Shown: one piece after another, positions 1 through 64,000 of the stretch
Position numbering within the stretch: position 1 is the first letter of the stretch
Layout: each line of letters starts with the position of its first letter
Assembly: GCA_045116295.1 (NCBI GenBank)
Contig: JBGULQ010000008.1
Coordinates: forward strand, 13,147 to 77,146
Source: Alphaproteobacteria bacterium
GTDB taxonomy: Bacteria; Pseudomonadota; Alphaproteobacteria; RF32; CAG-239
DNA length: 64,000 bases
Direction of reading: 5' to 3'
The notes under the pieces: generated by a model
Databases searched by the model: none
What the model saw: only the letters and a program-made list of their open reading frames with translations
What the model was told of the DNA's origin: nothing
Program-made: the position numbers and the translations under genes

Positions 1-383
1 TTAACCATTTTGGGATTGCGCATTGCAAAAAGTAATGCCAGAGTTGATCCCCATGAGCCTCCGCGAACAATAAGCGGCTCTTTGATGTTTAAGTGTTTTA
101 TTAAACGTTCAGCGTCTTCCAAGGCGGCTATTGAGTCATTGTGATCCATCTCTCCTGCAGGCATTGATTTTCCGCAACCGCGCTGGTCAAACATAATTAC
201 ACGGTATTTTTTACGATCAAACGGATATGCTTTTGCAACTTTTGATGTTCCACCAGGGCCACCGTTAAAAATCAACACCGGTATTCCGTCAGGATTGCCA
301 ACTTCCATGAAATATACGCGATGTCCCTCTTTTTCAGGCAGATAACCAGAATTAAAAACACGATGGGTGAATAAGTTAAACAT
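1..383 (-). CDS. pip: proline iminopeptidase (S33 alpha/beta hydrolase), N-terminal 127 codons; continues past the window edge
   Basis: My own translation of the minus strand from the ATG at 383 reads MFNLFTHRVFNSGYLPEKEGHRVYFMEVGNPDGIPVLIFNGGPGG..VIMFDQRGCGKS..VRGGSWGSTLALLFAM. GGPGG, DQRGxGxS and the GGSWG nucleophile elbow match the prolyl aminopeptidase pattern. The gene is truncated, so it is absent from the ORF track. Confidence 0.8.
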   Translation of the reverse strand, partial: MFNLFTHRVFNSGYLPEKEGHRVYFMEVGNPDGIPVLIFNGGPGGTSKVAKAYPFDRKKYRVIMFDQRGCGKSMPAGEMDHNDSIAALEDAERLIKHLNIKEPLIVRGGSWGSTLALLFAMRNPKMV

Positions 384-452
384 TTTTTACCTTTTCTTTA
401 TTTTGTAAATATAATGCAGTATAGACCATAATTATGAAAAAGGAAGTATAAA

Positions 453-1250
453 ATGCGATTGGTAATTAATCCTAATTTTGAAAAATGCTCCAACTGGGTT
501 GCAGATTATGTTGCATATAAGATAAAAGCCGCAAAGCCCACCAAAGAAAAACCTTTTGTTATGGCTCTGCCGGCAGGGAGTTCGCCGCTCAAGATGTTTA
601 AGCGTCTTATTGAGCTGTTCAAAAAAGGAAAAATATCTTTTCAAAATGTCGTATTTTTTAATATGTGCGAATATGTCGGACTGGCTAAAGACAATAAGCA
701 CAGTTTTAATTACTTCCTATGGGACAATTTTTTTAACCATGTCGATGTGAAAAAGAAGAACATTCATCTGCTTGACGGCGAGACTAAAGATTTTGCCAAA
801 GAATGCGCTGATTATGAAAAACTTATCCGTAGTTATGGCGGGATTGATTTGTTGATTGCCGGAGTTGGAGAAGATGGGCACATCGCTTTTAATGAGCCTG
901 GATCATCTTTAGCCTCACGCACAAGACTAAAGGCTCTGACGCGTGACACTATACGAGCTAATGCCAAGGCCTTTGACAACAATGAAAATAATGTGCCAAA
1001 GTTGGCTATTACTATCGGAATTGCAACTATTATGGATGCGCGTGAAGTTATGGTCATTGCTTCAGGTGATCAAAAATCTGAAGCCCTGCAAGGAGCAGTT
1101 GAAGGAAGTGTTAACCATATGTGTCCGTTGAGTATTTTGCAAATGCATCCACACGCTATAATTGCATGTGATGAAGATGCAACATCAAAGCTCAAAGCCA
1201 GCACCGTGCGTTACTTTAATGATAATGAGGCATCAAAATACGGCAGATAA
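453..1250 (+). CDS. nagB: glucosamine-6-phosphate deaminase
   Basis: 265 aa. It has ALPAGSSP and DGHIAFNEPGSSLASRTR motifs and NagB length. An AGGAAG RBS lies upstream. Confidence 0.9.
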   Translation: MRLVINPNFEKCSNWVADYVAYKIKAAKPTKEKPFVMALPAGSSPLKMFKRLIELFKKGKISFQNVVFFNMCEYVGLAKDNKHSFNYFLWDNFFNHVDVKKKNIHLLDGETKDFAKECADYEKLIRSYGGIDLLIAGVGEDGHIAFNEPGSSLASRTRLKALTRDTIRANAKAFDNNENNVPKLAITIGIATIMDAREVMVIASGDQKSEALQGAVEGSVNHMCPLSILQMHPHAIIACDEDATSKLKASTVRYFNDNEASKYGR

Positions 1251-1351
1251 TCCACAAGTAACAATCTGCAATCTTTTGTGTTTTTACTTTAATTAAAGCA
1301 ACGATTAAGCTTGAGGCAAAAGATGTTTAACTTTAAAGAGGATTTTTTATT

Positions 1352-2179
1352 ATGAGTAAAATTCACCCAACAGCAGTTATTGAAAACGGAGCACAAATTG
1401 CCGAAACCGCAGAAATAGGACCTTTTTGCGTAATCAGTTCAAAGGCTAAAATCGGAGAAAATGTGCGTTTGTTGTCAAATGTTACAATTATGGGCGATAC
1501 AACCATCGGTGAAGGTACGGTTGTTTTTCCGGGGGCTGTTTTGGGCGGTGGTCCGCAAGATCACGGCAACGAATTTCAGGAAGGTGCTCGTCTGGTTATC
1601 GGCAAACGTAATGTTATCAGAGAAAACGTTACTATGCAGTGCGGAACTCCGAAAGGTCAAAACCCAATCCGTGGTGAGGAGCCGGAAAAACTGGTGACTC
1701 GTGTCGGTGATGATGGTATGTTTATGGTAAATAGCCATATTGCTCACGACTGCGTCGTCGGAAACAACGTGATTATGACCAATAACGCAGTTATCGGTGG
1801 TCATACTCGTGTCGGCGACGGAGCAATTTTAGGTGGCAACTGCGCCGTTCACCAATTCTGCCGTATCGGTCGCAAAGCTATGATCGGCGGTATGACCGGC
1901 GTTACTCGTGATGTGATTCCGTTTGCTATGGTTACCGGTGATCGCGGTAAATTGCGCGGACTTAACCTTATAGGTATGAAACGCAGCGGTATGGATGAAG
2001 CTACGGTCAAGAGCATTACAAGAGCTTATATGTATTTGTTTAAGTCAAAAGAAGACAACTTTGAAACAAGAGTTGAAAAGGCTAAAGAAAAATATAAAGA
2101 TAATGCTATGGTCATGGAAATTGTTGAGTTTATTGAAGACGCCATGATCGGCAGACGTAATGTATTAACTGCTGAATAG
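1352..2179 (+). CDS. lpxA: acyl-ACP--UDP-N-acetylglucosamine O-acyltransferase
   Basis: 275 aa with hexapeptide-repeat N-terminus (IHPTAVIENGAQIAETAEIGPFCVI...) and a helical C-terminal domain. It is followed by lpxI and lpxB. Confidence 0.9.
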   Translation: MSKIHPTAVIENGAQIAETAEIGPFCVISSKAKIGENVRLLSNVTIMGDTTIGEGTVVFPGAVLGGGPQDHGNEFQEGARLVIGKRNVIRENVTMQCGTPKGQNPIRGEEPEKLVTRVGDDGMFMVNSHIAHDCVVGNNVIMTNNAVIGGHTRVGDGAILGGNCAVHQFCRIGRKAMIGGMTGVTRDVIPFAMVTGDRGKLRGLNLIGMKRSGMDEATVKSITRAYMYLFKSKEDNFETRVEKAKEKYKDNAMVMEIVEFIEDAMIGRRNVLTAE

Positions 2180-2186
2180 GTTTTAG

Positions 2187-3035
2187 ATGGAAAATACACC
2201 GCAGAAAAAACTTGGTATCATCGCCGGGGGAGGAACTCTTCCCCGACGTTTGATTCATTATTGTCAGGAAACGGGACGCAACTTTTTTGTTTTGGCAATT
2301 GAGGGAAATGCCCTGCCCGATTTGGTCGATGACAGTATTCCGCATCTTTGGCTGAGAATGGGACAAGCCGGCACAGGTTTGAAGCGTATGGCTCAGGAAG
2401 GTGTTGAAGAAATTGTTATGATCGGGACAATCCGTCGTCCATCGTTCAAAGATTTGGTGCCGGATTGGAAAACAACGGCATTTTTTGCAAAAGTCGGTCC
2501 GAAAGCTCTGGGCGATGACGGATTGTTACGGGCAGTAATTAAAGAAATTGAAGCGGAAAAAATGCGAGTTGTCGGCATTCAGGAAGTTATGAGCGATTTG
2601 TTGGCAAAACCGGGGATTGTTACCAAGAAAAAACCTTCAAAAGCCGACATTATTGACATTAAACGAGGTGTCGGGGTTGCTTTTGAGTTGGGCAAGCTCG
2701 ATGTCGGGCAATCAGTTGTAGTGCAGGAAGGACTGGTTCTCGGTGTTGAAGGAATTGAAGGTACCGATGAACTGATTAAACGTTGCGGCGGTTATAAAAG
2801 AAAAGGCAGTGGCGGCGTGCTGGTAAAATTACGTAAACCTCAGCAAGATATGCGAATTGATTTGCCGACAATCGGAACGAGAACTATTGAAAACGCAAAA
2901 GCCAGCGGGTTGAATGGTGTTGCGGTGCATGCCGGAAATACGTTGATTGTCGATGAAGAAGAAGTTATAAAAACCGCCAATAAACTGGGAATGTTTATTA
3001 TCGGGATTGAACCGGGAGAGTACCTTGAGCAATAA
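2187..3035 (+). CDS. lpxI: UDP-2,3-diacylglucosamine diphosphatase LpxI (DUF1009)
   Basis: 282 aa, starting LGIIAGGGTLP, with a GVEGIEGTDELI.. motif. It sits between lpxA and lpxB, as in alphaproteobacteria that use LpxI instead of LpxH. Confidence 0.85.
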   Translation: MENTPQKKLGIIAGGGTLPRRLIHYCQETGRNFFVLAIEGNALPDLVDDSIPHLWLRMGQAGTGLKRMAQEGVEEIVMIGTIRRPSFKDLVPDWKTTAFFAKVGPKALGDDGLLRAVIKEIEAEKMRVVGIQEVMSDLLAKPGIVTKKKPSKADIIDIKRGVGVAFELGKLDVGQSVVVQEGLVLGVEGIEGTDELIKRCGGYKRKGSGGVLVKLRKPQQDMRIDLPTIGTRTIENAKASGLNGVAVHAGNTLIVDEEEVIKTANKLGMFIIGIEPGEYLEQ

Positions 3036-4194
3036 GTTGAAAATATATCTGATTGCCGGCGAGCCGTCAGGTGATGCTTTAGGGGCTCGCTTTATGAAGG
3101 CAATGAAAAAGAAAACCAGCGGCAATGTTGAGTTTTTTGGTGTTGGTGGTGAAACCATGGAAGCAGAAGGTTTAAACTCTCTGTTTGATATATCTGATTT
3201 GGCTGTCATGGGGATTGCCGAGGTTATTCCAAGTATTCCGAAGGTTTTAAGGCATATCAAAGAAACCGTAAATGATATCGTGAAAATTAAACCTGATGTG
3301 GTTATTACTATTGATTCATGGAGTTTCGGTTGTCGGGTACAAAAGGCTCTGCGCAAGAAAAAACTGGGTATTCCGCAGGTGCATTATGTAGCTCCGCAGG
3401 TTTGGGCTTGGAAGAAAAAACGTGCCCGCACCATGCACAAATATGTCGATCATTTGCTGACTTTGTTGCCGCAAGAACCAAAATATTTTACTCCTTATGG
3501 GCTAGATACGACTTTTGTCGGACATCCGGTAATCGAAAGTCCGGTTGCCAAAGGAGATAAAGAAAGTTTCAGAAAAAAATATAAGATATCAAAAGATAAA
3601 CGTATTGTATGTATATTACCGGGCTCAAGACATAATGAAGTAGCGACACTGTTACCTATATTTATTGAAACCGCACAAAAACTGAATGCGACATACGATG
3701 ATTTGTTGTTTGTGGTACCGACGGTAAAAACTGTTGAAAAGCGTGTGAAAAACTTGATGGAAAATTGCGGTTTTGAAACATTGATTGTAGAAGGAAGTGA
3801 AGACCGCCATAATGCAATGTGTGCCTCTGCTGCGGCAATTGCGGCTTCAGGAACGGTGGCGTTGGAATTGGCAATTGCAAACGTGCCGCATATTATAGGT
3901 TATAAAGTATCCCGTCTTACGGCTTTTTTGGTCAAGCGCTTAATGCATATTCAGTTTGTTAATCTTTCTAATATTTTACTCGGGCGGGAGATTGTGCCGG
4001 AATTGTTGCAAGATGCTTGTGTGCCGGACAATATAGCCAGATATATCAAGAGATTTTTGGAGCAAGACGACTTGTATCGCCATGAAATTGATGGTTTTAA
4101 GAAAGTGCGTGAGGTATTGGGTTTGGGAGAGCAAACACCAAGTGAAAACGCCTGCGACGTCATACTGAATTTGATAGAAAAGAACAAGCAATAA
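3007..4194 (+). CDS. lpxB: lipid-A-disaccharide synthase
   Basis: 395-aa ORF with the IAGEPSGD N-terminal motif and GT19 length. The start is uncertain: in-frame TTG codons occur at 3007, 3025 and 3037, and no ATG precedes the conserved motif. Confidence 0.9.
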   Translation: MNRESTLSNKLKIYLIAGEPSGDALGARFMKAMKKKTSGNVEFFGVGGETMEAEGLNSLFDISDLAVMGIAEVIPSIPKVLRHIKETVNDIVKIKPDVVITIDSWSFGCRVQKALRKKKLGIPQVHYVAPQVWAWKKKRARTMHKYVDHLLTLLPQEPKYFTPYGLDTTFVGHPVIESPVAKGDKESFRKKYKISKDKRIVCILPGSRHNEVATLLPIFIETAQKLNATYDDLLFVVPTVKTVEKRVKNLMENCGFETLIVEGSEDRHNAMCASAAAIAASGTVALELAIANVPHIIGYKVSRLTAFLVKRLMHIQFVNLSNILLGREIVPELLQDACVPDNIARYIKRFLEQDDLYRHEIDGFKKVREVLGLGEQTPSENACDVILNLIEKNKQ

Positions 4195-4195
4195 A

Positions 4196-5266
4196 TTATT
4201 GCAAATATAAGTCGCTGTTTTTGTAGTTCTCGATGGCGTGGCGAATCAGAACGCCGATAACTGCGGCAACCGGAACGGCAATCATCAAGCCCAAAAAACC
4301 AAGCAAAACACCGCCGGCCAGCAAGGCAAACATTACCCATACGGGGTGTAAGCCGACGTTGTCACCAACCAGTTTAGGTGTGAGGAAGTTGCCTTCCAAA
4401 AACTGACCAACCAAAAATACACAGATTACGGCAACAAACGGTCCCCAAGTGTTAAATTGGGCAACAGCTAAGGCCATGCTCATCAAAAAGCCGGAAATGC
4501 TCCCGACATAAGGAATAAACGAGATTAAACCAGCTAAAAAGCCAACCATCAGTCCAAGGTCAAGCCCGCAGAGATGAAGTCCGATAGCATAAAAACTGCC
4601 TAAAATAATGCAGACGCTAACCTGCCCGCGGATAAAACCGGCTAAGGTGCGGTCAATTTCGCGAGCTTGTGTTTCGATGGTCTTTTTATATTTACGCGGT
4701 AAAAGACTGCGGATTTTGGCAATAAAATTATCCCAATCACGCAACATATAAAAAGCAACAACCGGTGTAATCAACAACAAAGATATGAGATTGATAATCG
4801 CCATGCCACCGGAAACCAAGCTTTTTACCAGTGAACCGAACAATTTTAAGTTATTAGACATATTGGAACGCAAATAATCTTTTACCTTATCAGCCTGTAA
4901 GCCCGGAAACTCCTCCTGAAGTTTTATTAATACCGGTTCAAACTTTTTGACCAGAGATGAAACATAACTAGGCACAGCACTAATAAATGTAGTTACCTGA
5001 CTATCAATCATATTTATCAATAAAATTAAGGTCGGTACGGCAATTATAATAACCAAAAGCATGACCAGTATGGTCGCAAGTGTGCGGTTGACTCCTTTTT
5101 TTTCAAGGCGAGAGGCAAGCGGATCAAGCAGATAGCCGATAACGATACCGGCCACAAACGGCAATAAGACCGAGCGCAAAACATATACTGCAGCGCAAAA
5201 GAATATAAATAGTGAAATCCAAAAAACAGAATTAGATCTTAGTCCGGTTGATGCCGCTTTAGCCAT
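4196..5266 (-). CDS. AI-2E (PerM/YhhT) family transporter
   Basis: 356 aa and multi-TM. It has the LLPFVAGIVIGYLLDP and C-terminal LVGDNVGLHPVWVMFALLAGG patterns typical of the family. Confidence 0.8.
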   Translation of the reverse strand: MAKAASTGLRSNSVFWISLFIFFCAAVYVLRSVLLPFVAGIVIGYLLDPLASRLEKKGVNRTLATILVMLLVIIIAVPTLILLINMIDSQVTTFISAVPSYVSSLVKKFEPVLIKLQEEFPGLQADKVKDYLRSNMSNNLKLFGSLVKSLVSGGMAIINLISLLLITPVVAFYMLRDWDNFIAKIRSLLPRKYKKTIETQAREIDRTLAGFIRGQVSVCIILGSFYAIGLHLCGLDLGLMVGFLAGLISFIPYVGSISGFLMSMALAVAQFNTWGPFVAVICVFLVGQFLEGNFLTPKLVGDNVGLHPVWVMFALLAGGVLLGFLGLMIAVPVAAVIGVLIRHAIENYKNSDLYLQ

Positions 5267-5906
5267 TATAATCTCCCATTGTACTGTATGAATTCTCTAT
5301 ATTTTTGAGAATGTACAGTCCGTCATTATTATATAGTGAAAACCCCATAGTTTCCAGCTGTTGATTGAGCTCATCAAGAGAACCAAGATAATTGATTTTG
5401 AACTGGGCTTTATCATTTGACATAGCAATTGTTTCTATGTTTTCAATATTTTTTATGGATTTTAACTGTCTTTCAAGGTTCAACCATGACGATAGAGTCG
5501 GGAATACATATAAAACCTCGATACTCTCAGATGATAGCTCTTCGGCCACGCCCTTTTCCTCAAGATATTGACGGAGAATGTTGTCTTGAATGGTGATTTT
5601 AAGACTGGCAATGTAACGTACGTCAGATGATTTTTCCTCCAATACTGTGGTATCTTTGATAAAGTAGGCAATCTGCTCGTTGCTCAGCGATTTAATTAAG
5701 TCTATACCAGATTGGGTTGCCAACATGGGAGCAACATTATTGAGTGCGCGACGATTGGCGTCAAGCATTGCTTTTTCTTTTGCAGTGGCCGCATTTACAT
5801 CGGTTACATCAACATTAACAATGCTACTGTATTCTTCAGAGGCATTGGCATGAAAGGTCGATAACGACAGCAACAAACATAAACAAGCGCAACAATATTT
5901 CATCAT
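5259..5906 (-). CDS. secreted hypothetical protein (possibly DUF2066-like)
   Basis: 215 aa with an N-terminal signal peptide (MMKYCCACLCLLLSLSTFHANA). It overlaps the perM-like start by 8 nt. Confidence 0.6.
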   Translation of the reverse strand: MMKYCCACLCLLLSLSTFHANASEEYSSIVNVDVTDVNAATAKEKAMLDANRRALNNVAPMLATQSGIDLIKSLSNEQIAYFIKDTTVLEEKSSDVRYIASLKITIQDNILRQYLEEKGVAEELSSESIEVLYVFPTLSSWLNLERQLKSIKNIENIETIAMSNDKAQFKINYLGSLDELNQQLETMGFSLYNNDGLYILKNIENSYSTMGDYNG

Positions 5907-6048
5907 TTTCTCCCGTTGGTTAACAGATCAGTTGTTCAACTGGTGGTAATGTTAGCTTATTTTATCCTAAAAATCAAAACTTTTTATAGACTTTTTAATT
6001 AATTCGTTGTTTATTACCGGTAGTTAAATTTTTATTGGGGAATGTCTT

Positions 6049-7053
6049 ATGGAACAAACTCTTTTTGTAAAAAAAATAATTGAAAAAGCAAAACAAGATA
6101 TAAAAACAATTGTTTTGCCGGAAGGCGAAGATGAACGTATCTTGAAAGCCGCACGTGAAGTTGCTCAGATTAAGGCCGCAAAGTTAATAATTTTGGGCAA
6201 TAAAGACGAGATTGAAACTTATTTTGCAAAAAATAACTGGGATTTGAACGGAATTGAGATTATTGAACCGGAAAAGTCTGCTGACTTGCAAAAATATGCA
6301 GATATGTTTTATGAAATGCGTAAGGAAAAAGGCGTTACTCCTGAAGACGCTTTCAAACAAATGCACAACTATAACTACTTTGCTACAATGATGATTAAAG
6401 CTGGAAAAGCTGACGGCATGGTTTCGGGTGCAGCTCACTCAACAGCCGATACAGTGCGCCCTGCACTACAGATTATTAAATCTAAGAAAAAAGGTCGTTC
6501 GGTTTCATCGGCATTTATCATTGTTTCGAATGACAAGCCATATGTGTTTTCTGATTGCGCAATCATTATTGATCCGACTTCGCAAGAGCTGGCTGATATT
6601 GCAATCGATGCGGCAGAAACAGCCATTCAATTCGGAATTGAGCCAAATGTGGCCATGCTTTCTTTTTCTACCAAAGGTTCGGCCAAGCACGAAAAAGTTA
6701 ACAAAGTGGTTGAAGCCACAAAGCTGGCGCAGGAACAGTTAAAACTGCCGGAATATAAGGATCTGGGCATTAAACTTGATGGGGAATTACAGCTTGATGC
6801 TGCTGTCGACTCGGTTGTTGCCGCTAAAAAAGCTAACGGAAGCGAAGTTGCCGGTAAAGCAAGTGTTTTGATTTTTCCAGATATCAATGCAGGAAATATC
6901 GGATATAAACTCTGTCAGCGTATCGGCGGTGCTGAAGCATACGGACCGTTTTTACAAGGTTTGAATGCGCCGGTAAACGACTTATCTCGAGGTGCATTGG
7001 TTGAGGATATTGTCGGAATGATTGCAATTACTTGCATACAAGCGCAAAAATAA
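6049..7053 (+). CDS. pta: phosphate acetyltransferase
   Basis: 334 aa, PTA_PTB-only short form. It has GMVSGAAHSTADTVRPALQIIK and the SRGALVEDIV tail, and sits directly upstream of ackA. Confidence 0.9.
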   Translation: MEQTLFVKKIIEKAKQDIKTIVLPEGEDERILKAAREVAQIKAAKLIILGNKDEIETYFAKNNWDLNGIEIIEPEKSADLQKYADMFYEMRKEKGVTPEDAFKQMHNYNYFATMMIKAGKADGMVSGAAHSTADTVRPALQIIKSKKKGRSVSSAFIIVSNDKPYVFSDCAIIIDPTSQELADIAIDAAETAIQFGIEPNVAMLSFSTKGSAKHEKVNKVVEATKLAQEQLKLPEYKDLGIKLDGELQLDAAVDSVVAAKKANGSEVAGKASVLIFPDINAGNIGYKLCQRIGGAEAYGPFLQGLNAPVNDLSRGALVEDIVGMIAITCIQAQK

Positions 7054-7080
7054 ATCAATAACGATAAAGGATATTAAATA

Positions 7081-8265
7081 ATGGATAAAATTTTGGTTTT
7101 GAACTCCGGATCTTCTTCTTTGAAGTATCAGCTGTTCAATGTTGATGGTGAAAAATATGAAGTTGTTGCCAAAGGTTTGGCTGAACGTATCGGTATCGAG
7201 GGCTCATTTGTCAGCATCAAAATCGGTAATGGTGATAAGGTAATCAAAGAGGTGGCTTTGGCTTCTCACCAAGAAGCAATTAAAGAAGTTTTTGATTTGT
7301 TGCTGCAAGGGCCTTTGACAAGTATGAAAGAACTTTCCGGTGTTGGGCATCGTGTTGTTCACGGCGGTGAATATTTTGATCGTTCCGTTTTAGTTACTGA
7401 TGAAGTAATTGACCGCATTGCTGAACTGTGCACATTGGCTCCTTTACATAATCCGGCTGCGCTTTTGGGGATTAAGGCGGTCAAATCTTTACTGCCTGAT
7501 GTTCCGCAAGTTGTGGCTTTTGATACAGCTTTTCACCAAACAATGCAACCGGAAGCATATATGTATGCTTTGCCTAAAGAGCAATATACAAAGTACAAAA
7601 TTCGTCGCTATGGTGCACACGGCACTTCACACCAGTTTGTTGCCCGTGAAGCCAATAAACTTATCGGCAATCCGGAACATAGCAAAATTATTACCTGCCA
7701 TATTGGAAACGGTGCCTCGATTACAGCCGTAAAGGACGGAAAATGCATGGACACTTCTATGGGCTTTACGCCATTGGCCGGTGTGGTCATGGGTACACGT
7801 TCGGGTGATGTTGATCCCTTTGTTCCGCTTTATATTATGAAGAGCCAAAACAAAACCGTTGAAGAAGTTGATAACCTGCTTAACAAACAATCGGGAATGT
7901 TCGGACTGTGCGGATATTCTGACAACCGTGATGTTGAAGTCAGATATTTTGCAGGGGAACAAGATGCAATCGTAGCAATGCAGGTATATTGCTATAGTAT
8001 TGTCAAATATATCGGCGCATATACCGCTTCTATGGGAGGTGTTGATGCCATTGTCTTTACCGGCGGTGTCGGTGAAAACGGAAGTGAAGTACGCAAGTTG
8101 GTATGTGAGCGTTTGGCGTTTATGGGAATTGAACTTGATGAAGAAGCCAACAAACTGCGTGGTAAGACCGTTGAGATTTCAAAAACCGGATCAAAAGTCA
8201 GAGTTTTTGTTATTCCTACAAATGAAGAGTTGGTTATTGCTCAGGATACTAAAAAACTGATTTAG
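7081..8265 (+). CDS. ackA: acetate kinase
   Basis: 394 aa with ILVLNSGSSSLKYQLF, RVVHGG and HIGNGASI..GTRSGDVDP motifs. Confidence 0.95.
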   Translation: MDKILVLNSGSSSLKYQLFNVDGEKYEVVAKGLAERIGIEGSFVSIKIGNGDKVIKEVALASHQEAIKEVFDLLLQGPLTSMKELSGVGHRVVHGGEYFDRSVLVTDEVIDRIAELCTLAPLHNPAALLGIKAVKSLLPDVPQVVAFDTAFHQTMQPEAYMYALPKEQYTKYKIRRYGAHGTSHQFVAREANKLIGNPEHSKIITCHIGNGASITAVKDGKCMDTSMGFTPLAGVVMGTRSGDVDPFVPLYIMKSQNKTVEEVDNLLNKQSGMFGLCGYSDNRDVEVRYFAGEQDAIVAMQVYCYSIVKYIGAYTASMGGVDAIVFTGGVGENGSEVRKLVCERLAFMGIELDEEANKLRGKTVEISKTGSKVRVFVIPTNEELVIAQDTKKLI

Positions 8266-8285
8266 TCAATCATATTCTTTTGCAA

Positions 8286-8317
8286 AAAAGCCGTCGTCAT
8301 AATTCGACGGCTTTTTT
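8286..8317 (+). terminator. intrinsic terminator after ackA
   Basis: The stem agccgtcg/cgacggct is followed by a T-run. Confidence 0.7.
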
Positions 8318-8372
8318 GTTACTTGAAAAAAAGATAAATCAGAAATATATCGACTTAAGGAGGGACAATATT

Positions 8373-8828
8373 ATGTGGCAGTATTTATTATTGGCCGGAT
8401 TTACGGCTTTTAGTGCCAATGCGCAGGACGTAATTGAAACTTTGGCAAATGAGAATAGTGAAACAGTTGTGTTTGGTGAAGCTCAAAATGCTAACGGAAG
8501 CGTGAACGAAGTTTTATTGGAGCAGCCAAAAAATGCCGGTAACCCATTGGGAAACCCCATTCCGGATTATGTTCCGCAAACTAATAACCAGCAGATTATT
8601 CATGCTCAGGCAACTCCTTTGCAAGATATAAGCGGGGTATCGCAAGTTAGTGAGCAAAACCCGTCCGACAGCCAGATGACACCGGCGCAGATGAACAATG
8701 AAATACAGAACAAATTGTATCAAGAAGGCAACCGTATTTATGACGTGCAGTCATATCCGGCATCTGACCTTGAAACTATTAATAAAAACGGGCAAGATGA
8801 AGCTATAACCAACTATCCGGCTTATTAA
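8373..8828 (+). CDS. secreted Q/N/P-rich hypothetical protein
   Basis: I place the start at the ATG at 8373, preceded by AAGGAGGG. The protein has an MWQYLLLAGFTAFSANAQ signal peptide. The longer track ORF from 8280 would run across the ackA terminator. Confidence 0.6.
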   Translation: MWQYLLLAGFTAFSANAQDVIETLANENSETVVFGEAQNANGSVNEVLLEQPKNAGNPLGNPIPDYVPQTNNQQIIHAQATPLQDISGVSQVSEQNPSDSQMTPAQMNNEIQNKLYQEGNRIYDVQSYPASDLETINKNGQDEAITNYPAY

Positions 8829-9634
8829 ATATAGCCGCAGCTGTAAAGCAACAAAAATATACCTAAACCGATACGATAAATTACAAACGGTAAAAAAGTA
8901 CGAGTTTTAAGCCATTGCATCATGACCCCGATTGCAAAAAGTGATGCCAAGAAAGAAAAGAAAATACCTTGAGAAGCTACAAAAAGGGAGACATCTCCGC
9001 CGTGTTTAATTATATCATACAAAACCAACAACCCTGCTCCGGCAATGGTGGGAACAGATAATAACATACAAAACTTGGCAGCCTCTCGGCGTTCTATGCC
9101 CAATAGGCGGCTTGTGGTAATGGTGATACCGGAGCGTGAAGTTCCCGGAATTAAGGCAAAGCACTGAGCCATACCGATAATAAGTGCATCTTTCCAATCC
9201 ATATCGTCAATTTTGCGAACAGAGGCGGCATAGCGGTCAGCAACCCACAGAATTATGCCAAAAGCAAGGATATTCCAGCCGATGATTTTGGTACTGCGCA
9301 AAGCATCTGTGCCATGATAATGCAAAGCAAGACCTACAAATACAGCCGGAATTGTGCCGATAACTACCAACCAGAATAAGCGACAGCCATAAGTTTGCAT
9401 ATTGGGAATAAATTTAGTTTTGAACAAATCGACCAATATGCGCCATATGTCTTTGAAAAAATATAGCATTACAGCAATAATTGAGCCAATATGTACGGCA
9501 ACGTCCATATCGAGTCCCTGATCAGGGAAAGAGGTGAATTTAGAAACCAAAATCAGATGCCCCGAGGAGCTGACCGGCAAAAATTCGGTTAACCCCTGCA
9601 CTACCGATAATACGATGATTTGTAATAAACTCAT
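8825..9634 (-). CDS. uppP: undecaprenyl-diphosphate phosphatase
   Basis: 269 aa with QGLTEFLPVSSSGHL and PGTSRSGITI motifs. Confidence 0.95.
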   Translation of the reverse strand: MSLLQIIVLSVVQGLTEFLPVSSSGHLILVSKFTSFPDQGLDMDVAVHIGSIIAVMLYFFKDIWRILVDLFKTKFIPNMQTYGCRLFWLVVIGTIPAVFVGLALHYHGTDALRSTKIIGWNILAFGIILWVADRYAASVRKIDDMDWKDALIIGMAQCFALIPGTSRSGITITTSRLLGIERREAAKFCMLLSVPTIAGAGLLVLYDIIKHGGDVSLFVASQGIFFSFLASLFAIGVMMQWLKTRTFLPFVIYRIGLGIFLLLYSCGYI

Positions 9635-9635
9635 T

Positions 9636-10535
9636 TTATTCTCCCATATAAGTGCCGTTAATGGTTTGGCATTTTTTATTGTTTATATCCAGCAAAGAGT
9701 GAGGGCGAAAACGCACATTGTTTAAGGACGCTCCCCAATGCAAATGCGGTCCGGTGGCGCGTCCAGTTTTGCCGACAAGTCCGATAATGTCGCCTTGTTT
9801 GACAATATCACCCTCTTTTACTTTGGCTTCTTTTAAGTGGGCATAAATGGTTTGTAAACCTTGCCCGTGGTCGATTATAACCATATTGCCGGTGTAAAAA
9901 TAATTTTTACCGCTCAAAATAACCTTGCCATCACCTGAGGCTTTGACGGGCGTTCCCTCGGTGGCGGCAATATCTGTACCGCTGTGAGGGCTTTTTGGGG
10001 TACCGTTAAAAATTCTTTGGTTGCCGAAATGACCGCTGATACGCCCCTCAACCGGCAAAATAAAGCCGTTTTTCCAATAATCTCCGGCGATGTAGCTGGT
10101 TAAGGAACGCCCGACATCTTTTTGCTCACGCAAAATTTCGGCATCATGGCTCTTGTCCGGAGTTACCTTTGATTGAGCTACACCATTAATTCTTTGAATA
10201 TTCCATTGATTGGGGGCAATTTTCAACTCATAAAATGTACCGGCTTCAATATGAGGATAACTGCCGATGGTAACGGTTGTCGGGGTATCACGATGAAAAG
10301 CCAACAAAGCAACCCCGTCCGATGTAACTTTATAATCTTTTTTATTTTTAGGACGGTATGAAATGTCCGATAGTTTGTTAATGCTTTCTCCACTAAACAA
10401 AGTTATTGCCTTGGCATTAGAATCTTTAATCAACACTAATTCGCCTTGTTTTAAATCTCCGCATATTTCAATAGCGTTAGCGGTTTGAATAAAAGTAAAA
10501 CTATAAATTATCGAACAAATCACCTTGTAATTCAT
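9636..10535 (-). CDS. M23 family metallopeptidase (secreted)
   Basis: 299 aa with a signal peptide. It has HSGTDIAA..., GNMVIIDHGQGLQTIYAHL and TGPHLHW LytM-type motifs. Confidence 0.85.
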   Translation of the reverse strand: MNYKVICSIIYSFTFIQTANAIEICGDLKQGELVLIKDSNAKAITLFSGESINKLSDISYRPKNKKDYKVTSDGVALLAFHRDTPTTVTIGSYPHIEAGTFYELKIAPNQWNIQRINGVAQSKVTPDKSHDAEILREQKDVGRSLTSYIAGDYWKNGFILPVEGRISGHFGNQRIFNGTPKSPHSGTDIAATEGTPVKASGDGKVILSGKNYFYTGNMVIIDHGQGLQTIYAHLKEAKVKEGDIVKQGDIIGLVGKTGRATGPHLHWGASLNNVRFRPHSLLDINNKKCQTINGTYMGE

Positions 10536-11805
10536 CTTTTTTTCCTACCGGTCTGGTTTTAACAACGCCGTCAACAAATCGGATATCCAAGCGATGACTG
10601 TGACGGGCATCGTTGACATTGTATATAGTTTTTCCTTGGTCATTTTTAACCCAAGAAAAGCCGCGTTTTAGTACAGATTCTATTGATACTGAGTTAAGGC
10701 GCAAGTTTAAGTTATCTATATAATCAGTTTGTTTTTCAATAATATTTTTTATATATATTGGTTTTATCTCATTTAAGCTGAGCTGATTGTTTTTGACTGC
10801 CAAATAATTGTTAAACGCAAGGTTCAAACGCTCCACTCGATCGTCCAGTTTTTGCACATTATCACTCAAAATTTGTTCAAGATTGGGAATACCGCGAGCC
10901 AGTCCATCAAGCAGATTTTTGTTTTCTGTATATAGGCGGTGGATTGAGTTAATCATGCGGCTACCATGCAACATAAGTTTTGAAGCCAATTCTGATTTTA
11001 CCGGCACAACAAATTCGGCGGCACCGGTCGGTGTCGGAGCACGGACATCAGCAACATAGTCTATCAGCATGGTATCGGTTTCGTGTCCTACGGCAGAAAC
11101 AATTGGAATATCAGAATTATAGACTGAACGAACAACAATTTCTTCATTAAAACACCACAGGTCTTCAAGACTGCCGCCACCACGGGCAACAATCAAAACA
11201 TCGGGGCGAGGTATTGGGCCATTGGGAGAAAGTCGGTTAAATCCCTCAACAGCGGCGGCAATTTGTTCAGCAGCGCCCTCGCCTTGCACCAAAGTCGGCC
11301 AAACAATAATTCGGCACGGAAAACGGTCAGTTACACGGTGGATAATATCACGAATTACCGCGCCGGTCGGACTGGTGACAACACCGATAATTGTCGGCAA
11401 AAACGGTAACGGCTTTTTGTGGGCGGGATCAAACAAGCCCTCTGAAGCAAATTTTTGCTTGCGTTCTTCAAGAAGTTTGAGCAAAGCTCCGGTTCCGGCG
11501 ACTTCGAGTTTTTCGATAACCAATTGGTATGAGCTTTTGCCGGCAAAAGTGGTTATGCGCCCCGTAGCAACGACCTCTAATCCGTCTTCGGGCTTGACTG
11601 CAAGGCTCATAGCCACGCCTTTCCAACAAACAGCGGAAAGAATAGCATTTTCGTCTTTTAGAGAAAGGTAATAATGCCCCGAGTCGGCACGTTTGCAACC
11701 GAAAATTTCACCTTTTACTCTTACTTGAGAAAAAGTGGTTTCAACCATTTTTTTAATGGCGGCAGAGATTTCGGTAACGCTGAATTCAGGCAATTGTTCT
11801 ATCAT
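10501..11805 (-). CDS. xseA: exodeoxyribonuclease VII large subunit
   Basis: 434 aa with an OB-fold N-terminus (VSEISAAIKKMVETTFSQVRVKGEI) and the ARGGGSLEDLWCFNEE motif. Confidence 0.9.
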   Translation of the reverse strand: MIEQLPEFSVTEISAAIKKMVETTFSQVRVKGEIFGCKRADSGHYYLSLKDENAILSAVCWKGVAMSLAVKPEDGLEVVATGRITTFAGKSSYQLVIEKLEVAGTGALLKLLEERKQKFASEGLFDPAHKKPLPFLPTIIGVVTSPTGAVIRDIIHRVTDRFPCRIIVWPTLVQGEGAAEQIAAAVEGFNRLSPNGPIPRPDVLIVARGGGSLEDLWCFNEEIVVRSVYNSDIPIVSAVGHETDTMLIDYVADVRAPTPTGAAEFVVPVKSELASKLMLHGSRMINSIHRLYTENKNLLDGLARGIPNLEQILSDNVQKLDDRVERLNLAFNNYLAVKNNQLSLNEIKPIYIKNIIEKQTDYIDNLNLRLNSVSIESVLKRGFSWVKNDQGKTIYNVNDARHSHRLDIRFVDGVVKTRPVGKKDELQGDLFDNL

Positions 11806-11858
11806 CTTTTATCCTTTATTGCAGATGATAGTATAGTATATATGATAAAATGCAATGC

Positions 11859-11900
11859 AAAAGAGCGTTTTCCCCCGAAAGGAAAAACGCTCTTTTTTTT
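11859..11900 (-). terminator. bidirectional-looking intrinsic terminator downstream of the 320-aa orphan gene
   Basis: The hairpin aaaagagcgttttcc / ggaaaaacgctctttttttt is flanked by A-runs and T-runs. Confidence 0.7.
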
Positions 11901-11913
11901 GAGAGTTAATGGC

Positions 11914-12876
11914 TTATTCCCAATTTAAGAAGAGCTCTGTAAGGGCAGAGGAATTTGCTATAATAAGCTGAATTCGTTCACCTTTCCAAACCTCTCGATC
12001 CTCGTGCTTAAGAATTTCTTTGATGAAATCTATGCTCTCCGTTTGGAGCTTTTGCACGATAATGCTTGTCTCAAGTTTGCCTCCTTTGGCTGCATACTTT
12101 TTGTATTGCTCCAATGTTAGTCGGCTCTGCTGACAGTGGTGCACAGCACTTTTAAGATCGTTACGAAGCTTTTCATCATTCATACCAAATACTTTTGTCA
12201 TGGTGGACTGGAATGCCCCATGTTTTTTGACACAAGCCCACACGACTGGATATAATCGGTAATCAAGAAGAAGATTAACCGCTTCTTCACTCGGAGTTTT
12301 CTTTGTGAAGTAACTCGTAAGGAGCCTCTCTTTCTGCGCACACTTTTCTTGGAGAATTTTCTCAAGTGTCGACAAGTCGATATTGATACCTTTCTCCGTA
12401 AAAAGAGGTAATGTTTCTAAACAAGCTACCTCGGCTTGGGCCTCCTTACTCATACTATCGAGTTTGTATGCATCAGGAGCTTCTTTGAAGTATTTGACCT
12501 GACTTTTCACAGGCCAATAGCTCAAGCAATGGGTTGAAGCTGCCATGTACTTCCTTTTGGCAAACCATGGCAGGAACTTGAATAGCCCATTCTCCATGAC
12601 GGTGAAGATAGCATTGAGAGGGGAAAACACCTCGTTATCCATCACCTCAGTGTTCCACTCATTATTTTTTGCATATGTTTTGGGAATTACTGTTCCCCAA
12701 AGCAGGAACGCAATGGGATTATCCCAAAAGAGAAGAGCAACAATGTAGATCGCCACAATTGCCAGCCCTCCAAAAATGCAACCGAGGGTGAGTAAAGTCC
12801 ATCCACAAGCATTCTGCACCGTTTCTTTTTTAAAAAACTTCTTAACTCTCGTTTTAAAATTGTTGTTTGTTGCCAT
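11914..12876 (-). CDS. orphan membrane-anchored hypothetical protein
   Basis: 320 aa. It has two N-terminal TM helices (WTLLTLGCIFGGLAIVAIYIVALLFW..) and then a helical soluble domain. I recognise no family. Confidence 0.55.
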   Translation of the reverse strand: MATNNNFKTRVKKFFKKETVQNACGWTLLTLGCIFGGLAIVAIYIVALLFWDNPIAFLLWGTVIPKTYAKNNEWNTEVMDNEVFSPLNAIFTVMENGLFKFLPWFAKRKYMAASTHCLSYWPVKSQVKYFKEAPDAYKLDSMSKEAQAEVACLETLPLFTEKGINIDLSTLEKILQEKCAQKERLLTSYFTKKTPSEEAVNLLLDYRLYPVVWACVKKHGAFQSTMTKVFGMNDEKLRNDLKSAVHHCQQSRLTLEQYKKYAAKGGKLETSIIVQKLQTESIDFIKEILKHEDREVWKGERIQLIIANSSALTELFLNWE

Positions 12877-13177
12877 AATGAATAATTTTTAATGGCTGTC
12901 CTATCTCCATCGGAACAAATTTGGCTAAGTTGTCAGGGAGACACAAAAATGTGCTGACAACTGTCTACTTTTAGACCACGTTATGTAAGCCAAAAATACA
13001 ACCATTGGAGAAGCAGAACTTTCACAACAATTTCATTTCAACTAATAATAACCATATCTATACGTAAACAAGGTTAGTATATCACTTTTTGGGGGTTTTG
13101 TCAAATATTACCGTATAACTTTTTTTGCTTGCGAAAGTTTATATTTGCTCTATATTGTGGGCAATAATGAGGAAAAA

Positions 13178-14221
13178 ATGGTAGAAGTCGTAACATTGGG
13201 CTGTAGAATAAACAGCTTTGAGTCCGAAATTTTGAAAGAAAAGTTCAAAGACGTTGATAATCTGGTGATTGTCAACACCTGCGCCGTGACCGGTGAGGCA
13301 GAACGTCAATGCCGTCAAACAGTTCGCAAATTGCGTAAACAGTACCCCGAAGCACGAATTGTGGTTACTGGGTGTGCAGCTCAAGTTAATGCCGAGGCTT
13401 TTGATAAAATGCCGGAGGTTGATTTGGTGTTGGGCAATAAGGAAAAAACCGCTCTTGAACAATACCTCAAAGGCGAGCTGAGTGAAAAGACCATTGTCGG
13501 CGATATTATGAGCTATGACGGCTATGATGATTATATAATTACCGGTTTTGAAGGACGGCAACGGGCGTTTGTGCAAATTCAGCAAGGATGTAATCATCGC
13601 TGTACTTATTGCATTGTGCCGTTTGCCCGCGGGAAAAACCGTTCGGTGCCGGCTGAACAGGTCTTAAAACAAATACGCACCCTGCTCGACCAAGGTTTTG
13701 AAGAAATATGCCTGACCGGTGTTGATGTATGCTCGTATCAGCCGTCGTTCAGCGGTTTAGTGCGCCAGATTTTAGAAACATTTGACGATTTGCCGTCTTT
13801 GCAGTTTGGTTCGCTTGATCCGGCGGCAATTGATGATGAATTTGTTGAATTGGTAGCAAAATATAAGAATATTCAGCCAATGTTTCATTTTTCTATTCAA
13901 TCCGGCGATGATACGGTACTAAAACGCATGGGGCGCAGACACCGCCGGCAAGATGTTATCGATTTGTGCAACAAACTGCGCAAAGCCCGACCGGAGGCGG
14001 TGTTTGGGGCTGATTTTATCTGCGGTTTTCCAACTGAAGAAGACGAAAATTTTGCCAATACGCTAAAGTTGGTTGATGAGGCAGGAATTTCTAAGCTCCA
14101 TGTTTTTCCGTATTCGGAACGACCGGGGACGGCGGCAGCAAGGTTGCCTCAGGTAGATGTTGAAATAAGGCGCGAAAGAGCTCGGATTTTGCGTGAAAAA
14201 GGAGATAATAGCGATGAGTAA
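13178..14221 (+). CDS. mtaB: MiaB-like radical-SAM methylthiotransferase (MtaB type), apparently lacking the TRAM domain
   Basis: The ATG at 13178 follows GAGGA. The protein has VTLGCRINSFESE (the MTTase N domain) and the CNHRCTYCIVP radical-SAM cluster motif. It ends shortly after PYSERPGTAAA and overlaps ftsY. Confidence 0.8.
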   Translation: MVEVVTLGCRINSFESEILKEKFKDVDNLVIVNTCAVTGEAERQCRQTVRKLRKQYPEARIVVTGCAAQVNAEAFDKMPEVDLVLGNKEKTALEQYLKGELSEKTIVGDIMSYDGYDDYIITGFEGRQRAFVQIQQGCNHRCTYCIVPFARGKNRSVPAEQVLKQIRTLLDQGFEEICLTGVDVCSYQPSFSGLVRQILETFDDLPSLQFGSLDPAAIDDEFVELVAKYKNIQPMFHFSIQSGDDTVLKRMGRRHRRQDVIDLCNKLRKARPEAVFGADFICGFPTEEDENFANTLKLVDEAGISKLHVFPYSERPGTAAARLPQVDVEIRRERARILREKGDNSDE

Positions 14222-15131
14222 CTGGCTGAATCGTTTGGGATTAGGCTTGAAAAAGTCGTCTTCTAAGCTGACGGACGGCATAAGCGGGATTTTTACCAAA
14301 AAGAAACTTGATGCCTCTACTTTGGAAGAGTTGGAAGAACTTTTAATCAGCTCGGATATGGGAGTTAAGACCTCGGCCAAAATTGTTGCTACATTCGGCG
14401 AAAATCGGCAGGATAAGGACATAAGCGAAGAAGAAATAAAGACAAAATTGGCTGAAGAAATTGAAAAGATTTTGCTACCATGCCAGAAATCTCTCGAAAT
14501 AGATAGTAATCAAAAGCCGTTTGTTATTTTAATGATTGGCGTCAATGGTGCCGGCAAGACAACAACTATCGGTAAATTGGCGCAAAAATTAAAGCTTCAG
14601 GGTAGAAAGGTTTCGCTGATTGCAGCTGACACGTTCAGAGCGGCGGCAGTTGAACAATTGCAGGTTTGGGGAGAGCGTGCTGATGTCAGAGTTTTTGCCG
14701 GTCCTAACGGTTGCGACAGTGCAGGACTGTGCTATGACGGACTGGCTCAGGCAATAAAAGCCGGAGATGATGTGGTGTTTATTGATACTGCCGGACGTTT
14801 GCAAAACAAAAGCGGTCTGATGGACGAACTGAAGAAAATTGATAAAGTTATAAAGAAGATTATCCCCACGGCACCACATGCCACGATTTTGACGTTAGAT
14901 GCGACCAATGGGCAAAATGCCATGGCGCAGGTAGAGATATTCGGCGAGGCGTTGAAAGTTGACGGCTTGGTTATGACAAAGCTTGATGGAACGGCAAAAG
15001 GCGGGATTTTGGCAGCAATCGCTGACGAGCACCCTACTCCGGTGTTTTATATCGGCGTGGGCGAAAGCATTGAGGATTTGAACGAGTTCAACGCGCACGA
15101 GTTTGCAAAAAGTTTGTTGGGTGTGGAATAG
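14214..15131 (+). CDS. ftsY: signal recognition particle receptor
   Basis: MSNWLNRLGLGLKKSS.. N-terminus with GVNGAGKTTTIGKLA, DTAGR and TKLDGTAKGG SRP-GTPase motifs. Confidence 0.95.
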   Translation: MSNWLNRLGLGLKKSSSKLTDGISGIFTKKKLDASTLEELEELLISSDMGVKTSAKIVATFGENRQDKDISEEEIKTKLAEEIEKILLPCQKSLEIDSNQKPFVILMIGVNGAGKTTTIGKLAQKLKLQGRKVSLIAADTFRAAAVEQLQVWGERADVRVFAGPNGCDSAGLCYDGLAQAIKAGDDVVFIDTAGRLQNKSGLMDELKKIDKVIKKIIPTAPHATILTLDATNGQNAMAQVEIFGEALKVDGLVMTKLDGTAKGGILAAIADEHPTPVFYIGVGESIEDLNEFNAHEFAKSLLGVE

Positions 15132-15268
15132 CTACATACAAAAATATGTCGAAAAATTAGGCATCTATATGATTTTGCACAATTATATTTAATCCTTGCA
15201 TACATAATATTTATGTTATAACATCACGGCAAATTGTTGAAAGTTAAACCTATTTGTGATGGAATATT

Positions 15269-17485
15269 ATGCAACCTAAAATTTCGGTGATTGTACCTGT
15301 ATATAATGTTGAAGAATATTTGCCTCAATGTTTGGACAGTTTGATTAATCAAACACTAAAAGATATTGAAATCATTTGTGTTAATGACGGTTCCACAGAT
15401 AACTGTCTGGAAATTTTACAAGCTTTTGCTGAGCGAGATAATAGGATCAAGGTTATTGACCAAGAAAATAGGGGGCAAGGTATTGCCAGAAATAGAGGTA
15501 TTGATTTAGCTAGAGGGGAATATATCGGCTTTGTTGATCCAGATGATTGGGTTATTAACGAGATGTACGCAGAGATGTATAACAAGGCAATTACACTAAA
15601 TTCTGATATTGTAATATGTAATAGTGTCAGAAAGCAGTACAATGGACACTCTTGGAAAATAAACTATATGATAAAGGCAGTGTCAAAAACTTGTAATAAA
15701 GAGATAAAAGTAGATGAAAATAGAAATATTGAGAAGTCGGTAATTTATGACACATTAATGATTGCACCACATCATGCGTGGAATAAAATATATAAGGCGA
15801 GTTTGATAAAAGAAAATAAGATTAGATTTTCAGATTTAAGATGTTTTGAAGATTGTATCTTTGTACTAAAATCTTTAATAGAGGCTGAAAGAGTTTCTTA
15901 TATTTCTCAACCATTTTATAAATATATGGTGAGAAAACAGTCTACATCTATAAAGATTAATAATCGTTTTGAATTATTATTAAATGTTATCTCTGAAATG
16001 AAGGAATACTGTGATGAAAAACATTTGACAAATGAGTTACAGTTAAATTTTGATTATTTTTCTGTGATGAATTTTATCTGGACATGGAATAATGTTGATC
16101 GGAAAGAAAAAAAGAAGATGCTAGGAATAGCACGAGAAAAATTGTCTAATGATAATATGAGTGAAATAAGAAGATATCTTAAAATCAGGAAAGTAGATTT
16201 ATTAAAGCGTTTTATGAGATGTTGTTTTTCCGTTACGAATTCTAAAGATAAAAAACGTAAAATCATTAATATATTTGGGTTTAAAATAAAGATAAAGAAA
16301 AGGAATATTCAGGAGAAGAAAGAGCGGCGATTAATAGCTAAAATAAAACATAACCAAAAGAAATATCCAAAAGATAGTTATTTGCTGTTTGATTGTTTGA
16401 ATGGTGACATTAGTGAATGTATAGATGCGTATTCATTGTTCAGATACATGCGTGGTGTTGGTAAAAAAGCATATTATGTTATTATGAAAGAACATCCTCT
16501 CTATAAACAGTTGGAGAAGGAAAATAATCTTGAGGGTATAATTGCTCTTGAAAAATCAATGAAAGATAATCCTGGAGATTTTTTAGAAAGAGTATATGAA
16601 ATACTGCTTAGTTCAAAAGCCATAATTACGGCGTTTGATGTATATTCTGGTAAAAGTAGACGCTTTATTAAGAAAAACAAATATTGGCAATACATATTTA
16701 TCCAGCATGGTCCAACTTTTTTGAAAGAGACCGTATTGCAAAATGGATACATATCTGAGAATAAATGGGATAGAATTCTTATTTCTTCAGAATACGAAAA
16801 GCGTGCATTGAAAAAATATGGTTGGCAAGATGAAAAAATGATAAAAATTGGATTGCCACGTTGGGATTTGCTGCAAGCACCCCTCTCATCAACTGAGAGA
16901 AGTATATTTGTCATGTTTACATGGAGACGATTTGGACGAGAGGAATTTGATCATTCTTTGTATAAAGAGAATTTATTAAAGATGTTGTATAATGAAAAAT
17001 TACATAACTACCTAAAACAACATAATATAAAAGTTTATTTTGCTCCTCATCATTCATTAATGGGGCTGAGAGGCATAAGTTTCTCTCCATCTACTGAAAA
17101 TGTGATTTGCGTCGATCCTAATGAATGTTCAAAATATATTCGAAAATGTTCCATGCTTATTACTGACTACTCTAGTGTTACTTTTGACTTTATGTTTCAA
17201 AATAAGCCTGTTATTTTATATTTGTTGGATAAAAATGATAAAAATTTAAATAAATGGGATAAAGAGGACTTACGACATTTTGAATATAAAAAATATCTTA
17301 TTCCCAACGTTATATTTGACGAGAGTAAACTGATTGAAAAAATAAAATACTATGTTGAACATAATTTTCAATTAGAACCAGATGTACAGTACAAATATGA
17401 TTCTTTTTTTTATACCAAAGATCATATTTGTCAAAGATTAACTAGAGAAATAGATAGTGCATGTGAGAACAACCTAAAACAATAA
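15269..17485 (+). CDS. fusion of a GT2 glycosyltransferase and a CDP-glycerol glycerophosphotransferase (TagF/TarF-like)
   Basis: 738 aa. The N-terminus has ISVIVPVYNVEEYLPQCLDSLINQT..VNDGSTD..DPDD (GT-A/GT2). The C-terminal half has ..YFAPHH..ITDYSSVTFDFMFQNKPVILY.. (Glyphos_transf pattern). The gene is visibly more AT-rich than its neighbours. Confidence 0.75.
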   Translation: MQPKISVIVPVYNVEEYLPQCLDSLINQTLKDIEIICVNDGSTDNCLEILQAFAERDNRIKVIDQENRGQGIARNRGIDLARGEYIGFVDPDDWVINEMYAEMYNKAITLNSDIVICNSVRKQYNGHSWKINYMIKAVSKTCNKEIKVDENRNIEKSVIYDTLMIAPHHAWNKIYKASLIKENKIRFSDLRCFEDCIFVLKSLIEAERVSYISQPFYKYMVRKQSTSIKINNRFELLLNVISEMKEYCDEKHLTNELQLNFDYFSVMNFIWTWNNVDRKEKKKMLGIAREKLSNDNMSEIRRYLKIRKVDLLKRFMRCCFSVTNSKDKKRKIINIFGFKIKIKKRNIQEKKERRLIAKIKHNQKKYPKDSYLLFDCLNGDISECIDAYSLFRYMRGVGKKAYYVIMKEHPLYKQLEKENNLEGIIALEKSMKDNPGDFLERVYEILLSSKAIITAFDVYSGKSRRFIKKNKYWQYIFIQHGPTFLKETVLQNGYISENKWDRILISSEYEKRALKKYGWQDEKMIKIGLPRWDLLQAPLSSTERSIFVMFTWRRFGREEFDHSLYKENLLKMLYNEKLHNYLKQHNIKVYFAPHHSLMGLRGISFSPSTENVICVDPNECSKYIRKCSMLITDYSSVTFDFMFQNKPVILYLLDKNDKNLNKWDKEDLRHFEYKKYLIPNVIFDESKLIEKIKYYVEHNFQLEPDVQYKYDSFFYTKDHICQRLTREIDSACENNLKQ

Positions 17486-17685
17486 ATTTTTCAGCCTACA
17501 TAACACCTACAATCAAATTCTATACTATTTATTTTTAGAATATAAGATTATAAATATACATGTATACAAGTTAACACAAGCTTTTTAATAATTTTATCTA
17601 ATTATTGCATACATAATATTTTATTGTATACATAATATTTTTGTTATAGTACTTGTGGCAGGGTGTTGGTTTGTGGTGAGGTGTT

Positions 17686-18027
17686 ATGCAGCCTAAAGTT
17701 TCGGTAATTGTGCCTGTCTACAATGTTAAAGCGTATTTGCCTCAGTGTTTGGATAGCTTGGTTAATCAAAAGCCTTGCTGTTATATGCTCAAATCCCCAT
17801 CTGATATTGAAAATAAATTTTCTGAACTAGGCAAGCAGTGTCTTGATAACTGTTACATTGCATACAACCAAGAAGAAATACTGGATTTCTTGAACAATGT
17901 AATTGTAAAAGGTATTGATCCTAAGAAGCAAAAGCGCGAACAATTTGCACATGATCGGGTAATGATTAATTATCCTCACGCATCTACAAAGATAATTAGC
18001 GAGATTAAAAACATAGTGCTGAAATAA
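17686..18027 (+). pseudogene. internally deleted duplicate of the upstream GT2/TagF-like gene (N-terminal 28 aa joined to a TagF-type C-terminal tail)
   Basis: MQPKVSVIVPVYNVKAYLPQCLDSLVNQ differs at 4 of 28 residues from the start of the 738-aa gene. It then jumps to ..NQEEILDFLNNVI..DRVMINYPHASTKIISEIKN, a typical TagF C-terminus. The upstream promoter region is also duplicated. Confidence 0.7.
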
Positions 18028-18035
18028 TGTTACAG

Positions 18036-18434
18036 TTATTTCTTCTTCAAATATTCGGGAGAGTAGCCGTGAGGGTGGCGGGCGTGCAGTTTTTCAACAT
18101 TGCGGCGGATTATGTCGTCCATATCAACACCGAGGGCTATGGAAGCGTTGGCCACGTACCAACAAATGTCCCCCAGTTCGTCAATTATTTTTTGGCGGGT
18201 TTCTTCGTTGAAATCTTTGCGGTGGTATTTCAGCTTTTTCCAAAGGTCGGCACACTCACCTGCCTCGCCGGCAAGACCGGCCATGGCGTTGTCAAAGCGG
18301 GCATAATGTCCGCCAAGTTGGTCTGACAACATATGCATGCGCTCAAAACCGGATTGATCGTTGGCACTGTCTTCGCAAGTTACAGAATCGACAAACTTGC
18401 AATATTCTTTGAAAAAATCTTTTGCGTCTGGCAT
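18036..18434 (-). CDS. MazG-like nucleoside triphosphate pyrophosphohydrolase (small all-alpha NTP-PPase)
   Basis: The start is the ATG at 18434, after AAAGAGGTAAAG. The protein has ..GLAGEAGECADLWKK..ELGDICWYV..VEKLHAR, the MazG EEXXE/D-type helical pattern. Confidence 0.7.
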   Translation of the reverse strand: MPDAKDFFKEYCKFVDSVTCEDSANDQSGFERMHMLSDQLGGHYARFDNAMAGLAGEAGECADLWKKLKYHRKDFNEETRQKIIDELGDICWYVANASIALGVDMDDIIRRNVEKLHARHPHGYSPEYLKKK

Positions 18435-18492
18435 CTTTACCTCTTTTTTTGAAATGTGGCTGGCATTCACAAGGAATGACAGCCACAATAAA

Positions 18493-19281
18493 TTAAACCG
18501 CTACCTCGCCGGTCAATTTGCCGTGGCACTGATAGTTTACAAGCTTGAAGTCTTCGTACGTAAACTTGTCAATATCCTTAACATCGGGAGTGATTTCCAT
18601 AGTGGGAAGCGGATAAGGATCGCGGGTAAGCTGAGTTTTTACCTGCTCAAAATGATTGTTGTAGATGTGGGCATTACCAAGCGTGTGAACAAACTCGCCG
18701 GGTTTTAGGCCGCAAACCTGGGCAACCATCATGGTTAACAGCGCATAAGACGCAATGTTGAAGGGAACGCCCAAAAACATGTCGCAACTGCGCTGGTAAA
18801 GCTGACAATTCAGCTTGCCGTCAGGAGTGACATCAAACTGGTAAAAGCAGTGGCACGGTGGCAATTTCATCTGAGGAATTTGCGACGGATTCCAAGCCGA
18901 AACAATCAGACGGCGGTCTTGCGAATCCTTTTTGATGCGCTCAATGACGTCCTTAAGCTGGTCGATTCCCTCGGAATTCCAATTGCGCCACTGGTGGCCG
19001 TAAACCGGACCGAGATCACCGTTTTCATCAGCCCACTCGTCCCAAATGTGAACACCATTGTCTACCAGATATTTAATGTTGGTATTACCTGATATAAGCC
19101 AAAGAAGCTCATAGATTATACCTTTCAAAAATACCTTTTTGGTCGTAACAAGCGGAAAACCTTGGCTCAAGTCAAAACGCATTTGATATCCGAAAACCTT
19201 GCGAGTCCAAATGCCGGTGCGATTGTCTCCATCTTGACCGTTCTCCATAACGTAGCGTAGTGCATCTAAATACTGTTTCAT
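18493..19281 (-). CDS. thyA: thymidylate synthase
   Basis: 262 aa with DRTGIGT-like [17 protein letters not shown] and [18 protein letters not shown] motifs. Confidence 0.95.
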
Positions 19282-19299
19282 TTTTAATCCTTTTTTTAG

Positions 19300-19869
19300 T
19301 TAAACGTTAGTAATTGCTAGAATAATTCTCTTTAATACCGATTGCTCGACAAACTCACCTTTGCGCACCATAACGCGAGTGGCGATGTTGTCTAAATCAA
19401 AATCCGGAAAAATCTGTTTGTATTTTTGATTTAATACATCAATACAGGGGGTTATGTTAACTTCTTTACCTTTTAGGTTAGGATTTATTTCACCTTTATA
19501 AACACAATCGACCACAATATCAGGCATCAATTTTGGGCCGCCGGTCATGAAAAGTTTATAAATCGAGGCTCCGCCCGAAACATAAATATCTTGCTCGAAG
19601 TCTTTGAAAAAGTTGACATCATTAACCACAAAATGATGTTCGGGATCAGTAACCTGATAATTTGTATCAAACGTTAAAACATAAATATTGCGGTCGGGCA
19701 ATGTGCGGTTAGGAAAGCTCTCATAAGTAGACTGTCCGGCAACCACATTTTGATTAGTAGTAATGCGCCGAAAACGTTGAAAATCCGACTTTATATGCCA
19801 TGGAATCTCCGAGCCTATGCCGATGATGTTATCGCCTTCATGGCGGCACCAGATTGCTACTTTGGTCAT
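19300..19869 (-). CDS. folA: dihydrofolate reductase (with an extended C-terminus)
   Basis: 189 aa. It has IGIGSEIPWHIKSDFQRFRRITTNQNVVAGQSTYES and YVSGGASIY, and sits directly next to thyA. Confidence 0.75.
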   Translation of the reverse strand: MTKVAIWCRHEGDNIIGIGSEIPWHIKSDFQRFRRITTNQNVVAGQSTYESFPNRTLPDRNIYVLTFDTNYQVTDPEHHFVVNDVNFFKDFEQDIYVSGGASIYKLFMTGGPKLMPDIVVDCVYKGEINPNLKGKEVNITPCIDVLNQKYKQIFPDFDLDNIATRVMVRKGEFVEQSVLKRIILAITNV

Positions 19870-19994
19870 TTGAAAATCTTTCCTGCAGGTTATAAACTGT
19901 CAGAATTATAGCAATATCTTTTTGCTTTACAAGTTTATCCACCAAGTTATCAGCCGCAAATTGTACTTGAAAATGGTTATAATATGCGGTATAT

Positions 19995-27935: not shown

Positions 27936-29276
27936 ATGCATTTTTTTCAAATATTACAAGACTTTGCACAACAAGATATGAGTAAATTTTTGGCGATAGC
28001 TATTTTTGCTGTTTGCTATGTGATATTGTTTTCAGAAAAAATTAATCGCGCCGTAATTGCTCTCCTCGGTGCTGAAATTATGATTTTTACCGGAGTGCTG
28101 AGTACAACAACAGCTCTTGAGGGAGTTGATTTTAACACCTTATCATTGCTTATCGGAATGATGATTATTATCGGGATTTCTGAACATTCCGGCATGTTTG
28201 AATATGCTGCCGTCGGCGGTGCAAAGCTAGTGCGAGCAAATCCGCGCGGTCTGCTGATTGTATTGGCGATTGCAACAGCTGTTTTTTCAGCGTTTCTGGA
28301 TAATGTTACAACGATTTTGCTTATTGCTCCGGTAACCATACAAATTACAAGAAAATTAAAACTCGATCCCTACCCTTATTTGATTTTGGAGATATTTGCT
28401 TCAAATATCGGTGGAACAGCAACACTGATCGGTGATCCTCCTAATATTTTGATTGGATCGGCTATTGATTTGAGTTTTATGGATTTTGCAAAAGAGCTTA
28501 CACCGATTGTGATTGTGGCACTGACGCTGATTATCTTTTTGTTTGAGTTGATGTGGCGCAAAGAATTGAAAACGGAGGATGAATTCAAAGCTGCCGTTAT
28601 GCAAATGGATGAAAAAGACGCCATAAAAAACAAGACATTATTACACAAGTCTTTATTCGTACTTTCATTAGTAATACTCGGTTTTATTACGGCTGAAGAG
28701 ACCGGATTTTCAAACGGGTCCATTGCCCTGCTGGGAGCAGCGGTAATGTTGCTCCTTTATACCTATAAGGGTAAGAAAAGCTCACGCGATCAAAAAGTTA
28801 CCCAAATTCTTGCCGGTGTCGACTGGACAACGATTTTCTTTTTCACCGGGTTGTTTGTAATTGTTCATGGATTGGAAGAAACCGGTGTTTTGGAAATTAT
28901 GGGGCAGAAATTTTTAGAATTTACAAATGCGGAAATTTCAAAAATTACGTTTTTAACGCTGTGGAGTTCGGCAATACTGTCGAGTATTGTTGATAATATT
29001 CCTTTTGTGGCAACAATGATTCCTATGTTAAAATCAATGGAAGAAACTATTGGCGGACGTGAAGCAATGATGCCGGCTTGGTGGGCATTGTCATTGGGAG
29101 CTTGTTTCGGCGGAAACGGAACATTAATCGGGGCATCGGCAAATGTTATTATGGCAGGTATTGCCGCTCGCGACGGTCACCCGATAAGTTTCTTGTCGTT
29201 TATGAAGTGGTCTGTACCGGTAATGTTGCTGACTGTTGCACTGGCTATGGTTTGGTTAAAAATACAATATTTCTAA
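27936..29276 (+). CDS. ArsB/NhaD-superfamily anion permease
   Basis: 446 aa and multi-TM, with DNVTTILLIAPVT and IGGTATLIGDPPNILIG motifs. Confidence 0.75.
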   Translation: MHFFQILQDFAQQDMSKFLAIAIFAVCYVILFSEKINRAVIALLGAEIMIFTGVLSTTTALEGVDFNTLSLLIGMMIIIGISEHSGMFEYAAVGGAKLVRANPRGLLIVLAIATAVFSAFLDNVTTILLIAPVTIQITRKLKLDPYPYLILEIFASNIGGTATLIGDPPNILIGSAIDLSFMDFAKELTPIVIVALTLIIFLFELMWRKELKTEDEFKAAVMQMDEKDAIKNKTLLHKSLFVLSLVILGFITAEETGFSNGSIALLGAAVMLLLYTYKGKKSSRDQKVTQILAGVDWTTIFFFTGLFVIVHGLEETGVLEIMGQKFLEFTNAEISKITFLTLWSSAILSSIVDNIPFVATMIPMLKSMEETIGGREAMMPAWWALSLGACFGGNGTLIGASANVIMAGIAARDGHPISFLSFMKWSVPVMLLTVALAMVWLKIQYF

Positions 29277-29368
29277 AAATCTGTTAATAAGTCTGATTTT
29301 AAGATTTTTGTTAACCTTTTGTTTGCTTTTTACATTTAAAATAGAATGCAAAACGAACGGGGATTACT

Positions 29369-30544
29369 ATGCAAAGACTTATTAAGTATACATTAGCAGC
29401 ATTTTTAATAATTTGCGGAAGTGTTAACGCAGCTCCCAAAACAACTTCTAGTATCACCATTAATATGGATACCGGCGAAGTATTGAGCAGTGAAAATCCT
29501 GACACTTTGCGTTATCCGGCTTCTTTGACAAAGCTGATGACCCTTTATTTGACTTTTGAAGCTTTGGAAAAAGGAAAAATTAAGCTCAGCACCCCGCTGA
29601 AAGTTTCCCGTGTTGCTGCAGGACGTTCTCCTTCGAAAATCGGCGTAAGAGCCGGTCAAATAATCACGGTTGAAAATGCTATTAAAGCCGTAATCATTAA
29701 GTCTGCAAATGATTGCGCCACCGTTTTAGCCGAGGGATTGGCAAAAGATGAGCGTGAATTTGCAAAAATGATGACAGCAAAAGCAAAAAAACTGGGTATG
29801 AAAAAAACAACTTTTAAGAATGCCTCAGGATTAAATAACAGTCTGCAACTCACAACCGCCCGCGACATGGCTGTATTGGGAAGCGCTGTATATCACCATT
29901 TTCCCAAATATTATAAATGGTTTTCAATGCAAAAGTTTACATACCAAGGCAGAACCTATTATACACACAACCATGTGCTGAAACAATTTAAGGGTTCTGA
30001 TGGCATGAAAACCGGATATTTAGCGGCAGCAGGATATAATATTGTGACTTCTGCCAAAAGAAACGGTATAAGAGTTTTGGCTGTTACGATGGGACATCCG
30101 ACATATCAACAACGTGATAAGAAGGTTATTGATTTGATGGATCGCGGAATTAAAAAAATTGCAATGAATAATACAAAAGCACCTAAAACGGTTATGGCAA
30201 AATTGAATGTGCCGGCAAAAGTTAAAGCCGAGAAAATTGCAATGAACGACACCCCGTTAAAAGTTAAAAAAGGTGACTGGGGTATTCAAGTCGGAGCTTT
30301 TCGCAATTATGCAAAAGCGCGCAGCTATGCCTTCAGTATCAAAAAGCGTATGCCTGAACTTAAGTCTCACCCGATCGATGTAGAAAGTGTGGAAGGCGAT
30401 ATGGTTGTGCTTTACAGATCAAGAATTACAAATATTGCAAAAAAAGATGCGGAAGAATTGTGTAATCGTTTGAAAAAAGAAAACAAGTCTTGTATAGTTG
30501 TAAATACGCAAAGAAATTCACAACTAGCAATGGCAGACGATTAA
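29369..30544 (+). CDS. D-alanyl-D-alanine carboxypeptidase (S11, PBP5/6-like) with a C-terminal SPOR domain
   Basis: It has a signal peptide, SLTKLMT (SxxK), SANDCA (SxN) and KTGY (KTG). The C-terminal GDWGIQVGAFRNYAKARSYA...LYRSRI is SPOR-like. Confidence 0.85.
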   Translation: MQRLIKYTLAAFLIICGSVNAAPKTTSSITINMDTGEVLSSENPDTLRYPASLTKLMTLYLTFEALEKGKIKLSTPLKVSRVAAGRSPSKIGVRAGQIITVENAIKAVIIKSANDCATVLAEGLAKDEREFAKMMTAKAKKLGMKKTTFKNASGLNNSLQLTTARDMAVLGSAVYHHFPKYYKWFSMQKFTYQGRTYYTHNHVLKQFKGSDGMKTGYLAAAGYNIVTSAKRNGIRVLAVTMGHPTYQQRDKKVIDLMDRGIKKIAMNNTKAPKTVMAKLNVPAKVKAEKIAMNDTPLKVKKGDWGIQVGAFRNYAKARSYAFSIKKRMPELKSHPIDVESVEGDMVVLYRSRITNIAKKDAEELCNRLKKENKSCIVVNTQRNSQLAMADD

Positions 30545-30546
30545 TT

Positions 30547-31347
30547 ATGAACAATCAAAAAGCACACATAATTACAATAAGTAACGAAAAAGGCGGAACC
30601 GGAAAGTCAACTGTATCCATGCATTTGGCAGTTTTTTTGATGCAGGAAGGTTTTAAGGTGGCCGTTGTTGATATGGATGGCAGACAGGGAACGCTTTCCA
30701 GATATGTAGAAAATCGCAGAAAGTTCGCAATCCAAAATAACCTAAACCTGATTATTCCACAATTGGTGACTGTGGCTCCTCGTGATAATTATAGTGAATA
30801 TCCCAATCATTTATCTGAGATTGAAATGGCGTTAGATGAGTTGTCAAAACAATATGATGCCATTATTATTGATACTCCGGGAGGAAAAAACTATTTGTTT
30901 GAAGAGGCTCACAAGCTTGCTGATACATTGATTACCCCTATTTCTGACAGTTTGATTGATCTGAATGTTTTATCTGAGATTGATAAGGATAATCCAGAAA
31001 AACACCACGCAGGTCATTATGCACAGTTTATATGGGATATGAGAAAATATCGCGCACAACATGGAAAACAATTGCTAAATTGGATTGTGGTCGGCAATAA
31101 AATATCATCATTGAACTCCAGAAATAAAACTTTTTTCTTTGAACAGCTGAACAATATTGCAAAACTGTATGGTTTTAGGGTTGCTGATGGAATAAAAGAC
31201 CGCGTTATTTATAAAGAGCTATTTTTGCAAGGACTGACTGTTCTTGATGTTAAATCAGAAGCTCTCAAAGGTCGTTTAACCATGTCACACTTGGCAGCAA
31301 AGCAAGAAATTAGGTCTTTGGCTGAATACATCTGCCCTCAAAGTTAA
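30547..31347 (+). CDS. mipZ: division-plane positioning ParA-like ATPase MipZ
   Basis: The start is the ATG at 30547. The product is 266 aa with IITISNEKGGTGKSTVSMHLAVFL (deviant Walker A), VDMDGRQGTLSRYVENR and IIDTPGG. Confidence 0.8.
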   Translation: MNNQKAHIITISNEKGGTGKSTVSMHLAVFLMQEGFKVAVVDMDGRQGTLSRYVENRRKFAIQNNLNLIIPQLVTVAPRDNYSEYPNHLSEIEMALDELSKQYDAIIIDTPGGKNYLFEEAHKLADTLITPISDSLIDLNVLSEIDKDNPEKHHAGHYAQFIWDMRKYRAQHGKQLLNWIVVGNKISSLNSRNKTFFFEQLNNIAKLYGFRVADGIKDRVIYKELFLQGLTVLDVKSEALKGRLTMSHLAAKQEIRSLAEYICPQS

Positions 31348-31356
31348 GGTAAAAAA

Positions 31357-31890
31357 ATGAAAGAATTGAGTTTTTTAATGCTTCTTGTTGCACTGACAGT
31401 GACGGGAATTGCTTGGATTTGTGATTTTTTGAAACTAGACGTGAAAGATAAAGCTGTTTTTTATATTCCGGACAGAGCAAAGTTTAATATTGTATGGGGT
31501 TTTGTCTTTTATAGTACATATGGTGTAATGGTTGCTAAATATTGTGCGATCGGCTATGTATTTGTGGTTTTGATAGCTGTATTAATCGGCTACTTGTTGT
31601 ATTTGTATGTATTAAAAAAAGCTTTATCGGAAAACAAGTTTGTAAAATTCCCAATAGTGCAAAAAATAATATTGCATAAAATTGAACATCAAAAAAAATT
31701 TGATAAACTTTCCAGTGAACAGAAATACACAAAAAACAAAGCACTAAAAATGCTGGGAGTATCAAAATTTGCATATAATCGGAAAGATATAATACATGAG
31801 AGGCTGGATGTATTAAAAAAGTGCAACTTTCAGCACCCGTATTACAAAACAATGATTAAATATTTGGAAGAAGCGATTGAGCGTCAATGA
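31357..31890 (+). CDS. membrane protein with a degenerate J-like C-terminal domain
   Basis: 177 aa with 3 TM segments. The C-terminus ALKMLGVSKFAYNRKDIIHERLDVLKKCNFQHPYY resembles J-domain helices II and III, but with HPY instead of HPD. Confidence 0.45.
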   Translation: MKELSFLMLLVALTVTGIAWICDFLKLDVKDKAVFYIPDRAKFNIVWGFVFYSTYGVMVAKYCAIGYVFVVLIAVLIGYLLYLYVLKKALSENKFVKFPIVQKIILHKIEHQKKFDKLSSEQKYTKNKALKMLGVSKFAYNRKDIIHERLDVLKKCNFQHPYYKTMIKYLEEAIERQ

Positions 31891-32108
31891 ACGCTATACG
31901 GCACTAAGTTGTGCTGTCTGGCAAGGATAAATGCCAGATCACGGCTATCAGTTGTTGCAAGCTCTGTTCCATCGTCAGCACACAGGCGCCAAACATTGCA
32001 GCTGGAGATTCTTTCTTGTTTAATGAACGCAGTACGATGTCTGTTTAACGAAAGAAAAGCATTAAAATCGTTTTTCTTAAATGGTAAAAATTCAAAACTT
32101 TCTGCCAT
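31884..32108 (-). CDS. DUF1150 family protein
   Basis: 74 aa. The pattern ..WRLCADDGTELATTDSRDLAFILARQHNLVPYSVH matches the DUF1150 C-terminal pattern as I recall it. Confidence 0.5.
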   Translation of the reverse strand: MAESFEFLPFKKNDFNAFLSLNRHRTAFIKQERISSCNVWRLCADDGTELATTDSRDLAFILARQHNLVPYSVH

Positions 32109-32264
32109 ATCAATACCTCAATGTAGTTGATGATATATTGATGTTGGTTAAATATTGGCTAACAGATTGCAAATTTTACGCAATTATTCAAAGAAATAAA
32201 TTGCCAAAATAAATTTTAAGTATTATACACTATGGCATTGGTACCAAACAATTAGGAAAAATTA

Positions 32265-32483
32265 ATGAAAGAAGAACTGTTAGAGCTGACCGGAGAAGTT
32301 ATTGAAAAGCTTCCTAACGCTATGTTTAGAGTAAAATTGGAAAACGGTGTCGAAATTTTAGCAATGACGGCCGGGAAAATGCGTAAATTTCGTATCAGAG
32401 TCATGGTCGGCGATAAAGTTGATATTGAAATGACCCCTTATGACCTGACAAAGGGACGTATTACATTCCGTCACAAAGATTAA
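32265..32483 (+). CDS. infA: translation initiation factor IF-1
   Basis: 72 aa: ..[62 protein letters not shown]. Confidence 0.97.
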
Positions 32484-32485
32484 TT

Positions 32486-33064
32486 CTATAAGTACTTCAA
32501 CAAATAAAAACCACCAATCAGCAGAATTAAAAATAGTATTGAAAGAAGTCCAAAGTGCTTTTCAATAAAGTTTTTGATTGGTGCGCCAAAGTGGTGGAGC
32601 AAGCCGGCAATGATAAAAAAGCGCAGACCTCTTGCAAAAATTGATGCAACACCAAAAACAAAAAGATTCAGCCCTACTGCACCACTGGCTATAGTTATAA
32701 CCTTGTACGGAAAAGGAGTAATTCCGGCGGCAAAAACAATCCAAGCTCCATATTCGTTATAATATTGTTTGAATGTCTCAAACTTTGCAAGATAACCATA
32801 AAACTCCAGCAACGGGCGAGCAATTAAATCATATCCCCAGAAACCTATGGCATAGCCAAAATAACCACCTATAACGCTGGCAAGTGTTGCAACAAATGCT
32901 ATACGCCATGCTCGAGCAGGAGCTGCAATTACCATGGGAATCAACATTATGTCCGGTGGAATGGGAAAAAATGAGCTTTCAATAAAAGAAATTGCCGCTA
33001 ATATCCATATAGCGTTACTTTTGGCTGCGGAATCGACCATCCACTGATATATTCTTTTAGTCAT
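32486..33064 (-). CDS. YqaA/DedA-related membrane protein
   Basis: 192 aa with the ESSFFPIPPDIMLIPM motif and multiple TM segments. Confidence 0.75.
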   Translation of the reverse strand: MTKRIYQWMVDSAAKSNAIWILAAISFIESSFFPIPPDIMLIPMVIAAPARAWRIAFVATLASVIGGYFGYAIGFWGYDLIARPLLEFYGYLAKFETFKQYYNEYGAWIVFAAGITPFPYKVITIASGAVGLNLFVFGVASIFARGLRFFIIAGLLHHFGAPIKNFIEKHFGLLSILFLILLIGGFYLLKYL

Positions 33065-33102
33065 GACTTATTCTCATTTTAATCTGTCAGGATTTTAGTA
33101 TA

Positions 33103-33708
33103 TTATTTAATAAAAGAAACTAAATTATTGAGATATGCAACATTTTCAACATATATTGCATTATCATTTTTCAGTTGTTGTTTTAGTTGTTTATATTGTG
33201 ATTTTGGGCAATGTATTGCAACCAATTTAGTATGATTTTTGCCTAAGAATAGTTGTGCGGCAACTGAATCGTTGACCTTAAAACACGATAGATTGCGGCA
33301 TTCAGACATAGACAACGGTGATGAAAAATCTTTTTCAACCAGCAAAACATCATAATACTGCCCTCCTTTACAATAACTATTCGTAATTTCTGGCAATAGG
33401 GTTGCTATTTCTGAGCGTTTAAGGTAGTGGGAAATTCCGTCTGATATTATATTGAGCTTGTTAGAAACTGCAACTATCGGTGCGCGATGTGAAAAATTTT
33501 GTGACATCATGTATTCTATAACCGCATGGCTATCGGTGTTTTCCATATCTGTATTGATAATGTACAAATCAGGTGTAAGTTCTTGGGCATAGCGAATAAA
33601 TTTATAGGCATTGCCGGTAAAAAATACTTCCGATCCGGTATTTTTTAAGGCATCGTGAAAAGCTGTTATATCAGTCCCGTCATCATCAATGATAAAAACC
33701 CTGCTCAT
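33103..33708 (-). CDS. orphan receiver (REC)-like domain protein with an unknown C-terminal half
   Basis: 201 aa. It has VFIIDDDGTD (an acidic pocket), LYIINTDM (a candidate phospho-acceptor Asp) and PIVAVS. No output domain is recognisable. Confidence 0.45.
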   Translation of the reverse strand: MSRVFIIDDDGTDITAFHDALKNTGSEVFFTGNAYKFIRYAQELTPDLYIINTDMENTDSHAVIEYMMSQNFSHRAPIVAVSNKLNIISDGISHYLKRSEIATLLPEITNSYCKGGQYYDVLLVEKDFSSPLSMSECRNLSCFKVNDSVAAQLFLGKNHTKLVAIHCPKSQYKQLKQQLKNDNAIYVENVAYLNNLVSFIK

Positions 33709-33749
33709 AGCATTATCCTCCGATATATACTATGATTTAGTGGGTAAAG

Positions 33750-34604
33750 TTACTTTTTCAAACTGCTATTTTGGTTTATATATGCACGCAATGTGTTGCT
33801 AAGCAACATAGTCACGGTCATTGGGCCTACACCACCCGGAACCGGTGTAATATTATCAGCTACATCTTTAACGCCCTCAAAATCAACATCTCCGCACAAC
33901 TTGCCATCAATCCGATTGATACCAACGTCAATAACTGTAGCTCCCGATTTTACCCAATCTTTTTTAACTAATTTTGCAACTCCGCAAGCGGCAACAACAA
34001 TATCAGCCGTTGATACAATTTGCGCAAGATTGTTGCTTTTGCTATGTGTTACCGTAACCGTGCAATGATTGTTGAGTAATAATGATGCAAGCGGACGACC
34101 GACTATGTTAGAACGTCCGATAATCACTGCATGCTTACCGGTAATATCGCCTAATGTATGTTGTAACATGTATAAGACAGCTTGGGGCGTTGCTGCTACC
34201 ATTGCTGATGGGTTGTTTGAGTGCAACAACCCCAAGTTATAAACTCCAAATCCATCAACATCTTTTGTGTGTGCAATATGCTCAATTACAACATTTGAAT
34301 TCAAATGTTTGGGTAGTGGCATTTGCACAATTATACCATTAACCGACAAATCTGCATTAAGGTCATCAATAAGCTGTAACAAATCTTGTTGAGTGGTATC
34401 TTCCGGAAGGTGATGAATTGTACATTTCATGCCGATTTTTTCTGCGGCTTTCTTTTTGTTGCGGTCGTAAATGATACTGGCCTCATCATTGCCAACTAAG
34501 ATTACTGCCAAATGCGGTATTGATGGCAAAAGAGCAATTTGTTGTGCTAATTTATCTTGCAGCTCTTGAGATAGTTTTTTTCCATCAATTATATGTGCGC
34601 TCAT
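33750..34604 (-). CDS. folD: bifunctional methylenetetrahydrofolate dehydrogenase/cyclohydrolase
   Basis: MSAHIIDGKK.. start at 34604, in an ATGA overlap with the yggU stop. It has VILVGNDEASIIY, GIIVQMPLP, GRSNIVGRP and PVPGGVGPMT motifs. Confidence 0.95.
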   Translation of the reverse strand: MSAHIIDGKKLSQELQDKLAQQIALLPSIPHLAVILVGNDEASIIYDRNKKKAAEKIGMKCTIHHLPEDTTQQDLLQLIDDLNADLSVNGIIVQMPLPKHLNSNVVIEHIAHTKDVDGFGVYNLGLLHSNNPSAMVAATPQAVLYMLQHTLGDITGKHAVIIGRSNIVGRPLASLLLNNHCTVTVTHSKSNNLAQIVSTADIVVAACGVAKLVKKDWVKSGATVIDVGINRIDGKLCGDVDFEGVKDVADNITPVPGGVGPMTVTMLLSNTLRAYINQNSSLKK

Positions 34605-34909
34605 GCCCTGCTCCATTGTTGAAGTTTGTTAATGATATGCTGTGATGTAGAGTTGATTTTTAACCTTTTAAAGTGATTGCTTTCTCCACTGACTATTTCA
34701 ATATCGCTTTTGGCAATATCTAGTTCCTTGCTTAAAAACTTAATCAATTCTTTATTTGCTTTGCCTTTTTCGGGGATACTGATGATGTTGATACGCAAAT
34801 ATTCAGTTCCATCGGCAGAGGTAACAACACCTTTCACAGCTCTTTCAGCAGCGTTAGGGGTTATTTTTACAAGTAGCGTAATATGGTTGTCATTTATGGC
34901 ATACATCAT
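34601..34909 (-). CDS. yggU: DUF167 (YggU) family protein
   Basis: I prefer the ATG at 34909, immediately after a terminator hairpin. The product is about 102 aa, with ITLLVKITPNAAERAVKG and a KGKANKELIKFLSKEL..IVSGESNHFKRL pattern. Confidence 0.75.
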   Translation of the reverse strand: MMYAINDNHITLLVKITPNAAERAVKGVVTSADGTEYLRINIISIPEKGKANKELIKFLSKELDIAKSDIEIVSGESNHFKRLKINSTSQHIINKLQQWSRA

Positions 34910-34911
34910 TA

Positions 34912-34940
34912 ATAAAAAACGGCGGTAAAAACCGCCGCCC
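34912..34940 (-). terminator. hairpin plus T-run between yggT and yggU
   Basis: The minus strand reads GGGCGGCGG-TTTTTA-CCGCCG-TTTTTTATTA, followed by ATGATG. Confidence 0.6.
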
Positions 34941-34957
34941 ATATTCGGTTTTATATC

Positions 34958-35227
34958 TTACAGCATCATCTGACCAAGAATTGACAGAACAACGAAAATC
35001 AGCAAAGGAGCTGTTTCAAACTCACCGAGTTTGCGCCATTTCTCAGGCAAAACTTCGGTAACTTTAGAATATACAGGAGCTGTTAGTTTATTGCAAAGCT
35101 CAACAGCCTTTTTGGTGCTGTCATTTTTACCCAAATCAACGACATTGCAGTTTTTAAGCAATTGAACAAGAATGTCAAACAGCACAATCAGTGCATAAAC
35201 AATAAAAATTAATCCAACTAAACCCAT
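34958..35227 (-). CDS. YggT-family small membrane protein
   Basis: 89 aa with 2 TM segments. It lies upstream of yggU, as in the yggS-yggT-yggU arrangement. I assign it mainly from context and topology. Confidence 0.5.
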   Translation of the reverse strand: MGLVGLIFIVYALIVLFDILVQLLKNCNVVDLGKNDSTKKAVELCNKLTAPVYSKVTEVLPEKWRKLGEFETAPLLIFVVLSILGQMML

Positions 35228-35318
35228 TTGTTACTCCTTTGCGAATGTTTGTTTAAACTACGAGAATTATTATCCAATTTTTTTTAATTGTCCAGTTATT
35301 TATATCCACTTTTTACAG

Positions 35319-36383
35319 CTACTTAGGAAGATTGTTGGAAAGACTCCTGAAACGAGATGCCAAAAAAGCTTTAATGCGGTCTTTGGAAGCGTTTGGTCTG
35401 CTTAGTTTTCTTAATTCACTTATACGTTCCTGTATACTGTTTTGGTCGTCATTATGAGGCATTATGCTTTCAAAAATAGCTCGCAACTGTTCACCGTGGC
35501 TGTTTGCCGGTGTATCATCATTGTCACTCAAAATTAGTGCTCTAAGCCGATCCATAAATGAATATCGAACTCTTTTTACAGTATTTTCAGGGTCATAATC
35601 AGGTTCATATTGACCATAAAAATATTCATATTCACCATCAAGATCATCATCATACCCACGGAACATATGCATTTTGCGTAATTGAGCTTTTGACATATTC
35701 CAATATTGTTCATGGTCGTGAAACAGTTTCATTATACGCAGGTATTGCAAAGCGGTTTCAGGATCAATTGCATAAACAGTATGTTCAATGCGTTCCCGAG
35801 TTTCATCGCTGGCATTACCTGTGCATTCTTTTATGGCATTGCGAAGTTGACGCAATTTTACCAGCTTATTATAAACCTGATTATATTTTTCTTGAGAGCC
35901 GGGGAAAGAGCTGTTGCGATATAAACCTAAACAAACCATGAGTTCCGCCTCACGTGTATACGAATCGTCAAGCCATTCATTGCGGTTTGCTAAATCCGAA
36001 TCGGTAACATATCCGTCGTTCATGTCATGTATTATTTGAGCACAATCTTCAAACCACGAAAAATACTCTTGAACAGAGTTAGTCTCTGAATTAAGCAATT
36101 CAATAGACTCGGCAATCTTAAATTGTAGATCTTCATTTTTTATTTCTTGGTTACCGACTTTGATTGTAGCATCTGTAGGTGATGACACCATTGTTTGTGC
36201 AATCTGCTGTGCTTCATTATATGAAACCGCCGGATTTACTCGTTTAATTGCCTGTGATACTATAACACTCGGGGTAACAATATTATGCGGGCTAAACTGT
36301 TTACTTCGCTGTACTAAACGAAGGCGTTCCAGTTTTGCTCGTTGCCGTTTTGCCAATGTATCTTTCGAGATAGTGTTTTCCAT
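35319..36383 (-). CDS. orphan hypothetical protein (acidic, helical)
   Basis: 354 aa. I recognise no motif. It lies downstream of, and on the same strand as, the TerB-like gene. Confidence 0.5.
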   Translation of the reverse strand: MENTISKDTLAKRQRAKLERLRLVQRSKQFSPHNIVTPSVIVSQAIKRVNPAVSYNEAQQIAQTMVSSPTDATIKVGNQEIKNEDLQFKIAESIELLNSETNSVQEYFSWFEDCAQIIHDMNDGYVTDSDLANRNEWLDDSYTREAELMVCLGLYRNSSFPGSQEKYNQVYNKLVKLRQLRNAIKECTGNASDETRERIEHTVYAIDPETALQYLRIMKLFHDHEQYWNMSKAQLRKMHMFRGYDDDLDGEYEYFYGQYEPDYDPENTVKRVRYSFMDRLRALILSDNDDTPANSHGEQLRAIFESIMPHNDDQNSIQERISELRKLSRPNASKDRIKAFLASRFRSLSNNLPK

Positions 36384-36409
36384 CGGTCAGCTCCTCTTTG
36401 TGCGTTATA

Positions 36410-36841
36410 TTACAGCTCTTCGAAAATGATTTTTGCCTCTTCTTCGGAAATAATTTTTTCAATAACCCAACTGCTAATTTGTTCAATTTTTTCGAGTTCT
36501 ACTCCCATAGCTTGCCCTACTCGTCCGATAAACAATGTTTCATCATCGCTGAGTTCGTCATCGACGTGAGCTAAAAAGCATAAATCTTTAATCAATTCAA
36601 GCGCGGTACGGCGGTTCTTAATTTGTGATAAAGCCTGAAGAAGGTCATCATCAGACGGGATTTCAAATATTTCATCAATCTGTGTTGCCGGCACGTCATA
36701 TTGCTTGGCAATTGATTTTATATATTCTTTTTCAACATTATCAAACTGACCGTCAGTTTTGGCCAAACGAGTAAATGCGCGAAGATAAGCGACCTTTTCT
36801 TCATTGCTAAGACTCATAATTGCATCAAATTGTTTGCTCAT
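36410..36841 (-). CDS. TerB-like (tellurite-resistance TerB / DjlA N-terminal type) domain protein
   Basis: 143 aa. It has ..LRAFTRLAKTDGQFDNVEKEYIKSIA.. and ..LCFLAHVDDELSDDETLFIGRV.., the two-helix DG/DD repeats typical of TerB. Confidence 0.6.
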   Translation of the reverse strand: MSKQFDAIMSLSNEEKVAYLRAFTRLAKTDGQFDNVEKEYIKSIAKQYDVPATQIDEIFEIPSDDDLLQALSQIKNRRTALELIKDLCFLAHVDDELSDDETLFIGRVGQAMGVELEKIEQISSWVIEKIISEEEAKIIFEEL

Positions 36842-36999
36842 AGATTTTCTCCATAATTAAAACTCTGAGTACATAATATCAAAATATGTAAAATTTCGCA
36901 ACAATAAAGAAAAACCTTTTTTCCGAAATAATGCTTGAAAATAGCCACAAATAGTCTAGTATAGTGTGATAATTTTAACTTTGGGAGGTATTTGTTGTC

Positions 37000-38325
37000 G
37001 TGAAATATTTTATCAAAACTTTCGGTTGCCAAATGAATGTGTACGATTCTGGGCGGATTGCCGATATTTTGGAAAATATGGGGTACAAGCCGGCAACAAA
37101 AATCAGCGATGCAGATCTGATTTTGTTTAATACTTGTCATATACGTGAAAAAGCAGCTGAAAAACTTTTTTCGGACTTAGGACGAATCGAAATTATAAAA
37201 AAAGAACGCGCGGAAAAAGGACTTGAAACCATTATCGGCGTTGTCGGTTGCGTGGTGCAAGCTGAAAATGAACAAATTGCAACTCGTGCGCCTTATGTTA
37301 ATTTTGCGACCGGTCCTCTAACCTATCACAGGATTCCGGAGATTTTGCAAAAAATAGCTCGAGAGAAAAATATCTGTATTATTGACACCGATTTTCCGGC
37401 CGAAAGCAAATTTGACTTTTTACCGCAAAACAAATGTTCGGGCGGTTGCTCATATTTGGCAATTCAGGAAGGATGCAATAATTTTTGTACATATTGCATT
37501 GTGCCTTATACACGCGGGGTTGAAACCTCTCGTCCGGTTGAAGATGTTATTGCTGAGGCAAAGCGTTTGGTCGATGGCGGCACTCTCGAAATTAATCTTT
37601 TGGGGCAGAATGTTAACTCCTACCACGGAGAAGATGCGAATGGTAAAGAGCGCAATTTGGCATATTTACTCAATAAGCTGGCAGAAATTGACGGATTACA
37701 ACGTTTGAGATATACAACTTCTTACCCTGCAGATATGAACGACGAGCTGATTGCCTGTCATAAAAATCTGAGTAAACTTATGCCTTATTTACATTTACCG
37801 TTGCAATCGGGCTCGGATAAAATTTTGAAAGCAATGAATCGTCGCCATACCAGCGGTCAATATTTGGATATTGTTGAAAAGCTGAAAGTCGCTAATCCGC
37901 ATATCGGGTTATCGTCAGATTTTATTGTCGGATTTCCTGGGGAAACAGATGAAGACTTTAAGGCAACAATGGATATGGTAGCAAAAGTTAATTATATTCA
38001 GGCTTTTTCATTCAAATACAGTCGTCGAGCAGGAACTCCGGCAGCTGTGTATTCAAATCAGGTAGAAGAAAAAGTCAAACAAGAACGACTGGCAATTTTA
38101 CAAGATGATTTATTTTCACGGCAATTAAGCTTTAATAAAGAATGTGTTGGTAAAATAATGCCGGTATTGTTCGAAAGTAAGGGACGTAAAAACGGTGAAA
38201 TATTCGGTCGCACGCCTTATATGCAAACCTTGGTAGCAAAGGCAGGACCCGAAAATTTGAATAAAATTAAAAATGTTGAAATAACTTCAGGCGGAATGAA
38301 TTCGCTAAATGGTGTAATAAAATAG
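37000..38325 (+). CDS. miaB: tRNA-2-methylthio-N6-dimethylallyladenosine synthase
   Basis: 441 aa with a GTG start. It has FIKTFGCQMNVYDS, GCNNFCTYCIVPYTRG and a TRAM C-terminus. Confidence 0.9.
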   Translation: MKYFIKTFGCQMNVYDSGRIADILENMGYKPATKISDADLILFNTCHIREKAAEKLFSDLGRIEIIKKERAEKGLETIIGVVGCVVQAENEQIATRAPYVNFATGPLTYHRIPEILQKIAREKNICIIDTDFPAESKFDFLPQNKCSGGCSYLAIQEGCNNFCTYCIVPYTRGVETSRPVEDVIAEAKRLVDGGTLEINLLGQNVNSYHGEDANGKERNLAYLLNKLAEIDGLQRLRYTTSYPADMNDELIACHKNLSKLMPYLHLPLQSGSDKILKAMNRRHTSGQYLDIVEKLKVANPHIGLSSDFIVGFPGETDEDFKATMDMVAKVNYIQAFSFKYSRRAGTPAAVYSNQVEEKVKQERLAILQDDLFSRQLSFNKECVGKIMPVLFESKGRKNGEIFGRTPYMQTLVAKAGPENLNKIKNVEITSGGMNSLNGVIK

Positions 38326-38338
38326 AAGGCAATAAATT

Positions 38339-39298
38339 ATGGCAGAAATCGAATTTGAACTTTTTAATAATCAATTTCTTCAACAATTGGTCGGTCCTAA
38401 TGACGAAAATCTCAAAATTATTGAAGAAGCACTAAAAGTAGAAATTGCTACTTTTGGCAATCGTGTTACAATCAAAGGAAATGAAGAAAATTGTAAAAAT
38501 GCCAAAGAAGCTATTGATACTTTATATTCTAAAGCAAGCCGAGGGATTGAAATCGGCTCACAAGAAGTGAAGGCCGCTGTCAGGATGAGTGGTGCTGATA
38601 TGAATGATAAGAAAAATGTCGATTTGAATAATATTGTACTTAAAACCAAAAAACGCCACATATACCCACGCTCGCAAAATCAGGCAAAATATATTTTAGA
38701 AATGATGGATAACGAACTGGTATTTGGTCTTGGCCCCGCCGGTACGGGTAAAACGTATTTGGCTGTTGCATTGGCAGTTTCTATGATGCTGGAAGGATCA
38801 ATTGATAAAATCATTCTGTCACGTCCGGCAGTTGAGGCTGGTGAAAATCTCGGTTTCTTACCGGGTGATTTGAAAGATAAAGTGGATCCTTATCTTCGTC
38901 CTTTGTATGATGCATTGTACGAGATGCTTCCGGCTGAACAGGTAGATAAAAAACTTGCAGTCGGTGAAATTGAAATTGCGCCTTTGGCATTTATGAGAGG
39001 TCGTACATTGTCTAATGCCTTTGTAATTCTCGATGAAGCACAAAATACAACTCCTATGCAGATGAAAATGTTTTTAACTCGTTTGGGCGAAAACTCTCGA
39101 ATGGTCGTCAACGGTGATTTGAGTCAGGTAGATTTGCCGAGAGGTACAATTTCGGGGCTGAAAGACGCTTTGGCTACTTTGAAAAACATTAAAGGAATAA
39201 GCTCTGTTACTTTTGGAGCAGAAGACGTTGTCCGTCATGGCTTGGTGGCAAAAATTGTCTGCGCTTATGAAAAGAAAAGCAAGGAAGAACATGATTAA
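38339..39298 (+). CDS. phoH: PhoH-family ATPase
   Basis: 319 aa with GPAGTGKTYLAV, ILDEAQN and ..GDLSQVDLP motifs. Confidence 0.9.
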   Translation: MAEIEFELFNNQFLQQLVGPNDENLKIIEEALKVEIATFGNRVTIKGNEENCKNAKEAIDTLYSKASRGIEIGSQEVKAAVRMSGADMNDKKNVDLNNIVLKTKKRHIYPRSQNQAKYILEMMDNELVFGLGPAGTGKTYLAVALAVSMMLEGSIDKIILSRPAVEAGENLGFLPGDLKDKVDPYLRPLYDALYEMLPAEQVDKKLAVGEIEIAPLAFMRGRTLSNAFVILDEAQNTTPMQMKMFLTRLGENSRMVVNGDLSQVDLPRGTISGLKDALATLKNIKGISSVTFGAEDVVRHGLVAKIVCAYEKKSKEEHD

Positions 39299-39803
39299 AA
39301 CACAGCTTAATGTTGATATTGCCGATGACAGGTGGTTGAAAGAACTGCCGGAAGCAGAAAAGTTCTCAGCAGAAATTTTTGATAAAGTGATATCAACACT
39401 TTCTCCCAAATGGTTGAATGAGAAAAAAAGCGTTATTATAAATTTGTCTTTGAATAATGATGAAGAAATACGCCAACTCAATGCTGAGTTCAGACAACTT
39501 GATAAACCTACCAATGTCTTGTCGTTTGCAAATCTTGATGACGAGGAATTTGAGGCTTATTTGGCACGAAATGATGAAATTGAGCTCGGCGATATTATTG
39601 TCGCATTTGAAACAATGTTGGATCAAAGCAAAGATCAGGAACTGAGTTTACACGATCACTATTGCCATATTTTGATTCATGGAATTTTGCATCTGCTCGG
39701 ATATGATCATATGGAAGCAGAAGAAGCAAAAGAAATGGAGAGTGAAGAAATAAAGTTACTTGAACTTTTTAATATTAAAAATCCCTATGAGGAAAGAGAG
39801 TAA
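39291..39803 (+). CDS. ybeY: rRNA maturation endoribonuclease YbeY
   Basis: The ATG at 39291 overlaps the phoH end. It has the HGILHLLGYDH zinc motif. Confidence 0.9.
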   Translation: MIKTQLNVDIADDRWLKELPEAEKFSAEIFDKVISTLSPKWLNEKKSVIINLSLNNDEEIRQLNAEFRQLDKPTNVLSFANLDDEEFEAYLARNDEIELGDIIVAFETMLDQSKDQELSLHDHYCHILIHGILHLLGYDHMEAEEAKEMESEEIKLLELFNIKNPYEERE

Positions 39804-39806
39804 GAT

Positions 39807-40688
39807 ATGAGTGATGACAGTCAAAGTCACAGTTTTTACGGTTATTTGAAAAATATTTTTGCCCCTAAGGAAGATGTGCGCGAAACAATTGAAGATATGA
39901 TTGAAGAGGCAGTTGATGATACGGGGCATGATGAGTTTAGCGAACATGAACAACAATTGTTGAGCAATGTGCTCGGGATTAAGGATAAAAAGGTTTGTCG
40001 TGTAATGATTCCGAGAGCTGATATAATCGCCTTTCAAAAAGACGGAACCGTTGAAGATTTGGCAAAATTGATGGTAGAAAAAGGTCACTCAAGGATTCCA
40101 ATTTACGGCGATTCAATTGATGATATTGTAGGGGTGTTGCATATAATTGACTTGGCTACATGCTTGTTAAAAGGACAAGATAAAATGCCGGTATCACAGA
40201 TTGAATATAATCCTATCAAACTTGCCTCTCAAGATGACACAGTATTAGATTTACTGAAGGAAATGCAACAAGGTAAAACTCATATGGCCGCCGTTGTTGA
40301 CGACTATGGCGGAGTTTGTGGTTTGGTGACTATTGAGGATTTGTTAGAAGAAATTGTCGGTGATATTGAAGACGAATATGATTTGGAGGAAAATCATATT
40401 ATAACATTGCAGGGACAGGGAGCTTTTGTTGCTGATGCCAAGGCATACCTTGATGAGGTGCGCGAAGTTACGGGATTGTCATTTGGAGAAAAAGACGAAG
40501 AAGGTAATGAAGTTGACACTCTCGGCGGATACGTTTTTGAGCTGGCTCAACGTATTCCTAACCGTGGCGAAATTATTGATGGTCACGATGGAATAAAATT
40601 TAAGATATTGGATGTCGATCCAAGCAGAATTAAAAAAATTATGATTATCTTGCCAACAAAAAATGAGGCTATAGCTGTAAATGAATAA
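39807..40688 (+). CDS. corC: CBS-pair / CorC_HlyC domain protein (TlyC/CorC)
   Basis: 293 aa with VMIPRADI, a CBS pair, GLVTIEDLLEEIVGDIEDE and a C-terminal transporter-associated domain. Confidence 0.85.
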   Translation: MSDDSQSHSFYGYLKNIFAPKEDVRETIEDMIEEAVDDTGHDEFSEHEQQLLSNVLGIKDKKVCRVMIPRADIIAFQKDGTVEDLAKLMVEKGHSRIPIYGDSIDDIVGVLHIIDLATCLLKGQDKMPVSQIEYNPIKLASQDDTVLDLLKEMQQGKTHMAAVVDDYGGVCGLVTIEDLLEEIVGDIEDEYDLEENHIITLQGQGAFVADAKAYLDEVREVTGLSFGEKDEEGNEVDTLGGYVFELAQRIPNRGEIIDGHDGIKFKILDVDPSRIKKIMIILPTKNEAIAVNE

Positions 40689-42207
40689 AAATTGGTTGCA
40701 ATACAAAAAGACAATATCTGCTCTGTTGGGAGTTATTGCAACTATGGCTTTACCTCCGCACTATCAGGTATGGCTTTTGGTACTATCACTCAGCGGATTA
40801 ATGCTTATGCTGGCAAATGTTGTAAAAACAAAACAGGCTTTTGCAATAGGTTATTGGTTCGGATTTGGATTTTTTGCAGTTGGCTTATCTTGGGTAGCAA
40901 ATGCTTTGACTCTGGATATAAAAAGTTTTTGGTGGTTGATACCGCTTGCCTTGGCTGGATCAGGAGCATTTTTTGGATTTTTTGTGGCATTACCGGCTAT
41001 AGGAAGCTGTTTTTTTAAAGGCATTTGGGCAAAAATTATTGTATTTGCAACTCTGTGGGGAATTGGTGAATGGGTGCGTTCTTTCTTGTTTACCGGATTT
41101 CCATGGAATTTGTTGGGATCAGCGCTCGCATTCGACCACAGGTTGATACAATCGGTATCGTTTTTCGGTACATACGGCTTATCGGTTCTTGTAGTTCTGA
41201 TTGCAATGCTACCGGCGGCCACTATTAAGACTCAGAAAAAAAATGTTTTAGCAGTAATTATATGCGAGATTGTTTTAATTTCAGGAATTATCGGGTATGG
41301 AAAATATCGAACAGATATTATTGACGATAATAAAAACTCTGACATTAAAATTCGTATTGTACAGCCAAGTATTCCGCAAAGCTTGAAGTGGAATTTCAGT
41401 GAACTTGAGCACAACTTTGCCGATTATATTGAAATGTCACAGGCAAGTGGCTTTGAAGACACAGATGTCGTTATTTGGGGAGAAACTGCAAGTACATTTC
41501 CACTGACACTGGATAGAACTCATCTTTATCAAGCATTACCTGCAGTACCAGATGACGGATATTTAATCGCCGGCAGTATTGATTATTATCCTGACGATGA
41601 CGACAGATGGCTACCTGTTAATGCCGGAATTGTGCTTAGGCACGGAAAAGGAATTATTGACAGTTATGCAAAATCACATTTAGTGCCGTTCGGTGAGTAC
41701 ATCCCATTAAGGAGATATATTCCGGCAAAATTGCGACCAATTACAAAAGTTATTGCTGATTTTAGAGCCGGTAACGGGGTTAAGACCATTCATACCGATA
41801 AGTTACCGCCTTTTGGTATTCTGATTTGTTATGAGATTATTTTTCCGCATGAAGTAGCCGATAAAAATGACAGACCTCAATGGCTCATAAATCTGACCAA
41901 TGACGGATGGTACGGAAAAAGTTCAGGTCCGTATCAGCATCTGGTGACGGCACAACTGCGGGCAGCAGAAGAAGGGCTGACCGTTGTCAGGGCTGCGAAT
42001 TCCGGAATTTCGGCGGTGATTTCACGAAGCGGAAAGATTTTAGCTAAAATTCCCCTGCATGAAAGAGGAAATTTGGATGTTTTGTTGCCGGAAAATTTAG
42101 AAATTGTAACCCCCTACTCTAAATATGGCAATATTATATTTGCAATATTATCTGCTGTTTTGTTAATGCTTGCCGGCAGTTTGTCTTGGTTAAATAAGCA
42201 CTATTAA
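40681..42207 (+). CDS. lnt: apolipoprotein N-acyltransferase
   Basis: 508 aa with an N-terminal polytopic domain and a CN-hydrolase domain (VIWGETA, ILICYEIIF, NLTNDGWY). Confidence 0.9.
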   Translation: MNKNWLQYKKTISALLGVIATMALPPHYQVWLLVLSLSGLMLMLANVVKTKQAFAIGYWFGFGFFAVGLSWVANALTLDIKSFWWLIPLALAGSGAFFGFFVALPAIGSCFFKGIWAKIIVFATLWGIGEWVRSFLFTGFPWNLLGSALAFDHRLIQSVSFFGTYGLSVLVVLIAMLPAATIKTQKKNVLAVIICEIVLISGIIGYGKYRTDIIDDNKNSDIKIRIVQPSIPQSLKWNFSELEHNFADYIEMSQASGFEDTDVVIWGETASTFPLTLDRTHLYQALPAVPDDGYLIAGSIDYYPDDDDRWLPVNAGIVLRHGKGIIDSYAKSHLVPFGEYIPLRRYIPAKLRPITKVIADFRAGNGVKTIHTDKLPPFGILICYEIIFPHEVADKNDRPQWLINLTNDGWYGKSSGPYQHLVTAQLRAAEEGLTVVRAANSGISAVISRSGKILAKIPLHERGNLDVLLPENLEIVTPYSKYGNIIFAILSAVLLMLAGSLSWLNKHY

Positions 42208-42318
42208 AATATCCTTATATTATAAAATTCTTATATACAATGTTATTACAAAAACGTGTTGACATCACTACTAAAGGTAGTATTTTATTTGTAGATAAGT
42301 TGGTTGGAGATTAATAAT

Positions 42319-42819
42319 ATGACATTACAAAAATCAAAAAAATCGAGCCGCGGGCGTACTCCAAGCGGACAGCCTAATCCGATTGACATCCATGTTGGCA
42401 ACCGCATTCGTTTGCGCCGTAGCATTTTGGGGTGGAGTCAAGAAAAATTAGCCAATATGTTGGGGTTGACTTTTCAACAAGTACAAAAATATGAACGTGG
42501 TAGCAATCGCGTTGGAGCAAGCCGTTTATGGGATATCGGTAATGTTATGAATGTTCCGATTAACTTCTTTTTTGAGGATATGGGGGCAAATATTGCATCA
42601 CAAAGTCCGCGTGTATTCAGCTCTCCTGAACCGGAGATTCTCAGGCTTGAGGAGATTGCTGAAGATATCGATATGGATCCAATGAAAAAACAGGAAACAT
42701 TGGAATTGGTGAAGGCGTATTATAAAATAAACAATCGTAAAACTGCTAAAATTCTGTTCGATCTGATTGTGGCTCTTTCTAAGTCAACAGCAATGCAGAA
42801 AATCCCCGATAAAAAATAA
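42319..42819 (+). CDS. XRE-family helix-turn-helix transcriptional regulator
   Basis: The start is the ATG at 42319. It has VGNRIRLRRSILGWSQEKLANMLGLTFQQVQKYERGSNRVGASRL. Confidence 0.8.
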   Translation: MTLQKSKKSSRGRTPSGQPNPIDIHVGNRIRLRRSILGWSQEKLANMLGLTFQQVQKYERGSNRVGASRLWDIGNVMNVPINFFFEDMGANIASQSPRVFSSPEPEILRLEEIAEDIDMDPMKKQETLELVKAYYKINNRKTAKILFDLIVALSKSTAMQKIPDKK

Positions 42820-42835
42820 TTTTAGATTTGCAAAA

Positions 42836-42868
42836 ATAAAGCTGGTATTTTTTAGTACCAGCTTTTAT
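42836..42868 (+). terminator. intrinsic terminator after the HTH gene, immediately upstream of metK
   Basis: aaagctggta-tttttta-gtaccagctttt. Confidence 0.7.
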
Positions 42869-42891
42869 TATACCTCAAAATGGAGGAAATT

Positions 42892-44034
42892 ATGACTTAT
42901 TTATTTACCAGCGAATCTGTTGCTAACGGACATCCGGATAAAATCTGTGACCAAATATCCGATGCAATTGTTGATTTATACCTGAAAAACGACGAAAATG
43001 CTCATACAGCGATTGAAACATTAGCAACAACTAACCGCGTTATTGTTGCCGGAGAAACTCTGAGCAGTGCAAAAATTTCCCGTGAGATGATTGACGATAC
43101 TATCCGCAAGATCATAAAAGATATCGGTTATGAACAGACAGGATTTGACTGGCGAAAAATTGAGATTACTAACTTATTGCATAGTCAATCAGCAAACATT
43201 GCGGACGGAATACAAGATTTTGGCGCCGGCGATCAAGGAATAATGTTTGGATATGCTAAGCGTGAATTCGGATTTGATACCGAGTTTATGCCTTTAACTG
43301 TCTTTTTAGCAAATAAGCTATTAATTGATTTGAAAAACTCGAAAATTGACGGCTTACAACCTGATGCCAAAAGTCAAATAACAATTGAATATAATGACAA
43401 AGGAGAAGCTGTTGCTGTCAAAAAGATTGTACTTTCAACACAGCATAGGGACGACTTGTCACTTAATGATGTGCGAGAAATTGTAAGAGATTTTATAATA
43501 AAAGATATTCCAGCAAATCTAAAACCTCAAAATGCCGATATAATGATTAATCCGGCCGGCAAATTTGTAATCGGTGGCCCTGATGGGGATACGGGATTGA
43601 CAGGAAGGAAGATTGTAGTTGATACTTATGGCGGGGCTGCTCCTCATGGTGGCGGGGCCTTTTCGGGAAAAGATCCGAGTAAGGTTGACCGCTCTGCCGC
43701 TTATATGTTGCGTTGGTTGGCAAAAAATATTGTAGCGGCGGATTTGGCTGATGAGTGCTTGCTACAAGTTTCTTATGCGATAGGAAAAGCTGAACCTTTG
43801 TCGCTGTTTGTAGATTGTAAAGGCACTGAAAAAAGTGATAAAAGTAAAATTTATGACTTTATAATTAAAAATATCAATTTAACGCCTAAAGGAATCATAA
43901 AGACATTGCAACTAAAACGTCCTATTTATTTGCCAACAGCATCATATGGGCATTTTGGCAGAAAGTGGGATGATGATGGACATTTCAGTTGGGAAAGAAC
44001 AAATTTGGTTGAGGACTTGCAACAATGCAAATAG
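42892..44034 (+). CDS. metK: S-adenosylmethionine synthetase
   Basis: The ATG at 42892 follows GGAGG. It has FTSESVANGHPDKICDQISD, GAGDQGIMFGYA and GGGAFSGKDPSKVDRSAAY motifs. Confidence 0.95.
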   Translation: MTYLFTSESVANGHPDKICDQISDAIVDLYLKNDENAHTAIETLATTNRVIVAGETLSSAKISREMIDDTIRKIIKDIGYEQTGFDWRKIEITNLLHSQSANIADGIQDFGAGDQGIMFGYAKREFGFDTEFMPLTVFLANKLLIDLKNSKIDGLQPDAKSQITIEYNDKGEAVAVKKIVLSTQHRDDLSLNDVREIVRDFIIKDIPANLKPQNADIMINPAGKFVIGGPDGDTGLTGRKIVVDTYGGAAPHGGGAFSGKDPSKVDRSAAYMLRWLAKNIVAADLADECLLQVSYAIGKAEPLSLFVDCKGTEKSDKSKIYDFIIKNINLTPKGIIKTLQLKRPIYLPTASYGHFGRKWDDDGHFSWERTNLVEDLQQCK

Positions 44035-44744
44035 ATGATAAACCGCATTTTTACGGGCGCCGGCAGGGACGACGATTGAGAAAAGCCAAGTCTGCATTGA
44101 TGGAGAATTTTCTGCCTAAAATAAAATTATCACCTTCTGAACCGTTAAAATTTCCGTTTACACCACAACAAATATTTTTAGAAATCGGGTTCGGTGATGG
44201 AGATCATTTAGCAGGACACTCTGCTCAACACCAAGATATTGCTTATATAGGTGCTGAAGTTTTCAAGAACGGCATTGCTAATCTATTGAGTTTAATGACC
44301 GGCATAAAACAAAATGATGAAGTCAGTGACAACATAAAACTCTTGAGTGAACGCAGCGATAACGTGAGAATTTGGGATGATGATATTCGCCTGTTGTTTC
44401 CATTGTTACCTGATGAGTGTTTGGATAGAATATTTTTGTTGTTTCCGGATCCGTGGCCCAAAAAACGGCATGCGTCAAGGCGTTTTATTAATCAGGAAAA
44501 TTTGAAGATATTGGCAAGGATATTAAAACCCAACGGAATTTTGAGAGTTGCAACAGACCATATGGTATATAAAGTATGGACGCTACAGCAAATGCGTAAC
44601 TGCCCTTATTTTGAATGGACAGCGACATGCGGAAATGATTGGAAGCATGAACCGACTGATTGGGTAGAAACAAAATATCAGCGAAAGGCTATACGCGAAG
44701 GACGAAAACCGGTGTTTTTAGATTTTGTAAAAATCAGCAAATAA
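44025..44744 (+). CDS. trmB: tRNA (guanine-N7)-methyltransferase
   Basis: 239 aa with LEIGFGDGDHL, LLFPDPWPKKRH and ATDH motifs. Confidence 0.9.
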   Translation: MQIDDKPHFYGRRQGRRLRKAKSALMENFLPKIKLSPSEPLKFPFTPQQIFLEIGFGDGDHLAGHSAQHQDIAYIGAEVFKNGIANLLSLMTGIKQNDEVSDNIKLLSERSDNVRIWDDDIRLLFPLLPDECLDRIFLLFPDPWPKKRHASRRFINQENLKILARILKPNGILRVATDHMVYKVWTLQQMRNCPYFEWTATCGNDWKHEPTDWVETKYQRKAIREGRKPVFLDFVKISK

Positions 44745-44746
44745 CA

Positions 44747-44779
44747 AAACAGCCTTTCTTCAAGAAAGGCTGTTTTTGT
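44747..44779 (+). terminator. intrinsic terminator after trmB
   Basis: acagcctttct-tcaa-gaaaggctgt followed by TTTTGTTT. Confidence 0.8.
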
Positions 44780-45054
44780 TTAATTCTGATAGCGAGCATT
44801 ATTCAGTAAGGTCAAACAAAGCTTGCGCTTCATCAGATAAATTCCACTGCTTTCTACTCATTCAGCGCCACTTTGCGTTCATCAGCCGGAAGTTTGAAAA
44901 AGCTCCAACTGTGCCTCCTCGCTTGGTAAGGGACGGTAACGTTTTATATAGTACAAGCACAGCACTATTAAACATCTATCGGAAGGAAGTTAAACAGCTC
45001 AAATTCCTCCTCTGCAGATAAAGAATTGTGCCCATATGATGCTGATATATATGT

Positions 45055-45090
45055 AATAAAAAAGACCTCACGAGCCGGAGGTCTTTTTTT
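45055..45090. terminator. bidirectional intrinsic terminator
   Basis: aaaaaagacctc-acgagccg-gaggtcttttttt. It could stop the minus-strand gene ending at 45108, or any plus-strand transcript of the 44.8-45.05 kb spacer. Confidence 0.75.
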
Positions 45091-45107
45091 GTATGCAGCC
45101 GAAACGA

Positions 45108-45869
45108 TTAGAAAAGATTTTTAAAGAAACCCTTAGTTCCTTCTACAGCACCTTCTGCTGCATCACCAACGGCCTTAACACCATCAACAGCGGCGTCTTT
45201 AACATTGGCAAGTCCTTTATCGACAACTGCTTGGTATGATGCAGTCAAGATCTTTTGGATAATGATTGAGACTGTTTCAGCAAGGCTAGTGCCTGTTTTG
45301 CCTTTATCACGACCTATGTCGGTAATTTTGATCGACGGAAGAGGTATACCTGCGGCAGCGCCCTTACCTGCTACAGAGGCCGCGAGATTAACCTTACCGC
45401 CATCAACATTAACCAAATCTACTACAACTTTTCGTCCTGAATCTTTCTTGGCGGAATCGGATTTTGCACCGCCGACGCCCATGATATTTTTGAGCAAATC
45501 AGAAATATTGTTATATGTAACATTGCGCAGCTCATAAGTAATTTGCGGTTTGTTTACCTGAATGTGGTTGATGACAATAACCGGTTTGGTGATTGATTTG
45601 ACATCAACTTTTGCTGAAACTTCATCAATGCTGATAACATATGGTTGAGCGTATTCCTTTGGATTGCCGATAGTCAGATTGCTGAGTTTTATGTCTCCAT
45701 TGAGCGGAGAAATATGAAAACCGCCTAACTTGACTTCAGTTCCGGTAATCGGGCTACCGTATTTGGTAACAGCGTCTTTAACAATGCTCTCCAGATTATG
45801 AACAACATAAAAAATGCCGCCAGCAATAACCAATATAATTACTGCTAAGACAATAAGTATTTTTTTCAT
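45108..45869 (-). CDS. membrane-anchored AsmA-like/DUF748-like protein
   Basis: 253 aa with an N-terminal TM segment. It has repeated ..GGFHISPLNGDIKLSNLTIGNP.. beta-rich segments. Confidence 0.5.
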   Translation of the reverse strand: MKKILIVLAVIILVIAGGIFYVVHNLESIVKDAVTKYGSPITGTEVKLGGFHISPLNGDIKLSNLTIGNPKEYAQPYVISIDEVSAKVDVKSITKPVIVINHIQVNKPQITYELRNVTYNNISDLLKNIMGVGGAKSDSAKKDSGRKVVVDLVNVDGGKVNLAASVAGKGAAAGIPLPSIKITDIGRDKGKTGTSLAETVSIIIQKILTASYQAVVDKGLANVKDAAVDGVKAVGDAAEGAVEGTKGFFKNLF

Positions 45870-45980
45870 TTTTATTGTTTCCTTTAATCAAAAATTAAAA
45901 CTATTTGTAGTTTAATGCAGATGAAGATTTTTGCAACAGTTATAATTTTTTTTGTAGCACAAATGTGTACTGGAGGAAAA

Positions 45981-46448
45981 ATGGATTTTTATTATAGTCG
46001 TAAAAAATTGTTCGGATTGTTTGTATTGAGCCTAATTGTTTTATTTGTTGCTGCATTCGTTGCTCGAGTTTTGGGAATGAGTTCCGGCGTTACGACAGTA
46101 ATTGTATTTTGTCCGATTTTGTTTGTGCTGGTTTCATACTTTTTATGGATGTTTCCGAGACGTCTTGCGCATATTGATGAAAATTCAATCCAAATTGATC
46201 ATTCTGTTCCTCTGATGTGGAAAGATGTTGTTGCTGCACGTAAGATTGTTAATAAGCATATGTGCGGAAAAAGTATCGTTGTATTTGATTTGAAACCAAA
46301 GGTCGTTTATCCGCTGACTTTTATGCAAAGTTTTTGCCAATCAACTAAGTTTACAGCGTTTTCTATTCCTTTGTATGCAATGAAAGAAAAAGATCAAGTT
46401 GCAATCTGCAAAGAAATCAGCAAACATTGTAAGCTGAAGGAAGATTAA
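45981..46448 (+). CDS. hypothetical membrane protein
   Basis: The ATG at 45981 follows GGAGG. The product is 155 aa, with 2 TM segments and then a small soluble domain. Confidence 0.5.
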   Translation: MDFYYSRKKLFGLFVLSLIVLFVAAFVARVLGMSSGVTTVIVFCPILFVLVSYFLWMFPRRLAHIDENSIQIDHSVPLMWKDVVAARKIVNKHMCGKSIVVFDLKPKVVYPLTFMQSFCQSTKFTAFSIPLYAMKEKDQVAICKEISKHCKLKED

Positions 46449-47062
46449 TTAATTGAATTGATCCAACTGATGATTTTGTTTTCTTCCTCTTGGGCGTATT
46501 TATCAGATATGTTATTGAATGCCGCATGAGGGCGTAATTTGGCATTTTGAACCATACGTTCAAAATCAATAAAGAAGCTACCGTAATTGCTTCCCTGGGT
46601 GGAAAAAGGCACGACTTTTTTGGTCTTGAAATCTGCTTTTTGAAGAAAAGCAAGTAACGGTGTTGCCGGGGCATACCACCACACCGGTCCGCCAACAAAT
46701 ATGGTGTCATATTTTGAAAAATCAGGCATTTTGCCGCTAAGCTCAGGATATTTTTTTGAAGTCAGCTGCTGACGAGCTTTAATATAAAAAGATGTATTGA
46801 GAGTGATGTCTTCGGCGGTTTTGATTTCGTATAATTCTCCTTTAGTATATTTTGCAATTTTTTCTGCAATGGCTTTAGTGTGTCCGCTTAAAGAGAAATA
46901 TACAACCAATGTGCGACCAGTCTTAGCATTTGGCTTAACGGAGGATGAATATTTAGCCATTTCATGTTTGTTTTTCTGAGCGACCTTATATAAATGTATT
47001 CCACTCCCCAAAGCTACAAATAAGGCAACTATAATTAAAACTGAAATTATGCTCTTAATCAT
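46445..47062 (-). CDS. membrane-anchored flavodoxin-like protein
   Basis: 205 aa with LVVYFSLSGHTKAIAEKIA and DTIFVGGPVWWYAPATPLLAFL motifs. Confidence 0.75.
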   Translation of the reverse strand: MIKSIISVLIIVALFVALGSGIHLYKVAQKNKHEMAKYSSSVKPNAKTGRTLVVYFSLSGHTKAIAEKIAKYTKGELYEIKTAEDITLNTSFYIKARQQLTSKKYPELSGKMPDFSKYDTIFVGGPVWWYAPATPLLAFLQKADFKTKKVVPFSTQGSNYGSFFIDFERMVQNAKLRPHAAFNNISDKYAQEEENKIISWINSIN

Positions 47063-47186
47063 CTTATCCTCACAATTAAATTTTTATATTGTTCTGTATA
47101 TACAATAAATATTTTGTTGATACCAATAATAATTGACATTAAATCACATAAATTTCCGGCAGTCGATACTGACTGCCGGATTGTGG

Positions 47187-48005
47187 TTATACAGATAAGA
47201 CTTCTGATTTGGCTTTTATAAAGAAATAGACAGCTTGGTTAATCGGAGTTACGTGAGAGCCATTATATAATCCGCTCGAAACACTGACCGAACTGGTACG
47301 TCCTTTGGTCGGGGTAGTACTCGAGCCATTAAGACGATATGCAACTGCGTGAGTTCCTGATGCTCCACCTTCTTGGCATAAATAGTTATTGGCATCAATA
47401 TTAACGCTATCTGATCCACCGGCTTTGGCACCTGCCAATAAGTGGTAGTGGCTTGGAACAGCAGGAAGACTTTCTGCCTGAGTTGTCTGAATATCGGTCG
47501 CAGAATTGCCTCCAAGCCCTCTCAAAAATTTGCCGCGATAGTCCGGTACATTAAAGGTTGTGACACCATTTCCGGCACCAAATTTGGTGCCAATAAGGTT
47601 ATATAGCTCAGGATAACTTTCTCTTTCTACTTCTTGTCCGTCACACAAAAGCCAATTGCCATGGTTGGCTGATTGTGCAGAGGCCTTGATATCGCCAACC
47701 GGCTGTAAAGCATTAATTATTGACACGACATTGCTTCCAACTCGACTGCTCATGCTATCAACTTGACTTTTAGTAACTACGTCACCGCTCAGTAAAGCAT
47801 TGCCGACATTTTTAATACGGTGTCCGCCCATATTGATATCGCCCTGCATGGCAACACGTCCGTCACGCAAGAATGTTTCGTTAAAGCCGGAAGCAAAATT
47901 ATCATCCTCTTCATCGGCATGATCTGAAACAATGTCGATATCATTGAGACGATCTTGTTCCCAGTTATGAACTCTGGTAAATTTTCCTTGTGAATCAAAA
48001 GGCAT
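47187..48005 (-). CDS. phage tail-collar (MdpB-like) fibre protein, orphan
   Basis: 272 aa with MGGHRIKNVGNALLSGDVVTKSQVD (a fibre shaft motif) and NWLLCDGQEVERESYPELYNLIGTKFG..TFNVPDYRGKFLRG (the Phage_Tail_Collar motif). Confidence 0.8.
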   Translation of the reverse strand: MPFDSQGKFTRVHNWEQDRLNDIDIVSDHADEEDDNFASGFNETFLRDGRVAMQGDINMGGHRIKNVGNALLSGDVVTKSQVDSMSSRVGSNVVSIINALQPVGDIKASAQSANHGNWLLCDGQEVERESYPELYNLIGTKFGAGNGVTTFNVPDYRGKFLRGLGGNSATDIQTTQAESLPAVPSHYHLLAGAKAGGSDSVNIDANNYLCQEGGASGTHAVAYRLNGSSTTPTKGRTSSVSVSSGLYNGSHVTPINQAVYFFIKAKSEVLSV

Positions 48006-48008
48006 TTG

Positions 48009-48083
48009 TTTTCTCCAATAAAAAAACCGCCCATTTTACGAGCGGCAGGTTAATAAAAAAGCGGAAACTTATCGTTTCCGCCA
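48009..48083 (-). repeat. leader repeat copy A: two tandem intrinsic-terminator hairpins followed by RBS and ATG of the tail-collar gene
   Basis: A 57-nt core (ccgcccatt...tttccgcca) is identical to 51461-51517. The minus strand reads GCGGAAAC-GATAA-GTTTCCGC-TTTTTT, then CCGCTC-GTAAAAT-GGGCGG-TTTTTT, then TTGGAGAAAA..ATG. Confidence 0.85.
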
Positions 48084-48114
48084 GGGTTAGTAGCTTTGTC
48101 TTTTTTAAATAACT

Positions 48115-48429
48115 TTATTTGTGTTTCCAGTTATACATAGTATATAAAGGTCTTTGACAAGTACATGAAATTGGTGAATCTATTATATTCCATATACGAG
48201 GATGCCAATTAAACATGAGAGATATTTGCATACAAAAATAAATAAACAGCATACCAATAAATATATATTGTACATCCCTATTATGGTACCAAAACCATAG
48301 TCCGCAAAGAGATAATGTCATAGTATAGAGTACGTGATTACAAAAACTATAGCTCCATCCCCTGTATAAGTAAGCTATTAAGACAGTAATCAGACATCCG
48401 ATGTAAAAGGCTAATGTCAGCTTCTTCAT
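48115..48429 (-). CDS. small 3-TM hypothetical protein
   Basis: 104 aa and Trp/Tyr-rich. Its ATG overlaps the stop of an upstream 37-codon ORF (ATGA). Confidence 0.55.
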   Translation of the reverse strand: MKKLTLAFYIGCLITVLIAYLYRGWSYSFCNHVLYTMTLSLCGLWFWYHNRDVQYIFIGMLFIYFCMQISLMFNWHPRIWNIIDSPISCTCQRPLYTMYNWKHK

Positions 48430-48539
48430 TTTTCAAACCTACTACTCGAAAACAAATAAGCTTCTTGATCAAAAAAACTATAATTAGCAAACAAATAACC
48501 TAAAGACAAACCGATTATAAAATATATTACCTTTCTCAT
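48426..48539 (-). CDS. 37-aa single-TM peptide (not in the ORF track)
   Basis: My own translation is MRKVIYFIIGLSLGYLFANYSFFDQEAYLFSSSRFEK*. It is translationally coupled (ATGA) to the 104-aa ORF. Confidence 0.4.
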   Translation of the reverse strand: MRKVIYFIIGLSLGYLFANYSFFDQEAYLFSSSRFEK

Positions 48540-48620
48540 GCACGACCTCTATTAAAATAAATAATATTTTGAAGTTAATATTTTATTTATTTTGACCAAA
48601 TTTATCTTTGTAACGGACTT

Positions 48621-48809
48621 TTATTTGATCCATTCATTATTAACGGTATTAGGCACATCTGTTGTTTGTAATTCATTTACAGATTTTTCGGGATTTTGGT
48701 TGGGGGTGATGTAATAATATTCACTTTCCCCGGGTTGAGGATTTTGCCTTTGTATCGGGTGTTTTCCGTTAAAAACACCTTGTAAATATTCATAGGTTGT
48801 GTCAGGCAT
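48621..48809 (-). CDS. 62-aa protein consisting almost only of the shared MPDTTYEY N-terminal module
   Basis: Its first 51 aa differ at 3 positions from the first 51 aa of the gene at 51440. The DNA at 48657-48830 has 7 mismatches against 51288-51460 by my count. Confidence 0.55.
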   Translation of the reverse strand: MPDTTYEYLQGVFNGKHPIQRQNPQPGESEYYYITPNQNPEKSVNELQTTDVPNTVNNEWIK

Positions 48810-48855
48810 TGATTTTCTCCAACAAAAAAAATCAATTCGGGGGCTCTCTTATGGA

Positions 48856-49194
48856 TTACATGTTTGCATCAATTCGCGACGTGTTATAATAATCGAATAT
48901 GTGGGGCCAGTATATAAATGTCCCCAACAACGATAGTAAAAGAAAAATCTCGAATGATATTATATAATATTTTTTGAACACGGGAGATTTATATTTGTAA
49001 TGGATAAATTTTGTTATACATGCAAATAACAAAGAAAAATCAAAAATTACAAAGAAGATATTAAACGGGAATTTGCCAAGGTAGATTTCTATTTGGAGAT
49101 CAAGCAGAAATAAGCTGTTAAGAAACAAGAAACATCTCATATATCTCATTATTTCTCTAAAAACCACACCCTTATCTTTTTTGAAAAATTTCAT
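48856..49194 (-). CDS. small 3-TM protein, paralogue of 50315..50671
   Basis: 112 aa. MKFFKKDKGVVFREIMRYMRC... aligns over its full length with MKFFKKDKGIVFRNFIRDARC... Confidence 0.6.
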   Translation of the reverse strand: MKFFKKDKGVVFREIMRYMRCFLFLNSLFLLDLQIEIYLGKFPFNIFFVIFDFSLLFACITKFIHYKYKSPVFKKYYIISFEIFLLLSLLGTFIYWPHIFDYYNTSRIDANM

Positions 49195-49240
49195 TTGTGC
49201 TTCCTATCAGTCGTCTACATTTTTTAACAATAATAATAAA

Positions 49241-50278
49241 TTACTTCTGACCTTTGGTATTAAAATATGTTCCGCATTTGGAATATTTACCAGCATAATT
49301 TAAAATATAATTGAAAGGACAATCCGATGAAACAAAAAAGTCAGCATCTTCATCAATAACTTTGCAAGCGTCTTTCAAGCTAACTCGTTTCTCATCTTCT
49401 TTGGTTAATTTTACCTTATCCTTATCAATGTTTTTTTCTTCCGCAACTTCACTGATAATCATATGTTCTCTCAATGCTTCAATAAAATCTAACGGAGCCT
49501 TAAAACGTTCTTCTTGCGTCCCCCAATCAGCCCTTTTGTAAAAATCGTTAATATCCGTATATTTTTCATCAGAAGCTCTTGCCAATAGAGCCATTTGGTC
49601 ATTTTCCGCTATTCCTATTTCTTCTTTGAATTTTTCTCTCACTTTATTCGGATAATTAACCATTTCATATCCTTGGGCTTTGCAAAACTCCGGATACGCA
49701 TAAGTATGACGATATATCTCACCCACAGCAAGCCCTAAATGAAAAGCAGATCTATTCGTATCAGGCATATATTTATCTTTCACTTCAAACATACCAAAGA
49801 TTCCCAGAAAAACCAAAATTGTAAAAATGATAGGGAATCGTGTTAGAAAGCTTCTTTGAGGTTCATCAACATTTTGTTTTGCAGGTCGTAAAGCAAGAAT
49901 TAAATGGGTAATCGCAGTAATACCTGAAATCAGATATATACTCCATCTGATTTCAGGGAAAAAGGATATATCAACATCAAAAGTTAATGCCATTGTATAA
50001 AGTAAGAGAACATTAGCCAGAATATACCATGTTCCTGAACTACCAAAAGACCTGGAACGTTTTTGTATTAATGCAGTCAAACAATATATCACAAGGAAAA
50101 ATACGATAATGTATGATATAAGCTCAAAAACACAAAACTTAGTTATTATCCCAAGCAACAAAACAGCTGTTATGTAAGGTATACGATAAATAATTCCTTT
50201 GTAAGAAAAAAATAGTTTTAAAATATTCCCGGAAAATAAAATTTGATTTGCTTTTTCAAAAAACTGTTTAAATTGCAT
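49241..50278 (-). CDS. hypothetical protein: N-terminal 4-5 TM domain plus a roughly 170-aa soluble C-terminal domain
   Basis: I prefer the ATG at 50278, after AAGGAGAAAG. The product is 345 aa. I recognise no family. Confidence 0.55.
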   Translation of the reverse strand: MQFKQFFEKANQILFSGNILKLFFSYKGIIYRIPYITAVLLLGIITKFCVFELISYIIVFFLVIYCLTALIQKRSRSFGSSGTWYILANVLLLYTMALTFDVDISFFPEIRWSIYLISGITAITHLILALRPAKQNVDEPQRSFLTRFPIIFTILVFLGIFGMFEVKDKYMPDTNRSAFHLGLAVGEIYRHTYAYPEFCKAQGYEMVNYPNKVREKFKEEIGIAENDQMALLARASDEKYTDINDFYKRADWGTQEERFKAPLDFIEALREHMIISEVAEEKNIDKDKVKLTKEDEKRVSLKDACKVIDEDADFFVSSDCPFNYILNYAGKYSKCGTYFNTKGQK

Positions 50279-50314
50279 GATCTTTCTCCTTGTGGCAATC
50301 CTATAATACATTAT

Positions 50315-50671
50315 TTATTCATCAAAAAGAGGAACGTATCTATTATCTAGTTTGGAATATGTAAGGTATGATAATGTATGTTTGCAGTAAAGTACAAAAC
50401 CTATTATTGAAAGCAACATGAGTACCTGACTAAATAAGACATAGTATCTTTTTAGTTTTCTGATTTTGAATTTGCGATATATAAATTTGGTCAAACAAGA
50501 ACCGATTAACATAAAATCAAAAAAATAAAAGAATGTATCCCACACATTATTTTGATGATGTAATTCTATTTGATAAATAATTAGGAATATATTATTTATC
50601 CATAAGACACATCTAGCATCTCTTATAAAATTTCTAAAAACTATACCTTTATCTTTTTTAAAAAATTTCAT
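50315..50671 (-). CDS. small 3-TM protein, paralogue of 48856..49194
   Basis: 118 aa with the same N-terminal MKFFKKDKG motif and the same topology. Confidence 0.6.
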   Translation of the reverse strand: MKFFKKDKGIVFRNFIRDARCVLWINNIFLIIYQIELHHQNNVWDTFFYFFDFMLIGSCLTKFIYRKFKIRKLKRYYVLFSQVLMLLSIIGFVLYCKHTLSYLTYSKLDNRYVPLFDE

Positions 50672-50707
50672 TGGTGTCCCTGTGTAAATGAGTGATTTAA
50701 CAATTTA

Positions 50708-51440
50708 TTATTTCTTTCTGTAGTTGCTTATAGAATTATGTAGAAGATTCTTGCCTTCTCCCGCTAATTTATTGATTATTGAGCGTATTATAGGACGTTC
50801 AACATTGTTGCCAAAAGCTTTCATTCCTCCATATGTACCTAATCCGCCACTAATTCCGCCTAGCGATGCATCAACAATAACATCTTTGGCATTGTTATTC
50901 TCATTATTACCATATCCGTCTAATGCCGACATTGCAATATTATTTTTATATATTTGTGATGATTTTACCCACCATGGTGCGGTTTTGGAATATTTGAATA
51001 GGGGAACACGGTTAGCTATTGAACCAACTCCCTCCGCAATGCGCGTATGCTATCGGATGTTCTTTGCGGGTTTGTTTTAGGATATTGCGTCTATTGTCAC
51101 GTGCTTCTTTATATCCACGACTAAAAGCTTCCCCGATGCTTTCTTGTTTATTATTGCCCAACATATTGCCTACCGCATACCCTGCCCCTTTTATTCCGCC
51201 TTCAATCTCATCGGCAAAACCGGCAGAAAGACCGTTTAGGGCGGCACTTGTTAATCCTTCGGATGTTTGTAGAATATTATTAGATATATCTGTTGTTTGT
51301 AATTCATTTACAGATTTTTCGGGATTTTGGTTGCGGGTGATGTAATAATATTCACTTTCCCCAGGTTGAGGATTTTGTCTTTGTATCGGGTATTCTCCGT
51401 TAAAAACACCTTGTAAATATTCATAAGTTGTGTCTGGCAT
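50708..51440 (-). pseudogene. glycine-zipper-rich protein with the MPDTTYEY N-terminal module, split by a frameshift near 51012-51049
   Basis: The first frame, 51440..51012, gives 142 aa. The second frame is open from 51049 down to 50708: HTRIAEGVGSIANRVPLFKY...ASLGGISGGLGTYGGMKAFGNN... I traced the two frames by hand and they overlap by about 38 nt. Confidence 0.6.
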
Positions 51441-51443
51441 TGA

Positions 51444-51517
51444 TTTTCTCCAACAAAAAACCGCCCATTTTACGAGCGGCAGGTTAATAAAAAAGCGGAA
51501 ACTTATCGTTTCCGCCA
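51444..51517 (-). repeat. leader repeat copy B: the same tandem terminator hairpins, followed by RBS and ATG of the MPDTTYEY gene
   Basis: See copy A. Outside the identical 57-nt core there is one substitution and one A-run length difference. Confidence 0.85.
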
Positions 51518-51537
51518 TAGTATATGTTCTTTGTAAT

Positions 51538-51572
51538 GTTCCAGGGTTCAAATCCCGTCCGCTTCTATACCA
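51538..51572 (+). other. degenerate tRNA 3'-half-like fragment (T-arm, acceptor and CCA), inverted relative to tRNA-Lys
   Basis: gttCCAGGGTTCAAATCCCgtccgcttctataCCA compares with the tRNA-Lys 3' half tCCAGGGTTCGAATCCCtgcgcgcctaCCA. The T-stem no longer pairs fully. Confidence 0.5.
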
Positions 51573-51573
51573 A

Positions 51574-51606
51574 TAAAAAAACCGCCCCAAAGGACGGTTA
51601 TTTTTA
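51574..51606 (-). terminator. intrinsic terminator directly after tRNA-Lys
   Basis: The minus strand reads AACCGTCC-TTTG-GGGCGGTT followed by TTTTTT. Confidence 0.7.
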
Positions 51607-51607
51607 T

Positions 51608-51684
51608 TGGTAGGCGCGCAGGGATTCGAACCCTGGACCCACTGATTAAGAGTCAGTTGCTCTAGCCAACTGAGCTACGCACCC
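51608..51684 (-). tRNA. tRNA-Lys (anticodon CUU), CCA encoded
   Basis: The reverse complement is GGGTGCG-TA-GCTC-AGTTGGCTA-GAGC-A-ACTGA-CTCTTAA-TCAGT-GGGTC-CAGGG-TTCGAAT-CCCTG-CGCGCCT-A-CCA. I folded the cloverleaf by hand. The acceptor stem contains two G-U pairs. Confidence 0.9.
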
Positions 51685-51791
51685 ATAATCTACCTGTGCA
51701 GGAATATAGACTGCTAACTTTTTTTTTGCAACAACTTTTTTATATTTTTTGCAAAATCGCGCAAGATGTGCCGCGAATCGCACCGGCAATA

Positions 51792-54056
51792 TCATATTAC
51801 CAAGCTGTTTATATTGCCTTTAGCACAGTCCGCAACATCATTGAAAGCACTTATTTGCTCAAAAATTTGCAGTACTTGTTGTGCAGAATAGTTTTTATAA
51901 CAAAAATCGGCTCGCAAGAAATCTGCTCTGACCTTACCAGCCTCAGCAGCAAAACACAGCGGACGATCATCAAATACAAAAGTTTGACAATTTCGCGATA
52001 ACGCCAAATATGTTGTCTTTTCTTGATGAAGTTCAATCCAGCGGCTACCCTTGGGGCATTGAGAACAGGGATTATCACGAATGCACACCGCACTACTGAA
52101 CAACGGCACATCGCTATAAACCGGCAAAACGACCGGCAATGGCGACTCTTGTGCAACAGTACGCATATTATTTAATGTATCTTCAAAAGACAGGCAAACA
52201 CGATTGGCACCTATCTCTTTGGCCATAGAGATTGCCTGAGTATTCAGCGTATAAAGGCTGGCGTCAAAGCTCAAGTCTATCCCCTGCTCCGGCAATAAAT
52301 CAAGCCCCCACCAGTTGCCGATAGTCCATTTTTTATATCCGGCAGACAGAAAAGCAGATATGGAATTTTTCCACGCAGCCGCATCTCGAGCCAATGCCGG
52401 TAAAACTAATCTGACTTTATTTTTGGGGAAATTGTTGATATCCGCAACCTTAGTTTCGCGACTGAGCAAAAATTCTATCTCAGCAAATTTATCAAAGTCT
52501 AAGAGGGCTAAATTTTCGGCGTTGTCAGTACGGACTATCCATTTTGATTGTTGATGGGCGCATGCTTTGATAGCCGGAGGCAGGTTTCCGTGTTTGCCGT
52601 CGAAACTGATTTTTGCATATAACTTGCGGCGTAACTCATTGAACATTGAAGCCGGAACGAATAAGCCGTCAGGATTGATGAGGTGCAATTCTTTTAGGCT
52701 CAATTCGGTATCGCCGGTTTTATTAAAGGCTTTAGTGGCGGCATCATTGGTCTTGGTAATATCTTCGGCTTTAGTAAAATTGCCTTCTATTTCGGCAGAG
52801 AAATTCCCACAAAAAGCTGTAATGTTATCTGATGTTACTTTAACTTCAACTTCTATATCATGACGGCGAATGTATTCTCCGTCTTTGGGGTGAGTGTAGT
52901 TATAGCCGCCTTTGACTTCGCTTGATGATGCAAGGTAGATGTTTTGTCCTTTGGCAATGTCCGGACTTTTTGGGGGCAAGTTTATTGACACTTCGTCTTT
53001 GGCATTAGCCTCAAAAACTCTGCGCCCATTGACAGACATATTTTGGATAGAAAAGCCAAAAGGTTTTTCCTGTCCGGCAATATCGATTTGCAAACCATCA
53101 TGACGGGCAATTTTATGATTGGGCTTAAAAATAAGTTTTCCGTTTACAATCTGTAATACTTTGCCGATCGGAAGCCCGCGGTGGCCTACAAAGTCACGAT
53201 CAACCACGCTCTTATCTTTGCCATGAAGCATAAATTTGCACCAAGGACGTGAAAAAATTTGTTTGATGTTTTCTTCTTTTTGAGCAATGGCTCCCTTGCC
53301 GTCCAAAATATTGCGGTAATAATCAGTAACAGCAGCTACATATAATGCGTTCTTTTTACGTCCTTCAATTTTGAGCGATGTAACCGGCATTTTGCGGACT
53401 TCGTCCTGCAAAGCCATGTCTTTCATTGAAAAATAGTGTTTGTTACCGCTTTTGCCGCTGAAAACCGAACGACACGGATACAAACATTTGCCACGGTTGG
53501 CACTGCGACCGCTTTCCAGAGATGAAAACATACATAATCCGCTGTATGAATAACAGAGTGCACCATGAATAAATGCTTCTGTCTCCAAGTTCGGAATTGA
53601 GGCGATATCCTTGATTTCGGCAAGAGAGAGCTCGCGCGCTAAAACAACACGCTTAAAGCCCAATTTTTGCAAAGCCAATGCGCCTTGTTTGTTATGAACA
53701 GCCATTTGAGTGCTGGCATGCAATTCTAGTTCAGGATATTGGGATTTGATAATTCTCGCAACACCTAAATCCTGCAAAATAATGCCGTCAACGCCGCAAT
53801 TTGAACAAGTATCAAGGCTGTCAATCAGCGACGGCAATTCGTTTTCTTGCACAAGGGTGTTAATAGTTACATAGACACGACGTTTCAAATGGTGAGCATA
53901 GCCGACAAAGTTATTGAGTTCCGCAGCATCAAAATTGGTAGCCGTGGCACGAGCAGAAAAATGCTTAAGCCCAAGATATACGGCATCTGCACCGTAATAG
54001 AGAGCAGCATATCCGGCCTCAATATCACCGGCGGGAGCAAGAAGTTCTGGTTTCAT
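51792..54056 (-). CDS. U32-family peptidase-like protein (long form with C-terminal extension)
   Basis: 754 aa with MKPELLAPAG, ADAVYLG, EAFIHGALCYSYSGLCMFSS and GRSANRGKCLYPCR motifs. Confidence 0.85.
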   Translation of the reverse strand: MKPELLAPAGDIEAGYAALYYGADAVYLGLKHFSARATATNFDAAELNNFVGYAHHLKRRVYVTINTLVQENELPSLIDSLDTCSNCGVDGIILQDLGVARIIKSQYPELELHASTQMAVHNKQGALALQKLGFKRVVLARELSLAEIKDIASIPNLETEAFIHGALCYSYSGLCMFSSLESGRSANRGKCLYPCRSVFSGKSGNKHYFSMKDMALQDEVRKMPVTSLKIEGRKKNALYVAAVTDYYRNILDGKGAIAQKEENIKQIFSRPWCKFMLHGKDKSVVDRDFVGHRGLPIGKVLQIVNGKLIFKPNHKIARHDGLQIDIAGQEKPFGFSIQNMSVNGRRVFEANAKDEVSINLPPKSPDIAKGQNIYLASSSEVKGGYNYTHPKDGEYIRRHDIEVEVKVTSDNITAFCGNFSAEIEGNFTKAEDITKTNDAATKAFNKTGDTELSLKELHLINPDGLFVPASMFNELRRKLYAKISFDGKHGNLPPAIKACAHQQSKWIVRTDNAENLALLDFDKFAEIEFLLSRETKVADINNFPKNKVRLVLPALARDAAAWKNSISAFLSAGYKKWTIGNWWGLDLLPEQGIDLSFDASLYTLNTQAISMAKEIGANRVCLSFEDTLNNMRTVAQESPLPVVLPVYSDVPLFSSAVCIRDNPCSQCPKGSRWIELHQEKTTYLALSRNCQTFVFDDRPLCFAAEAGKVRADFLRADFCYKNYSAQQVLQIFEQISAFNDVADCAKGNINSLVI

Positions 54057-54065
54057 GAAAATATC

Positions 54066-55889
54066 CTATTTTATTTGGCTGCGATATAATGAAGAATATA
54101 CACCATCTTCTTTGGCAATGAGTTCTTCGTGCGTACCTTCTTCAACAATCTCACCATAGTTAACAACTACAATTCTATCAGCATTGCGAACCGTAGACAA
54201 ACGGTGAGCAATAATCAGTACGGTACGATCTTTCATAAGGTTATCGATAGCTTGTTGAACCACCGCTTCTGACTTGTTATCAAGGGCTGATGTAGCCTCG
54301 TCCAGAATGACAATTGGAGCGTTTTTGATAAAGGCGCGGGCGATAGCTATACGCTGTTTTTGACCGCCGGAGAGCAGAACACCGCGCTCACCGATTTGGG
54401 TATCAAGACCTTTCTCAAGGCTTGATATAAACTCCTCAAGGCAGGCTGATCTGACAGCATAGCTGATTTCTTCCTCTGTAGCGTCTTCTTTGCCAAGCAA
54501 AATATTGTCACGGATTGAACCATCAAACAAAAAATTGTCCTGAAATACAATGGCAATTTTATCGCGTAACGAGTTGAGATCGTATTGGCGAATATCAACA
54601 CCGTCAATTTGGACTTCTCCAGATTTGACATCATAAAATCGTGGCAGAAGATTTACTAATGTAGTTTTACCACCACCTGAATTGCCAACAAATGCAACAG
54701 TTTGCCCTACTTTGATTGACAAGTTGATGTTTTTAAGAACCGGTTTGTTTTTTACGTAAGAAAAAGATACGTTTTTGTAGTCAATTTGATCTTTAACGCC
54801 ATTCAACATTATAGGATTTGCGCAGTTATGGATAGATGGAACTCTTTCCAACAGCTCAAATATGCGTTCCATGGCCATTAAAGACATCTGGACATTGTTG
54901 TAGTTGTTACCGATTGATTTAATCGGATTGTAGAGCATGATTAAAGCGGTGATAAACGAAACAAAGTTTCCGGCTGTGATTTCATGATGGACAATCAGAT
55001 AGCTCCCTGTCCAGATTACCAACGCAATACCTAAAGATACAATAAAGTGCATCAGCGGTGACATCATACCGGTACGTTGAACCATTTTTATACCGAGTTT
55101 AAAAACCTGTTTTAGTGTATCATGAAAACGCTTGCGCTGATAATCATACAGATTATATGAGGTAATAATACGATTGCCGTTATATGTTTCGTTATAATGG
55201 CTCATAACCGCCGCACCGGAAAATATAGTCTTGTCCATAACCGATTTGATGCGCCTGCGTACAGTGGTCAGCGGATATAATGCTCCAAATAATATTGCTA
55301 CGGCAATTAATGCCAACTGCCACGAATTATAAAACAAAACAGCAATTAATGATACTGATGAGAAAACTCGGGTAGTAAATAATTTTAAATTGGCAAGCAG
55401 GCCGTTACATGCAGTATCAACATCGTGATTGTAGCGCATCATGACATTGCCGGAAGTAGTGGTATCAAAATAATGGGCATCGTTCAACATCAACTTGTCA
55501 AACAAATCCATTTTAACATCATTGGCAATTTTGCGCCCTACCCAAGTGTTGAGATACGTAGCAGCATAGTTAAGTGAGCTTTGCAAACAGCTGAATACAA
55601 TAATCAGCAACGGAATATAGTTGGCAACATTGGTTGATTTTTCAACCATAACCACATCCATGTATGGTTTGAGTGACCAAGCGATGACTGCGTCCATCGA
55701 ACCAATCGGAATAGTGATTAGAACCGAAATTAAAGCTCTAATCCAATATGGTTTGACATAAGGTAATATCTTGCGATAATTGACCACAAGATTAGTCGAC
55801 ATAATCTTTTGTATAAGTTTCTTAAACATTATTTTCTTCGCTAAAATTAACTTTGACGTGATATTAGCTGATTTTGTGTATTTTGCCAA
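54066..55889 (-). CDS. ABC exporter, fused permease and ATPase (MsbA-like)
   Basis: 607-aa ORF with 6 TM segments plus an NBD (GNSGGGKTTLVNLL, LSGGQKQRIAIARA, ILDEATSALD). The true start may be an internal Met around 55829. Confidence 0.85.
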   Translation of the reverse strand: MAKYTKSANITSKLILAKKIMFKKLIQKIMSTNLVVNYRKILPYVKPYWIRALISVLITIPIGSMDAVIAWSLKPYMDVVMVEKSTNVANYIPLLIIVFSCLQSSLNYAATYLNTWVGRKIANDVKMDLFDKLMLNDAHYFDTTTSGNVMMRYNHDVDTACNGLLANLKLFTTRVFSSVSLIAVLFYNSWQLALIAVAILFGALYPLTTVRRRIKSVMDKTIFSGAAVMSHYNETYNGNRIITSYNLYDYQRKRFHDTLKQVFKLGIKMVQRTGMMSPLMHFIVSLGIALVIWTGSYLIVHHEITAGNFVSFITALIMLYNPIKSIGNNYNNVQMSLMAMERIFELLERVPSIHNCANPIMLNGVKDQIDYKNVSFSYVKNKPVLKNINLSIKVGQTVAFVGNSGGGKTTLVNLLPRFYDVKSGEVQIDGVDIRQYDLNSLRDKIAIVFQDNFLFDGSIRDNILLGKEDATEEEISYAVRSACLEEFISSLEKGLDTQIGERGVLLSGGQKQRIAIARAFIKNAPIVILDEATSALDNKSEAVVQQAIDNLMKDRTVLIIAHRLSTVRNADRIVVVNYGEIVEEGTHEELIAKEDGVYSSLYRSQIK

Positions 55890-55903
55890 GTAGTTTTATT
55901 ATT

Positions 55904-56131
55904 TTATTTACAAAGCTCTAGCTCTTGGCGAAGTTTATCTATTCTGGCCAACCATTCCCAAAAACGTGTATGCCGACTATAATCAACATTTTCAAGCTCT
56001 TTAGCCACTTCAGGGCCTGCTGTAGGATAAGACGGACAAAAGTTATAATTTGTTTTGGCGCATGAGCTCAAGCAAAGCATCGCGCCCAGCATGGGGGCTA
56101 GAATATATGGCAGATTTTTTCTTTTCAACAT
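55904..56131 (-). CDS. o-spanin (Rz1-like outer-membrane lipoprotein)
   Basis: 75 aa. It has the lipobox LCLSS-C and is Pro-rich after the Cys. Its start is embedded in the 3' part of the i-spanin gene in another frame. Confidence 0.7.
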   Translation of the reverse strand: MLKRKNLPYILAPMLGAMLCLSSCAKTNYNFCPSYPTAGPEVAKELENVDYSRHTRFWEWLARIDKLRQELELCK

Positions 56132-56249
56132 ATTTGATGACCTCTACTTGTTTGGTTACAATTTCTGTGCGAGCATGAGAGCGTCCCAGTAAATATGAAA
56201 AAACAAATATTGTTATACAGATACCGAATATCAATGCTGTCTTTGCCAT
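56043..56249 (-). CDS. i-spanin (Rz-like)
   Basis: 68 aa with an N-terminal TM segment (ALIFGICITIFVFSYLL) and then a charged helical segment. It overlaps the o-spanin by 89 nt. Confidence 0.65.
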   Translation of the reverse strand: MAKTALIFGICITIFVFSYLLGRSHARTEIVTKQVEVIKYVEKKKSAIYSSPHAGRDALLELMRQNKL

Positions 56250-56250
56250 T

Positions 56251-56394
56251 TTACCAGAGTTCCTTTATGTTTATACCGACTGCAAACATTACGGCAATCA
56301 TTCCCCAAAGAAGCCAATATATTTTTCGGTGACGCAGTGCCATACGTATTATCCATTTCAAAAAACGATAACGGCAGTTTTTATGTTCTTCCAT
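56251..56394 (-). CDS. 47-aa single-TM lysis-cassette protein (not in the ORF track)
   Basis: My own translation is MEEHKNCRYRFLKWIIRMALRHRKIYWLLWGMIAVMFAVGINIKELW*. The ATG is preceded by an AGGAG RBS. Confidence 0.45.
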   Translation of the reverse strand: MEEHKNCRYRFLKWIIRMALRHRKIYWLLWGMIAVMFAVGINIKELW

Positions 56395-56406
56395 TTAGAT
56401 CTCCTA

Positions 56407-56847
56407 TTATTTGATGTCATTATAGAACAGATGATGGGTAGTTTCATAGCAAGGACTATGATGTTTTGCCCATATTGGAAATATGCTGCGGGTGTGATAA
56501 AAGGTTGCGTTATTGGTAAAATCTATAAGTCTTCCGCTAATGGCCTTATCTGCAATTTTTAGGCATAAACAAAATATTTTATCGTTTGAATTTAATTTGA
56601 GAATTTTTGAAAAATTTGGATCGGTCTTGTTCCAACAGCTGAATTGGTATTTTTTCAGGCATGTTTGCTTGAGATCGGGTATTTTAATGCCGTCATCAAG
56701 ACGATAACCGGTAAACCATTTGCGGGCATTGAAGCGGTTCACAATCACACAGGCAACCGCTTCCATACCTTCAATACCATCGCCCCGCGCCTCTCCCCAT
56801 AGTGTAGCGGCCATTATGTGCAAATCATCCCAATCATCAGGAGACAT
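56407..56847 (-). CDS. endolysin, SleB/CwlJ-type cell-wall hydrolase (Hydrolase_2)
   Basis: 146 aa with the AATLWGEARGDGIEGMEAVACVIVNR motif. Confidence 0.8.
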   Translation of the reverse strand: MSPDDWDDLHIMAATLWGEARGDGIEGMEAVACVIVNRFNARKWFTGYRLDDGIKIPDLKQTCLKKYQFSCWNKTDPNFSKILKLNSNDKIFCLCLKIADKAISGRLIDFTNNATFYHTRSIFPIWAKHHSPCYETTHHLFYNDIK

Positions 56848-57121
56848 TTTTGCCTCCTTTATGTTTGCAATTTAACAAAAGATCAAGTTTGGTTTCAAAA
56901 CTATCAAATTTGCTTTCAAGTTTTGCCAACATTATGTTTTGCTGATTTTGCATCATGATTGCCGAGGCTGTTTCTTTATCAGCTTTATCTATGCGTTGCA
57001 GCACACCTTCCATGCGTTCTTCCAGACGGCCTTTCCAAGACCCGAGTTTAACCAAATTCCACAACATGCCGGCTAAGGCAGCTATACCGGATATTCCGCC
57101 GATTGTGTTAATAAAATCCAT
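56837..57121 (-). CDS. holin-like protein (1 TM plus coiled coil)
   Basis: The ATG at 57121 follows GGAGGTGAT. The product is 94 aa with MDFINTIGGISGIAALAGMLWNLV at its start. Confidence 0.5.
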   Translation of the reverse strand: MDFINTIGGISGIAALAGMLWNLVKLGSWKGRLEERMEGVLQRIDKADKETASAIMMQNQQNIMLAKLESKFDSFETKLDLLLNCKHKGGKNVS

Positions 57122-57160
57122 TATCACCTCCATAAAAAAAGGGGCAGAAACTGCCCCCTG

Positions 57161-57850
57161 TTAAAAACCAATTGCTAACCAAAACCACTTACCCAAGTCA
57201 CCACTGCCAAGAGTAAAACCTGTTAGAGAATGAGTAATTACAGAGGCTATGGAAAAGTTTGATGGAGCAAGCGCATCAACTATGTGCGTCAGTGATATTG
57301 AATAGGATGTAGTTTCAAACGGAATCTCATATGTGCAAGTTGTTCCAGAGCTATCATCAAGTTCAATAATTCCCCATTGTATTGTCAAACCACCGGAATA
57401 CTTGACATGATTTGTACCTTGACTAACAATGTTGCCACCGTTAACAAAGGCTGTAGTGGCAACATTGGGAGATAAATCGTTAAGCGAGGGAGTTACGGCT
57501 TGTAATGATCCTTCAAATATCTTATCTCCGCTTATAGTTTGTTCGGTGTCAGTTGTGACATAAGTCTGTTCATATTCGGCAATAGTATTATTTATGTCAT
57601 TGATGCCTGCTTGTGTAGCATTATTAATAGATGTAATTGATTGAGTAGTTTCAATGTCAATAACTTGTTTTTGGTCATTTACATAGTCAGCAAGATCCGG
57701 TTTAGATACCGCAGCAACATAATTGTCAATATCGTCTCGTCCATATTTAACGTATTGGATATCTGCGGAAGTGTTTAAGGCCGCTTCATCCTGAAAGTAA
57801 ACATCAAAATCTTTTGAAGCGTAGTTTTCAAAAATATTAAGTTCGGTCAT
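57161..57850 (-). CDS. phage tail fibre protein
   Basis: The ATG at 57850 follows AAGGAG. The product is 229 aa with the ISGDKIFEGSLQAVTPSLNDLSPNVATTAFV fibre motif. Confidence 0.7.
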   Translation of the reverse strand: MTELNIFENYASKDFDVYFQDEAALNTSADIQYVKYGRDDIDNYVAAVSKPDLADYVNDQKQVIDIETTQSITSINNATQAGINDINNTIAEYEQTYVTTDTEQTISGDKIFEGSLQAVTPSLNDLSPNVATTAFVNGGNIVSQGTNHVKYSGGLTIQWGIIELDDSSGTTCTYEIPFETTSYSISLTHIVDALAPSNFSIASVITHSLTGFTLGSGDLGKWFWLAIGF

Positions 57851-57851
57851 T

Positions 57852-58199
57852 TTACACTCCTTCAGTAATTTGGAATATTGCATTTTGACTTATATCCTGC
57901 GGAAAGACGGTATGCACATTGCCACTGGCAAAAATAATTTTTATGTTGGCTTCATAAGAACCAACTGCAAGGCGTGAATGTTGCGGAGTAATTTTGATTA
58001 AGGCCTGACCATTGCCGGCATCAATGATGTCTCCTGCAATGTGCAGAACAGTGGTTTCGTCTTGGTCTTTGACATCAAGATATATGTTTGCACCGGATAT
58101 ATCCATTACTGATCCGTCTTTATGTTTGAAACGCATGGCAATATCAAAGCTATCGCCTTGTCTAACCAAAATTCCGTTTGGTGTCATTGTTCCTGTCAT
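57852..58199 (-). CDS. small Ig-like (BppU_N-like) virion protein
   Basis: The ATG at 58199 follows AGGAG. The product is 115 aa with GILVRQGDSFDIAMRF...YEANIKI beta-sandwich-like periodicity. Confidence 0.45.
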   Translation of the reverse strand: MTGTMTPNGILVRQGDSFDIAMRFKHKDGSVMDISGANIYLDVKDQDETTVLHIAGDIIDAGNGQALIKITPQHSRLAVGSYEANIKIIFASGNVHTVFPQDISQNAIFQITEGV

Positions 58200-58203
58200 G
58201 GCA

Positions 58204-59109
58204 TTACTCCTTGTTTGGCATTTGGCAGGCAAGGTCATATCTCAGTAGGAGGTATCCGTCTGCATCTTCATAGACTGCTTCAGGAATTATTTTAAGAACA
58301 TCTTGTGCCAGTAACCCAATTTGCGGAGTTGTACTTCCCTTGAAATTGAAACAATAAACCGTTAGCCCATTGTCAAGTTTTCCGACCGGTTTAATGTTTT
58401 CTTTTAATCTTACATCTGAAAACAACATAAGACCGACCTGAGCGGCAGTACCAAGTGCGTCTCTTCCTGCTTGAATACGTGCATCAGTGTTACTCTGTTT
58501 GGCGGCTGCAATTCTACTATCTGCGCCATGTTGAATATTGTAGATATTCATAGCATTATCATAGCCTGAATGTCCAAGCTGCAACTGTGAAATAATCTGG
58601 CTTAAATAATTGTTCTTTGCATTGTTACCAAAATTGGCAACCAATGCATTGTTGTTTAAACTTTGATTGAAAGCGTTTTGACCGCTCAATACTGATTGAT
58701 AAGCTGCTTGATTATAAGCATTGTTTTGACTGTTTTGCAGATTACTCATTGCACGGTTATAGGCATCGCTACCAACTGTAATACCCTGATTTTGAAGGCG
58801 GGTTTCGAGGTCATTGGTTTGTTGAGCAAATTGCGGTCTGAGACGATCTGTATATGCCTGATAAGTCGCATTTTCGGCACGTTTGCGAGCCTCATCAGAA
58901 CCATCGATTTCGTATGTATAGTTATTCATATTGTTCATATTTTGGCTCATGTTATAGGCGTTGTTGAGCAAATTTTGAACAGTATTATCGTAATTTGTTG
59001 TGTTATAATTTTGCAAATAATTTAAGATGTTACTCTCTGATTTATATGGGGAAGTACTGGCATTGCCGGCACCCAATAGTTTTCCAACTGCTTTAAATCC
59101 GCTAGACAT
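58204..59109 (-). CDS. Q/N-rich virion protein with a C-terminal S74 intramolecular-chaperone (autoproteolytic) domain
   Basis: 301 aa. The C-terminus is FSDVRLKENIKPVGKLDNGLTVYCFNFKG...IGLLAQDV..IPEAV. Confidence 0.7.
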   Translation of the reverse strand: MSSGFKAVGKLLGAGNASTSPYKSESNILNYLQNYNTTNYDNTVQNLLNNAYNMSQNMNNMNNYTYEIDGSDEARKRAENATYQAYTDRLRPQFAQQTNDLETRLQNQGITVGSDAYNRAMSNLQNSQNNAYNQAAYQSVLSGQNAFNQSLNNNALVANFGNNAKNNYLSQIISQLQLGHSGYDNAMNIYNIQHGADSRIAAAKQSNTDARIQAGRDALGTAAQVGLMLFSDVRLKENIKPVGKLDNGLTVYCFNFKGSTTPQIGLLAQDVLKIIPEAVYEDADGYLLLRYDLACQMPNKE

Positions 59110-59566
59110 TTTTTTCTCCTGTTGATTGATGATTGATAAATTTACATTCTTTGGCCAACATGCCTAAAACAAGTGCATCTTGGTCATCTGAAAAATATTG
59201 ACGCATTTTGCCCTCAAGAACAAAACCACATCTGGTTGCTAATGAAATAGAGGCATGATTATCCGGACGTATAAGGGCATTGAGCCGACGACATTTTAGA
59301 ACATTGAATGCAATGCCAAAAATTTGTTTTAAGCAAATCTTTGAGCACCAATGTTTATCCGTGGTATATATACTGATCCATGCCGTATCATTTAACTGAT
59401 AATCGCTAAAAACAACTCCTCCGACAATTTTATTTTGGTGTATAATTGCAAAAGAATAGCCTTTTAACATTTCTTCCGGTGACAAACCTAAACCGAATGA
59501 TACATAACGCGCAATATATTCGCTTTGATCATATACCAATTTAGACAATGCCGGCTCCCTGTTCAA
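59102..59566 (-). CDS. GNAT (RimJ/RimL-like) N-acetyltransferase embedded in the tail module
   Basis: 154 aa with ..CRRLNALIRPDNHASISLATRCGFVLEGKMRQYF... It overlaps both neighbouring genes. Confidence 0.7.
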   Translation of the reverse strand: MNREPALSKLVYDQSEYIARYVSFGLGLSPEEMLKGYSFAIIHQNKIVGGVVFSDYQLNDTAWISIYTTDKHWCSKICLKQIFGIAFNVLKCRRLNALIRPDNHASISLATRCGFVLEGKMRQYFSDDQDALVLGMLAKECKFINHQSTGEKNV

Positions 59567-61088
59567 AACGAAAACCGGTATTATACCACTCTATAAGATT
59601 GCCCTTAGTTTTGGTCTTAAAAACTACTGATGCCTTAAAACCGGTTGCACTATTAGCAATCCATTGACTATGTGTGATACCTTTTAAGGTTGACCATTTG
59701 GTACCAATTTGATGTTCAAGACTACTCCATTTACTCTGATTCCATTTAGTGCCGTTATGATTACCCATGTTTTCGGAATATTCACGTTCACTGTCATCAA
59801 AATCCATATTGGCATATATATTCAAACTAAAAACCGCAGAACTTTTGGTTCGCGGATTTAACATTTGTATTTTTTTAAGATTGGGTGTACCAAGTGAACA
59901 ATAAGCTTGATGGACATTGCCGCAAATAGCAATTCCGTTATCAGAATGTCCTTCATCAAATAAAAATACACCGCCGTCAGAACCAAAGTATAGTCTTCCT
60001 TCATATAAACACCAACAAAAAGAATATATATTGGTAAATCTGCACCAAGCTCCGGAGCTCATGTTGATTACATGTTGCTCAAATTGTCCGCCGACAGGAA
60101 CATTGAATAAGACATATCCACCTCGTGGATATATAATACTCTGCCAACCGGATATATTTTTTCCGGTTTTGACACGAGATAAAACCAAACCACGAATTTT
60201 ATCACTGTATGCGGCTTTACCGGTTGAACTTTCTCCGAGAGGTAAAACAGATGAAAGAGGGACATAACCTTCTTCACAGATGACAATTATGTCGCCCTGA
60301 TATTGCATTGTACAGTGTCTTCCGATCGGACGGCTGATAAAATATTTGCCACGTAATGACCAGTTATCAGCGTTGCCGGGATTGGTACCGGAATAAACCA
60401 AAACCTCTCCTTCGGTAGTAATAAAAACAGTAAGGTCGTCAATACCCTGCCCGCCGTCCTGCGTCCAACTTGCTATGGCGGCAATGCTTCCACCACGGGT
60501 GACCAATGTTGATAAATCGACACTGCTCAGTACTCCCTCAACCTCTCCGACGCCTGATGAATACCAATATGTCAAAGAATCTTTTTCAATATAAAAAACA
60601 CGTTGTTTTGAGACTGTTAGATTACATAACTTTTTGATATCAAGTCCCTCTCCGGCAATGTCAGTATTTTTCCATGTCCAAACGTCTTCTTCATTTTTAT
60701 AGTAGGTTTGGGGAAAATCCATACCATTGACCAGAAGTAACCGATTTCGAAACTGAACATAGTTCCAATCATTATAATTTAAGTTATCTACATCTACCGT
60801 ATAGTTGCCAGATGTGATATCAATAATTTTTCCATTGGCGGCAGCAAATAGTCGACTATTTTGTGAAGAAGAAAAAGTAATCAAACTTTCGATTTTGAGT
60901 CCCAGTCCTTCCAATGCATACATTTTGTATCCGCCACGCAAACATACATTAGTTTCAGACGGATAATAATTATCCATGGTAATAGCATCGGTTTCAGACA
61001 TATTATCAAAACTGTCGCGGCAATTAAGTCCGCCTATCGGTGCCGGCAAAATATAGTTCTGCGATCGGCTAATTGCTCTGTTTAACAT
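59541..61088 (-). CDS. tail tubular protein B-like (T7 gp12-like nozzle), short form
   Basis: 515 aa. The N-terminus ..PIGGLNCRDSFDNMSETDAITMDNYYP.. resembles the T7 gp12 start (..KGGISQQPDILRYPDQG..). It occupies the position right after a gp11-like gene. Confidence 0.45.
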   Translation of the reverse strand: MLNRAISRSQNYILPAPIGGLNCRDSFDNMSETDAITMDNYYPSETNVCLRGGYKMYALEGLGLKIESLITFSSSQNSRLFAAANGKIIDITSGNYTVDVDNLNYNDWNYVQFRNRLLLVNGMDFPQTYYKNEEDVWTWKNTDIAGEGLDIKKLCNLTVSKQRVFYIEKDSLTYWYSSGVGEVEGVLSSVDLSTLVTRGGSIAAIASWTQDGGQGIDDLTVFITTEGEVLVYSGTNPGNADNWSLRGKYFISRPIGRHCTMQYQGDIIVICEEGYVPLSSVLPLGESSTGKAAYSDKIRGLVLSRVKTGKNISGWQSIIYPRGGYVLFNVPVGGQFEQHVINMSSGAWCRFTNIYSFCWCLYEGRLYFGSDGGVFLFDEGHSDNGIAICGNVHQAYCSLGTPNLKKIQMLNPRTKSSAVFSLNIYANMDFDDSEREYSENMGNHNGTKWNQSKWSSLEHQIGTKWSTLKGITHSQWIANSATGFKASVVFKTKTKGNLIEWYNTGFRFEQGAGIV

Positions 61089-61776
61089 ATGCTATTCCTC
61101 CGTCGGATATACTGTCGGTCATGCCTCCTAAACTTATATCTTTATTAGCTAATGTTGAGCCAAAACGTTTACGACATTCGGTTTCATACTCACGATATTC
61201 TTCATCATAAGCAATGCCGTTTCTAGCCTGAAGACGCCATCTGATTGCAAGTTTGACAAGATATTCATCAAAAACAGGAATATCCGTATCTTTGGTAATT
61301 TCTGTTTTTTCGGTGAACAGGCCATTTTCGTACGCGACAACAGAAGAACGATATTGAAAAACAATTTTTATTCCCTCAGGAGGCGGAGTTAAAAAACGAA
61401 ACATCGAATTTTGAATTTTAAATTTAATTGTATTATCATCGTTATGAAAATATTTTTCATGCTGCCATTGTTCGGGACGAATTGAACCAATAATTTTTTC
61501 ATTGCCGTCTTTTATATAGACCGTATTGTTTAATAACTGAAAAAAATCAGGGCAAAATGCTTTAATTAGATAATCAGTTTTATTTTTAGAGGTTATCAAT
61601 TCTCCGTCCTTGGTAAGCTCTTGCCAATCACCATAGCGCAACAGACCATTGAGCGCATCTTTAGCAATGCTCTGAAAAACGCGATTGTTTTGACTGCTTG
61701 TAGTAAATAAGCTTTGCGGTTCTTGGACGCAAGCCAAATTAGCTGCGTCTTGGCATATTTCGAGTATGTTTTTCAT
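61069..61776 (-). CDS. tail tubular protein A-like (T7 gp11-like adaptor)
   Basis: 235 aa. It shows similarity in layout to gp11: N-terminal ..ICQDAANLACVQEPQSL.. and C-terminal ..YLVKLAIRWRLQARNG..EEYREYETECRKRF. Confidence 0.4.
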   Translation of the reverse strand: MKNILEICQDAANLACVQEPQSLFTTSSQNNRVFQSIAKDALNGLLRYGDWQELTKDGELITSKNKTDYLIKAFCPDFFQLLNNTVYIKDGNEKIIGSIRPEQWQHEKYFHNDDNTIKFKIQNSMFRFLTPPPEGIKIVFQYRSSVVAYENGLFTEKTEITKDTDIPVFDEYLVKLAIRWRLQARNGIAYDEEYREYETECRKRFGSTLANKDISLGGMTDSISDGGIAYVKQSN

Positions 61777-62323
61777 TTTTGCTCCTTATTTTTTTTGATT
61801 GTTGCAAATTATCAACTTTCGTTTCTAACTCTTTGATACGTTGTTGGTATTCTTGTTCTTTTTTTTGCCACTCAACAAGAGAGAGATTGCCTTTGGCTTG
61901 TTCAACAAACTTAATTGCAAGTTCGCGTTCTTTGCTGACACCAAGCTCTTCTGCATGTGAAGCATCTAGTTTGGTTAAATGCTCAACAGTATAAATTCCA
62001 CGAACCTTAAGACCGGCAATTTCAGCTGCATCTAAAAATGCAAATTGCTCTAACGGAGTGCCATCTTCAACACATTTTTTAGCTTGTTTATATCGAGCAT
62101 ATTCATTGGGAAAACGCCTTATTTTATCTGGTGTTGCCGGCTGATTATAAACTTCGGAGCTGTTATCTTTTATGCGTATTTCACAAAAACAAACCAACTT
62201 AAATTTTGGCAACCCGTCTTTGGTAATTTGAGAAGTTTTTATTGCCTGATCATAAAAACGTGCAATTACCCCCTCCTCAGAGTTGCCGTTATGTATCACT
62301 TTTTCAAAAGTTGAAAAATCCAT
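61739..62323 (-). CDS. phage hypothetical protein (coiled-coil C-terminus)
   Basis: 194 aa. It lies between the capsid terminator and the gp11-like gene. Confidence 0.5.
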   Translation of the reverse strand: MDFSTFEKVIHNGNSEEGVIARFYDQAIKTSQITKDGLPKFKLVCFCEIRIKDNSSEVYNQPATPDKIRRFPNEYARYKQAKKCVEDGTPLEQFAFLDAAEIAGLKVRGIYTVEHLTKLDASHAEELGVSKERELAIKFVEQAKGNLSLVEWQKKEQEYQQRIKELETKVDNLQQSKKIRSKNEKHTRNMPRRS

Positions 62324-62335
62324 TACTGTCTCCTT

Positions 62336-62368
62336 TATAAAAAAGCGGCGTCATTACTGACGCCGCTC
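62336..62368 (-). terminator. intrinsic terminator immediately after the major capsid gene
   Basis: The minus strand reads GCGGCGTCA-GTAA-TGACGCCGC-TTTTTTATAAAGGAGACAGTAATG. Confidence 0.8.
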
Positions 62369-62384
62369 ATTTTTGTTTTATTGA

Positions 62385-63368
62385 TTATCCTTCATTTGAT
62401 GACGTATCAGTGAAGACTACACCTTGCAAAGCGGCATTTGACATAGTCAAGTTACCGGCCCAACCGATGATTTTATAAATTGCATCTTGGTTGACTGACA
62501 TTCTCTCACCACCGATTACTTTCATGTTGCGGTCTTTATGAGTACGCAAATACAAATAATTGGTATTAAGAAAATACATTTTGCCATCGGGGCAGCAACC
62601 ACCTTGACCACCATCACATACAACATCTGCACCCTTAAAGCGCAAGGCTTCAAAACCGGCATCTGCAAGTCTTGTATCAACAAAACGCTGCTGAGCAGTT
62701 AATGACTGTTCAAACAATGAATACCACTCATCACCGGTGACAATCAAATCCGGCTTATCAATGCCGCGTGTCAATGACATATACATTGAATCCATTGCTG
62801 AACGCAGACTATCAGATGTAATCGTGCCGGTAAGTTCTTTGGCTTTGTTACGCCAAAACTCGTTACCTGCGGTTGCACGATTGATGTTGCCTACGGTGCC
62901 ACTGCTTGGAAAATCAGCTACCAACAAACTCAACCCACCAATTGATTTGCCGTTATAACCTGTACCATCACTGTATACAGCTTCGGCCATTTTATTGCTC
63001 ATAGTCTTAACTGCGTTTTCAATGCGCTTTTCAAACAAATCTATCATTTGATATTGACCAGAATTTTTGAGCAATTCTTCACCGGAAATGGCAACAGGAA
63101 CAGCACATAATTTTAATGAGTATTCGGCTGCGCTGAACAGTTGTTTTGGGGTATATGTAATTGTGTCATATCCTGAATACCAAGACAAGTCACCTTCTCC
63201 GTATTCAAGTTCTTCAATAATTTTTGAACCGCCGGCAAGCATGCGGTTGTGTCCTTTTTCTTGCAGACGTTTTAACAATGCATTGTTGTTAGAAACAGCA
63301 TCTGCAAGCTGGCCGCTACGGCTGGTAAGTGTGGTTGTAAAAATATCATTATAATCGTTATTAGCCAT
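62385..63368 (-). CDS. phage major capsid protein
   Basis: 327 aa. I assign it from its position after the scaffold-like gene, its size, the strong terminator behind it, and general likeness to T7 gp10-class capsid proteins. Confidence 0.6.
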   Translation of the reverse strand: MANNDYNDIFTTTLTSRSGQLADAVSNNNALLKRLQEKGHNRMLAGGSKIIEELEYGEGDLSWYSGYDTITYTPKQLFSAAEYSLKLCAVPVAISGEELLKNSGQYQMIDLFEKRIENAVKTMSNKMAEAVYSDGTGYNGKSIGGLSLLVADFPSSGTVGNINRATAGNEFWRNKAKELTGTITSDSLRSAMDSMYMSLTRGIDKPDLIVTGDEWYSLFEQSLTAQQRFVDTRLADAGFEALRFKGADVVCDGGQGGCCPDGKMYFLNTNYLYLRTHKDRNMKVIGGERMSVNQDAIYKIIGWAGNLTMSNAALQGVVFTDTSSNEG

Positions 63369-63390
63369 GTTTTTATCCTTCTATAATTGA

Positions 63391-64000
63391 TTATTGTTCA
63401 TCCAATTGTGCAAATTGGCGTTCAAGAATTTGTCTTGTGGTAAGACCTGTGTAATCATCATCATTGCTACGATGTCCGGTTACAGAAAAAGCAGCCTCTT
63501 TGGCTGCTTTTGCTTCTTCAGCTTTTGCCAATAATTCAGCCTCATGTTTGTTCTTGTCGTCAAACGCAGTACGCAATGCAGATACACTCTCAATCAGCAT
63601 ATTCATGCCGTTTAGCAATGCATCAGTCTTGGCACTGTTTTCGCTACAAATTTGGGCGGTATTGCTATCAGAACTTTGTCCCATATCAATACCATATACG
63701 CGAGCCAAAAATTGCAAAACTGCCGCCGGATTTTGCTCAATCAGATCCTCTGCCAAAATAAGATGTTCAATCCACTCTCTGGCGTTTTTGAACCCTCTTT
63801 TTGAGCCTTTTGAGCTGAAAGCATCATCAATAAAACGCCGAGCGTTGACCTCGGCGTTTAATTCTTCAAGCGATTTTGAAAATTCGCCTTCTCGTTCATA
63901 AAGATATTTGCGAACTTCAAATGGCAATCCTTTAAACAATTCGCGAATTTCTCCGATATAGGCTTCGGGAGCTTCTGCAAACTGTTCATCAGAAACAATA
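63391..64000 (-). CDS. scaffolding-like protein (partial; frame stays open to the window edge)
   Basis: It has an Ala/Glu-rich helical C-terminus (..HEAELLAKAEEAKAAKEAAF..). The M shown at 63939 in the track is a TTG codon, and the frame continues upstream (..IVSDEQFAEAPEAYIGEIRELFKGL..). Confidence 0.5.
   Translation of the reverse strand, partial: IVSDEQFAEAPEAYIGEIRELFKGLPFEVRKYLYEREGEFSKSLEELNAEVNARRFIDDAFSSKGSKRGFKNAREWIEHLILAEDLIEQNPAAVLQFLARVYGIDMGQSSDSNTAQICSENSAKTDALLNGMNMLIESVSALRTAFDDKNKHEAELLAKAEEAKAAKEAAFSVTGHRSNDDDYTGLTTRQILERQFAQLDEQ

Follow-up and report, generated by a model that had tools for sequence, protein, structure and literature searches.

Temperate phages encode MuF polymorphic toxins (Jamet et al. 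2017, PMC5576092; Zhang et al. 2012, PMC3482391), in which an N-terminal phage virion domain is fused to variable C-terminal toxins and immunity genes lie downstream. In Vibrio cholerae, immunity-gene arrays have been formed by sequential effector displacement, and in such orphan arrays, as met at CDI, Rhs and T6SS loci, the conserved 5' region provides the recombination homology through which incoming effector-immunity pairs oust old effectors while the old immunity genes are kept (PMC5361080). We describe a locus between tRNA-Lys(CUU) and a flavodoxin gene in a 64,000-nucleotide stretch of alphaproteobacterial DNA (the window; Table 1) that resembles both. With a probability of roughly 70%, it is a polymorphic effector-immunity cassette array that was put together from virion genes of phages and has been inserted into the gap that separates the terminator of tRNA-Lys from the flavodoxin gene. 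Besides the architecture, it shares with MuF toxins a gut microbiome setting and a proposed particle-borne delivery. Nonetheless, its scaffold is a novel module of 22-55 aa, joined in toxA by the N-terminus of PHROG-5880 proteins, which belong to an ejection-protein block by the tail-fibre gene, whereas MuF belongs to the DNA-packaging module. The array is found in an alphaproteobacterium, not in a Firmicute, and lies outside the phage as a tandem arrangement that includes orphan immunity genes as well as a fibre gene displaced from its place. Likenesses to the CDI/Rhs/T6SS arrays extend to remnants that retain only the conserved N-terminus and to strain-level differences in content. In contrast to those systems, the window holds no T6SS, CdiB or Rhs/PAAR/VgrG parts, the effectors are tiny (136-243 aa) and the repeated unit has a double-hairpin leader.

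Nine ORFs, all on the minus strand, fill the interval, and the array begins 3' of the tRNA-Lys(CUU) end on the same strand; ORF, tRNA and Pfam calls bear out the first-pass annotation in this respect. Only the 272-aa ORF matches a family (Collar, PF07484), as that annotation had also stated, and PADLOC and NCBIfam searches gave no match at the locus. Of the five polytopic membrane proteins that it listed, those of 104, 112, 118 and 345 aa indeed have transmembrane segments, while the 37-aa protein falls below the hydropathy threshold. This threshold yields one to two segments in p118 and p112, the third being seen by eye. The nine ORFs are not nine separate genes, as had been assumed: the 192/142-aa and 74-aa ORFs form one split gene and the 62-aa ORF is a deletion remnant. 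In a sister species (L003), the flavodoxin gene directly follows tRNA-Lys; the site is empty there, and the stretch is therefore an insertion. The match to this empty site restarts at ~47135, just past the terminator hairpin of the collar gene. At the other edge, the leader alignment pairs GGGCGGTTTTTTTATTGG, the 3' half plus T-tract of the tRNA terminator hairpin, with hairpin 2 of the cassette leader, and in two relatives (L002, L083) the first effector gene begins immediately past the tRNA terminator hairpin. A higher AT content than that of the flanks had been noted by eye, and the windowed profile agrees: GC is 34.5% for 47063-51607 and 31.0% for 48006-51011 compared to 38.7% for the window, making the locus the GC minimum at the 4.5-kb scale (mean 38.6%, sd 2.0). 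The low value arises because the membrane-protein genes have 24-32% GC; the collar gene (43.7%) and toxA (~40%) are not AT-rich.

Table 1. Features of the locus and its surroundings, in window coordinates
Feature	Position	Strand	Basis
Promoter-like site upstream of tRNA-Lys	51731-51703	-	promoter scan
tRNA-Lys(CUU)	51608-51684	-	ARAGORN; Rfam RF00005, 69.8 bits
tRNA terminator hairpin	51580-51599	-	terminator scan
tRNA-like 3' half, degenerate	51540-51576	+	inverted repeat, sequence read, alignment, blastn
Cassette leader copy 1	51441-51517	-	repeat, terminator scan, fold z-score -3.6
toxA pseudogene	50708-51440	-	ORFs 51012-51440 and 50708-50932
Sigma-70-like site TTGGCA-16-TATAAT, 11/12	50787-50814	-	promoter scan; best of the region
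p118, 118 aa, ~3 TM segments	50315-50671	-	hydropathy
p345, single-gene insert, 5 TM segments, Cys-containing helical C-domain	49241-50278	-	blastn edges
p112, p118 paralogue (42-43% identity)	48856-49194	-	sequence comparison
Tlde1-type effector remnant, 62-aa ORF	48621-48809	-	junction mapping against intact allele
p37	48426-48539	-	single-pass by eye, below hydropathy threshold
p104, 2-3 TM segments	48115-48429	-	hydropathy
Cassette leader copy 2, directly 5' of collar gene	48006-48083	-	same two hairpins, T-tract, ribosome-binding site
Orphan tail-fibre gene, tail-collar domain, 272 aa	47187-48005	-	PF07484 E 9e-20; phrog_523 E 1e-20; PDB tail-fibre matches
Terminator hairpin past collar gene	47155-47180	-	terminator scan
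Flavodoxin gene	46445-47062		PF12682, E 2e-23
Small podovirus-like element, late half	56407-64000	-	head, tail, S74 fibre, BppU-like, Gp53-like fibre, lysin genes

Each cassette would start with a promoterless leader (a T-tract and a ribosome-binding site, in most cases behind two terminator hairpins), followed by an effector gene with the common module as its first 22-55 residues and an exchangeable C-terminus, and would end with one or two small inner-membrane proteins that presumably neutralise the cognate effector. Homology in leader and N-module would then permit swapping, displacement and deletion of cassettes. The two leader copies of the window form a 91% identical repeat. Copy 1 reads, in order, hairpins 51494-51516 and 51460-51480, the T-tract, the GGAGAAAA ribosome-binding site and ATGCC. 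Across nine copies, 98% of cells are paired, and the covariation amounts to a single compensatory base pair (GC:5/UA:4). In all genomes, the leader sits 5' of effector genes and fibre gene alike. It comprises two terminators, with no promoter between these and the start codon, which counts against a reading as expressed cassettes. The sigma-70-like site, within the 3' end of toxA and ~115 nt 5' of the 118-aa gene, is a candidate promoter of the putative immunity gene p118; it is only suggestive since the total number of such sites does not exceed that of shuffled sequences. The module shared by two genes, which the first-pass annotation had described along with other internal repeats, corresponds to a 183-nt direct repeat (48647-48829 and 51278-51460, 95% identical).

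At this site, five related genomes differ in gene content: there are four versions, or five when variant and frameshifted copies are taken as separate; the nine genes are thus not conserved in synteny, and remote homology searches assigned none to a housekeeping family. One of these polymorphic arrays (L092) has flanks that are 98-98.5% identical to the window at the nucleotide level. Cassettes are 95-99% identical between genomes compared to 76-87% for the flanks of the same genomes. For instance, toxA-p118 of the window is 95.7% identical to that of L001; in L002, p112 (97.2%, nucleotides, against 80-86% for the flanks) and p118 (99.5%) are near-identical to those of the window. Judged from these identities, the variation is homologous exchange at common leaders and N-modules.

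The reading frame of the first effector gene, toxA, is broken by a +1 frameshift (a single surplus base near 51043 relative to L001, L083 and L002), and the 142-aa and 74-aa ORFs are therefore one gene; the frameshift could be an assembly error. The 'Gly-rich gene' noted earlier is the C-terminal half of toxA and not a whole gene. The intact allele (L001:12791-13524) encodes 243 aa and comprises the N-module (~51288-51440 in the window), a stretch with homology to PHROG 5880, and a variable, glycine-zipper-like tail. Residues 48-200 align with the N-terminal part of PHROG-5880 proteins from podoviruses (hhalign 98.8%, E 4e-17; against phrog_5880, E 1.1e-4; BLASTP to a phage ORF, 32% identity, E 5e-16). 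In podovirus contigs, the genes for these proteins occupy the interval that separates the ejection-protein block from the tail-fibre gene, just upstream of the latter. Residues 1-47, the N-module proper, fall outside the phage-homologous region, which counts against the array reading and makes a part as trafficking signal no more than a guess. ToxA, a shortened PHROG-5880 homologue, would act on membranes. The first 54 residues of its C-domain are identical in every variant, and the differences are confined to the last 60. Tail A is followed by p118, tail A' by p118' (78% identical) and tail B by p112 (42% identical). P118 comes after toxA in the window as well as in L001 and L083, and in L083 the 78%-identical variant is paired with an 82%-identical tail; p112 is an orphan in the window and follows tail B in L002. 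P118, which forms only three clusters among 5.8e9 proteins, is thus a putative cognate immunity or exclusion protein of tail variant A. Short toxA forms (L002, L083, L082) are fusions of two sites that each encode HPI, and retain no more than the 22 N-terminal residues.

A second effector type would target peptidoglycan by means of a Tlde1 L,D-transpeptidase-like protein. Its intact allele (L002:14527-15192) matches Tlde1 (PF10908, E 5.8e-9, 36.8 bits against a cutoff of 30.1) and is followed by p37 and then p104. In the window, the N-module is retained and ~440 nt, the whole Tlde1 domain, are deleted between flanking microhomologies (junction ...GAATGGATCAAA|TAAAAGTCCG..., the same in L083), leaving p104 as a putative orphan immunity gene. 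The likeness to the Salmonella T6SS pair Tlde1/Tldi1 (PMC9638812) lies in PF10908, with catalytic Cys and upstream His kept in the remnant's ancestor, and in the immunity-like gene pair after the effector. The differences, apart from the deletion and the lack of a T6SS context, are the motif H-x7-SAGC in L002 in place of (S/T)HGC (PMC9638812), which counts against an effector reading, and the polytopic or single-pass membrane nature of the putative immunity proteins, which have no family match in the searched libraries (Tldi1 was not among the comparisons). Likewise, characterised homologues of toxA, p118, p112, p104 and the N-module were not found, which also counts against the effector-immunity reading. 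A third effector type would carry a domain that is also met in phage lysis regions; the tox2 C-domain and a small TM protein reappear in such a region in L006 and L007. Every effector of the window appears to be inactivated (one by frameshift, one by deletion, one absent), and the locus, if working at all, would act as an orphan-immunity array with a fibre gene.

The array closes with this fibre gene, intact in all five genomes, which would have kept the conserved N-terminus of its family. Compared with in-phage fibres of distant species, the N-terminal 45 aa are 73-80% identical and residues 181-225 are 18-29% identical. In other species, its homologues are flanked by S74 and BppU genes within the phage element. 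By these comparisons, the collar gene is a fibre gene displaced from the neighbouring ~15-kb mini-podovirus-like element, which itself has neither a collar gene nor a PHROG-5880 gene. The element, on the same strand as the island and with its own lysin region, is likely the source of the fibre and effectors and perhaps their partner. Effectors would most likely be delivered in, or released with, its particle and enter the cells that the fibre recognises. In RcGTA, the main structural cluster does not include the fibre and spike genes. As in gene transfer agents (for context, PMC9638019), the element is a small phage-like cluster without integrase or replication genes at a conserved chromosomal site, with a fibre gene placed elsewhere in the genome. 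It differs in being podovirus-like with an S24 repressor and terminase, and a discrete 17-kb virome scaffold (MT835830), which terminates at the lysin gene and lacks island-type genes, suggests that its relatives are real phages; GTA regulators were not seen with the element.

T4 Imm and Sp are superinfection exclusion systems. Together with P22 SieA (PMC10883804) they resemble the partner proteins of the array in being small inner-membrane or periplasmic proteins whose specificity is for the C-terminal parts of phage ejection proteins or virion lysins. In P22, escape mutations from the inner-membrane SieA map to the C-terminal regions of gp16 and gp20 (PMC10883804). The locus may accordingly be imagined as a phage infection or superinfection-exclusion module without any weapon, in which the neighbouring podovirus-like phage uses the N-module proteins as ejection (pilot) proteins and virion-associated cell-wall enzymes and the collar protein as its fibre, and Sie-type membrane proteins block the cognate ejection proteins of incoming kin phages. 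The toxA homology to proteins of an ejection block beside a fibre gene fits, as do the absence of a PHROG-5880 gene from the element itself, the GH108 and SLT domains of related arrays, which are typical of virion lysins, and the co-variation of membrane protein and effector tail, which parallels SieA (PMC10883804). We nevertheless consider this unlikely, though the most serious of the alternatives. Known Sie genes are single, lie within prophages and do not occur in tandem with copies or decayed forms of their targets. Tlde1 has been reported solely as an antibacterial effector (PMC9638812), and displaced effectors with kept membrane-protein genes typify polymorphic toxin loci (PMC5361080). 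The genes lie outside the phage unit, none being present on the 17-kb scaffold; toxA has 243 aa compared to 540-660 aa for PHROG-5880 proteins; and intact N-module genes number 3, 1, 1, 0 and 0 across the five genomes with the phage intact throughout, unlike essential virion proteins.

Colicin M, pesticin and pore-forming colicins combine cell-wall or membrane killing domains with membrane or periplasmic immunity proteins. The same pairing is seen here, the effectors are small (136-243 aa), lack a signal peptide and have a Pro/Gln/Asn-rich N-terminus, and the N-module, confined to one lineage (three clusters among 5.8e9 proteins) and met in another species as a version of 36% identity, is distributed as a fast-evolving receptor-recognition domain might be. 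Free bacteriocins of this kind, released by lysis and imported via an outer-membrane receptor through the N-module as receptor-binding/translocation domain, with the fibre as an unrelated passenger, are nonetheless a distinctly improbable reading. By eye, a TonB box (DTTYE, not D/E-T-x-V/T-V) and a TolB box are lacking, the array has no lysis gene, the short forms retain just 22 N-terminal residues, and neither the leader shared with the fibre gene nor the phage-virion ancestry of toxA is accounted for.

An accessory island at the 3' side of the tRNA had been proposed, and its accessory nature stands given the empty site in L003. A decayed integrase-type or anti-phage defence island aimed at this 3' end, which the location, the low GC, the tRNA-like fragment and TTATTGGTAT close to both edges would suit, is very improbable. 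The locus holds no integrase ORF, in keeping with the first-pass annotation, and none was found in any of the five genomes; with no att site found either, integrase-mediated insertion is therefore unsupported. The tRNA end is not directly repeated: the fragment is inverted, with 16/17 positions of 51540-51556 matching the tRNA-Lys T-arm. ARAGORN calls no tRNA at the fragment, which L001 and L092 share with the window and which L002 and L083 lack (alignment, blastn). PADLOC has no match, and variation proceeds cassette by cassette instead of by presence or absence of the whole island. A phage lysis cassette array of holins and endolysins, suggested by cell-wall enzyme domains adjoining small 1-3 TM proteins and by the tox2 homologue in a lysis region, can practically be dismissed, as the enzyme precedes the membrane protein, toxA is not an enzyme, the several cassettes are polymorphic and in part decayed, and the podovirus-like element already has its own lysin region.

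The compact toxin/bacteriocin-immunity or superinfection-exclusion cassette of the first-pass annotation thus gains support from the variable content, the Tlde1 allele in a relative and the tail co-variation. One gene is less at home in a cassette array. Around p345, homology to L001 and L002 breaks at 50310 and returns at 49224, and its 34 homologues (40-99% identity) occur in unrelated contexts with no effector beside them, which counts against the array reading. The AF2 model of its C-domain (pLDDT >90) has no PDB match. P345 may be an orphan immunity gene; its start is placed at the ATG at 50278, behind an AGGAGA site, in preference to that of the 356-aa ORF.

The interval between tRNA-Lys(CUU) and the flavodoxin gene comprises nine ORFs, all on the minus strand, and the orphan tail-fibre gene that ends it (collar) is the only one with a Pfam family (PF07484, E = 9e-20); on both points the ORF listing agrees with the first-pass annotation of this sequence. 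Among the five membrane proteins which that annotation had proposed, those of 104, 112, 118 and 345 aa (p104, p112, p118 and p345) carry transmembrane (TM) segments by hydropathy; the 37-aa protein (p37) stays below the threshold and is single-pass by eye only. Windowed GC makes the island the lowest-GC 4.5-kb stretch of the window (38.7% as a whole), as had been suspected on sight, and the low value is driven by the membrane-protein genes. The direct repeats that had been seen are a 183-nt repeat (95% identity) of the N-terminal region common to the effectors (N-module) and a 78-nt repeat just upstream of two start codons. The tRNA-like fragment is real as well, matching the T-arm at 16 of 17 positions, and its orientation is inverted.

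Location of the features discussed (L-numbers denote loci of relatives; all other coordinates refer to the window)
Feature	Location	Strand	Remark
tRNA-Lys(CUU)	51608-51684	-	Rfam, 69.8 bits
Flavodoxin gene	46445-47062		PF12682
Island	47063-51607	-	34.5% GC
Inner part of the island	48006-51011		31.0% GC
collar ORF	47187-48005	-	272 aa
p345 gene	49241-50278	-	
tRNA-like fragment	51540-51556		
10-mer TTATTGGTAT	47120-47129, 48251-48260, 51567-51576	- (all)	two copies near island edges
Sigma-70-like site	50814-50787		11/12
Late half of podovirus-like element	56407-64000	-	to right end of window
Full podovirus-like element	L088:3012-17467		~14.5 kb
tox2 C-domain homologue	L007:7045-7604		also in L006
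tox2 C-domain homologue	L008:12963-13376	-	
Different polymorphic array	L005:12360-15037		U32 gene to tRNA-Lys
395-aa protein with distant N-module	L070:2051-3238		also in L071
738-aa fusion gene	15269-17485	+	
1293-aa ORF	23894-27775	-	
Two-piece tmRNA	19989-20317	+	permuted

Relatives were recovered with the flanking U32-peptidase gene (754 aa), which yielded 80 loci; each of them comes from a MAG of an uncultured gut or rumen alphaproteobacterium. The first-pass annotation had left it to such a comparison whether the site is empty or occupied; it is empty in one relative (L003; 79% U32 identity) and occupied by differing arrays in five genomes. In L003, the flavodoxin gene directly follows tRNA-Lys, with the terminator and around 100 nt in between, and homology to this empty site restarts at ~47135, right after the collar gene terminator. 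Because the L003 site is empty, the 4.5 kb of the window represent an insertion.

Array composition in five genomes, read from tRNA-Lys to flavodoxin (toxA, effector with a PHROG-5880-like region and a variable tail; tox2, effector with a second C-domain type)
Genome	Array
Window	toxA (frameshifted) – p118 – p345 – p112 – N-module remnant – p37 – p104 – collar
L083	short toxA variant – p118' – p345 – p112 – N-module remnant – p37 – p104 – collar
L001	intact 243-aa toxA – p118 – collar
L002	short toxA variant B – p112 – tox2 – 42-aa TM protein – p118 – Tlde1 effector – p37 – p104 – collar
L092	tox2 (frameshifted) – 42-aa TM protein – p118 – collar

Across the five genomes, the array contents are of four to five different kinds. 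Since the flanks of the window and L092 share 98-98.5% nucleotide identity, their arrays differ at strain level. The toxA-p118 segment is 95.7% identical to that of L001, the flanks of which reach 76-87%, and p112 and p118 are 97.2% and 99.5% identical to those of L002 (flanks 80-86%). As cassette identity far exceeds flank identity, the cassettes have been exchanged horizontally. At the nucleotide level, L001 and L002 are 76-80% identical to the window on the flavodoxin side (39444-48086) and 85-87% on the U32/phage side (51537-63998), so that the island may mark a recombination boundary.

These arrays can be held against the description of polymorphic toxins by Zhang et al. 2012. A conserved N-terminus with unrelated alternative C-domains is present: the window carries two N-module copies, and in L002 the N-module (92-100% identical) is fused to toxA, tox2 and Tlde1 domains. 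The downstream partner gene varies with the C-domain and is a putative immunity gene, and orphan cassettes and recombination that generate strain diversity are represented by remnants and orphan immunity genes. An N-terminal domain of a known trafficking route (T5SS, T6SS, T7SS, MuF, Sec) is not found: the N-module has no match in Pfam, NCBIfam or PHROG and no signal peptide by eye, and the window contains no secretion genes. We infer that this region directs trafficking. The N-module is rare, with only three clusters among 5.8 billion proteins in a word-indexed search, two loci in metagenomes (one a duplicate of L001) and none in IMG/VR.

In the window, the 142-aa and 74-aa ORFs form a single toxA gene, interrupted near 51043 by one extra base that L001, L083 and L002 lack. 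The first 54 residues of the toxA C-domain are identical among variants; all changes fall in the last 60, which contain a GxxxG-rich stretch. Tail A is followed by p118, tail A' by p118' (the variant in L083; 78% identical) and tail B by p112 (42% identical). This co-variation of tail and membrane protein is our main argument for specific effector-partner pairs. Likewise, the adjoining small membrane proteins differ per C-terminal domain type, and they would neutralize the effectors. In the window, neither p112 nor the p37-p104 pair is accompanied by an effector, and that of p118 is broken; all effectors of this genome are decayed.

In L002, the effector preceding p37 and p104 comprises a Tlde1 domain, PF10908, which scores 36.8 bits (E = 5.8e-9; Pfam gathering cutoff 30.1). 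Tlde1 is an antibacterial effector targeting peptidoglycan, with the motif HXX14-17-(S/T)HGCh (H121, S128, H129 and C131 in Tlde1a; PMC9638812). By eye, the L002 allele reads LHGSYNGYGSAGCI, which keeps the His, Ser and Cys, replaces the second His by Ala and has a spacing one residue longer. The 62-aa ORF of the window is this Tlde1-type gene after a deletion of around 440 nt that removed the whole domain, hence it has no PF10908 match. The junction, at about 48621 and the same in L083, introduces a stop codon, beyond which the original 3' end (encoding KVRYKDKFGQNK) continues out of frame. The family assignment of this one allele suggests that the C-terminal domains may be toxic. Homologues of the tox2 C-domain occur as stand-alone proteins of 137-142 aa in which the motif YYHRLxMC is conserved. 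One such homologue sits directly behind the lysin gene of the podovirus-like element in L006 and L007, with the gene for a 47-aa TM protein next in line, an order that mirrors tox2 and the 42-aa TM protein in L002.

Searches of every island ORF against Pfam, NCBIfam, PADLOC and PHROGs return only Collar and a weak phrog_5880 match. An exhaustive HMMER search of the toxA C-domain against 1.84e9 representatives finds its own cluster only, a word-indexed search with p118 finds three clusters, and a PDB sequence search with toxA finds nothing. The AlphaFold2 (AF2) model of toxin P0038 has a pLDDT of 40 and is unusable. For p345, the C-domain is modelled with confidence as all-helical with conserved cysteines, and its best Foldseek match in the PDB is no better than E = 2.7. 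Remote-homology searches, as suggested in the first-pass annotation, give no PDB fold for p345 and link toxA to podovirus PHROG-5880 proteins by hhalign. The p345 family (also in L084, L085 and L093) comprises 34 clusters at 40-99% identity, has five TM segments and is found as a single-gene insert in genomic surroundings that are unrelated.

The PHROG-5880 link is seen at several levels. The 142-aa ORF matches phrog_5880 with E = 1.1e-4, and residues 26-204 of L001 toxA are 32% identical to the N-terminal part of a phage ORF of 558 aa (E = 5e-16 in the pairwise alignment and 2e-6 in a search of the phage database). Homologues in eleven IMG/VR contigs are PHROG-5880 proteins of 540-660 aa (E = 8e-20 to 8e-27 against phrog_5880), to which toxA columns 48-200 align in hhalign with 98.8% probability (E = 4e-17). 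In podovirus contigs, the order is head, tail-tube-like, "DNA ejection protein" (phrog_4287), a protein of around 510 aa, the PHROG-5880 gene and the tail fibre. The full length of 540-660 aa and the position in a structural operon are not shared by toxA: it has 243 aa, its homologous region is only the N-terminal third, and the gene lies outside the element, still upstream of the fibre gene. The island retains the PHROG-5880-like/fibre adjacency, with p118 alone in between in L001. Judged by this homology, toxA is phage-derived, as is the collar gene; the parts of the array are of phage origin.

The collar protein also matches phrog_523 (E = 1e-20) and solved fibre structures, and is 40-51% identical to fibres inside phage clusters. 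Its N-terminal 45 residues share 73-80% identity with in-phage fibres and residues 181-225 only 18-29%, which is the usual fibre pattern of an attachment end versus a receptor-binding region. In distant species, the fibre at 40-51% identity sits between the S74 and BppU-like genes of the neighbouring small podovirus-like element; in the lineage of the window this slot is empty and the gene is found at the array end instead. The element comprises genes for an S24 repressor, terS, terL, Cpn10-like, portal-like, head, tail, fibre and lysin proteins; the full copy has no integrase or replication genes. It is flanked by TolQRA plus two core genes on one side and an ABC exporter on the other, and species with U32 identities of 62-98% carry it at this same position, with protein identities that roughly track this divergence. 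The element may represent a domesticated particle or else a site-specific mini-phage. A 'Bacteriophage sp.' scaffold from human faeces that carries no annotation (MT835830.1, 16,998 bp; L095) is end-to-end collinear with it (head protein 75%, terL 77% identical) and has the collar fibre without the N-module gene or the host flanks, an indication that related elements are packaged as separate genomes of around 17 kb. A recent lateral transduction of the ABC/U32 segment was suspected from 98-100% protein identity and rejected, as nucleotide identity of this flank is only 85-87%.

All effector and all collar genes start with a common T-tract, a GGAGAAAA ribosome-binding site and ATGCC, and two terminator-like hairpins precede most of these starts. 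Over nine copies of this leader, 98% of the cells are paired, the loops vary, and one base pair switches from G-C (five copies) to U-A (four copies), which is modest evidence that the predicted structure is under constraint. Hairpin 2 is nearly identical to the 3' half of the tRNA terminator, and it is this terminator that the first effector gene adjoins in L002 and L083. Leader and N-module may supply the homology that drives cassette exchange, for which there is precedent (PMC5361080). The gap between hairpin and start codon has no room for a promoter. The best sigma-70-like site lies inside the 3' end of toxA, upstream of p118, and is only suggestive of a promoter. The best Rfam match of the leader, freshwater-2 RNA, was rejected (29 bits against a cutoff of 49.9).

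As to mechanism, we prefer a route by which the effectors would be delivered by, or released with, the neighbouring phage-like particle, similar to MuF toxins (PMC5576092), because they descend from a virion protein encoded beside a fibre gene, have a leader in common with the fibre gene, and are encoded downstream of the late operon in the same orientation. In its full form, which we give roughly one chance in four, chromosomal exchangeable cargo toxins and a displaced fibre would arm an integrase-less mini-podovirus-like particle as a polymorphic kin-discrimination weapon. Loading into the particle would depend on the N-module or the PHROG-5880-like N-terminus and the choice of target cell on the collar fibre, the toxin would be ejected into the target envelope as an ejection protein would be, and kin with the matching membrane protein would survive. 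Such a short-tailed, head-containing particle would differ from tailocins, eCIS/PVC and prophage-encoded MuF toxins. The main rival explanation takes the N-module proteins as ejection proteins with cognate Sie-type exclusion proteins, for which P22 SieA is a close precedent, as its escape mutations map to ejection-protein C-termini (PMC10883804); however, the genes lie outside the phage unit, and intact copies vary from zero to three while the element remains intact. The first-pass annotation had named a toxin-immunity and an exclusion cassette side by side; the predicted effector-partner arrays bear out a cassette of this kind, with toxin-immunity preferred.

Other explanations, lysis cassettes among them, fit worse. 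A free colicin- or pesticin-like bacteriocin would be expected to show a TonB/TolB box, which by eye against the consensus is not found (DTTYE; no DGSGW), and a lysis or release gene, and the array has no lysis gene. Export through a double-glycine leader and a C39 ABC exporter was rejected, as position -2 holds Asn and the neighbouring ABC protein, which is core in all 80 loci, lacks a peptidase domain. A tRNA-targeting integrative island is at odds with the lack of an integrase ORF, already remarked upon at first pass, and of direct tRNA 3'-end repeats at both borders; the sole tRNA-like piece is the inverted one at the proximal border. The 10-mer TTATTGGTAT has three copies in the window, all inside the island (0.32 expected), and was dropped as an att site or target duplication for being too weak. 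An integron, with IntI and an attC site after each cassette, does not fit: no integrase is present, the hairpins by eye lack RYYYAAC/GTTRRRY cores, and they precede effector and fibre genes only.

Polymorphic toxin loci are classed by their N-terminal trafficking domain, and a toxin-immunity array with orphan immunity genes is a well-known kind. New here are the N-module, the orphan toxA and immunity families, a scaffold from a phage ejection-block protein, the position outside a prophage and the coupling to a displaced fibre gene, even though the copy in the window is largely decayed. Homology and gene order link the locus to a podovirus ejection-protein/tail-fibre module. If the effectors ride particles, phage-borne toxin delivery would extend from Firmicutes MuF to Gram-negative gut bacteria and would involve a different virion compartment. 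The locus supplies candidate membrane-acting and cell-wall-acting toxin/immunity families, and raises the questions of whether the specificity between effector tail and inner-membrane protein reflects immunity or superinfection exclusion, and of how uncultured gut and rumen Alphaproteobacteria recognize kin and non-kin. It also illustrates that strain comparison alone is enough to decode an "all-hypothetical AT-rich islet".

Throughout the clade, the U32/tRNA-Lys neighbourhood is a hotspot for cassettes of this type. In another species (L005), a different polymorphic array comprises two effectors with another N-module in common (MSMYSQYKSNSGYHIGDDG...) and GH108 (E = 3e-15) and SLT (E = 5.5e-5) C-domains; downstream of one lies a gene for a signal-peptide protein, downstream of the other a gene for a polytopic membrane protein. 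In L070 and L071, a distant N-module (36% identity) is fused to GH108 and PG_binding_3, and the gene is adjoined by signal-peptide protein genes on the opposite strand. Elsewhere in the window, the lowest-GC 3-kb stretch (around 30%) holds a probable variable surface-polymer gene, a fusion of a family-2 glycosyltransferase and a CDP-glycerol glycerophosphotransferase. The 1293-aa ORF has Pfam hits only to scattered eukaryote-type families, none individually significant, and is probably a repetitive or low-complexity protein. Finally, the tag peptide of the permuted tmRNA is ANDNELAPVALAA, consistent with an alphaproteobacterial origin.

Follow-up and report, generated by a model that had tools for sequence, protein, structure and literature searches.

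A tandem-terminator leader at the module borders of a toxin island as a candidate phage-derived junction in rumen alphaproteobacteria

Why do a tail-collar gene and a toxin gene on the same strand of an alphaproteobacterial chromosome each begin directly behind the same pair of apparent transcription terminators, and what does the repetition of this leader mean for the genes in between? The stretch of DNA analysed here, referred to as the window, is 64,000 nucleotides long. A 61-mer running from GCGGAAAC to GGGCGGTTTTTT occurs exactly twice in it, at 48021-48081 and 51455-51515 on the minus strand, with no occurrence expected from shuffled sequences, and BLAST aligns the two copies over 63 identical nucleotides. 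The initial annotation, which had reported identical leaders upstream of the tail-collar gene and of a Gly-rich module gene, was therefore right on this point. Over the ungapped 78-nt repeat (48006-48083 / 51440-51517) the identity is 91%, because a 1-nt difference in the length of a T-run shifts the register. The leader copies are as follows.

48003..48083, minus strand: leader copy A; hairpin H1 (48082-48060), T6, spacer, hairpin H2 (48046-48026), T7, Shine-Dalgarno sequence (SD) GGAG (48016-48013), ATG (48005-48003); 106.1 bits with model R1
51438..51517, minus strand: leader copy B; H1 (51516-51494), T6, spacer ATTAACCT, H2 (51480-51460), T6, SD GGAG (51451-51448), ATG (51440-51438); 98.3 bits with model R1
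48810..48833 (about), minus strand: third, partial copy; T-run, GGAGAAAATCA and ATG, without the hairpins; 20.6 bits with model R1

In copies A and B, H1 is a stem of 9 bp with a predicted dG of -13.7 kcal/mol, followed by T6, and H2 is a stem of 9 bp with a predicted dG of -11.6 kcal/mol, followed by T6-7. Folding, which had been proposed as a check, gave these two stable hairpins in each copy with base-pair probabilities of about 1.0 and no competing fold, and their T-runs are on the coding strand only. The start codon lies about 20 nt beyond the second stem, with GGAG in between, consistent with the proposal that two consecutive intrinsic terminators precede each gene start. The partial copy heads a truncated toxin ORF and is contained in a 183-nt repeat of 95% identity, D1 (48647-48829 / 51278-51460). 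The end of one Logan contig (L001) falls within the copy A repeat.

A tRNA gene anchors the island on its upstream side, and copy B lies just behind it.

51608..51684, minus strand: tRNA-Lys(CTT) gene, the upstream anchor of the island (ARAGORN; Rfam tRNA, 69.8 bits)
51572..51599, minus strand: intrinsic terminator of tRNA-Lys (hairpin 51599-51580; 8-bp stem, T7; dG -11.9 kcal/mol)
51541..51565, plus strand: inverted relic of a tRNA 3' end (T-arm/acceptor-like), containing CCAGGGTT (inverted repeat I7)

As copy B comes after tRNA-Lys and the terminator of this gene, the tRNA-Lys terminator, H1 and H2 make three terminators in a row, just as had been suggested. The position of the tRNA-Lys gene is the same in the relatives L022, L023 and L027. 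The inverted relic, a single copy in the window, is kept in the same three relatives; its repeat of 17 nt is 94% complementary to the tRNA-Lys T-arm, and it converges on the tRNA-Lys terminator. The octamer CCAGGGTT, which had been noticed behind both leaders, is indeed found at both, and in copy B it is a part of this tRNA-like fragment. However, its exact match between the copies is most likely a coincidence as judged from related loci, because the relatives read CCGGGGTT at copy A.

The 3.4-kb interval between the leaders had been described as one cassette. Instead, it holds what is left of at least two to three toxin/immunity modules and ends at the collar gene:

50708..51440, minus strand: toxin gene B, 52-aa N-terminal domain and Gly-zipper C-terminus (homologues; tblastn in two frames)
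50315..50671, minus strand: 118-aa small membrane protein, putative immunity (module map)
49241..50311, minus strand: 356-aa membrane/soluble protein, an array member in this window only
48856..49194, minus strand: 112-aa paralogue of the 118-aa protein (43% identical), putative immunity
48621..48809, minus strand: truncated Tlde1-type toxin with the N-terminal 62 codons left (tblastn against P0006; alignment A2)
48426..48539 (approximate, converted from a reverse-complemented sub-window), minus strand: 37-aa small ORF (tblastn map, 97% identity)
48115..48429, minus strand: 104-aa small membrane protein, putative immunity of the Tlde1-type toxin, an orphan here
47187..48005, minus strand: tail-collar (short tail-fibre-like) gene, 272 aa (Pfam Collar, 8.6e-20; PHROG tail-fibre families)

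Toxin gene B is the former Gly-rich module gene; it is frameshifted near 51040, and its full-length relative P0001 has 243 aa. The toxins share a 52-aa N-terminus, joined to one of three C-terminal types (Gly-zipper, Tlde1 or 190-aa), and each type has its own small membrane ORFs downstream. The Tlde1/YkuD C-terminus matches PF10908 (7e-9). The N-domain, which is short and probably disordered, matched no Pfam family; among its 36 representative proteins the C-termini include lysozyme, GH108, Tlde1 and Gly-zipper types. We infer an immunity function for the small membrane proteins. The 118-aa gene, whose product matched no family in a Pfam search, comes after a 190-aa or Gly-zipper toxin gene in relatives, and the 112-aa gene is regarded as putative immunity since its counterpart is directly 3' of the Gly-zipper toxin gene in L032. 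The 104-aa gene is 3' of the Tlde1 toxin gene in L006, L022, L024-26 and L032, and the 37-aa ORF accompanies the Tlde1 module in all relatives. By its gene content, the interval is thus a decayed array of polymorphic toxin and putative immunity genes, in which both toxin genes are broken and the neighbouring small membrane genes are intact. With neither toxin gene functional, the need for expression in this window is reduced to the collar gene.

The initial annotation had also called for a search for further leader copies. Genuine matches were 2/20 in the genome scan, 4/5 in the metagenome scan and 0 in the viral scan, and the real ones were confined to the tRNA-Lys locus type within one narrow rumen lineage of alphaproteobacteria. 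When 14 distinct leader variants were compared, 96.6% of cells held a standard pair, as against 40-47% when the partners were slid. One compensatory G-C<->U-A pair was found (7 vs 7 sequences), and several one-sided changes in the stems keep or improve pairing, including U-G to C-G or U-A. The loops vary freely in sequence and length, with H1 loops of GATAA, ACTGT, ATTGT, AGTGGC and AGCGAT. By two measures, covariation among the 14 variants does not exceed shuffle controls. The hairpins behave as conserved structures, with covariation backing that is modest owing to the close relationship of the sequences.

The suggestion that the direct repeats could delete or capture what lies between them gained support from the relatives. 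The metagenomic contig L023 is exactly the recombinant that a crossover joining leaders 1 and 2 of the L022/L024 array would yield: it matches these arrays over -140 to +23 around leader 1 and over about -20 to +260 around leader 2, which places the crossover in the T-run, the SD or the first 23 nt of the ORF. The order of modules differs between strains (T-H in L022, H-T in L006, T-G in L032 and H alone in L023), and the junctions of the reordered modules are always at the leader. The leader copies within the window, and those within L032, carry genome-specific loop variants. Near-identical leaders provide about 80 nt of homology, to which the common N-terminal coding region adds about 160 nt between toxin genes. 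Recombination between leaders, most simply homologous, would delete, insert and reorder modules with the leader as the seam; loss and reshuffling of modules exactly there are seen in the metagenomic variants.

Could the leaders instead be attC- or att-like sites, whose hairpins serve as substrates of a recombinase and not as terminators? Imperfect-palindrome elements do separate short cassettes here, and a tRNA gene adjoins the array, with a relic tRNA 3' fragment at the boundary. However, we found no integrase or recombinase in the island or in the scanned part of the nearby phage-like cluster, the L023 crossover lies outside the hairpins, the partial copy retains only the T-run and SD, and the T-runs of H1 and H2 mark one strand. 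Nor is an 18-nt stretch common to the tRNA-Lys terminator and H2 conserved in L022/L023. We consider site-specific recombination very improbable. Still less credence, almost none, can be given to a generic dispersed repeat of the REP or MITE kind that is present twice by chance. The leader is indeed a short, structured intergenic repeat, but there are just two full copies in the 64-kb window, no Rfam family matched it, and the genome, metagenome and viral collections gave real copies solely at the ATG of collar or N-domain toxin genes.

The likeness to phage late-gene control, raised in the initial annotation, found a counterpart next to the island.

56407..64000, minus strand: podovirus-like structural/lysis cluster (scaffold, major head, tail, fibres, holin, endolysin)
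57139..57159, minus strand: terminator hairpin and T-run before the SD/start of a holin-like gene (dG -14.4 kcal/mol)
62344..62367, minus strand: terminator hairpin and T-run ahead of the SD/ATG of the gene that follows the major head gene (R1, 25.4 bits, E 0.0023; dG -18.8 kcal/mol)

This cluster of 14 kb is co-directional with the island and extends past the window to terS, terL, portal and a CI/LexA-like repressor gene. The terminator-SD-ATG junction occurs in it three times, in one case as a tandem pair that precedes terS just beyond the window (L036 5150-5228), and none of the window's terminators outside the cluster and the island has a start codon within 20 nt. From the cluster to the collar gene every gene is on the minus strand, and there is no good terminator between 57139 and that of tRNA-Lys; however, read-through from the late operon would have to traverse about 5 kb of genes with apparent housekeeping functions (ABC exporter, U32 peptidase, tRNA-Lys).

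The collar gene itself invariably closes the array, whatever the strain, and collar homologues occur inside the late operon in L037, L045 and L046. In L037 (17 kb; major capsid protein 75% and terL 77% identical), it lies between fibS74 and p115, behind a hairpin and TTTTATTGCAGGAGAAAACACATGCCTTTTGATTCACAAGG; in L046 a hairpin, T7 and GTTGGAGAATTAAGATGCC come before it. Hairpin, T-run and SD in these phage contigs are laid out as in the leader, and the stretch from SD to ATG is near-identical. A toxin gene of the N-domain family directly follows a late-type promoter (TTGACT-17-TATATG), two terminators and an SD between p104 and terS in L038, and IMG/VR contigs carry N-domain toxin genes within the structural module, between portal and tail genes. 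L042, one of some viral relatives, has no hairpin before its toxin gene. Judged by these comparisons, the unit of second hairpin and SD is of phage ancestry, and the layout of hairpin, T-run and SD was apparently inherited from a phage tail-fibre gene. The phage-derived layout, the same junctions next door and the L038 arrangement make antitermination-dependent expression of the leader-headed genes plausible.

Two other views of expression have to be weighed. The leader may be an insulator only, which ends transcription of tRNA-Lys and of constitutive immunity genes and leaves the genes behind it leak-expressed, or silent as an archive whose modules are activated only once recombination has moved them to a site of expression, for instance that behind the promoter in L038. 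The strong tandem terminators with their single fold would suit such a function, as would the decay of both toxin genes beside intact immunity-like genes; L038 does present a different, promoter-proximal site for a toxin module, and the best sigma-70-like match of the island (TTGGCA-16-TATAAT, 11/12) is upstream of the 118-aa gene, within the toxin 3' end. Promoter-like matches in this AT-rich DNA are, however, no commoner than in shuffles. Moreover, the collar gene, which has the same leader, is intact and near-invariant between strains (100% identity over 271/272 aligned residues in L027 and L030), which implies that it is expressed, and phage collar genes carry the same hairpin-SD leader within a late operon that requires read-through. 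We regard a purely insulating leader as unlikely.

Alternatively, the hairpins could act on incoming transcripts only and overlap a hidden non-sigma-70 promoter, dependent on a phage activator, with transcription starting within H2 or beyond it. Between the hairpins, the spacer TTTTTT(A/G)TTAACC is nearly invariant across the 14 variants, while the loops vary, and a candidate activator is at hand: the early 162-aa protein, which like the early 104-aa protein had no significant Pfam/PHROG match, shows a weak full-length match to DUF6456, the GafA domain (PMC9638019), and dispersed GTA loci, including tail-fibre genes, are governed by GafA-type activators. But this match (E 0.014) is below threshold, and the leader contains no fitting sigma-70-like -35/-10 pair. 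The TAAAAT of the H2 loop reads TGAAAT, TTAAAT, GCAATC or TGTAAC in relatives, and this lack of conservation argues against a sigma-70 promoter there. A transcript that started in the spacer would still include H2 and its T-run, and a promoter does not fit downstream of H2, where T-run and SD are only 12 nt or so apart. In the phage-like element itself, the late promoters are sigma-70-like (TTGACT/TTGACA-17-TATAxx) and are upstream of terminators, not within them. A promoter hidden in the leader is therefore distinctly improbable.

The island resembles several known systems in part. Shiga-toxin genes of lambdoid prophages depend on Q antitermination, in the order pR'-tR'-stxAB-lysis. As there, a toxin gene stands directly behind a phage late promoter and intrinsic terminator(s), L038 being the closest parallel, and expression would need a terminator-resistant polymerase and release would need phage lysis. 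In contrast, we recognized no antitermination component of the Q, N, RfaH/LoaP or put kind here, the weak DUF6456 match being the only lead, the toxin array of the window is about 5 kb past the lysis genes and behind housekeeping and tRNA genes, and its toxins are antibacterial, paired with putative immunity genes, with the terminator pair repeated per module. Colicin operons consist of an SOS promoter, the colicin gene, an immunity gene with its own promoter, a terminator and a lysis gene. They share with the island the pairing of a toxin gene with a neighbouring protective gene and, as proposed for the island, the gating of a downstream gene by an internal terminator and lysis-dependent release, and a LexA/CI-type repressor is encoded nearby here; however, the gene order differs, the terminators here are upstream of the toxin, and colicin genes are plasmid-borne, whereas the island is chromosomal, phage-linked and composed of several arrayed modules. 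MuF toxins are encoded in structural modules of phages or prophage remnants and join a conserved phage-associated N-terminus to a variable toxin C-terminus; the IMG/VR relatives recall this arrangement, but the MuF domain is absent here and the N-domain is short.

MuF-domain polymorphic toxins of temperate phages have been noted previously (PMC3482391), as have polymorphic toxin systems with cassette arrays, such as Rhs, CDI and Maf (Zhang et al. 2012, PMC3482391). With the latter the island shares a conserved N-terminal region, variable C-terminal toxin domains, adjacent immunity-like small genes, truncated or orphan copies and diversification via recombination at a conserved sequence. It differs in that the proteins are small (190-250 aa) with an N-domain foreign to Pfam, the array members are complete genes with their own SD and ATG, and the homology includes an intergenic double terminator also used by a non-toxin tail-fibre gene. 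Structured repeats between short cassettes of strain-variable order recall integrons, although there is no IntI here, the hairpins have T-runs and the crossover falls outside them.

Taken together, these results favor, with a probability of roughly 60%, a leader that is a portable phage-derived module junction, acting both as a transcriptional gate and as a recombination seam. Points against it are the defects of both toxin genes in the window, the housekeeping genes that read-through would have to cross, viral relatives such as L042 with no hairpin before the toxin gene, and the modest covariation. Two tandem Rho-independent terminators, followed by SD and ATG, head every unit of the island downstream of tRNA-Lys and would halt transcripts from tRNA-Lys and from the upstream immunity-like gene, so that a toxin or fibre gene would be made only with a terminator-resistant or read-through RNA polymerase. 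We infer termination at the leader, antitermination with its factor and the timing of expression. Read-through would be most likely upon induction of the neighbouring co-directional phage-like element, whose late operon has the same junctions, and the products may then be released via phage-type lysis.

Two genes of the window, the collar gene (gene A) and the toxin gene B behind tRNA-Lys, are headed by the same leader, in which two hairpins, each with a T-run, are followed by an SD sequence and the start codon. The initial annotation had described the two leaders as identical direct repeats, and this was borne out: a 61-mer at 48081-48021 and 51515-51455 (-) occurred exactly twice in the window, compared with 0 in 100 shuffles. 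By BLAST, the identity of both copies extended over 63 nt, and an ungapped 78-nt pair was 91% identical. The elements of the leader are as follows:

First hairpin (H1), both copies, minus strand: GGCGGAAAC-GATAA-GTTTCCGCT, then T6
Inter-hairpin spacer, both copies: ATTAACCT
Second hairpin (H2), both copies, minus strand: GCCGCTCGT-AAA-ATGGGCGGT, then T6-7
3' end of the leader: (A/G)TTGGAGAAAA, 3-4 nt, ATG
~48833-48810: third, partial leader copy, consisting of T-run, SD and ATG

The partial copy lies within a 183-nt, 95% repeat that includes codons 1-54 of the downstream ORFs. The G+C content between copies A and B is 26-33%, compared with 38-44% in the flanks.

All four leader hairpins (4/4) were called in a terminator scan. 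H1 (9 bp, dG -13.7 kcal/mol, T6) and H2 (9 bp, dG -11.6 kcal/mol, T6-7) have the hairpin and U-tract layout of intrinsic terminators, on the minus strand only. Upon folding, a check that had been proposed earlier, H1 and H2 formed with a pair probability of ~1 and no competing structure appeared, ruling out a riboswitch- or attenuator-like alternative fold. The claim of three terminators in a row at copy B also held, as tRNA-Lys(CTT) at 51684-51608 and its own terminator precede H1 and H2. H1 and H2 are probably terminators. The sole extra fold feature is a predicted weak pairing in leader A (48003-48060, minus strand) of the U-tract after H1 with the UUGGAGAAAA SD region, which encloses H2, consists entirely of A-U and G-U pairs (p 0.6-0.8), and could hide the SD when transcription reads through.

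Conservation was assessed in an alignment of 14 distinct leader variants from close relatives. Standard pairs filled 96.6% of the cells of the two helices in these variants, compared with 40-47% when the partners were slid. A compensatory change in H1, one G-C<->U-A exchange, divides the variants seven to seven, and in H2 a U-G pair changes to C-G or U-A. The loop of H1 varies in both length and sequence (GATAA, ACTGT, ATTGT, AGTGGC, AGCGAT), and that of H2 reads GTAAAAT, GTGAAAT, GTTAAAT, GCAATC or TGTAAC. These patterns suggest that the stems were kept through the evolution of the leader variants; the signal is real but modest, because the leader sequences are closely related. The H2 loop also contains TAAAAT, which could be read as a sigma-70 -10 element of a hidden promoter. 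However, relatives have TGAAAT, TTAAAT, GCAATC or TGTAAC at this place, and no -35 fits; the variability of the hexamer thus removes the sole sigma-70-like -10 candidate.

The genes behind the leader are of two kinds. Gene A (47187-48005) encodes a 272-aa protein resembling tail-collar and short-tail-fibre proteins (Pfam Collar 8.6e-20, and many PHROG tail-fibre families). The gene B family has an almost invariant 52-aa N-terminus (MPDTTYEYLQGVFNGEHPIQRQNPQPGESEYYYITPNQNP.KSVNELQTTD), and in the alignment these 52 conserved residues are joined to three unrelated C-termini:

P0001, 243 aa: Gly-zipper-type toxin
P0004: 190-aa-type toxin
P0006: Tlde1/YkuD L,D-transpeptidase-like toxin (Tlde1_dom PF10908 7e-9, YkuD at threshold)

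Among 1.84 billion representatives searched with HMMER, 36 proteins had this N-domain, and in all 17 that were examined (17/17) it lies at or within ~12 residues of the N-terminus. Their C-termini include lysozyme, GH108, Tlde1, Gly-zipper and 'xDNYxHxxxxCxxAQxG' types, with Phage_lysozyme and GH108 domains in P0018 and P0016. The motif 'G.DNY.H....C..AQ.G' is common to the C-termini of P0004, P0011, P0013, P0028 and P0029, has no Pfam match, and resembles serum amyloid A. Each toxin is accompanied by small ORFs: the Tlde1 toxin is always followed by a 37-aa ORF (s37) and a 100/104-aa protein (i104), the 190-aa toxin by a 42-aa ORF (s42) and a 118-aa protein (i118), and the Gly-zipper toxin by a 112-aa protein (i112, in L032) or by i118 (in the window and L004). 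The 112-aa protein is a paralogue of the 118-aa protein (43% identical). A conserved N-region, a variable toxin C-terminus and downstream immunity make up the anatomy of polymorphic toxins (PMC3482391). Judged by sequence, the gene B family with its small membrane ORFs is a polymorphic toxin and putative immunity system. The N-domain had no significant match in Pfam, NCBIfam or PHROG, and scanning viral contigs for its P0009 type gave nothing. Neither T5/T6/T7SS markers nor recognised trafficking domains were detected in the locus, and Pfam, NCBIfam and PHROG gave nothing significant for the small membrane ORFs or for a 356-aa protein of the window.

In the window, the array has decayed. Gene B (50708-51440) is frameshifted near 51040, and a second toxin gene (48621-48809) ends after 62 codons, whereas the genes of 118, 112 and 104 aa are intact and an extra 356-aa gene is present. 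The window strain thus appears to be in an 'immunity-only' state, unless the frameshift near 51040 is an assembly error. The 356-aa protein (49241-50311, minus strand) has an N-terminal membrane region; its gene lies between the 118-aa and 112-aa genes without a leader of its own and is not in the arrays of other strains.

In related genome and metagenome contigs, the toxin modules (toxin plus small membrane ORFs) occur in different orders and numbers, separated by leaders:

L022: tRNA-Lys, leader, Tlde1 module, leader, 190-aa module, leader, collar gene
L006: 190-aa module, leader, Tlde1 module, leader, collar gene
L032: Tlde1 module, leader, Gly-zipper module, leader, collar gene
L023: tRNA-Lys, leader, 190-aa module, leader, collar gene

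The same upstream gene can be joined through the leader to different downstream genes. In the window, L006 and L029, the 3' tail of the 100/104-aa gene leads through the leader to the collar gene, and in L022 and L024-26 to the 190-aa toxin gene; the tail of the 118-aa gene leads to the collar gene in L004, L022, L027 and L030, and to the Tlde1 toxin gene in L006. Counted from the ATG, positions -140 to +23 of L023 agree with the context of the first leader in L024, and positions from about -20 to +260 with that of the second. L023 is thus exactly what a crossover in the T-run, SD and first codons would yield, with the Tlde1 module deleted; in the opposite direction, L024 is an insertion relative to L023. 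L023 and L025, which has a longer array, come from assemblies of one biosample (SAMEA104395180). Additionally, genome-specific loop variants are common to the leader copies within the window, and likewise within L032, as would be expected from gene conversion or a recent duplication. The earlier proposal that the direct repeats could delete or capture the intervening cassette is thus supported by natural variants, both module orders and the L023 recombinant, and we estimate the probability that the leader is a recombination seam at about 90%.

Other explanations of the repeats were weighed against this one. Cassettes behind a common sequence could be an integron attC array, as if the leader were a recombinase site, but no recombinase was present in the island or its flanks, and the crossover fell in the T-run, the SD and the first 23 nt of the ORF. 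The leader could also be a generic dispersed repeat of REP or MITE type. The H1 pattern had 20 matches in 185,579 species genomes. Two of them were in rumen alphaproteobacterial MAGs, where the full leader precedes collar orthologues; the remaining 18 fell in unrelated phyla and were hairpins by chance. That scan covered only GCGG-type H1 and missed H1 variants such as GCTG, a gap made good by scanning metagenomes with the invariant inter-hairpin spacer: in JGI metagenomes this gave five matches, four of them genuine and all before collar or toxin genes, and in viral contigs the leader-spacer pattern gave none. Toxin homologues led to further syntenic contigs in bovine and other gut metagenomes. 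The leader is invariably followed by the ATG of a toxin or collar gene, and what precedes it is either the stop codon of an immunity-like gene or the tRNA-Lys region. The search for more copies, suggested in the initial annotation, thus placed all genuine ones, in the window, genomes and metagenomes, at this type of locus. They were never at unrelated loci in the collections scanned, and this confinement to the ATG sites of collar and toxin genes argues against a dispersed repeat. Rfam (E <= 1) gave only the tRNA and sub-threshold noise at 46000-53000. A Logan contig of the same run ends within leader A; the source is an uncultured rumen alphaproteobacterium.

An att core at the tRNA-Lys boundary was considered as well. 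The tRNA-Lys terminator (3' arm, T-run, ATTGG) and H2 of leader A are identical over 18 nt (48015-48032 = 51570-51587). However, in L022 and L023 the stem of the tRNA terminator differs and only TTTTTTATTGG is common, and the identity is probably convergence, not an att core. The octamer CCAGGGTT, noticed beyond both leader copies, was abandoned as a meaningful boundary, since relatives read CCGGGGTT at copy A. A relic resembling a tRNA 3' end (T-arm/acceptor-like) lies at 51541-51565 (+), inverted and convergent on the tRNA-Lys terminator, whose hairpin is thus flanked by ACCAAT...ATTGGT. The relic is kept in L022, L023 and L027 and may be an old integration scar; it had no similarity to a tmRNA 3' end, of which it might have been a duplicate. 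L022 (8480-8700) and L023 (715-935) have an extra ~215 nt between the relic and the first leader, which the window and L027 lack. The tmRNA gene of the window (19989-20317, plus strand) is permuted, in two pieces, with the tag ANDNELAPVALAA, which fits a source among the Alphaproteobacteria.

Between 64000 and 46445, every gene is on the minus strand, and upstream of the tRNA-Lys island lies a podovirus-like cluster of ~14 kb, between exbBD and an msbA-like ABC gene:

56407-64000, minus strand: scaffold, major head, tail, 515-aa tail-associated protein, GNAT, two fibres, holin, endolysin
Beyond the window (L033/L036, 1-17500): divergent CI/LexA-like repressor; 162-, 104- and 64-aa ORFs; terS (P22 gp3 type), terL, GroES-like Cpn10, portal
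62367-62344: leader-like junction after the head gene
57159-57139: leader-like junction before the holin gene
L036 5150-5228: tandem junction pair directly before terS

The three leader-like junctions (hairpin, T-run, SD and ATG within ~20 nt) are on the sense strand of the cluster. Elsewhere in the window, no start codon lies within 20 nt of a terminator, and from the holin junction to the tRNA-Lys terminator no good terminator was found. A bidirectional terminator-like hairpin at 42839-42864, 29 nt before the metK start, makes this the window's only housekeeping start codon close behind a terminator. Upstream of the terS tandem pair are two sigma-70-like promoters (TTGACT/TTGACA-17-TATAxx; late promoter region at L036 4780-4860); the first, TTGACT-17-TATATA, is followed after ~30 nt by a terminator hairpin with T8, a pR'-tR'-like layout. 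A late promoter, intrinsic terminators close behind it and further terminators inside the operon together form a Q-type layout.

Similar arrangements were found in related phage contigs. L037 (MT835830.1), a 'Bacteriophage sp.' scaffold of 17 kb that was recovered from human faeces, shares synteny with the cluster (MCP 75%, terL 77%), and its collar gene (40% identical, full length) lies inside the late operon, between an S74 fibre gene and p115. The leader of this gene has one hairpin, then TTTTATTGCAGGAGAAAACACATGCCTTTTGATTCACAAGG, and the stretch from SD to ATG and the first codons are near-identical to those of leader A. A more distant collar homologue in L046 (IMG/VR) stands behind a hairpin, T7 and GTTGGAGAATTAAGATGCC. 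In L038, the 104-aa gene and terS flank a toxin gene of this N-domain family, which stands immediately behind TTGACT-17-TATATG, two terminators and an SD. L042-44 (IMG/VR, same phage group) have N-domain toxins and putative immunity genes in the structural module, and in L041, a distant MAG, two tandem terminators precede the toxin gene. L042 also has three tandem paralogous 154-aa genes (3549-4915) with signal-peptide/lipoprotein-like N-termini after a decayed lysozyme-type toxin gene, which look like an expanded immunity set.

In the late operon of this phage group, the unit of H2, T-run and SD is most likely the ancestral heading of the collar gene; in the rumen lineage it is doubled by H1 and heads the collar gene and every toxin module of the tRNA-Lys island. 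Transcription that arrives from tRNA-Lys or from the immunity-like gene in front should be stopped at the tandem terminators, so that toxin and fibre genes would be read only by a polymerase that ignores terminators. Such a polymerase is proposed because it is the simplest account of the terminator-punctuated late operon of the adjacent element. Because the genes are co-directional, polymerase could run on into the island out of the late operon; just as well, a factor could act in trans on a local promoter. The stx genes are expressed under Q control, and the likeness lies in toxin and fibre genes placed behind terminators and read by a terminator-resistant polymerase. No Q-family or other processive antiterminator was recognised, and the early ORFs of 162, 104 (L036 4436-4750) and 64 aa had no significant Pfam or PHROG match. 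We consider the odds even that expression of the toxin and collar genes depends on antitermination. The 162-aa early protein (L036 3844-4332, beside the repressor) has a weak, near-full-length, sub-threshold match to DUF6456, the GafA domain (E 0.014). RcGTA pairs a GafA activator with an HK97/siphovirus-like head-tail cluster devoid of integration and replication genes, whereas the structural genes here are podovirus-like, with a P22 gp3-type terS and no tape measure, and the cluster thus appears not to be of the RcGTA type.

From the repressor to the lysis genes of the cluster, no integrase or replication genes were found, and an identical head protein is present on 13 contigs. Possible identities of the cluster are a defective prophage and a GTA-like or killer-particle element. 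We also considered, as an unlikely reading, that it is a domesticated, payload-swapping killer particle of podovirus type, with the tRNA-Lys island as a detachable armoury. If so, the 52-aa N-domain would be the signal by which interchangeable toxins aimed at the cell wall are loaded into the particle or attached to it, the target range would depend on the collar fibre, the leader would couple the genes for fibre and payload to an antitermination-driven late programme in a lysing subpopulation only, and constitutive immunity genes would protect kin. This would be a phage-derived toxin delivery device of the non-contractile (podovirus) type.

Each part by itself is already known: tandem terminators, toxins in late operons, polymorphic toxins borne by phages, and cassette shuffling. 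Literature searches did not find the present arrangement described, namely the combination of a repeated leader of terminator pair and SD that heads both a tail-fibre gene and exchangeable toxin modules, an N-domain outside Pfam and NCBIfam, and a compact podovirus-like element without integration or replication genes. It links three subjects that tend to be studied separately: intrinsic terminators as gates before genes, the way phages control late genes, and the reshuffling of cassettes in polymorphic toxin systems. If the model is confirmed by transcription data, the leader would be a compact 'plug' that gives the gene behind it phage-type read-through control as well as homology for exchange. 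Cassette turnover is documented by a natural deletion/insertion pair, and the N-domain, present in at least 36 protein clusters, is tied to small podovirus-like elements of gut and rumen bacteria, possibly including a domesticated phage-like particle in uncultured rumen alphaproteobacteria.

Follow-up and report, generated by a model that had tools for sequence, protein, structure and literature searches.

The window analyzed in this study, a stretch of DNA of 64,000 nucleotides, comes from an uncultured gut alphaproteobacterium. All features described below lie on the minus strand, where every open reading frame (ORF) named in the original prediction was recovered at its expected place. The island of interest is AT-rich (GC 32%–35%) and starts directly downstream of a tRNA-Lys(CUU) gene (51608..51684, ARAGORN). 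This tRNA gene and a U32 peptidase gene separate it from the only nearby transporter gene, a single ABC_membrane/ABC_tran gene which is part of the conserved flank, and no membrane-fusion gene was found between this transporter gene and the island. A prophage lies approximately 4 kb away, with the island outside it. The cassette block itself (51440..48115) is preceded by a leader sequence (copy 1, repeat D3, 51441..51517) consisting of a ribosome binding site (RBS) and two hairpin/T-run elements, with terminator-like sites at 51516–51494 and 51480–51460. The end of the block is marked by a second copy of the leader (48006..48083), 91% identical to the first, which lies directly upstream of the gene for a 272-aa tail-collar fiber-like protein (47187..48005; PF07484, E 8.6e-20). 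This tail-collar gene was the right-hand neighbor of the cassette block in all arrangements seen. RBS-like motifs were observed upstream of each start within the island.

The first gene of the block, T1 (50708..51440), begins immediately after leader copy 1 and encodes an N-terminal module joined to a Gly-rich toxin. A frameshift near 51046 divides the gene in two: frame A stops at 51012, and frame B (51046..50708) includes a 74-aa ORF. Intact 243-aa forms were found in genome G016 and in metagenome contig L117. T1 is followed by I118 (50315..50671), which encodes a 118-aa protein with three hydrophobic segments, represents allele a and is the candidate immunity gene for the T1 C-terminus. Next come P345 (49241..50278), probably an accessory gene in the place of a lost toxin, and a relic (49207..49224) of the T1 variant which in G003 stands before I112, with its last five codons and the stop (K N V D D, stop) preserved. 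These 18 nt are what is left of the toxin belonging to I112 (48856..49194), the 112-aa paralogue of I118, which is an orphan candidate immunity gene in the window.

The 62-aa ORF which follows (48621..48809) had been regarded as an orphan module gene. Our comparison indicated that it is instead the N-terminal module of an internally deleted Tlde1-type toxin (T3) from which the toxin domain has been lost; the last 12 codons of T3 (KVRYKDKFGQNK and stop) persist in another frame at 48583..48621. An intact 221-aa form of T3 in genome G003 matched the Pfam domain PF10908 (Tlde1_dom) with an E value of 5.8e-9 and 36.8 bits (cut-off 30.1). Downstream of these remnants are P37 (48426..48539; 37 aa, one hydrophobic segment) and P104 (48115..48429; 104 aa, three hydrophobic segments and a C-terminal CxC tail), which overlap by ATGA as had been predicted and are candidate co-immunity and immunity genes for T3, respectively. 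The block closes with a relic of the first nine codons of a third I-family gene (48091..48124, repeat D4), which reads ATA AAG TTA TTT AAA AAA GAC AAA GCT with the start codon ATG changed to ATA, and which is truncated at leader copy 2. In the assembled sequence all three toxins of the window are dead (by a frameshift, reduction to the 18-nt relic and an internal deletion), and I118, I112, P37 and P104 are all intact.

The 345-aa protein P345 was confirmed to lie between the two paralogues and to contain five hydrophobic segments. Its start at 50278 has the motif AAGGAG 8 nt upstream, a site that a longer, 356-aa version of the ORF lacks. The AlphaFold model placed helices at residues 33–47, 52–75, 81–99, 108–130 and 144–170, followed by an all-alpha soluble domain with four invariant Cys residues and a pLDDT of about 90, for which the best Foldseek match in the PDB had an E value of 3.7. 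We considered P345 as a member of the system and rejected this, as no module-bearing toxin was found among its neighbors in five other genomes. We regard P345 as an unrelated accessory gene with no demonstrable tie to the system, which may have replaced a toxin gene.

The I112/I118 family and its variable block

The proposed paralogy of the 112-aa and 118-aa proteins was found to be real, the two sequences aligning without gaps over 109 residues with 43% identity and 68% positives (E 7e-31) and having the N-terminal motif MKFFKKDKG[VI]VFR in common. Their 5' ends correspond to repeats D2/D4 in a repeat search (37/45 identical positions in the first 45 nt); beyond the first 13 codons the sequences have diverged. 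Synonymous sites of the two paralogues are saturated (pS 0.75). The common three-transmembrane layout held in part. Three hydrophobic segments were apparent in Kyte-Doolittle profiles, segment 3 being strongly and segments 1 and 2 moderately hydrophobic, but neither paralogue passes as a 3-TM protein when a strict cut-off is applied (1.6 in a 19-residue window). Segments 1 and 2 also include conserved polar residues (N26, D52).

In agreement with the original prediction, the paralogues matched no housekeeping or other family in Pfam, NCBIfam, PHROGs, PDB sequences or a set of 1.84 billion representatives, where a profile search returned the I112 cluster, one spurious match and nothing else. 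A database of 5.8 billion proteins held only three clusters of the paralogues, at 78%–98% identity. As far as sequence comparison can tell, the family has no detectable relatives elsewhere and is very narrowly distributed. I112 was 100% identical at the nucleotide level in G000, G003 and L065 amid flanking tail-collar genes with a dS of 1.16, which points to recent transfer. In G003 the gene immediately before it is a T1 variant whose C-terminal tail differs. Alleles of I118 also persist behind the gene pair T2-P42 without T1. A possible internal I118 promoter (TTGGCA-16-TATAAT, 11/12 match to sigma-70) was discarded, as it was present in G000 and G016 only and was seen neither in the other alleles nor in the orphan copies.

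Between strains, the final ~190 nt of T1, together with codons 14–63 of I118, were only 50%–87% identical and the flanks 97%–100% identical, such that a single hypervariable block reaches from the 3' end of the toxin gene into the 5' half of I118. The type of toxin C-terminus matched the partner allele in 6/7 loci. Concordant pairs were a/a (two), b/b (three), c/c (one) and d/I112 (one), and at the discordant locus L118 a b-type toxin C-terminus was combined with allele a. Locus L118 is either a real cross-pairing or a chimeric metagenome scaffold of 1.4 kb. When dN/dS was calculated per region by the Nei-Gojobori method, the ORFs, which are intact across other genomes and metagenomes, gave values of 0.07–0.3, and the variable block gave values of about 0.1–0.3 with saturated dS. 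Positive selection was not supported, since no region had a dN/dS above 1 and the variable block was saturated at synonymous sites, and the description of these proteins as diversifying was not upheld in that sense. Saturated dS combined with low dN/dS makes the block look like old alleles shuffled by recombination. The pairing of the toxin C-terminus with partner segments 1 and 2 in one variable block points to the seat of specificity.

Toxin and partner genes across the genus

Of 29 genomes of the genus, 15 contained the N-terminal module of ~50 aa, frequently in tandem arrays. It was fused to varied C-termini including Tlde1 (PF10908), and behind each module-bearing toxin gene lay a small ORF encoding hydrophobic segments. 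Cassette orders differed between G000, G003, G016, L057, L058 and L065, and relics of both toxin and immunity genes were present.

In the G000, G003 and G016 loci T1 is followed by I118 or I112. More generally, a T1-type toxin was followed by a three-segment ORF of 96–121 aa wherever the downstream sequence was readable, even at 30%–35% toxin identity (G005, G018, G011, G001, G022, G002 and G019, all with a partner ORF, which occurs as tandem triplets in three of these genomes). At 11 further genome loci one to three copies of the partner were present, starting 17–23 nt after the toxin in most cases. Homology within these partners was examined and not accepted: I112/I118 aligned with the 96–100-aa partners of distant T1 toxins at an hhalign E value of 0.64 and with two other partners at 0.034 and 0.34, and in an HMM comparison with shuffled sequences the G022 partner stood out only marginally and that of G019 not at all. 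Since partner homology was not detectable, we claim a shared architecture and not homology.

The T3-P37-P104 triad recurs in G041 with a toxin that is 47% identical and carries another N-terminal module. The P104 counterpart there is 34% identical (E 2e-8), that of P37 is a syntenic ORF of 41 aa, and the ATGA overlap is conserved at 29%–34% protein identity. Downstream of the toxin at each of seven other Tlde1-like loci in the genus lie between one and three ORFs, which have two to five hydrophobic segments. P104 is unrelated to the I112/I118 paralogues, and neither P37 nor P104 had a Pfam or NCBIfam match.

Features by which polymorphic toxin/immunity loci are defined (PMC3482391) are found in these arrays: a conserved N-terminal trafficking module with varied C-terminal toxin domains, a small gene directly after each toxin which varies with the toxin domain, and orphan cassettes with signs of recombination. 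The suggestion that the small membrane genes behave like the immunity genes of such a locus was partly supported by these comparisons. In its favor are the conserved adjacency to toxins, the tandem copies, the shared variable block and the survival of the genes beside dead toxins; one discordant pair speaks against it. We estimate a probability of about 65% that the block at 51440..48115 is a decayed polymorphic toxin/immunity cassette array in which the membrane genes are the immunity genes.

Competing explanations for the small membrane genes

The toxins carry no signal peptide, and some contain domains which would act in the periplasm (Tlde1, and a domain recognized by eye which we take to be GH108-like). 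The small membrane proteins could then be holin-like factors for the export or release of signal-less toxins, as part of a holin/peptidoglycan-hydrolase secretion or lysis cassette. Their sizes and segment numbers do resemble those of holins, related toxin arrays are located in prophages just upstream of terminase genes, and no T6SS marker (TssC) was found in five genomes. We nevertheless consider this unlikely. I118, I112 and P104 had no holin match in Pfam or PHROGs, and the partners remain intact after deletion or frameshift of the toxin, which fits immunity but not a holin deprived of its cargo. Nor would an export pore be expected to occur as tandem triplets of diverged copies or to vary jointly with the toxin C-terminus.

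The phage connection raises another possibility, that T1-type proteins are phage virion or ejection proteins and their partners act, like T4 Imm or P22 Sie, in superinfection exclusion by blocking the insertion of these proteins into the inner membrane of a lysogen. T1 had a weak match to phrog_5880, a phage family of 661 positions and unknown function, at an E value of about 1e-7, as did one distant homologue. In G002 a T1-type gene and a membrane ORF lie directly upstream of terS, the position occupied by a Gly-rich protein of 452–462 aa in G024 and G006, and the island in the window has a prophage ~4 kb away. This interpretation seems improbable to us, as the N-terminal module of T1 is the same as in Tlde1-type and other toxins which each have their own small partner, and many T1 and partner arrays are chromosomal, beside pgk and a dedicated regulator, in flanks which were read without finding phage genes. 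Moreover, no Pfam match to superinfection-immunity families was obtained, and the prophage of the window itself has an empty toxin slot.

All arrangements seen end in an I-family gene or its relic, whether after T1, T2-P42, P104 or P345. This universal terminal position may mean that the I gene is a general element of the cassettes and not a T1-specific partner. Such an element, serving as a recombination landmark or as a shared accessory membrane factor, would also agree with the conservation of the first 13 codons (dN 0.047) next to a diverged remainder and with the one discordant pair of toxin and allele. We give this explanation little credence: arrays with the same N-terminal module family in G024, G006, G010 and G001 contain no I-family gene, three-segment ORFs of similar size follow distant T1-type genes and not other toxin types, and the variable block reaches from the T1 3' end into the 5' half of the I gene. 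Finally, that some or all of these ORFs are chance hydrophobic frames in AT-rich DNA, where A/T-rich codons encode F, I, L and K and where I118 has only moderate hydrophobicity in segments 1 and 2, is very hard to reconcile with their intactness in several genomes and metagenomes at a dN/dS of 0.07–0.3 (with dS saturated in the variable block), with the RBS-like motif before each start and with the ATGA overlap retained in strongly diverged proteins.

Comparison with known systems and proposed role

Immunity to pore-forming colicins and microcins is conferred by small polytopic inner-membrane proteins, encoded beside the toxin gene, which intercept the membrane-inserting toxin domain. Here, Pfam searches gave no match to the immunity families of colicins or microcins. 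CdzI of Caulobacter is a small protein with three predicted transmembrane domains and no homologues, and is a genetically proven immunity protein against glycine-zipper toxins (PMC5380434). It resembles the candidates described here in being a small protein encoded beside Gly-rich toxins in an alphaproteobacterium, and its three predicted transmembrane domains may have their counterpart in the three Kyte-Doolittle segments of the candidates, two of which are moderate in the paralogues. However, CdzC and CdzD are peptides of 84–86 aa with RTX-like signals and an adjacent type I exporter, cdzAB (PMC5380434), whereas T1 is about 243 aa, carries a different module and is polymorphic with allelic partners, and neither adjacent type I secretion genes nor small toxins with RTX signals of the Cdz type were found at the island.

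The CdiI proteins that counter ionophore toxins of contact-dependent inhibition (CDI) show strong polymorphism (~30% identity within a group) and are strictly cognate, and the membrane-directed toxin domains vary at predicted immunity-contact positions (PMC11630599). The 43% identity of the paralogues and the joint variable block recall this situation. [quoted passage not shown] The type VI pair Tlde1/Tldi1 is comparable to T3, in that the G003 form of T3 has the Tlde1 domain and is followed by candidate immunity genes. Tlde1a is toxic when targeted to the periplasm and Tldi1a was expressed with a sec signal in the study concerned (PMC9638812). In contrast to Tldi1a, a single sec-directed periplasmic protein, the partners here are a one-segment protein of 37 aa and a three-segment protein of 104 aa, both hydrophobic membrane proteins, and we found no literature precedent for membrane-embedded immunity to a Tlde1-type enzyme.

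MuF toxins (PMC12226406) and Bxa of Bacteroides (PMC11699363) are prophage-encoded polymorphic toxins of gut bacteria which combine a conserved N-terminal domain with diverse toxins, and Bxa is neutralized by two immunity proteins (PMC11699363). Related arrays of the present type likewise adjoin terS/terL, but the module is only about 50 aa long, the island in the window is outside the prophage and the candidate immunity proteins are membrane proteins, not soluble binders or enzymes. Scans of the toxins gave no Pfam match to MuF. Colicin-like, TonB-dependent uptake by means of the N-terminal module was also rejected, as no TonB-dependent receptor scored above cut-off in five genomes, and delivery by T6SS was discarded because five genomes yielded no TssC.

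Under the immunity interpretation, I118 and I112 would be inner-membrane immunity proteins, allelic or paralogous to one another, against the Gly-rich T1 type, and P37 and P104 would provide a translationally coupled, two-protein membrane immunity against a Tlde1-type toxin of the L,D-transpeptidase fold. The N-terminus of I118 is predicted to be cytoplasmic by the positive-inside rule, on the basis of 7 K/R among residues 1–20 and the loop KFKIRKLKR between segments 2 and 3. Its variable part, comprising segment 1, a short outer loop and segment 2, would then face the periplasmic leaflet, where it may bind the variable C-terminal Gly/Ala/Ser-rich helices of the toxin and block action at the inner membrane. 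The toxin C-terminus and this variable part of I118 would together determine specificity, and recombination would yield new pairs. Topology, direct binding and protection are what we infer from these features, and we have to regard action of T1 at the membrane as a guess, since T1 has no strongly hydrophobic helix (Kyte-Doolittle maximum of 1.3 in a 15-residue window) and no Pfam glycine-zipper match, and its AlphaFold2 model (mean pLDDT 46.6) was unusable. In the strain represented by the window, the remaining genes may serve in defense against toxins made by relatives.

These genes come from a little-studied group of gut Alphaproteobacteria which is known from metagenomes only. If the immunity interpretation holds, I112 and I118 would constitute a new, very narrowly distributed family of membrane immunity proteins, and the window would be a clean natural case of a strain which keeps its immunity genes as its toxin genes decay. 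That membrane proteins consistently stand opposite Tlde1-type enzymes, and that no T6SS marker was found in five genomes, raises the questions of how such toxins are delivered and how they are neutralized. We tentatively put forward, as a possibility that is on balance doubtful, that uncultured gut Alphaproteobacteria possess T6SS-independent, partly prophage-borne polymorphic toxins with interchangeable ~50-aa modules, several classes of which, the Tlde1-type included, are countered by fast-evolving inner-membrane proteins and not by soluble binders. If this is true, immunity would block a shared step at the inner membrane, for instance docking, entry or activation, and the toxins would use a delivery route which has yet to be described.

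Organization of the island and its small membrane proteins

The genes of interest are all minus-strand genes located downstream of a tRNA-Lys(CUU) gene (51608–51684), in a region of 32%–35% GC compared with approximately 39% in the rest of the window. A leader with two hairpin/T-run elements and an RBS (copy 1, 51517–51441) precedes the gene of the Gly-rich toxin type T1 (51440..50708), in which an N-terminal module of approximately 50 aa is joined to a Gly-rich protein. This is followed by I118 (50671..50315, 118 aa), P345 (50278..49241, 345 aa), I112 (49194..48856, 112 aa), a 62-aa ORF consisting of the N-terminal module alone (48809..48621), P37 (48539..48426, 37 aa) and P104 (48429..48115, 104 aa). 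Nine codons of the start of a third I-type gene remain at 48124–48091, ahead of leader copy 2 (48083–48006, 91% identity to copy 1) and a 272-aa tail-collar protein gene (PF07484, 48005..47187). Terminator-like hairpins were confined to both leaders and to the sequence following the tRNA and tail-collar genes; none therefore breaks up the seven ORFs between the leaders, which run in one direction as a single block. At 51538–51572 on the plus strand, past the tRNA-Lys terminator and before leader copy 1, a sequence similar to a tRNA T-arm and acceptor end may be an attachment-site relic.

I112 and I118 aligned ungapped over 109 residues with 43% identity (E 7e-31) and have MKFFKKDKG[VI]VFR in common, confirming them as paralogues as originally predicted. 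The co-linear three-transmembrane layout proposed for them held in part: Kyte-Doolittle analysis gave three hydrophobic segments in each (about 21–37, 41/46–65 and 75–101), but segments 1 and 2 are of moderate hydrophobicity only, with conserved polar residues (N26, D52), and under a strict threshold neither protein was counted as 3-TM. P104, which showed no relation to I112/I118, has three such segments and P37 has one; the predicted ATGA coupling of this pair was present.

P345, located between the paralogues as described previously, has five hydrophobic segments and a soluble domain. Its homologues form 34 clusters (40%–99% identity), none with a Pfam domain. In the AlphaFold model residues ~170–335 were confident and all-alpha, the alignment revealed four invariant Cys in this domain, and a Foldseek search of the PDB yielded no match (best E 3.7). 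The positive-inside rule would place the domain in the periplasm. Full-length P345 occurs in few genomes of the genus, and the soluble domain gave weak matches inside larger proteins of many others. Beyond the window-type arrangement (contigs L065, L119) its contexts were unrelated, with no module-bearing toxin nearby in those read. P345 is treated here as a passenger gene.

Linkage of membrane proteins to toxin genes

The N-terminal module, M-x-[DE]-T...L.G[IV]FNG..P[IV].R..P..G[EQ]S.YY, was found in 15 of 29 genomes of the genus, often in tandem arrays, with C-termini that vary from copy to copy. In related genomes at least two further short modules, e.g. '..Y.NMSLREELETRF..' and '..KKEMTTREFLEQQLADYN..', were observed on the same toxin domains (loci L087 (G041:C43) 206–2711, L071–L073 and L088–L096), so the modules themselves appear interchangeable.

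T1 is broader in distribution than the I family. Eight further genomes in the genus carry homologues of 30%–35% identity and, wherever the downstream sequence was readable, a 96–121-aa ORF with three hydrophobic segments came next; in three genomes these partners occurred as triplets of diverged paralogues in tandem. Scanning GTDB species genomes added 13 T1-type loci, all in MAGs of uncultured gut Alphaproteobacteria. All 11 with a readable, normal downstream region carried one to three tandem ORFs of 96–107 aa in which two or three hydrophobic segments were scored; the first ORF starts 17–23 nt after the toxin stop in 10 loci and 166 nt after it in L109. Homology of the distant partners to I112/I118 was not detectable (hhalign E 0.64) and was marginal for genome G022 alone; architecture and position are what is conserved. 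Variation in the distant family is greatest across segment 1, within part of segment 2 and at the beginning of segment 3, with a conserved segment 2–3 loop, and the I118 alleles vary in a similar pattern. At L106 (CASEYY010000004.1, 2501–3433) a T1-type gene has a replaced C-terminus with a hydrophobic segment and cysteines. The ORFs downstream of it (174 and 127 aa, with hydrophobic segments) also differ, as if C-terminus and partner had been replaced together.

The 62-aa ORF has a full-length counterpart in genome G003, a 221-aa protein with a Tlde1 domain above cut-off (PF10908, E 5.8e-9) and a YkuD match slightly below it (E 1e-4); this intact toxin is followed by the P37/P104 pair. In G041 a Tlde1-type toxin of 47% identity with a different N-terminal module precedes a 41-aa ORF (29% identity to P37, E 3e-4) and a 94-aa ORF (34% identity to P104, E 2e-8), with the ATGA overlap kept. 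Downstream of the toxins (35%–43% identical) at seven other Tlde1-like loci read in the genus we found between one and three ORFs, frequently paralogues in tandem, with two to five hydrophobic segments.

Toxin decay and probable exchange of alleles

In the assembled window sequence a frameshift near 51046 divides the T1 gene; it is either real or an assembly error. Intact T1 (243 aa) is present in G016 and metagenome contig L117. In L065, L119 and G003, in-frame deletions leave forms of 136 and 141 aa. Upstream of I112, positions 49207–49224 encode KNVDD*, the last five codons and stop of the T1 variant which precedes I112 in G003; P345 occupies the former site of that toxin gene. The 62-aa ORF (T3) retains the module and the last 12 codons only (48583–48621), its toxin domain having been deleted. 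Together, these lesions would leave all three window toxin genes inactive. I118, I112, P37 and P104 are intact.

Three I118 alleles were distinguished: a (G000, G003, G016), b (L057, L065, L117, L119) and c (L059, L060). They are identical or almost so in codons 1–9 and 63–118 and strongly diverged in codons 10–62. Sliding-window comparison of T1 with I118 revealed a single hypervariable block that takes in the final ~190 nt of T1, the spacer and codons 14–63 of the I gene. Its sole interruption is a conserved stretch where the I gene starts, and the flanking sequence is 97%–100% identical. The diversification originally proposed was not borne out as positive selection: dN/dS was about 0.1–0.3 in the block with dS saturated, which looks like old alleles shifted by recombination rather than recent positive selection. 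Between I112 and I118 the ratio is not estimable because pS is 0.75. The I allele matched the toxin C-terminal type in six of seven loci; the discordant L118, a 1.4 kb (1405 nt) metagenome scaffold, combines the b-type toxin end of L117 with allele a and represents either a real pairing or a chimeric assembly. The I112 nucleotide sequence (48856–49194) is 100% identical across G000, G003 and L065, whereas the dS of the tail-collar gene beside it (47187–48005) is 1.16 between G000 and G003, which indicates recent cassette transfer between diverged genomes.

Candidate immunity function

The immunity role originally proposed for the membrane genes was upheld in part, and we place its probability at roughly two in three. 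It is favored by the conserved adjacency of toxin and partner, tandem amplification of partners, the joint variable block of the T1 end and I gene, orphan I copies after T2-P42 (another toxin with its partner), and partners intact beside dead toxins. I118 and I112 would be immunity proteins against T1-type toxins, with specificity held by the variable first two segments of I118, and P37 with P104 would confer immunity to the Tlde1-type toxin.

The discordant toxin/partner pair is a weak point of this reading, as is the I gene ending every arrangement regardless of the preceding toxin; a generic cassette-end element was considered for the I gene, and chance ORFs were considered for the membrane genes. 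We also considered the partners as superinfection-exclusion proteins opposing a phage protein, to which a weak T1 match to phrog_5880 and the related arrays upstream of terS/terL lend some support, but the partners kept without toxins argue most strongly against it, as they do against holin-like export factors. In L045 (G024), L046 (G006) and L077 (G002) toxin/partner arrays are flanked by phage regulator-like genes on one side and terS/terL on the other. These regulator, terS and terL genes are also present in the window's prophage (G000:C8:79534–82683), with only ~480 nt in the array position, the slot which holds the toxin array in G006 being empty.

Among genomes G000, G003, G016, G024 and G010 we found neither TssC (T6SS sheath) nor a TonB-dependent receptor above cut-off; all five contained a VirB4 homologue of 821 aa. 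A further weak point is the presumed action of T1 on the membrane: the protein lacks a strongly hydrophobic helix, matches no glycine-zipper family and gave an unusable structure model.

On the immunity reading, the closest proven analogue of I118/I112 is CdzI, which has three predicted transmembrane domains and no homologues and confers immunity to glycine-zipper toxins (PMC5380434); a second is CdiI of CDI ionophores, which is polymorphic and cognate (PMC11630599). The known immunity to Tlde1a, which is toxic on periplasm targeting, comes from one protein, Tldi1a, that carried a sec signal when expressed (PMC9638812); the candidate partner here departs from this in being membrane-embedded and encoded by two genes.

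The I family gave no match in Pfam, NCBIfam, PHROGs or PDB sequences, so the suggestion that the paralogues might belong to a housekeeping membrane family found no support. Just three clusters (78%–98% identity) were found in a collection of 5.8 billion proteins, and, apart from one spurious repeat match, a profile search of 1.84 billion representatives returned the I112 cluster alone. On these comparisons the I-type genes appear to be new and of narrow distribution, within a known kind of system.

Follow-up and report, generated by a model that had tools for sequence, protein, structure and literature searches.

A probable decayed polymorphic toxin–immunity island with a candidate N-terminal trafficking module, attached to an Mx8-like prophage of an uncultured alphaproteobacterium

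Colicin M and pesticin are periplasm-acting bacteriocins with an N-terminal uptake region, and colicin Ib is released by prophage lysis; the translocation-plus-receptor regions of known colicins and pyocins are far larger than about 60 residues. MuF toxins carry cytoplasmic C-termini. The SitA toxins, encoded on Mx-alpha prophage-like elements of Myxococcus, are lipoproteins that are delivered by outer-membrane exchange and define kin groups. The broken-hairpin toxins join many envelope-directed toxin domains, SAA-like and lysozyme among them, to one short beta-rich domain; a signal peptide and a linked secretion system are both lacking, and the domain has itself been proposed as a trafficking device (Burroughs et al. 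2025, PMC12419801). As a polymorphic-toxin tip paired with transmembrane (TM) or lipoprotein immunity proteins, the prokaryotic SAA fold has been described before (PMC12419801). Polymorphic toxin families are named and understood through their N-terminal trafficking domain; the compact module considered here is described in no database, nor was a description of it found in the literature.

Within the window, by which we mean the whole 64,000-nucleotide stretch of DNA that was analysed, the interval from 47.2 to 51.7 kb probably represents, judging from sequence comparison, a polymorphic toxin–immunity island in decay. It belongs to an alphaproteobacterium of rumen or gut that has not been cultured, is linked to an Mx8-like prophage and is built on what appears to be a new N-terminal trafficking module (Table 1).

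Table 1. Features of the island and the neighbouring prophage, in window coordinates.
Feature	Coordinates	Strand	Basis
Phage tail-collar fibre protein; downstream array boundary in all syntenic strains	47187..48005	-	PF07484 8.6e-20, tail-fibre PHROGs
Twin-hairpin leader, second copy, ahead of collar gene	48006..48083	-	78-nt repeat
104-aa protein, three TM segments; candidate immunity for Tlde1-type toxin, orphan here	48115..48429	-	96-98% identical to gene downstream of intact Tlde1 toxin in L001, L002, L003
37-aa protein, one TM segment, kept 3' of deleted Tlde1-type toxin	48426..48539	-	97% identical to gene after intact Tlde1 toxin in L001, L002, L003
62-aa remnant: N-terminal module plus 11 residues of Tlde1-type toxin; ~439 nt gone	48621..48809	-	alignment to L001
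112-aa protein (imm112), three TM segments; orphan immunity candidate for other tail variant of glycine-rich toxin	48856..49194	-	100% identical to L003:8409-8744
356-aa membrane protein with several TM segments in its N-terminal half; C-terminal half soluble	49241..50311	-	weak DUF6057 match only
118-aa protein, three TM segments; candidate cognate immunity for this toxin variant	50315..50671	-	downstream, in L019, of a toxin whose C-terminal tail is identical
Toxin gene: module plus glycine-rich GFxDEIEG / RDxRR domain; broken by 1-nt insertion ~51043	50708..51440	-	intact orthologues P0001, L019
N-terminal module copy 1 (codons 1-51)	51288..51440	-	profile match E = 1.3e-27
Leader: two terminator-like hairpins, T-run after each, then GGAG RBS	51441..51517	-	repeat and strain comparison
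Fragment of another tRNA, 3' end alone (T-arm, acceptor stem, CCA), opposite orientation	51544..51572	+	read directly from sequence
tRNA-Lys(CTT); upstream array boundary in all syntenic strains	51608..51684	-	ARAGORN and Rfam RF00005
Structural and lysis end of Mx8/Brucella-Tb-like podovirus prophage	56407..63939	-	PHROG-type matches; far end lies past window edge

The original prediction drew attention to two minus-strand genes, starting at 51440 and 48809, whose N-termini are near-identical. Three differences in 51 residues (E/K, Y/H and R/P) and seven nucleotide mismatches up to the ..QTTD codon were recovered as claimed, and the likeness does take in the RBS region: a T-run, the GGAG RBS and codons 1-51 of both genes lie inside a direct repeat of 183 nt (48647-48829 against 51278-51460; 95% identity), whose length and identity make an origin by chance impossible. 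Past QTTD the two sequences are unrelated, also as claimed; the short gene (48621-48809) stops 11 codons further on, giving a 62-aa product, and small multi-TM ORFs lie downstream of both genes. The roughly 190 further codons assigned to the long gene exist if a frameshift is bridged, but not as a continuous ORF of about 240 codons, as the frame from 51440 holds 142 codons and stops at 51012, with the remainder to 50708 in a different frame. A second repeat had been missed: 78 nt at 48006-48083 and 51440-51517 (91% identity), which places the same leader ahead of the long toxin gene and of the tail-collar gene at 47187-48005.

When compared with the intact orthologue at L019:10001-10732 and with the intact 243-aa protein P0001 (88% identity), the break in the long gene was traced to a single inserted C at about 51043, which could be an assembly error. 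The glycine-rich domain, like several of the other C-termini described below, gave no characterised match in Pfam, PHROGs or PDB sequence searches; it is itself shuffled onto other N-termini, PG_binding_1 among them. Two of the membrane proteins that follow, of 118 and 112 residues, are paralogues (43% identity), and each accompanies a particular toxin tail: toxins ending in ..NKLAGEGKNLLHNSISNYRKK have the 118-aa paralogue downstream, and those with ..NHGISNYIIHRDNMR.. have the 112-aa paralogue, as in L003, where the gene at 8409-8744 follows the other-tail variant of the glycine-rich toxin, and again in L020. Across the loci compared, which of the two membrane-protein paralogues lies downstream varies together with the C-terminal tail of the toxin. 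An assignment of the 118-aa protein as immunity to an SAA-type toxin was dropped, since its occurrence goes with a tail variant of the glycine-rich toxin. The 356-aa protein has no homologue in any fetched locus, and is present only in this strain's array.

The short gene is identified by alignment as a deletion remnant rather than a stand-alone module. It aligns to positions 9980-10186 of L001 and then jumps to 10626, and the approximately 439 nt that are missing encode an L,D-transpeptidase-like domain; the intact form is P0006, with PF10908, and the same truncated allele (P0038) occurs on three other contigs. Up to the end of the module the remnant matches the SAA-type cassette of L003, and from there on the Tlde1-type cassette. 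Across loci, Tlde1-type toxins are followed by genes for a 37-aa and a 100- or 104-aa protein. Read from their sequences, both toxin genes are dead in this genome, one by frameshift and the other by the 439-nt deletion, and three putative immunity gene sets are intact. Disarmed here, the island probably still confers immunity; the strain would resist its relatives' toxins but not fire them from this locus.

The array has fixed boundaries and variable contents. The tRNA-Lys gene holds the same position in L001, L003, L019 and L027, and the cassette sets between it and the collar gene all differ among the window, L001, L003, L019 and L020. The tRNA 3'-end fragment beside it, which is unique in the window and at which no tRNA gene was called, may be an integration scar. 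In the leader, pairing of the stems is kept by compensatory changes between strains (GCGGAAAC/GTTTCCGC versus GCTGAAAC/GTTTCAGC); it matched no Rfam family, Rfam returning only tmRNA and tRNA on the window. In the related phages L012 and L009 the homologue of the collar protein sits inside the tail-fibre cluster. GC content is 29-32% in the island versus about 40% around it. The repeated leader and module are sites of cassette recombination.

A profile built on the module, run against the representatives of 50%-identity clusters, gave 32 matches with E <= 0.001, of which 31 are credible; the thirty-second, P0029, is a low-complexity repeat protein and was set aside. In all 31 credible clusters the match begins within the first 13 residues, the module being placed at residue 1 of the protein every time. 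It is 51-64 residues long, with G15, R21 and G27 invariant and P18, P24 and Y31 nearly so, and heads small proteins that have neither signal peptide nor lipobox; every host is an uncultured rumen or gut alphaproteobacterial MAG. The C-termini were tallied from this representative search and from fetched loci, clusters at 90% identity having given mostly short fragments. At least seven unrelated C-terminal types follow the module across a low-complexity linker, and the same module, at 85-93% identity, heads three unrelated ones. The types seen are Tlde1/YkuD, T6SS_VgrG3-like_C (Pfam E-value 3e-30), Glyco_hydro_108, Phage_lysozyme, SAA-like (up to 4e-17) and glycine-rich, together with several that have no Pfam match and one MuF-like fragment. 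As assigned by these matches, all recognised C-termini act on the cell envelope: an L,D-transpeptidase-like Tlde1, three kinds of muramidase and a lipid-head-group-cleaving SAA-like fold. Small membrane or lipoprotein genes follow each toxin gene and track the toxin type by synteny and covariation; searches of Pfam, NCBIfam and PHROGs with small downstream proteins found nothing.

The module has no match in Pfam, NCBIfam or PHROGs, none by tblastn in 50,697 GenBank phage records or in PLSDB plasmids, and none, even at E <= 10, in L012, the closest sequenced phage scaffold. A known phage structural N-terminus, one of two outcomes named beforehand as counting against the original prediction, was therefore not found in these sources, and a tail-fibre or tailspike N-terminal anchor was rejected on the PHROG, L012 and GenBank phage results. 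Run against PDB sequences, the module profile and four family members returned only a Sas-4 G-box (E = 0.43, at chance level) and a tail fibre (E = 0.32). The module is the one confident part of an AlphaFold model (pLDDT 77-87), which points to a folded mini-domain; its predicted helix at residues 4-13 is unlike a TonB box, and Foldseek of the model against the PDB gave no match at E <= 0.001.

The other outcome named beforehand, an invariant C-terminus, is likewise not what the family displays, and the polymorphic-toxin-like architecture that had been proposed gains support from the relatives, in which a shared N-terminus, swapped C-termini and adjoining membrane-protein genes recur. Set against polymorphic toxin systems sensu Zhang et al. 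2012 (PMC3482391), the loci combine a homologous N-terminus with unrelated C-termini; draw those C-termini from toxin families (Tlde1_dom/YkuD, T6SS_VgrG3-like_C, GH108, Phage_lysozyme and SAA-like); have a putative toxin-specific immunity gene downstream, recognised purely by synteny and covariation; and include orphan or truncated cassettes with recombination at the conserved part, as in the 62-aa remnant and the internally deleted toxin of L003/P0003. On sequence grounds, the shared start marks out a previously undescribed family of predicted cell-envelope toxins with exchangeable domains, present in alphaproteobacteria of gut and rumen that have not been cultured and often prophage-borne. 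We infer a trafficking role for the module solely from its position and conservation.

Linkage to a phage is seen in the window and repeatedly elsewhere. The prophage genes at 56407-63939 encode a major head protein (phrog_9953, 1.9e-102), a tail protein, a phrog_5107 protein, a GNAT protein, an S74 fibre, a BppU-like protein, a gp53-like fibre and a SleB-type lysin. Tailocin or eCIS cargo was rejected, since the cluster holds a capsid (major head) gene and podovirus-type genes and gave no sheath or tube match, and a relationship to the Bartonella gene transfer agent or RcGTA was dropped, the cluster being Mx8/Brucella-Tb-like and its hosts rumen MAGs. Counting the window, cassettes lie in or beside Mx8-like podovirus prophages in 4 of about 9 lineages; in about 5 of the 9 there are no phage genes within 10 kb, so phage lysis is no universal release route. 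The recurring association with one temperate podovirus type is an observation that the original prediction did not hold. In L009 the cassettes stand immediately 3' of holin, lysozyme and spanin genes, and in L004 between a CI-type repressor and terminase. Three IMG/VR viral contigs, L014-L016, were found with a hand-made degenerate DNA pattern, an earlier scan with back-translated peptides having found none; in these, the late structural operon itself holds the cassettes, which come immediately 3' of the phrog_5107 gene and of portal, the latter position being that of one module copy in L014.

This placement raises the alternative that the proteins are virion components, the module anchoring them in or on the particle of the Mx8-like podovirus as ejection proteins or tail-associated lysins. 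Such a role would fit the leader shared by toxin genes and the tail-collar gene, the predicted fold of the module, and the peptidoglycan hydrolase domains that virion-associated lysins typically bear. It would also fit the homology of the glycine-rich domain to the N-terminal part of a 558-aa protein of a Silvanigrella phage, encoded four genes downstream of portal, and a contig-end fragment, P0041, that joins the module to a MuF core motif, although at 29.4 bits against a cut-off of 29.6. We nevertheless consider it unlikely, as the module profile draws a blank on the phage sets named above and the cassettes of about five lineages stand apart from phage genes; moreover, tandem arrays of different cassettes with covarying membrane proteins, and decayed toxins that keep their neighbours, are unexpected for structural proteins. 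The envelope-degrading C-termini would, under this alternative, aid entry of phage DNA or be particle-borne toxins as proposed for MuF. Against this, lipid- or peptidoglycan-destroying enzymes injected into a prospective host would damage the phage.

With comparably little confidence, the proteins could be regarded as effectors of contact-dependent secretion, exported by a dedicated system (a T6SS being the most plausible) whose genes lie at another site in the genome, with the module as a marker or adaptor-binding domain like MIX, FIX or RIX. The families Tlde1_dom and T6SS_VgrG3-like_C carry T6SS effector names, but envelope-acting toxin domains are common to many delivery routes; and while small, signal-less proteins with a conserved N-terminal domain in scattered 'orphan' islands resemble many T6SS effectors, the toxin proteins have no PAAR, VgrG, Hcp, DUF4123, DUF1795, MIX or Rhs match in Pfam. 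No T6SS-like gene was recognised beside the cassettes in fetched loci or among the window genes in a non-exhaustive scan, though a T6SS could lie elsewhere in the host genomes. Cytoplasm-acting toxins (nuclease, NADase), which N-terminal T6SS marker families usually include, are absent from the recognised C-termini. Finally, that the repeat is mere debris of a recent local duplication, its shared start functionless and its ORFs pseudogene fragments, would suit two defective window copies at 95% DNA identity, but is contradicted by family-wide conservation of the protein sequence, seen in many lineages down to 35-50% identity with the three invariant residues retained, and by the constant N-terminal place of the module on otherwise intact proteins with recognisable toxin domains, and is extremely unlikely.

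For the toxin–immunity island that we favour, the leading route of delivery is a tentative one, drawn by analogy. The toxins, having no export signal, would be released upon cell lysis by the linked prophage, and the folded module and flexible linker would then carry each toxin across the outer membrane of the target into its periplasm; we liken this release and uptake to colicin M, pesticin and the prophage-lysis-released colicin Ib. Loading of the toxins onto phage particles, or their export by a secretion system encoded elsewhere, such as a T6SS, are each less probable routes. It is rather doubtful, though not to the degree of those two, that the module of some 60 residues is a previously unknown Gram-negative delivery device that either docks toxins on or in Mx8-like podovirus particles or by itself crosses a foreign outer membrane after lysis. 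Were docking to hold, a temperate phage would double as a toxin-injection vehicle whose lysogens carry the antidotes; were uptake to hold, no bacteriocin uptake domain smaller than the module would be known. Loading of particles or crossing of the outer membrane would in either case amount to a new route of interbacterial killing, and would supply a portable tag of very small size with which enzymes could be sent to the periplasm. The payloads recognised are restricted to the envelope, and the family recurs in one temperate podovirus group of never-cultured hosts. The window offers an example of such loci decaying into immunity-only islands, which bears on strain coexistence in dense gut communities.

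Among described systems, the MuF polymorphic toxins (Jamet et al. 2017, PMC5576092; PMC12226406) are likewise prophage-encoded, with a conserved N-terminal part, variable C-terminal toxins and adjacent immunity genes, and the L014 copy right after portal occupies the usual MuF position. That one copy stands beside head-morphogenesis genes of a prophage; other copies come after genes for tail or lysis functions, or are outside prophages altogether. Unlike MuF, the module is about 60 residues long, no PF04233 match was found in window proteins or intact relatives, and the family has Gram-negative alphaproteobacterial hosts, C-termini directed at the envelope and many loci outside prophages. The proposal that the module is the N-terminal half of a MuF domain was dropped because the characteristic motif is absent and the match in P0041 starts only past the module.

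The T6SS effectors Tlde1 and VgrG3 (PMC9638812) have some of the same C-terminal toxin folds, and with MIX, FIX and RIX, as here, polymorphic effectors scattered in the genome are recognised as a class by one short conserved domain at the N-terminus; the module is unrelated to these in sequence, and the searches turned up neither T6SS components nor known marker motifs. The broken-hairpin domain is set apart by its description, being C-terminal and without immunity genes, in contrast to an N-terminal module with immunity-like genes always adjacent.

There is no sequence relationship to colicins, pyocins or pesticin in Pfam or PDB searches, and the module comes without a separate receptor-binding domain or recognisable TonB/Tol box; it is in overall layout that the two are alike. 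As in colicin M and pesticin, a conserved N-terminal region and a flexible low-complexity linker, with no signal peptide, precede a lysozyme, lipid-II-directed or membrane-directed toxin, and a membrane or periplasmic immunity gene adjoins; as in lysis-released bacteriocins, cassettes can lie near a lysis cassette (L009). Unlike SitA, the module proteins have neither lipobox nor signal peptide, but in both systems prophage-like elements serve as vehicles for the carriage and spread of polymorphic toxin–immunity cassettes.

The 51-residue module was used to query 1.84 billion representative proteins, and 32 clusters were recovered at E <= 0.001; one of these, P0029, is a low-complexity repeat protein and was discarded as spurious. 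In the remaining 31 clusters the match starts within residues 1-13. The module consensus reads M..ET..IL..IFNGQTPIKRQNP.PGES.YYY..PNQ…VDVP…PNP.L., in which G15, R21 and G27 never vary and P18, P24 and Y31 hardly do, and is followed by a Q/N/S/T/P-rich linker of 10 to ~300 residues and then by a variable domain. Among database proteins (P numbers) and fetched loci (L numbers), this domain was Tlde1_dom/YkuD (P0006, P0019, P0037 and one gene of L009), a T6SS_VgrG3-like_C muramidase (3e-30; another gene of L009), Glyco_hydro_108 (P0016), Phage_lysozyme (P0021, P0033), Serum-amyloid-A (SAA)-like (up to 4e-17; L007, L026, P0011, P0010, P0028, P0031), glycine-rich as in the window (P0001, P0032), or a sequence with no Pfam match (P0024, P0025 and the toxins of L004 and L006). 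The prokaryotic SAA fold is a described polymorphic-toxin tip, predicted to cleave lipid head-groups and paired with transmembrane or lipoprotein immunity proteins (PMC12419801). Given that description and these domain assignments, the envelope is the predicted target of all recognisable C-termini, reached from the periplasmic side; nucleases, deaminases and NADases were not found among the recognised C-termini of the family.

The module had no match in Pfam, NCBIfam, PHROGs or the PDB, and the module proteins, as read from their sequences, have a hydrophilic N-terminus and no signal peptide. In an AlphaFold2 model based on an 18-sequence alignment, the module reached a pLDDT of 77-87, with residues 4-13 forming a helix followed by short strands, and the model was poor outside it; a Foldseek search of the model against the PDB yielded no significant match. 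In the glycine-rich domain, the motifs GFxDEIEG and GYxxxRDxxR are invariant and precede a half that is rich in Gly. It weakly matches phrog_5880 (5e-6), a family of unknown function, and the N-terminal part of a 558-aa Silvanigrella phage protein, the gene for which lies four genes downstream of the portal gene. It is also found on other N-termini, notably peptidoglycan-binding ones (P0044-P0049, PF01471), and on the one contig looked at this fusion is followed by a small gene. By sequence, the glycine-rich region behaves as a mobile, putatively toxin-like domain.

The two minus-strand module genes of the window share a direct repeat of 183 nt (95% identity) that spans a T-run, the GGAG RBS and codons 1-51. 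Most of the original prediction for this pair was borne out: we counted three amino-acid differences in 51 codons and seven nucleotide mismatches as far as ..QTTD, similarity reached the RBS region, kinship ended after ..QTTD, and the short gene stopped 11 codons past the shared part, giving 62 aa. The long gene, however, had been read as a single continuation of ~190 codons, whereas its frame stops after 142 codons and the remainder runs in another frame. Compared with the intact orthologue of the related locus L019, the window contains one extra C; the repaired translation is 88% identical to P0001, an intact protein of 243 aa. The window copy of the toxin locus is a decayed example.

The short gene, a remnant, has an 11-residue tail (VPNTVNNEWIK) that matches P0006, a 221-aa protein in which the same module precedes a Tlde1/YkuD L,D-transpeptidase-like domain (PF10908, 7e-9). 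Window DNA tracks the syntenic locus L001 up to 10186 and picks up again at 10626, a deletion of ~439 nt that takes out the catalytic domain, puts the final 41 nt of the toxin gene into another frame and brings in an immediate stop. The truncation is not an assembly accident, since the identical allele (P0038) recurs on three other contigs. In L001, L002 and L003 the intact Tlde1 toxin is followed by genes for membrane proteins of 37 aa and 100-104 aa, both of which the window keeps at 96-98% identity. The remnant matches an SAA-type cassette of L003 through the module end (97% identity) and a Tlde1-type cassette beyond it, which makes the module a point of recombination.

The host genomes are MAGs of uncultured rumen or gut alphaproteobacteria; their records give cattle and roe deer as the source and 'Rhodospirillales' or 'Alphaproteobacteria' as the label. 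Five syntenic versions of the locus, the window included, each lie between tRNA-Lys and a gene for a tail-collar fibre protein, here called the collar gene. In that direction, the window array consists of the frameshifted glycine-rich toxin, 118 aa, 356 aa, 112 aa, the remnant, 37 aa and 104 aa; L019 of a glycine-rich toxin and 118 aa; L020 of a Tlde1 toxin (cut by the contig start), 100 aa, a glycine-rich toxin and 112 aa; L003 of an internally deleted glycine-rich toxin, 112 aa, an SAA toxin, 118 aa, a Tlde1 toxin, 37 aa and 100 aa; and L001 of a Tlde1 toxin, 37 aa, 100 aa, an SAA toxin, 42 aa and 118 aa. The 118-aa protein is a paralogue of the 112-aa one (43% identity). One C-terminal tail is common to both glycine-rich toxins that precede the 118-aa protein, and a different one to both that precede the 112-aa protein; outside the tail, all four are at least 80% identical. 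This covariation is the signature of putative cognate toxin–immunity pairs. GC content is 29-32% in the island versus ~40% in its surroundings. The window genome holds no intact toxin gene and three intact putative immunity sets at the locus, and we infer an 'immune but disarmed' genotype for this strain. The 356-aa protein, multi-TM in its N-terminal half and charged and soluble in its C-terminal half, is present only in the window array; none of the fetched loci has a homologue, and family searches gave no convincing match.

Positions of features in the window and in related loci
Locus	Position	Strand	Feature
Window	15001-18000		low-GC stretch
Window	15269-17485		738-aa fusion gene
Window	19963-20317	+	permuted tmRNA
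Window	23894-27775	-	1293-aa ORF
Window	47187-48005	-	collar gene
Window	48006-48083	-	leader of collar gene
Window	48621-48809	-	remnant
Window	48647-48829	-	183-nt repeat, remnant copy
Window	49241-50311	-	356-aa protein gene
Window	51440-50708	-	long toxin gene (first frame stops at 51012; extra C at ~51043)
Window	51278-51460	-	183-nt repeat, long-gene copy
Window	51440-51517	-	leader of long toxin gene
Window	51544-51572	+	isolated tRNA 3' end
Window	51792-57133		block shared with L019 4117-9473
Window	56407-63939		prophage structural and lysis end
Window	57852-59109		prophage fibre cluster
L019	10001-10732		intact orthologue of long gene
L009	3180-3539		collar homologue
L009	8128-8865		Tlde1_dom/YkuD toxin gene
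L009	10001-10909		muramidase toxin gene
L012	2996-3742		collar homologue
L014	5205-6571		three tandem 154-aa paralogues
L017	894-1205		P0041

A second repeat, of 78 nt (91% identity), places the same leader before the long toxin gene and the collar gene. It consists of two terminator-like GC-rich hairpins, each followed by a T-run, and then the GGAGAAAA RBS and ATGCC. As a conserved element of ~80 nt, this leader precedes the majority of the toxin genes as well as the collar gene (window minus strand, L001, L003, L019, L020); its stems still pair through compensatory changes across strains, and folding predictions pair the first T-run with the Shine-Dalgarno region. The stretch from the hairpins to the start codon contains no promoter-like site, so these genes may rely on read-through or antitermination for their expression. 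In L003 and L027 the tRNA-Lys terminator stands in for the second hairpin. Between the tRNA-Lys terminator and the toxin leader, and opposite to tRNA-Lys, the window contains an isolated tRNA 3' end (GGGTTCAAATCCCGTCCGCTTCTATACCA); it has no second copy there and could be a scar of integration.

Beyond the array, the window carries one end of a podovirus prophage, with the structural and lysis genes. They code for a major head protein (phrog_9953, 1.9e-102), a tail protein, a phrog_5107 protein, GNAT, an S74 fibre, a BppU-like protein, a gp53-like fibre and a SleB-type lysin. Identity of the head protein to its counterparts is 44% for Myxococcus phage Mx8, 27% for the Brucella phage records and 75% for L012, a human-faecal phage scaffold in which the complete phage gene block has the same order. 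In L012 and L009 the collar homologue sits between the S74 fibre and BppU-like genes, that is, within the fibre cluster in L012; the window collar gene, ~8 kb from the remaining fibres and separated from them by lysis genes, an ABC transporter, a U32 peptidase, tRNA-Lys and the toxin array, is therefore displaced. The lysis, ABC transporter and U32 peptidase proteins are 95-100% identical to those of L019, whereas the flanking housekeeping genes (MetK 79%, Lnt 72%, flavodoxin 77%) and the tail fibres (73-87%) are far more diverged; the block appears to have been recently exchanged and may be mobile-element cargo.

Phage linkage of the cassettes is enriched, not universal. In L009 a homologous prophage is present, and the array comes straight after its holin, lysozyme and spanin-like genes; the array of L004 lies between a CI-type repressor and terminase. 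Three IMG/VR viral contigs have one cassette directly after a phrog_5107 homologue and a second, frameshifted one directly after the portal gene; in L014, one of these contigs, the module toxin of the second cassette, of lysozyme type, precedes three 154-aa paralogues in tandem, whose N-termini resemble signal peptides and which look like an immunity gene array. Five lineages (L005; L006/L025; L007 and L008; L010; L018) have only housekeeping genes within 10 kb, so that ~4 of 9 lineages, counting the window, are linked to the same phage type. The module is absent from L012, GenBank phages and plasmids.

We infer that the module is a trafficking domain. The route that we favour, tentatively, is one in which the toxins would be freed by lysis through the linked prophage and the module would then carry them across the target outer membrane. 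It is favoured because the toxins have no export signal, the payloads need reach only the periplasm, the module-plus-linker layout is similar to that of colicin M and pesticin, and the cassettes adjoin a lysis cassette in at least one lineage. That the toxins are instead loaded onto phage particles is a less likely alternative. In its favour, the cassettes occupy late-operon positions, toxin and fibre genes have a common leader, and there is one module–MuF fragment; against it, loading is hard to square with the phage-free loci and with the harm that such payloads would do the prospective host. The fragment in question, P0041, is cut by the contig end and joins the module directly to a Phage_Mu_F core motif (YIWRTCGDDKVRAQHQSRDGQIF..; 29.4 bits, cut-off 29.6); it is the only hint of the module preceding a phage head-morphogenesis domain. 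Delivery by a T6SS or other system encoded elsewhere has about the same modest probability as particle loading; no known T6SS marker (PAAR, VgrG or MIX-type) was found in the toxin proteins, and no T6SS gene was recognised in the flanks covered.

Elsewhere in the window, a low-GC stretch (29-32% versus ~40%) includes the gene for a 738-aa protein in which a family-2 glycosyltransferase is fused to a CDP-glycerol glycerophosphotransferase; this is probably a surface-polymer gene gained by horizontal transfer. The 1293-aa ORF gave only composition-biased Pfam matches to unrelated eukaryotic families, with no single domain passing, and is probably a repetitive or low-complexity protein. The two-piece alphaproteobacterial tmRNA (tag ANDNELAPVALAA) fits the alphaproteobacterial origin of the window.

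In its architecture, the locus is that of a polymorphic toxin system (PMC3482391), as originally predicted: one module is found on many C-termini, putative immunity genes covary with them, and cassettes are exchanged. The claim that no known trafficking domain is present held for four named classes: the defining features of MuF, colicin-type translocation/receptor-binding domains, eCIS cargo and phage fibre anchors are all absent. The concept is ordinary; what is new is the undescribed N-terminal module, the restricted payload spectrum and the unusual phage association. The closest parallels are with MuF phage toxins (PMC5576092), periplasm-acting bacteriocins and C-terminal 'broken-hairpin' toxins (PMC12419801).
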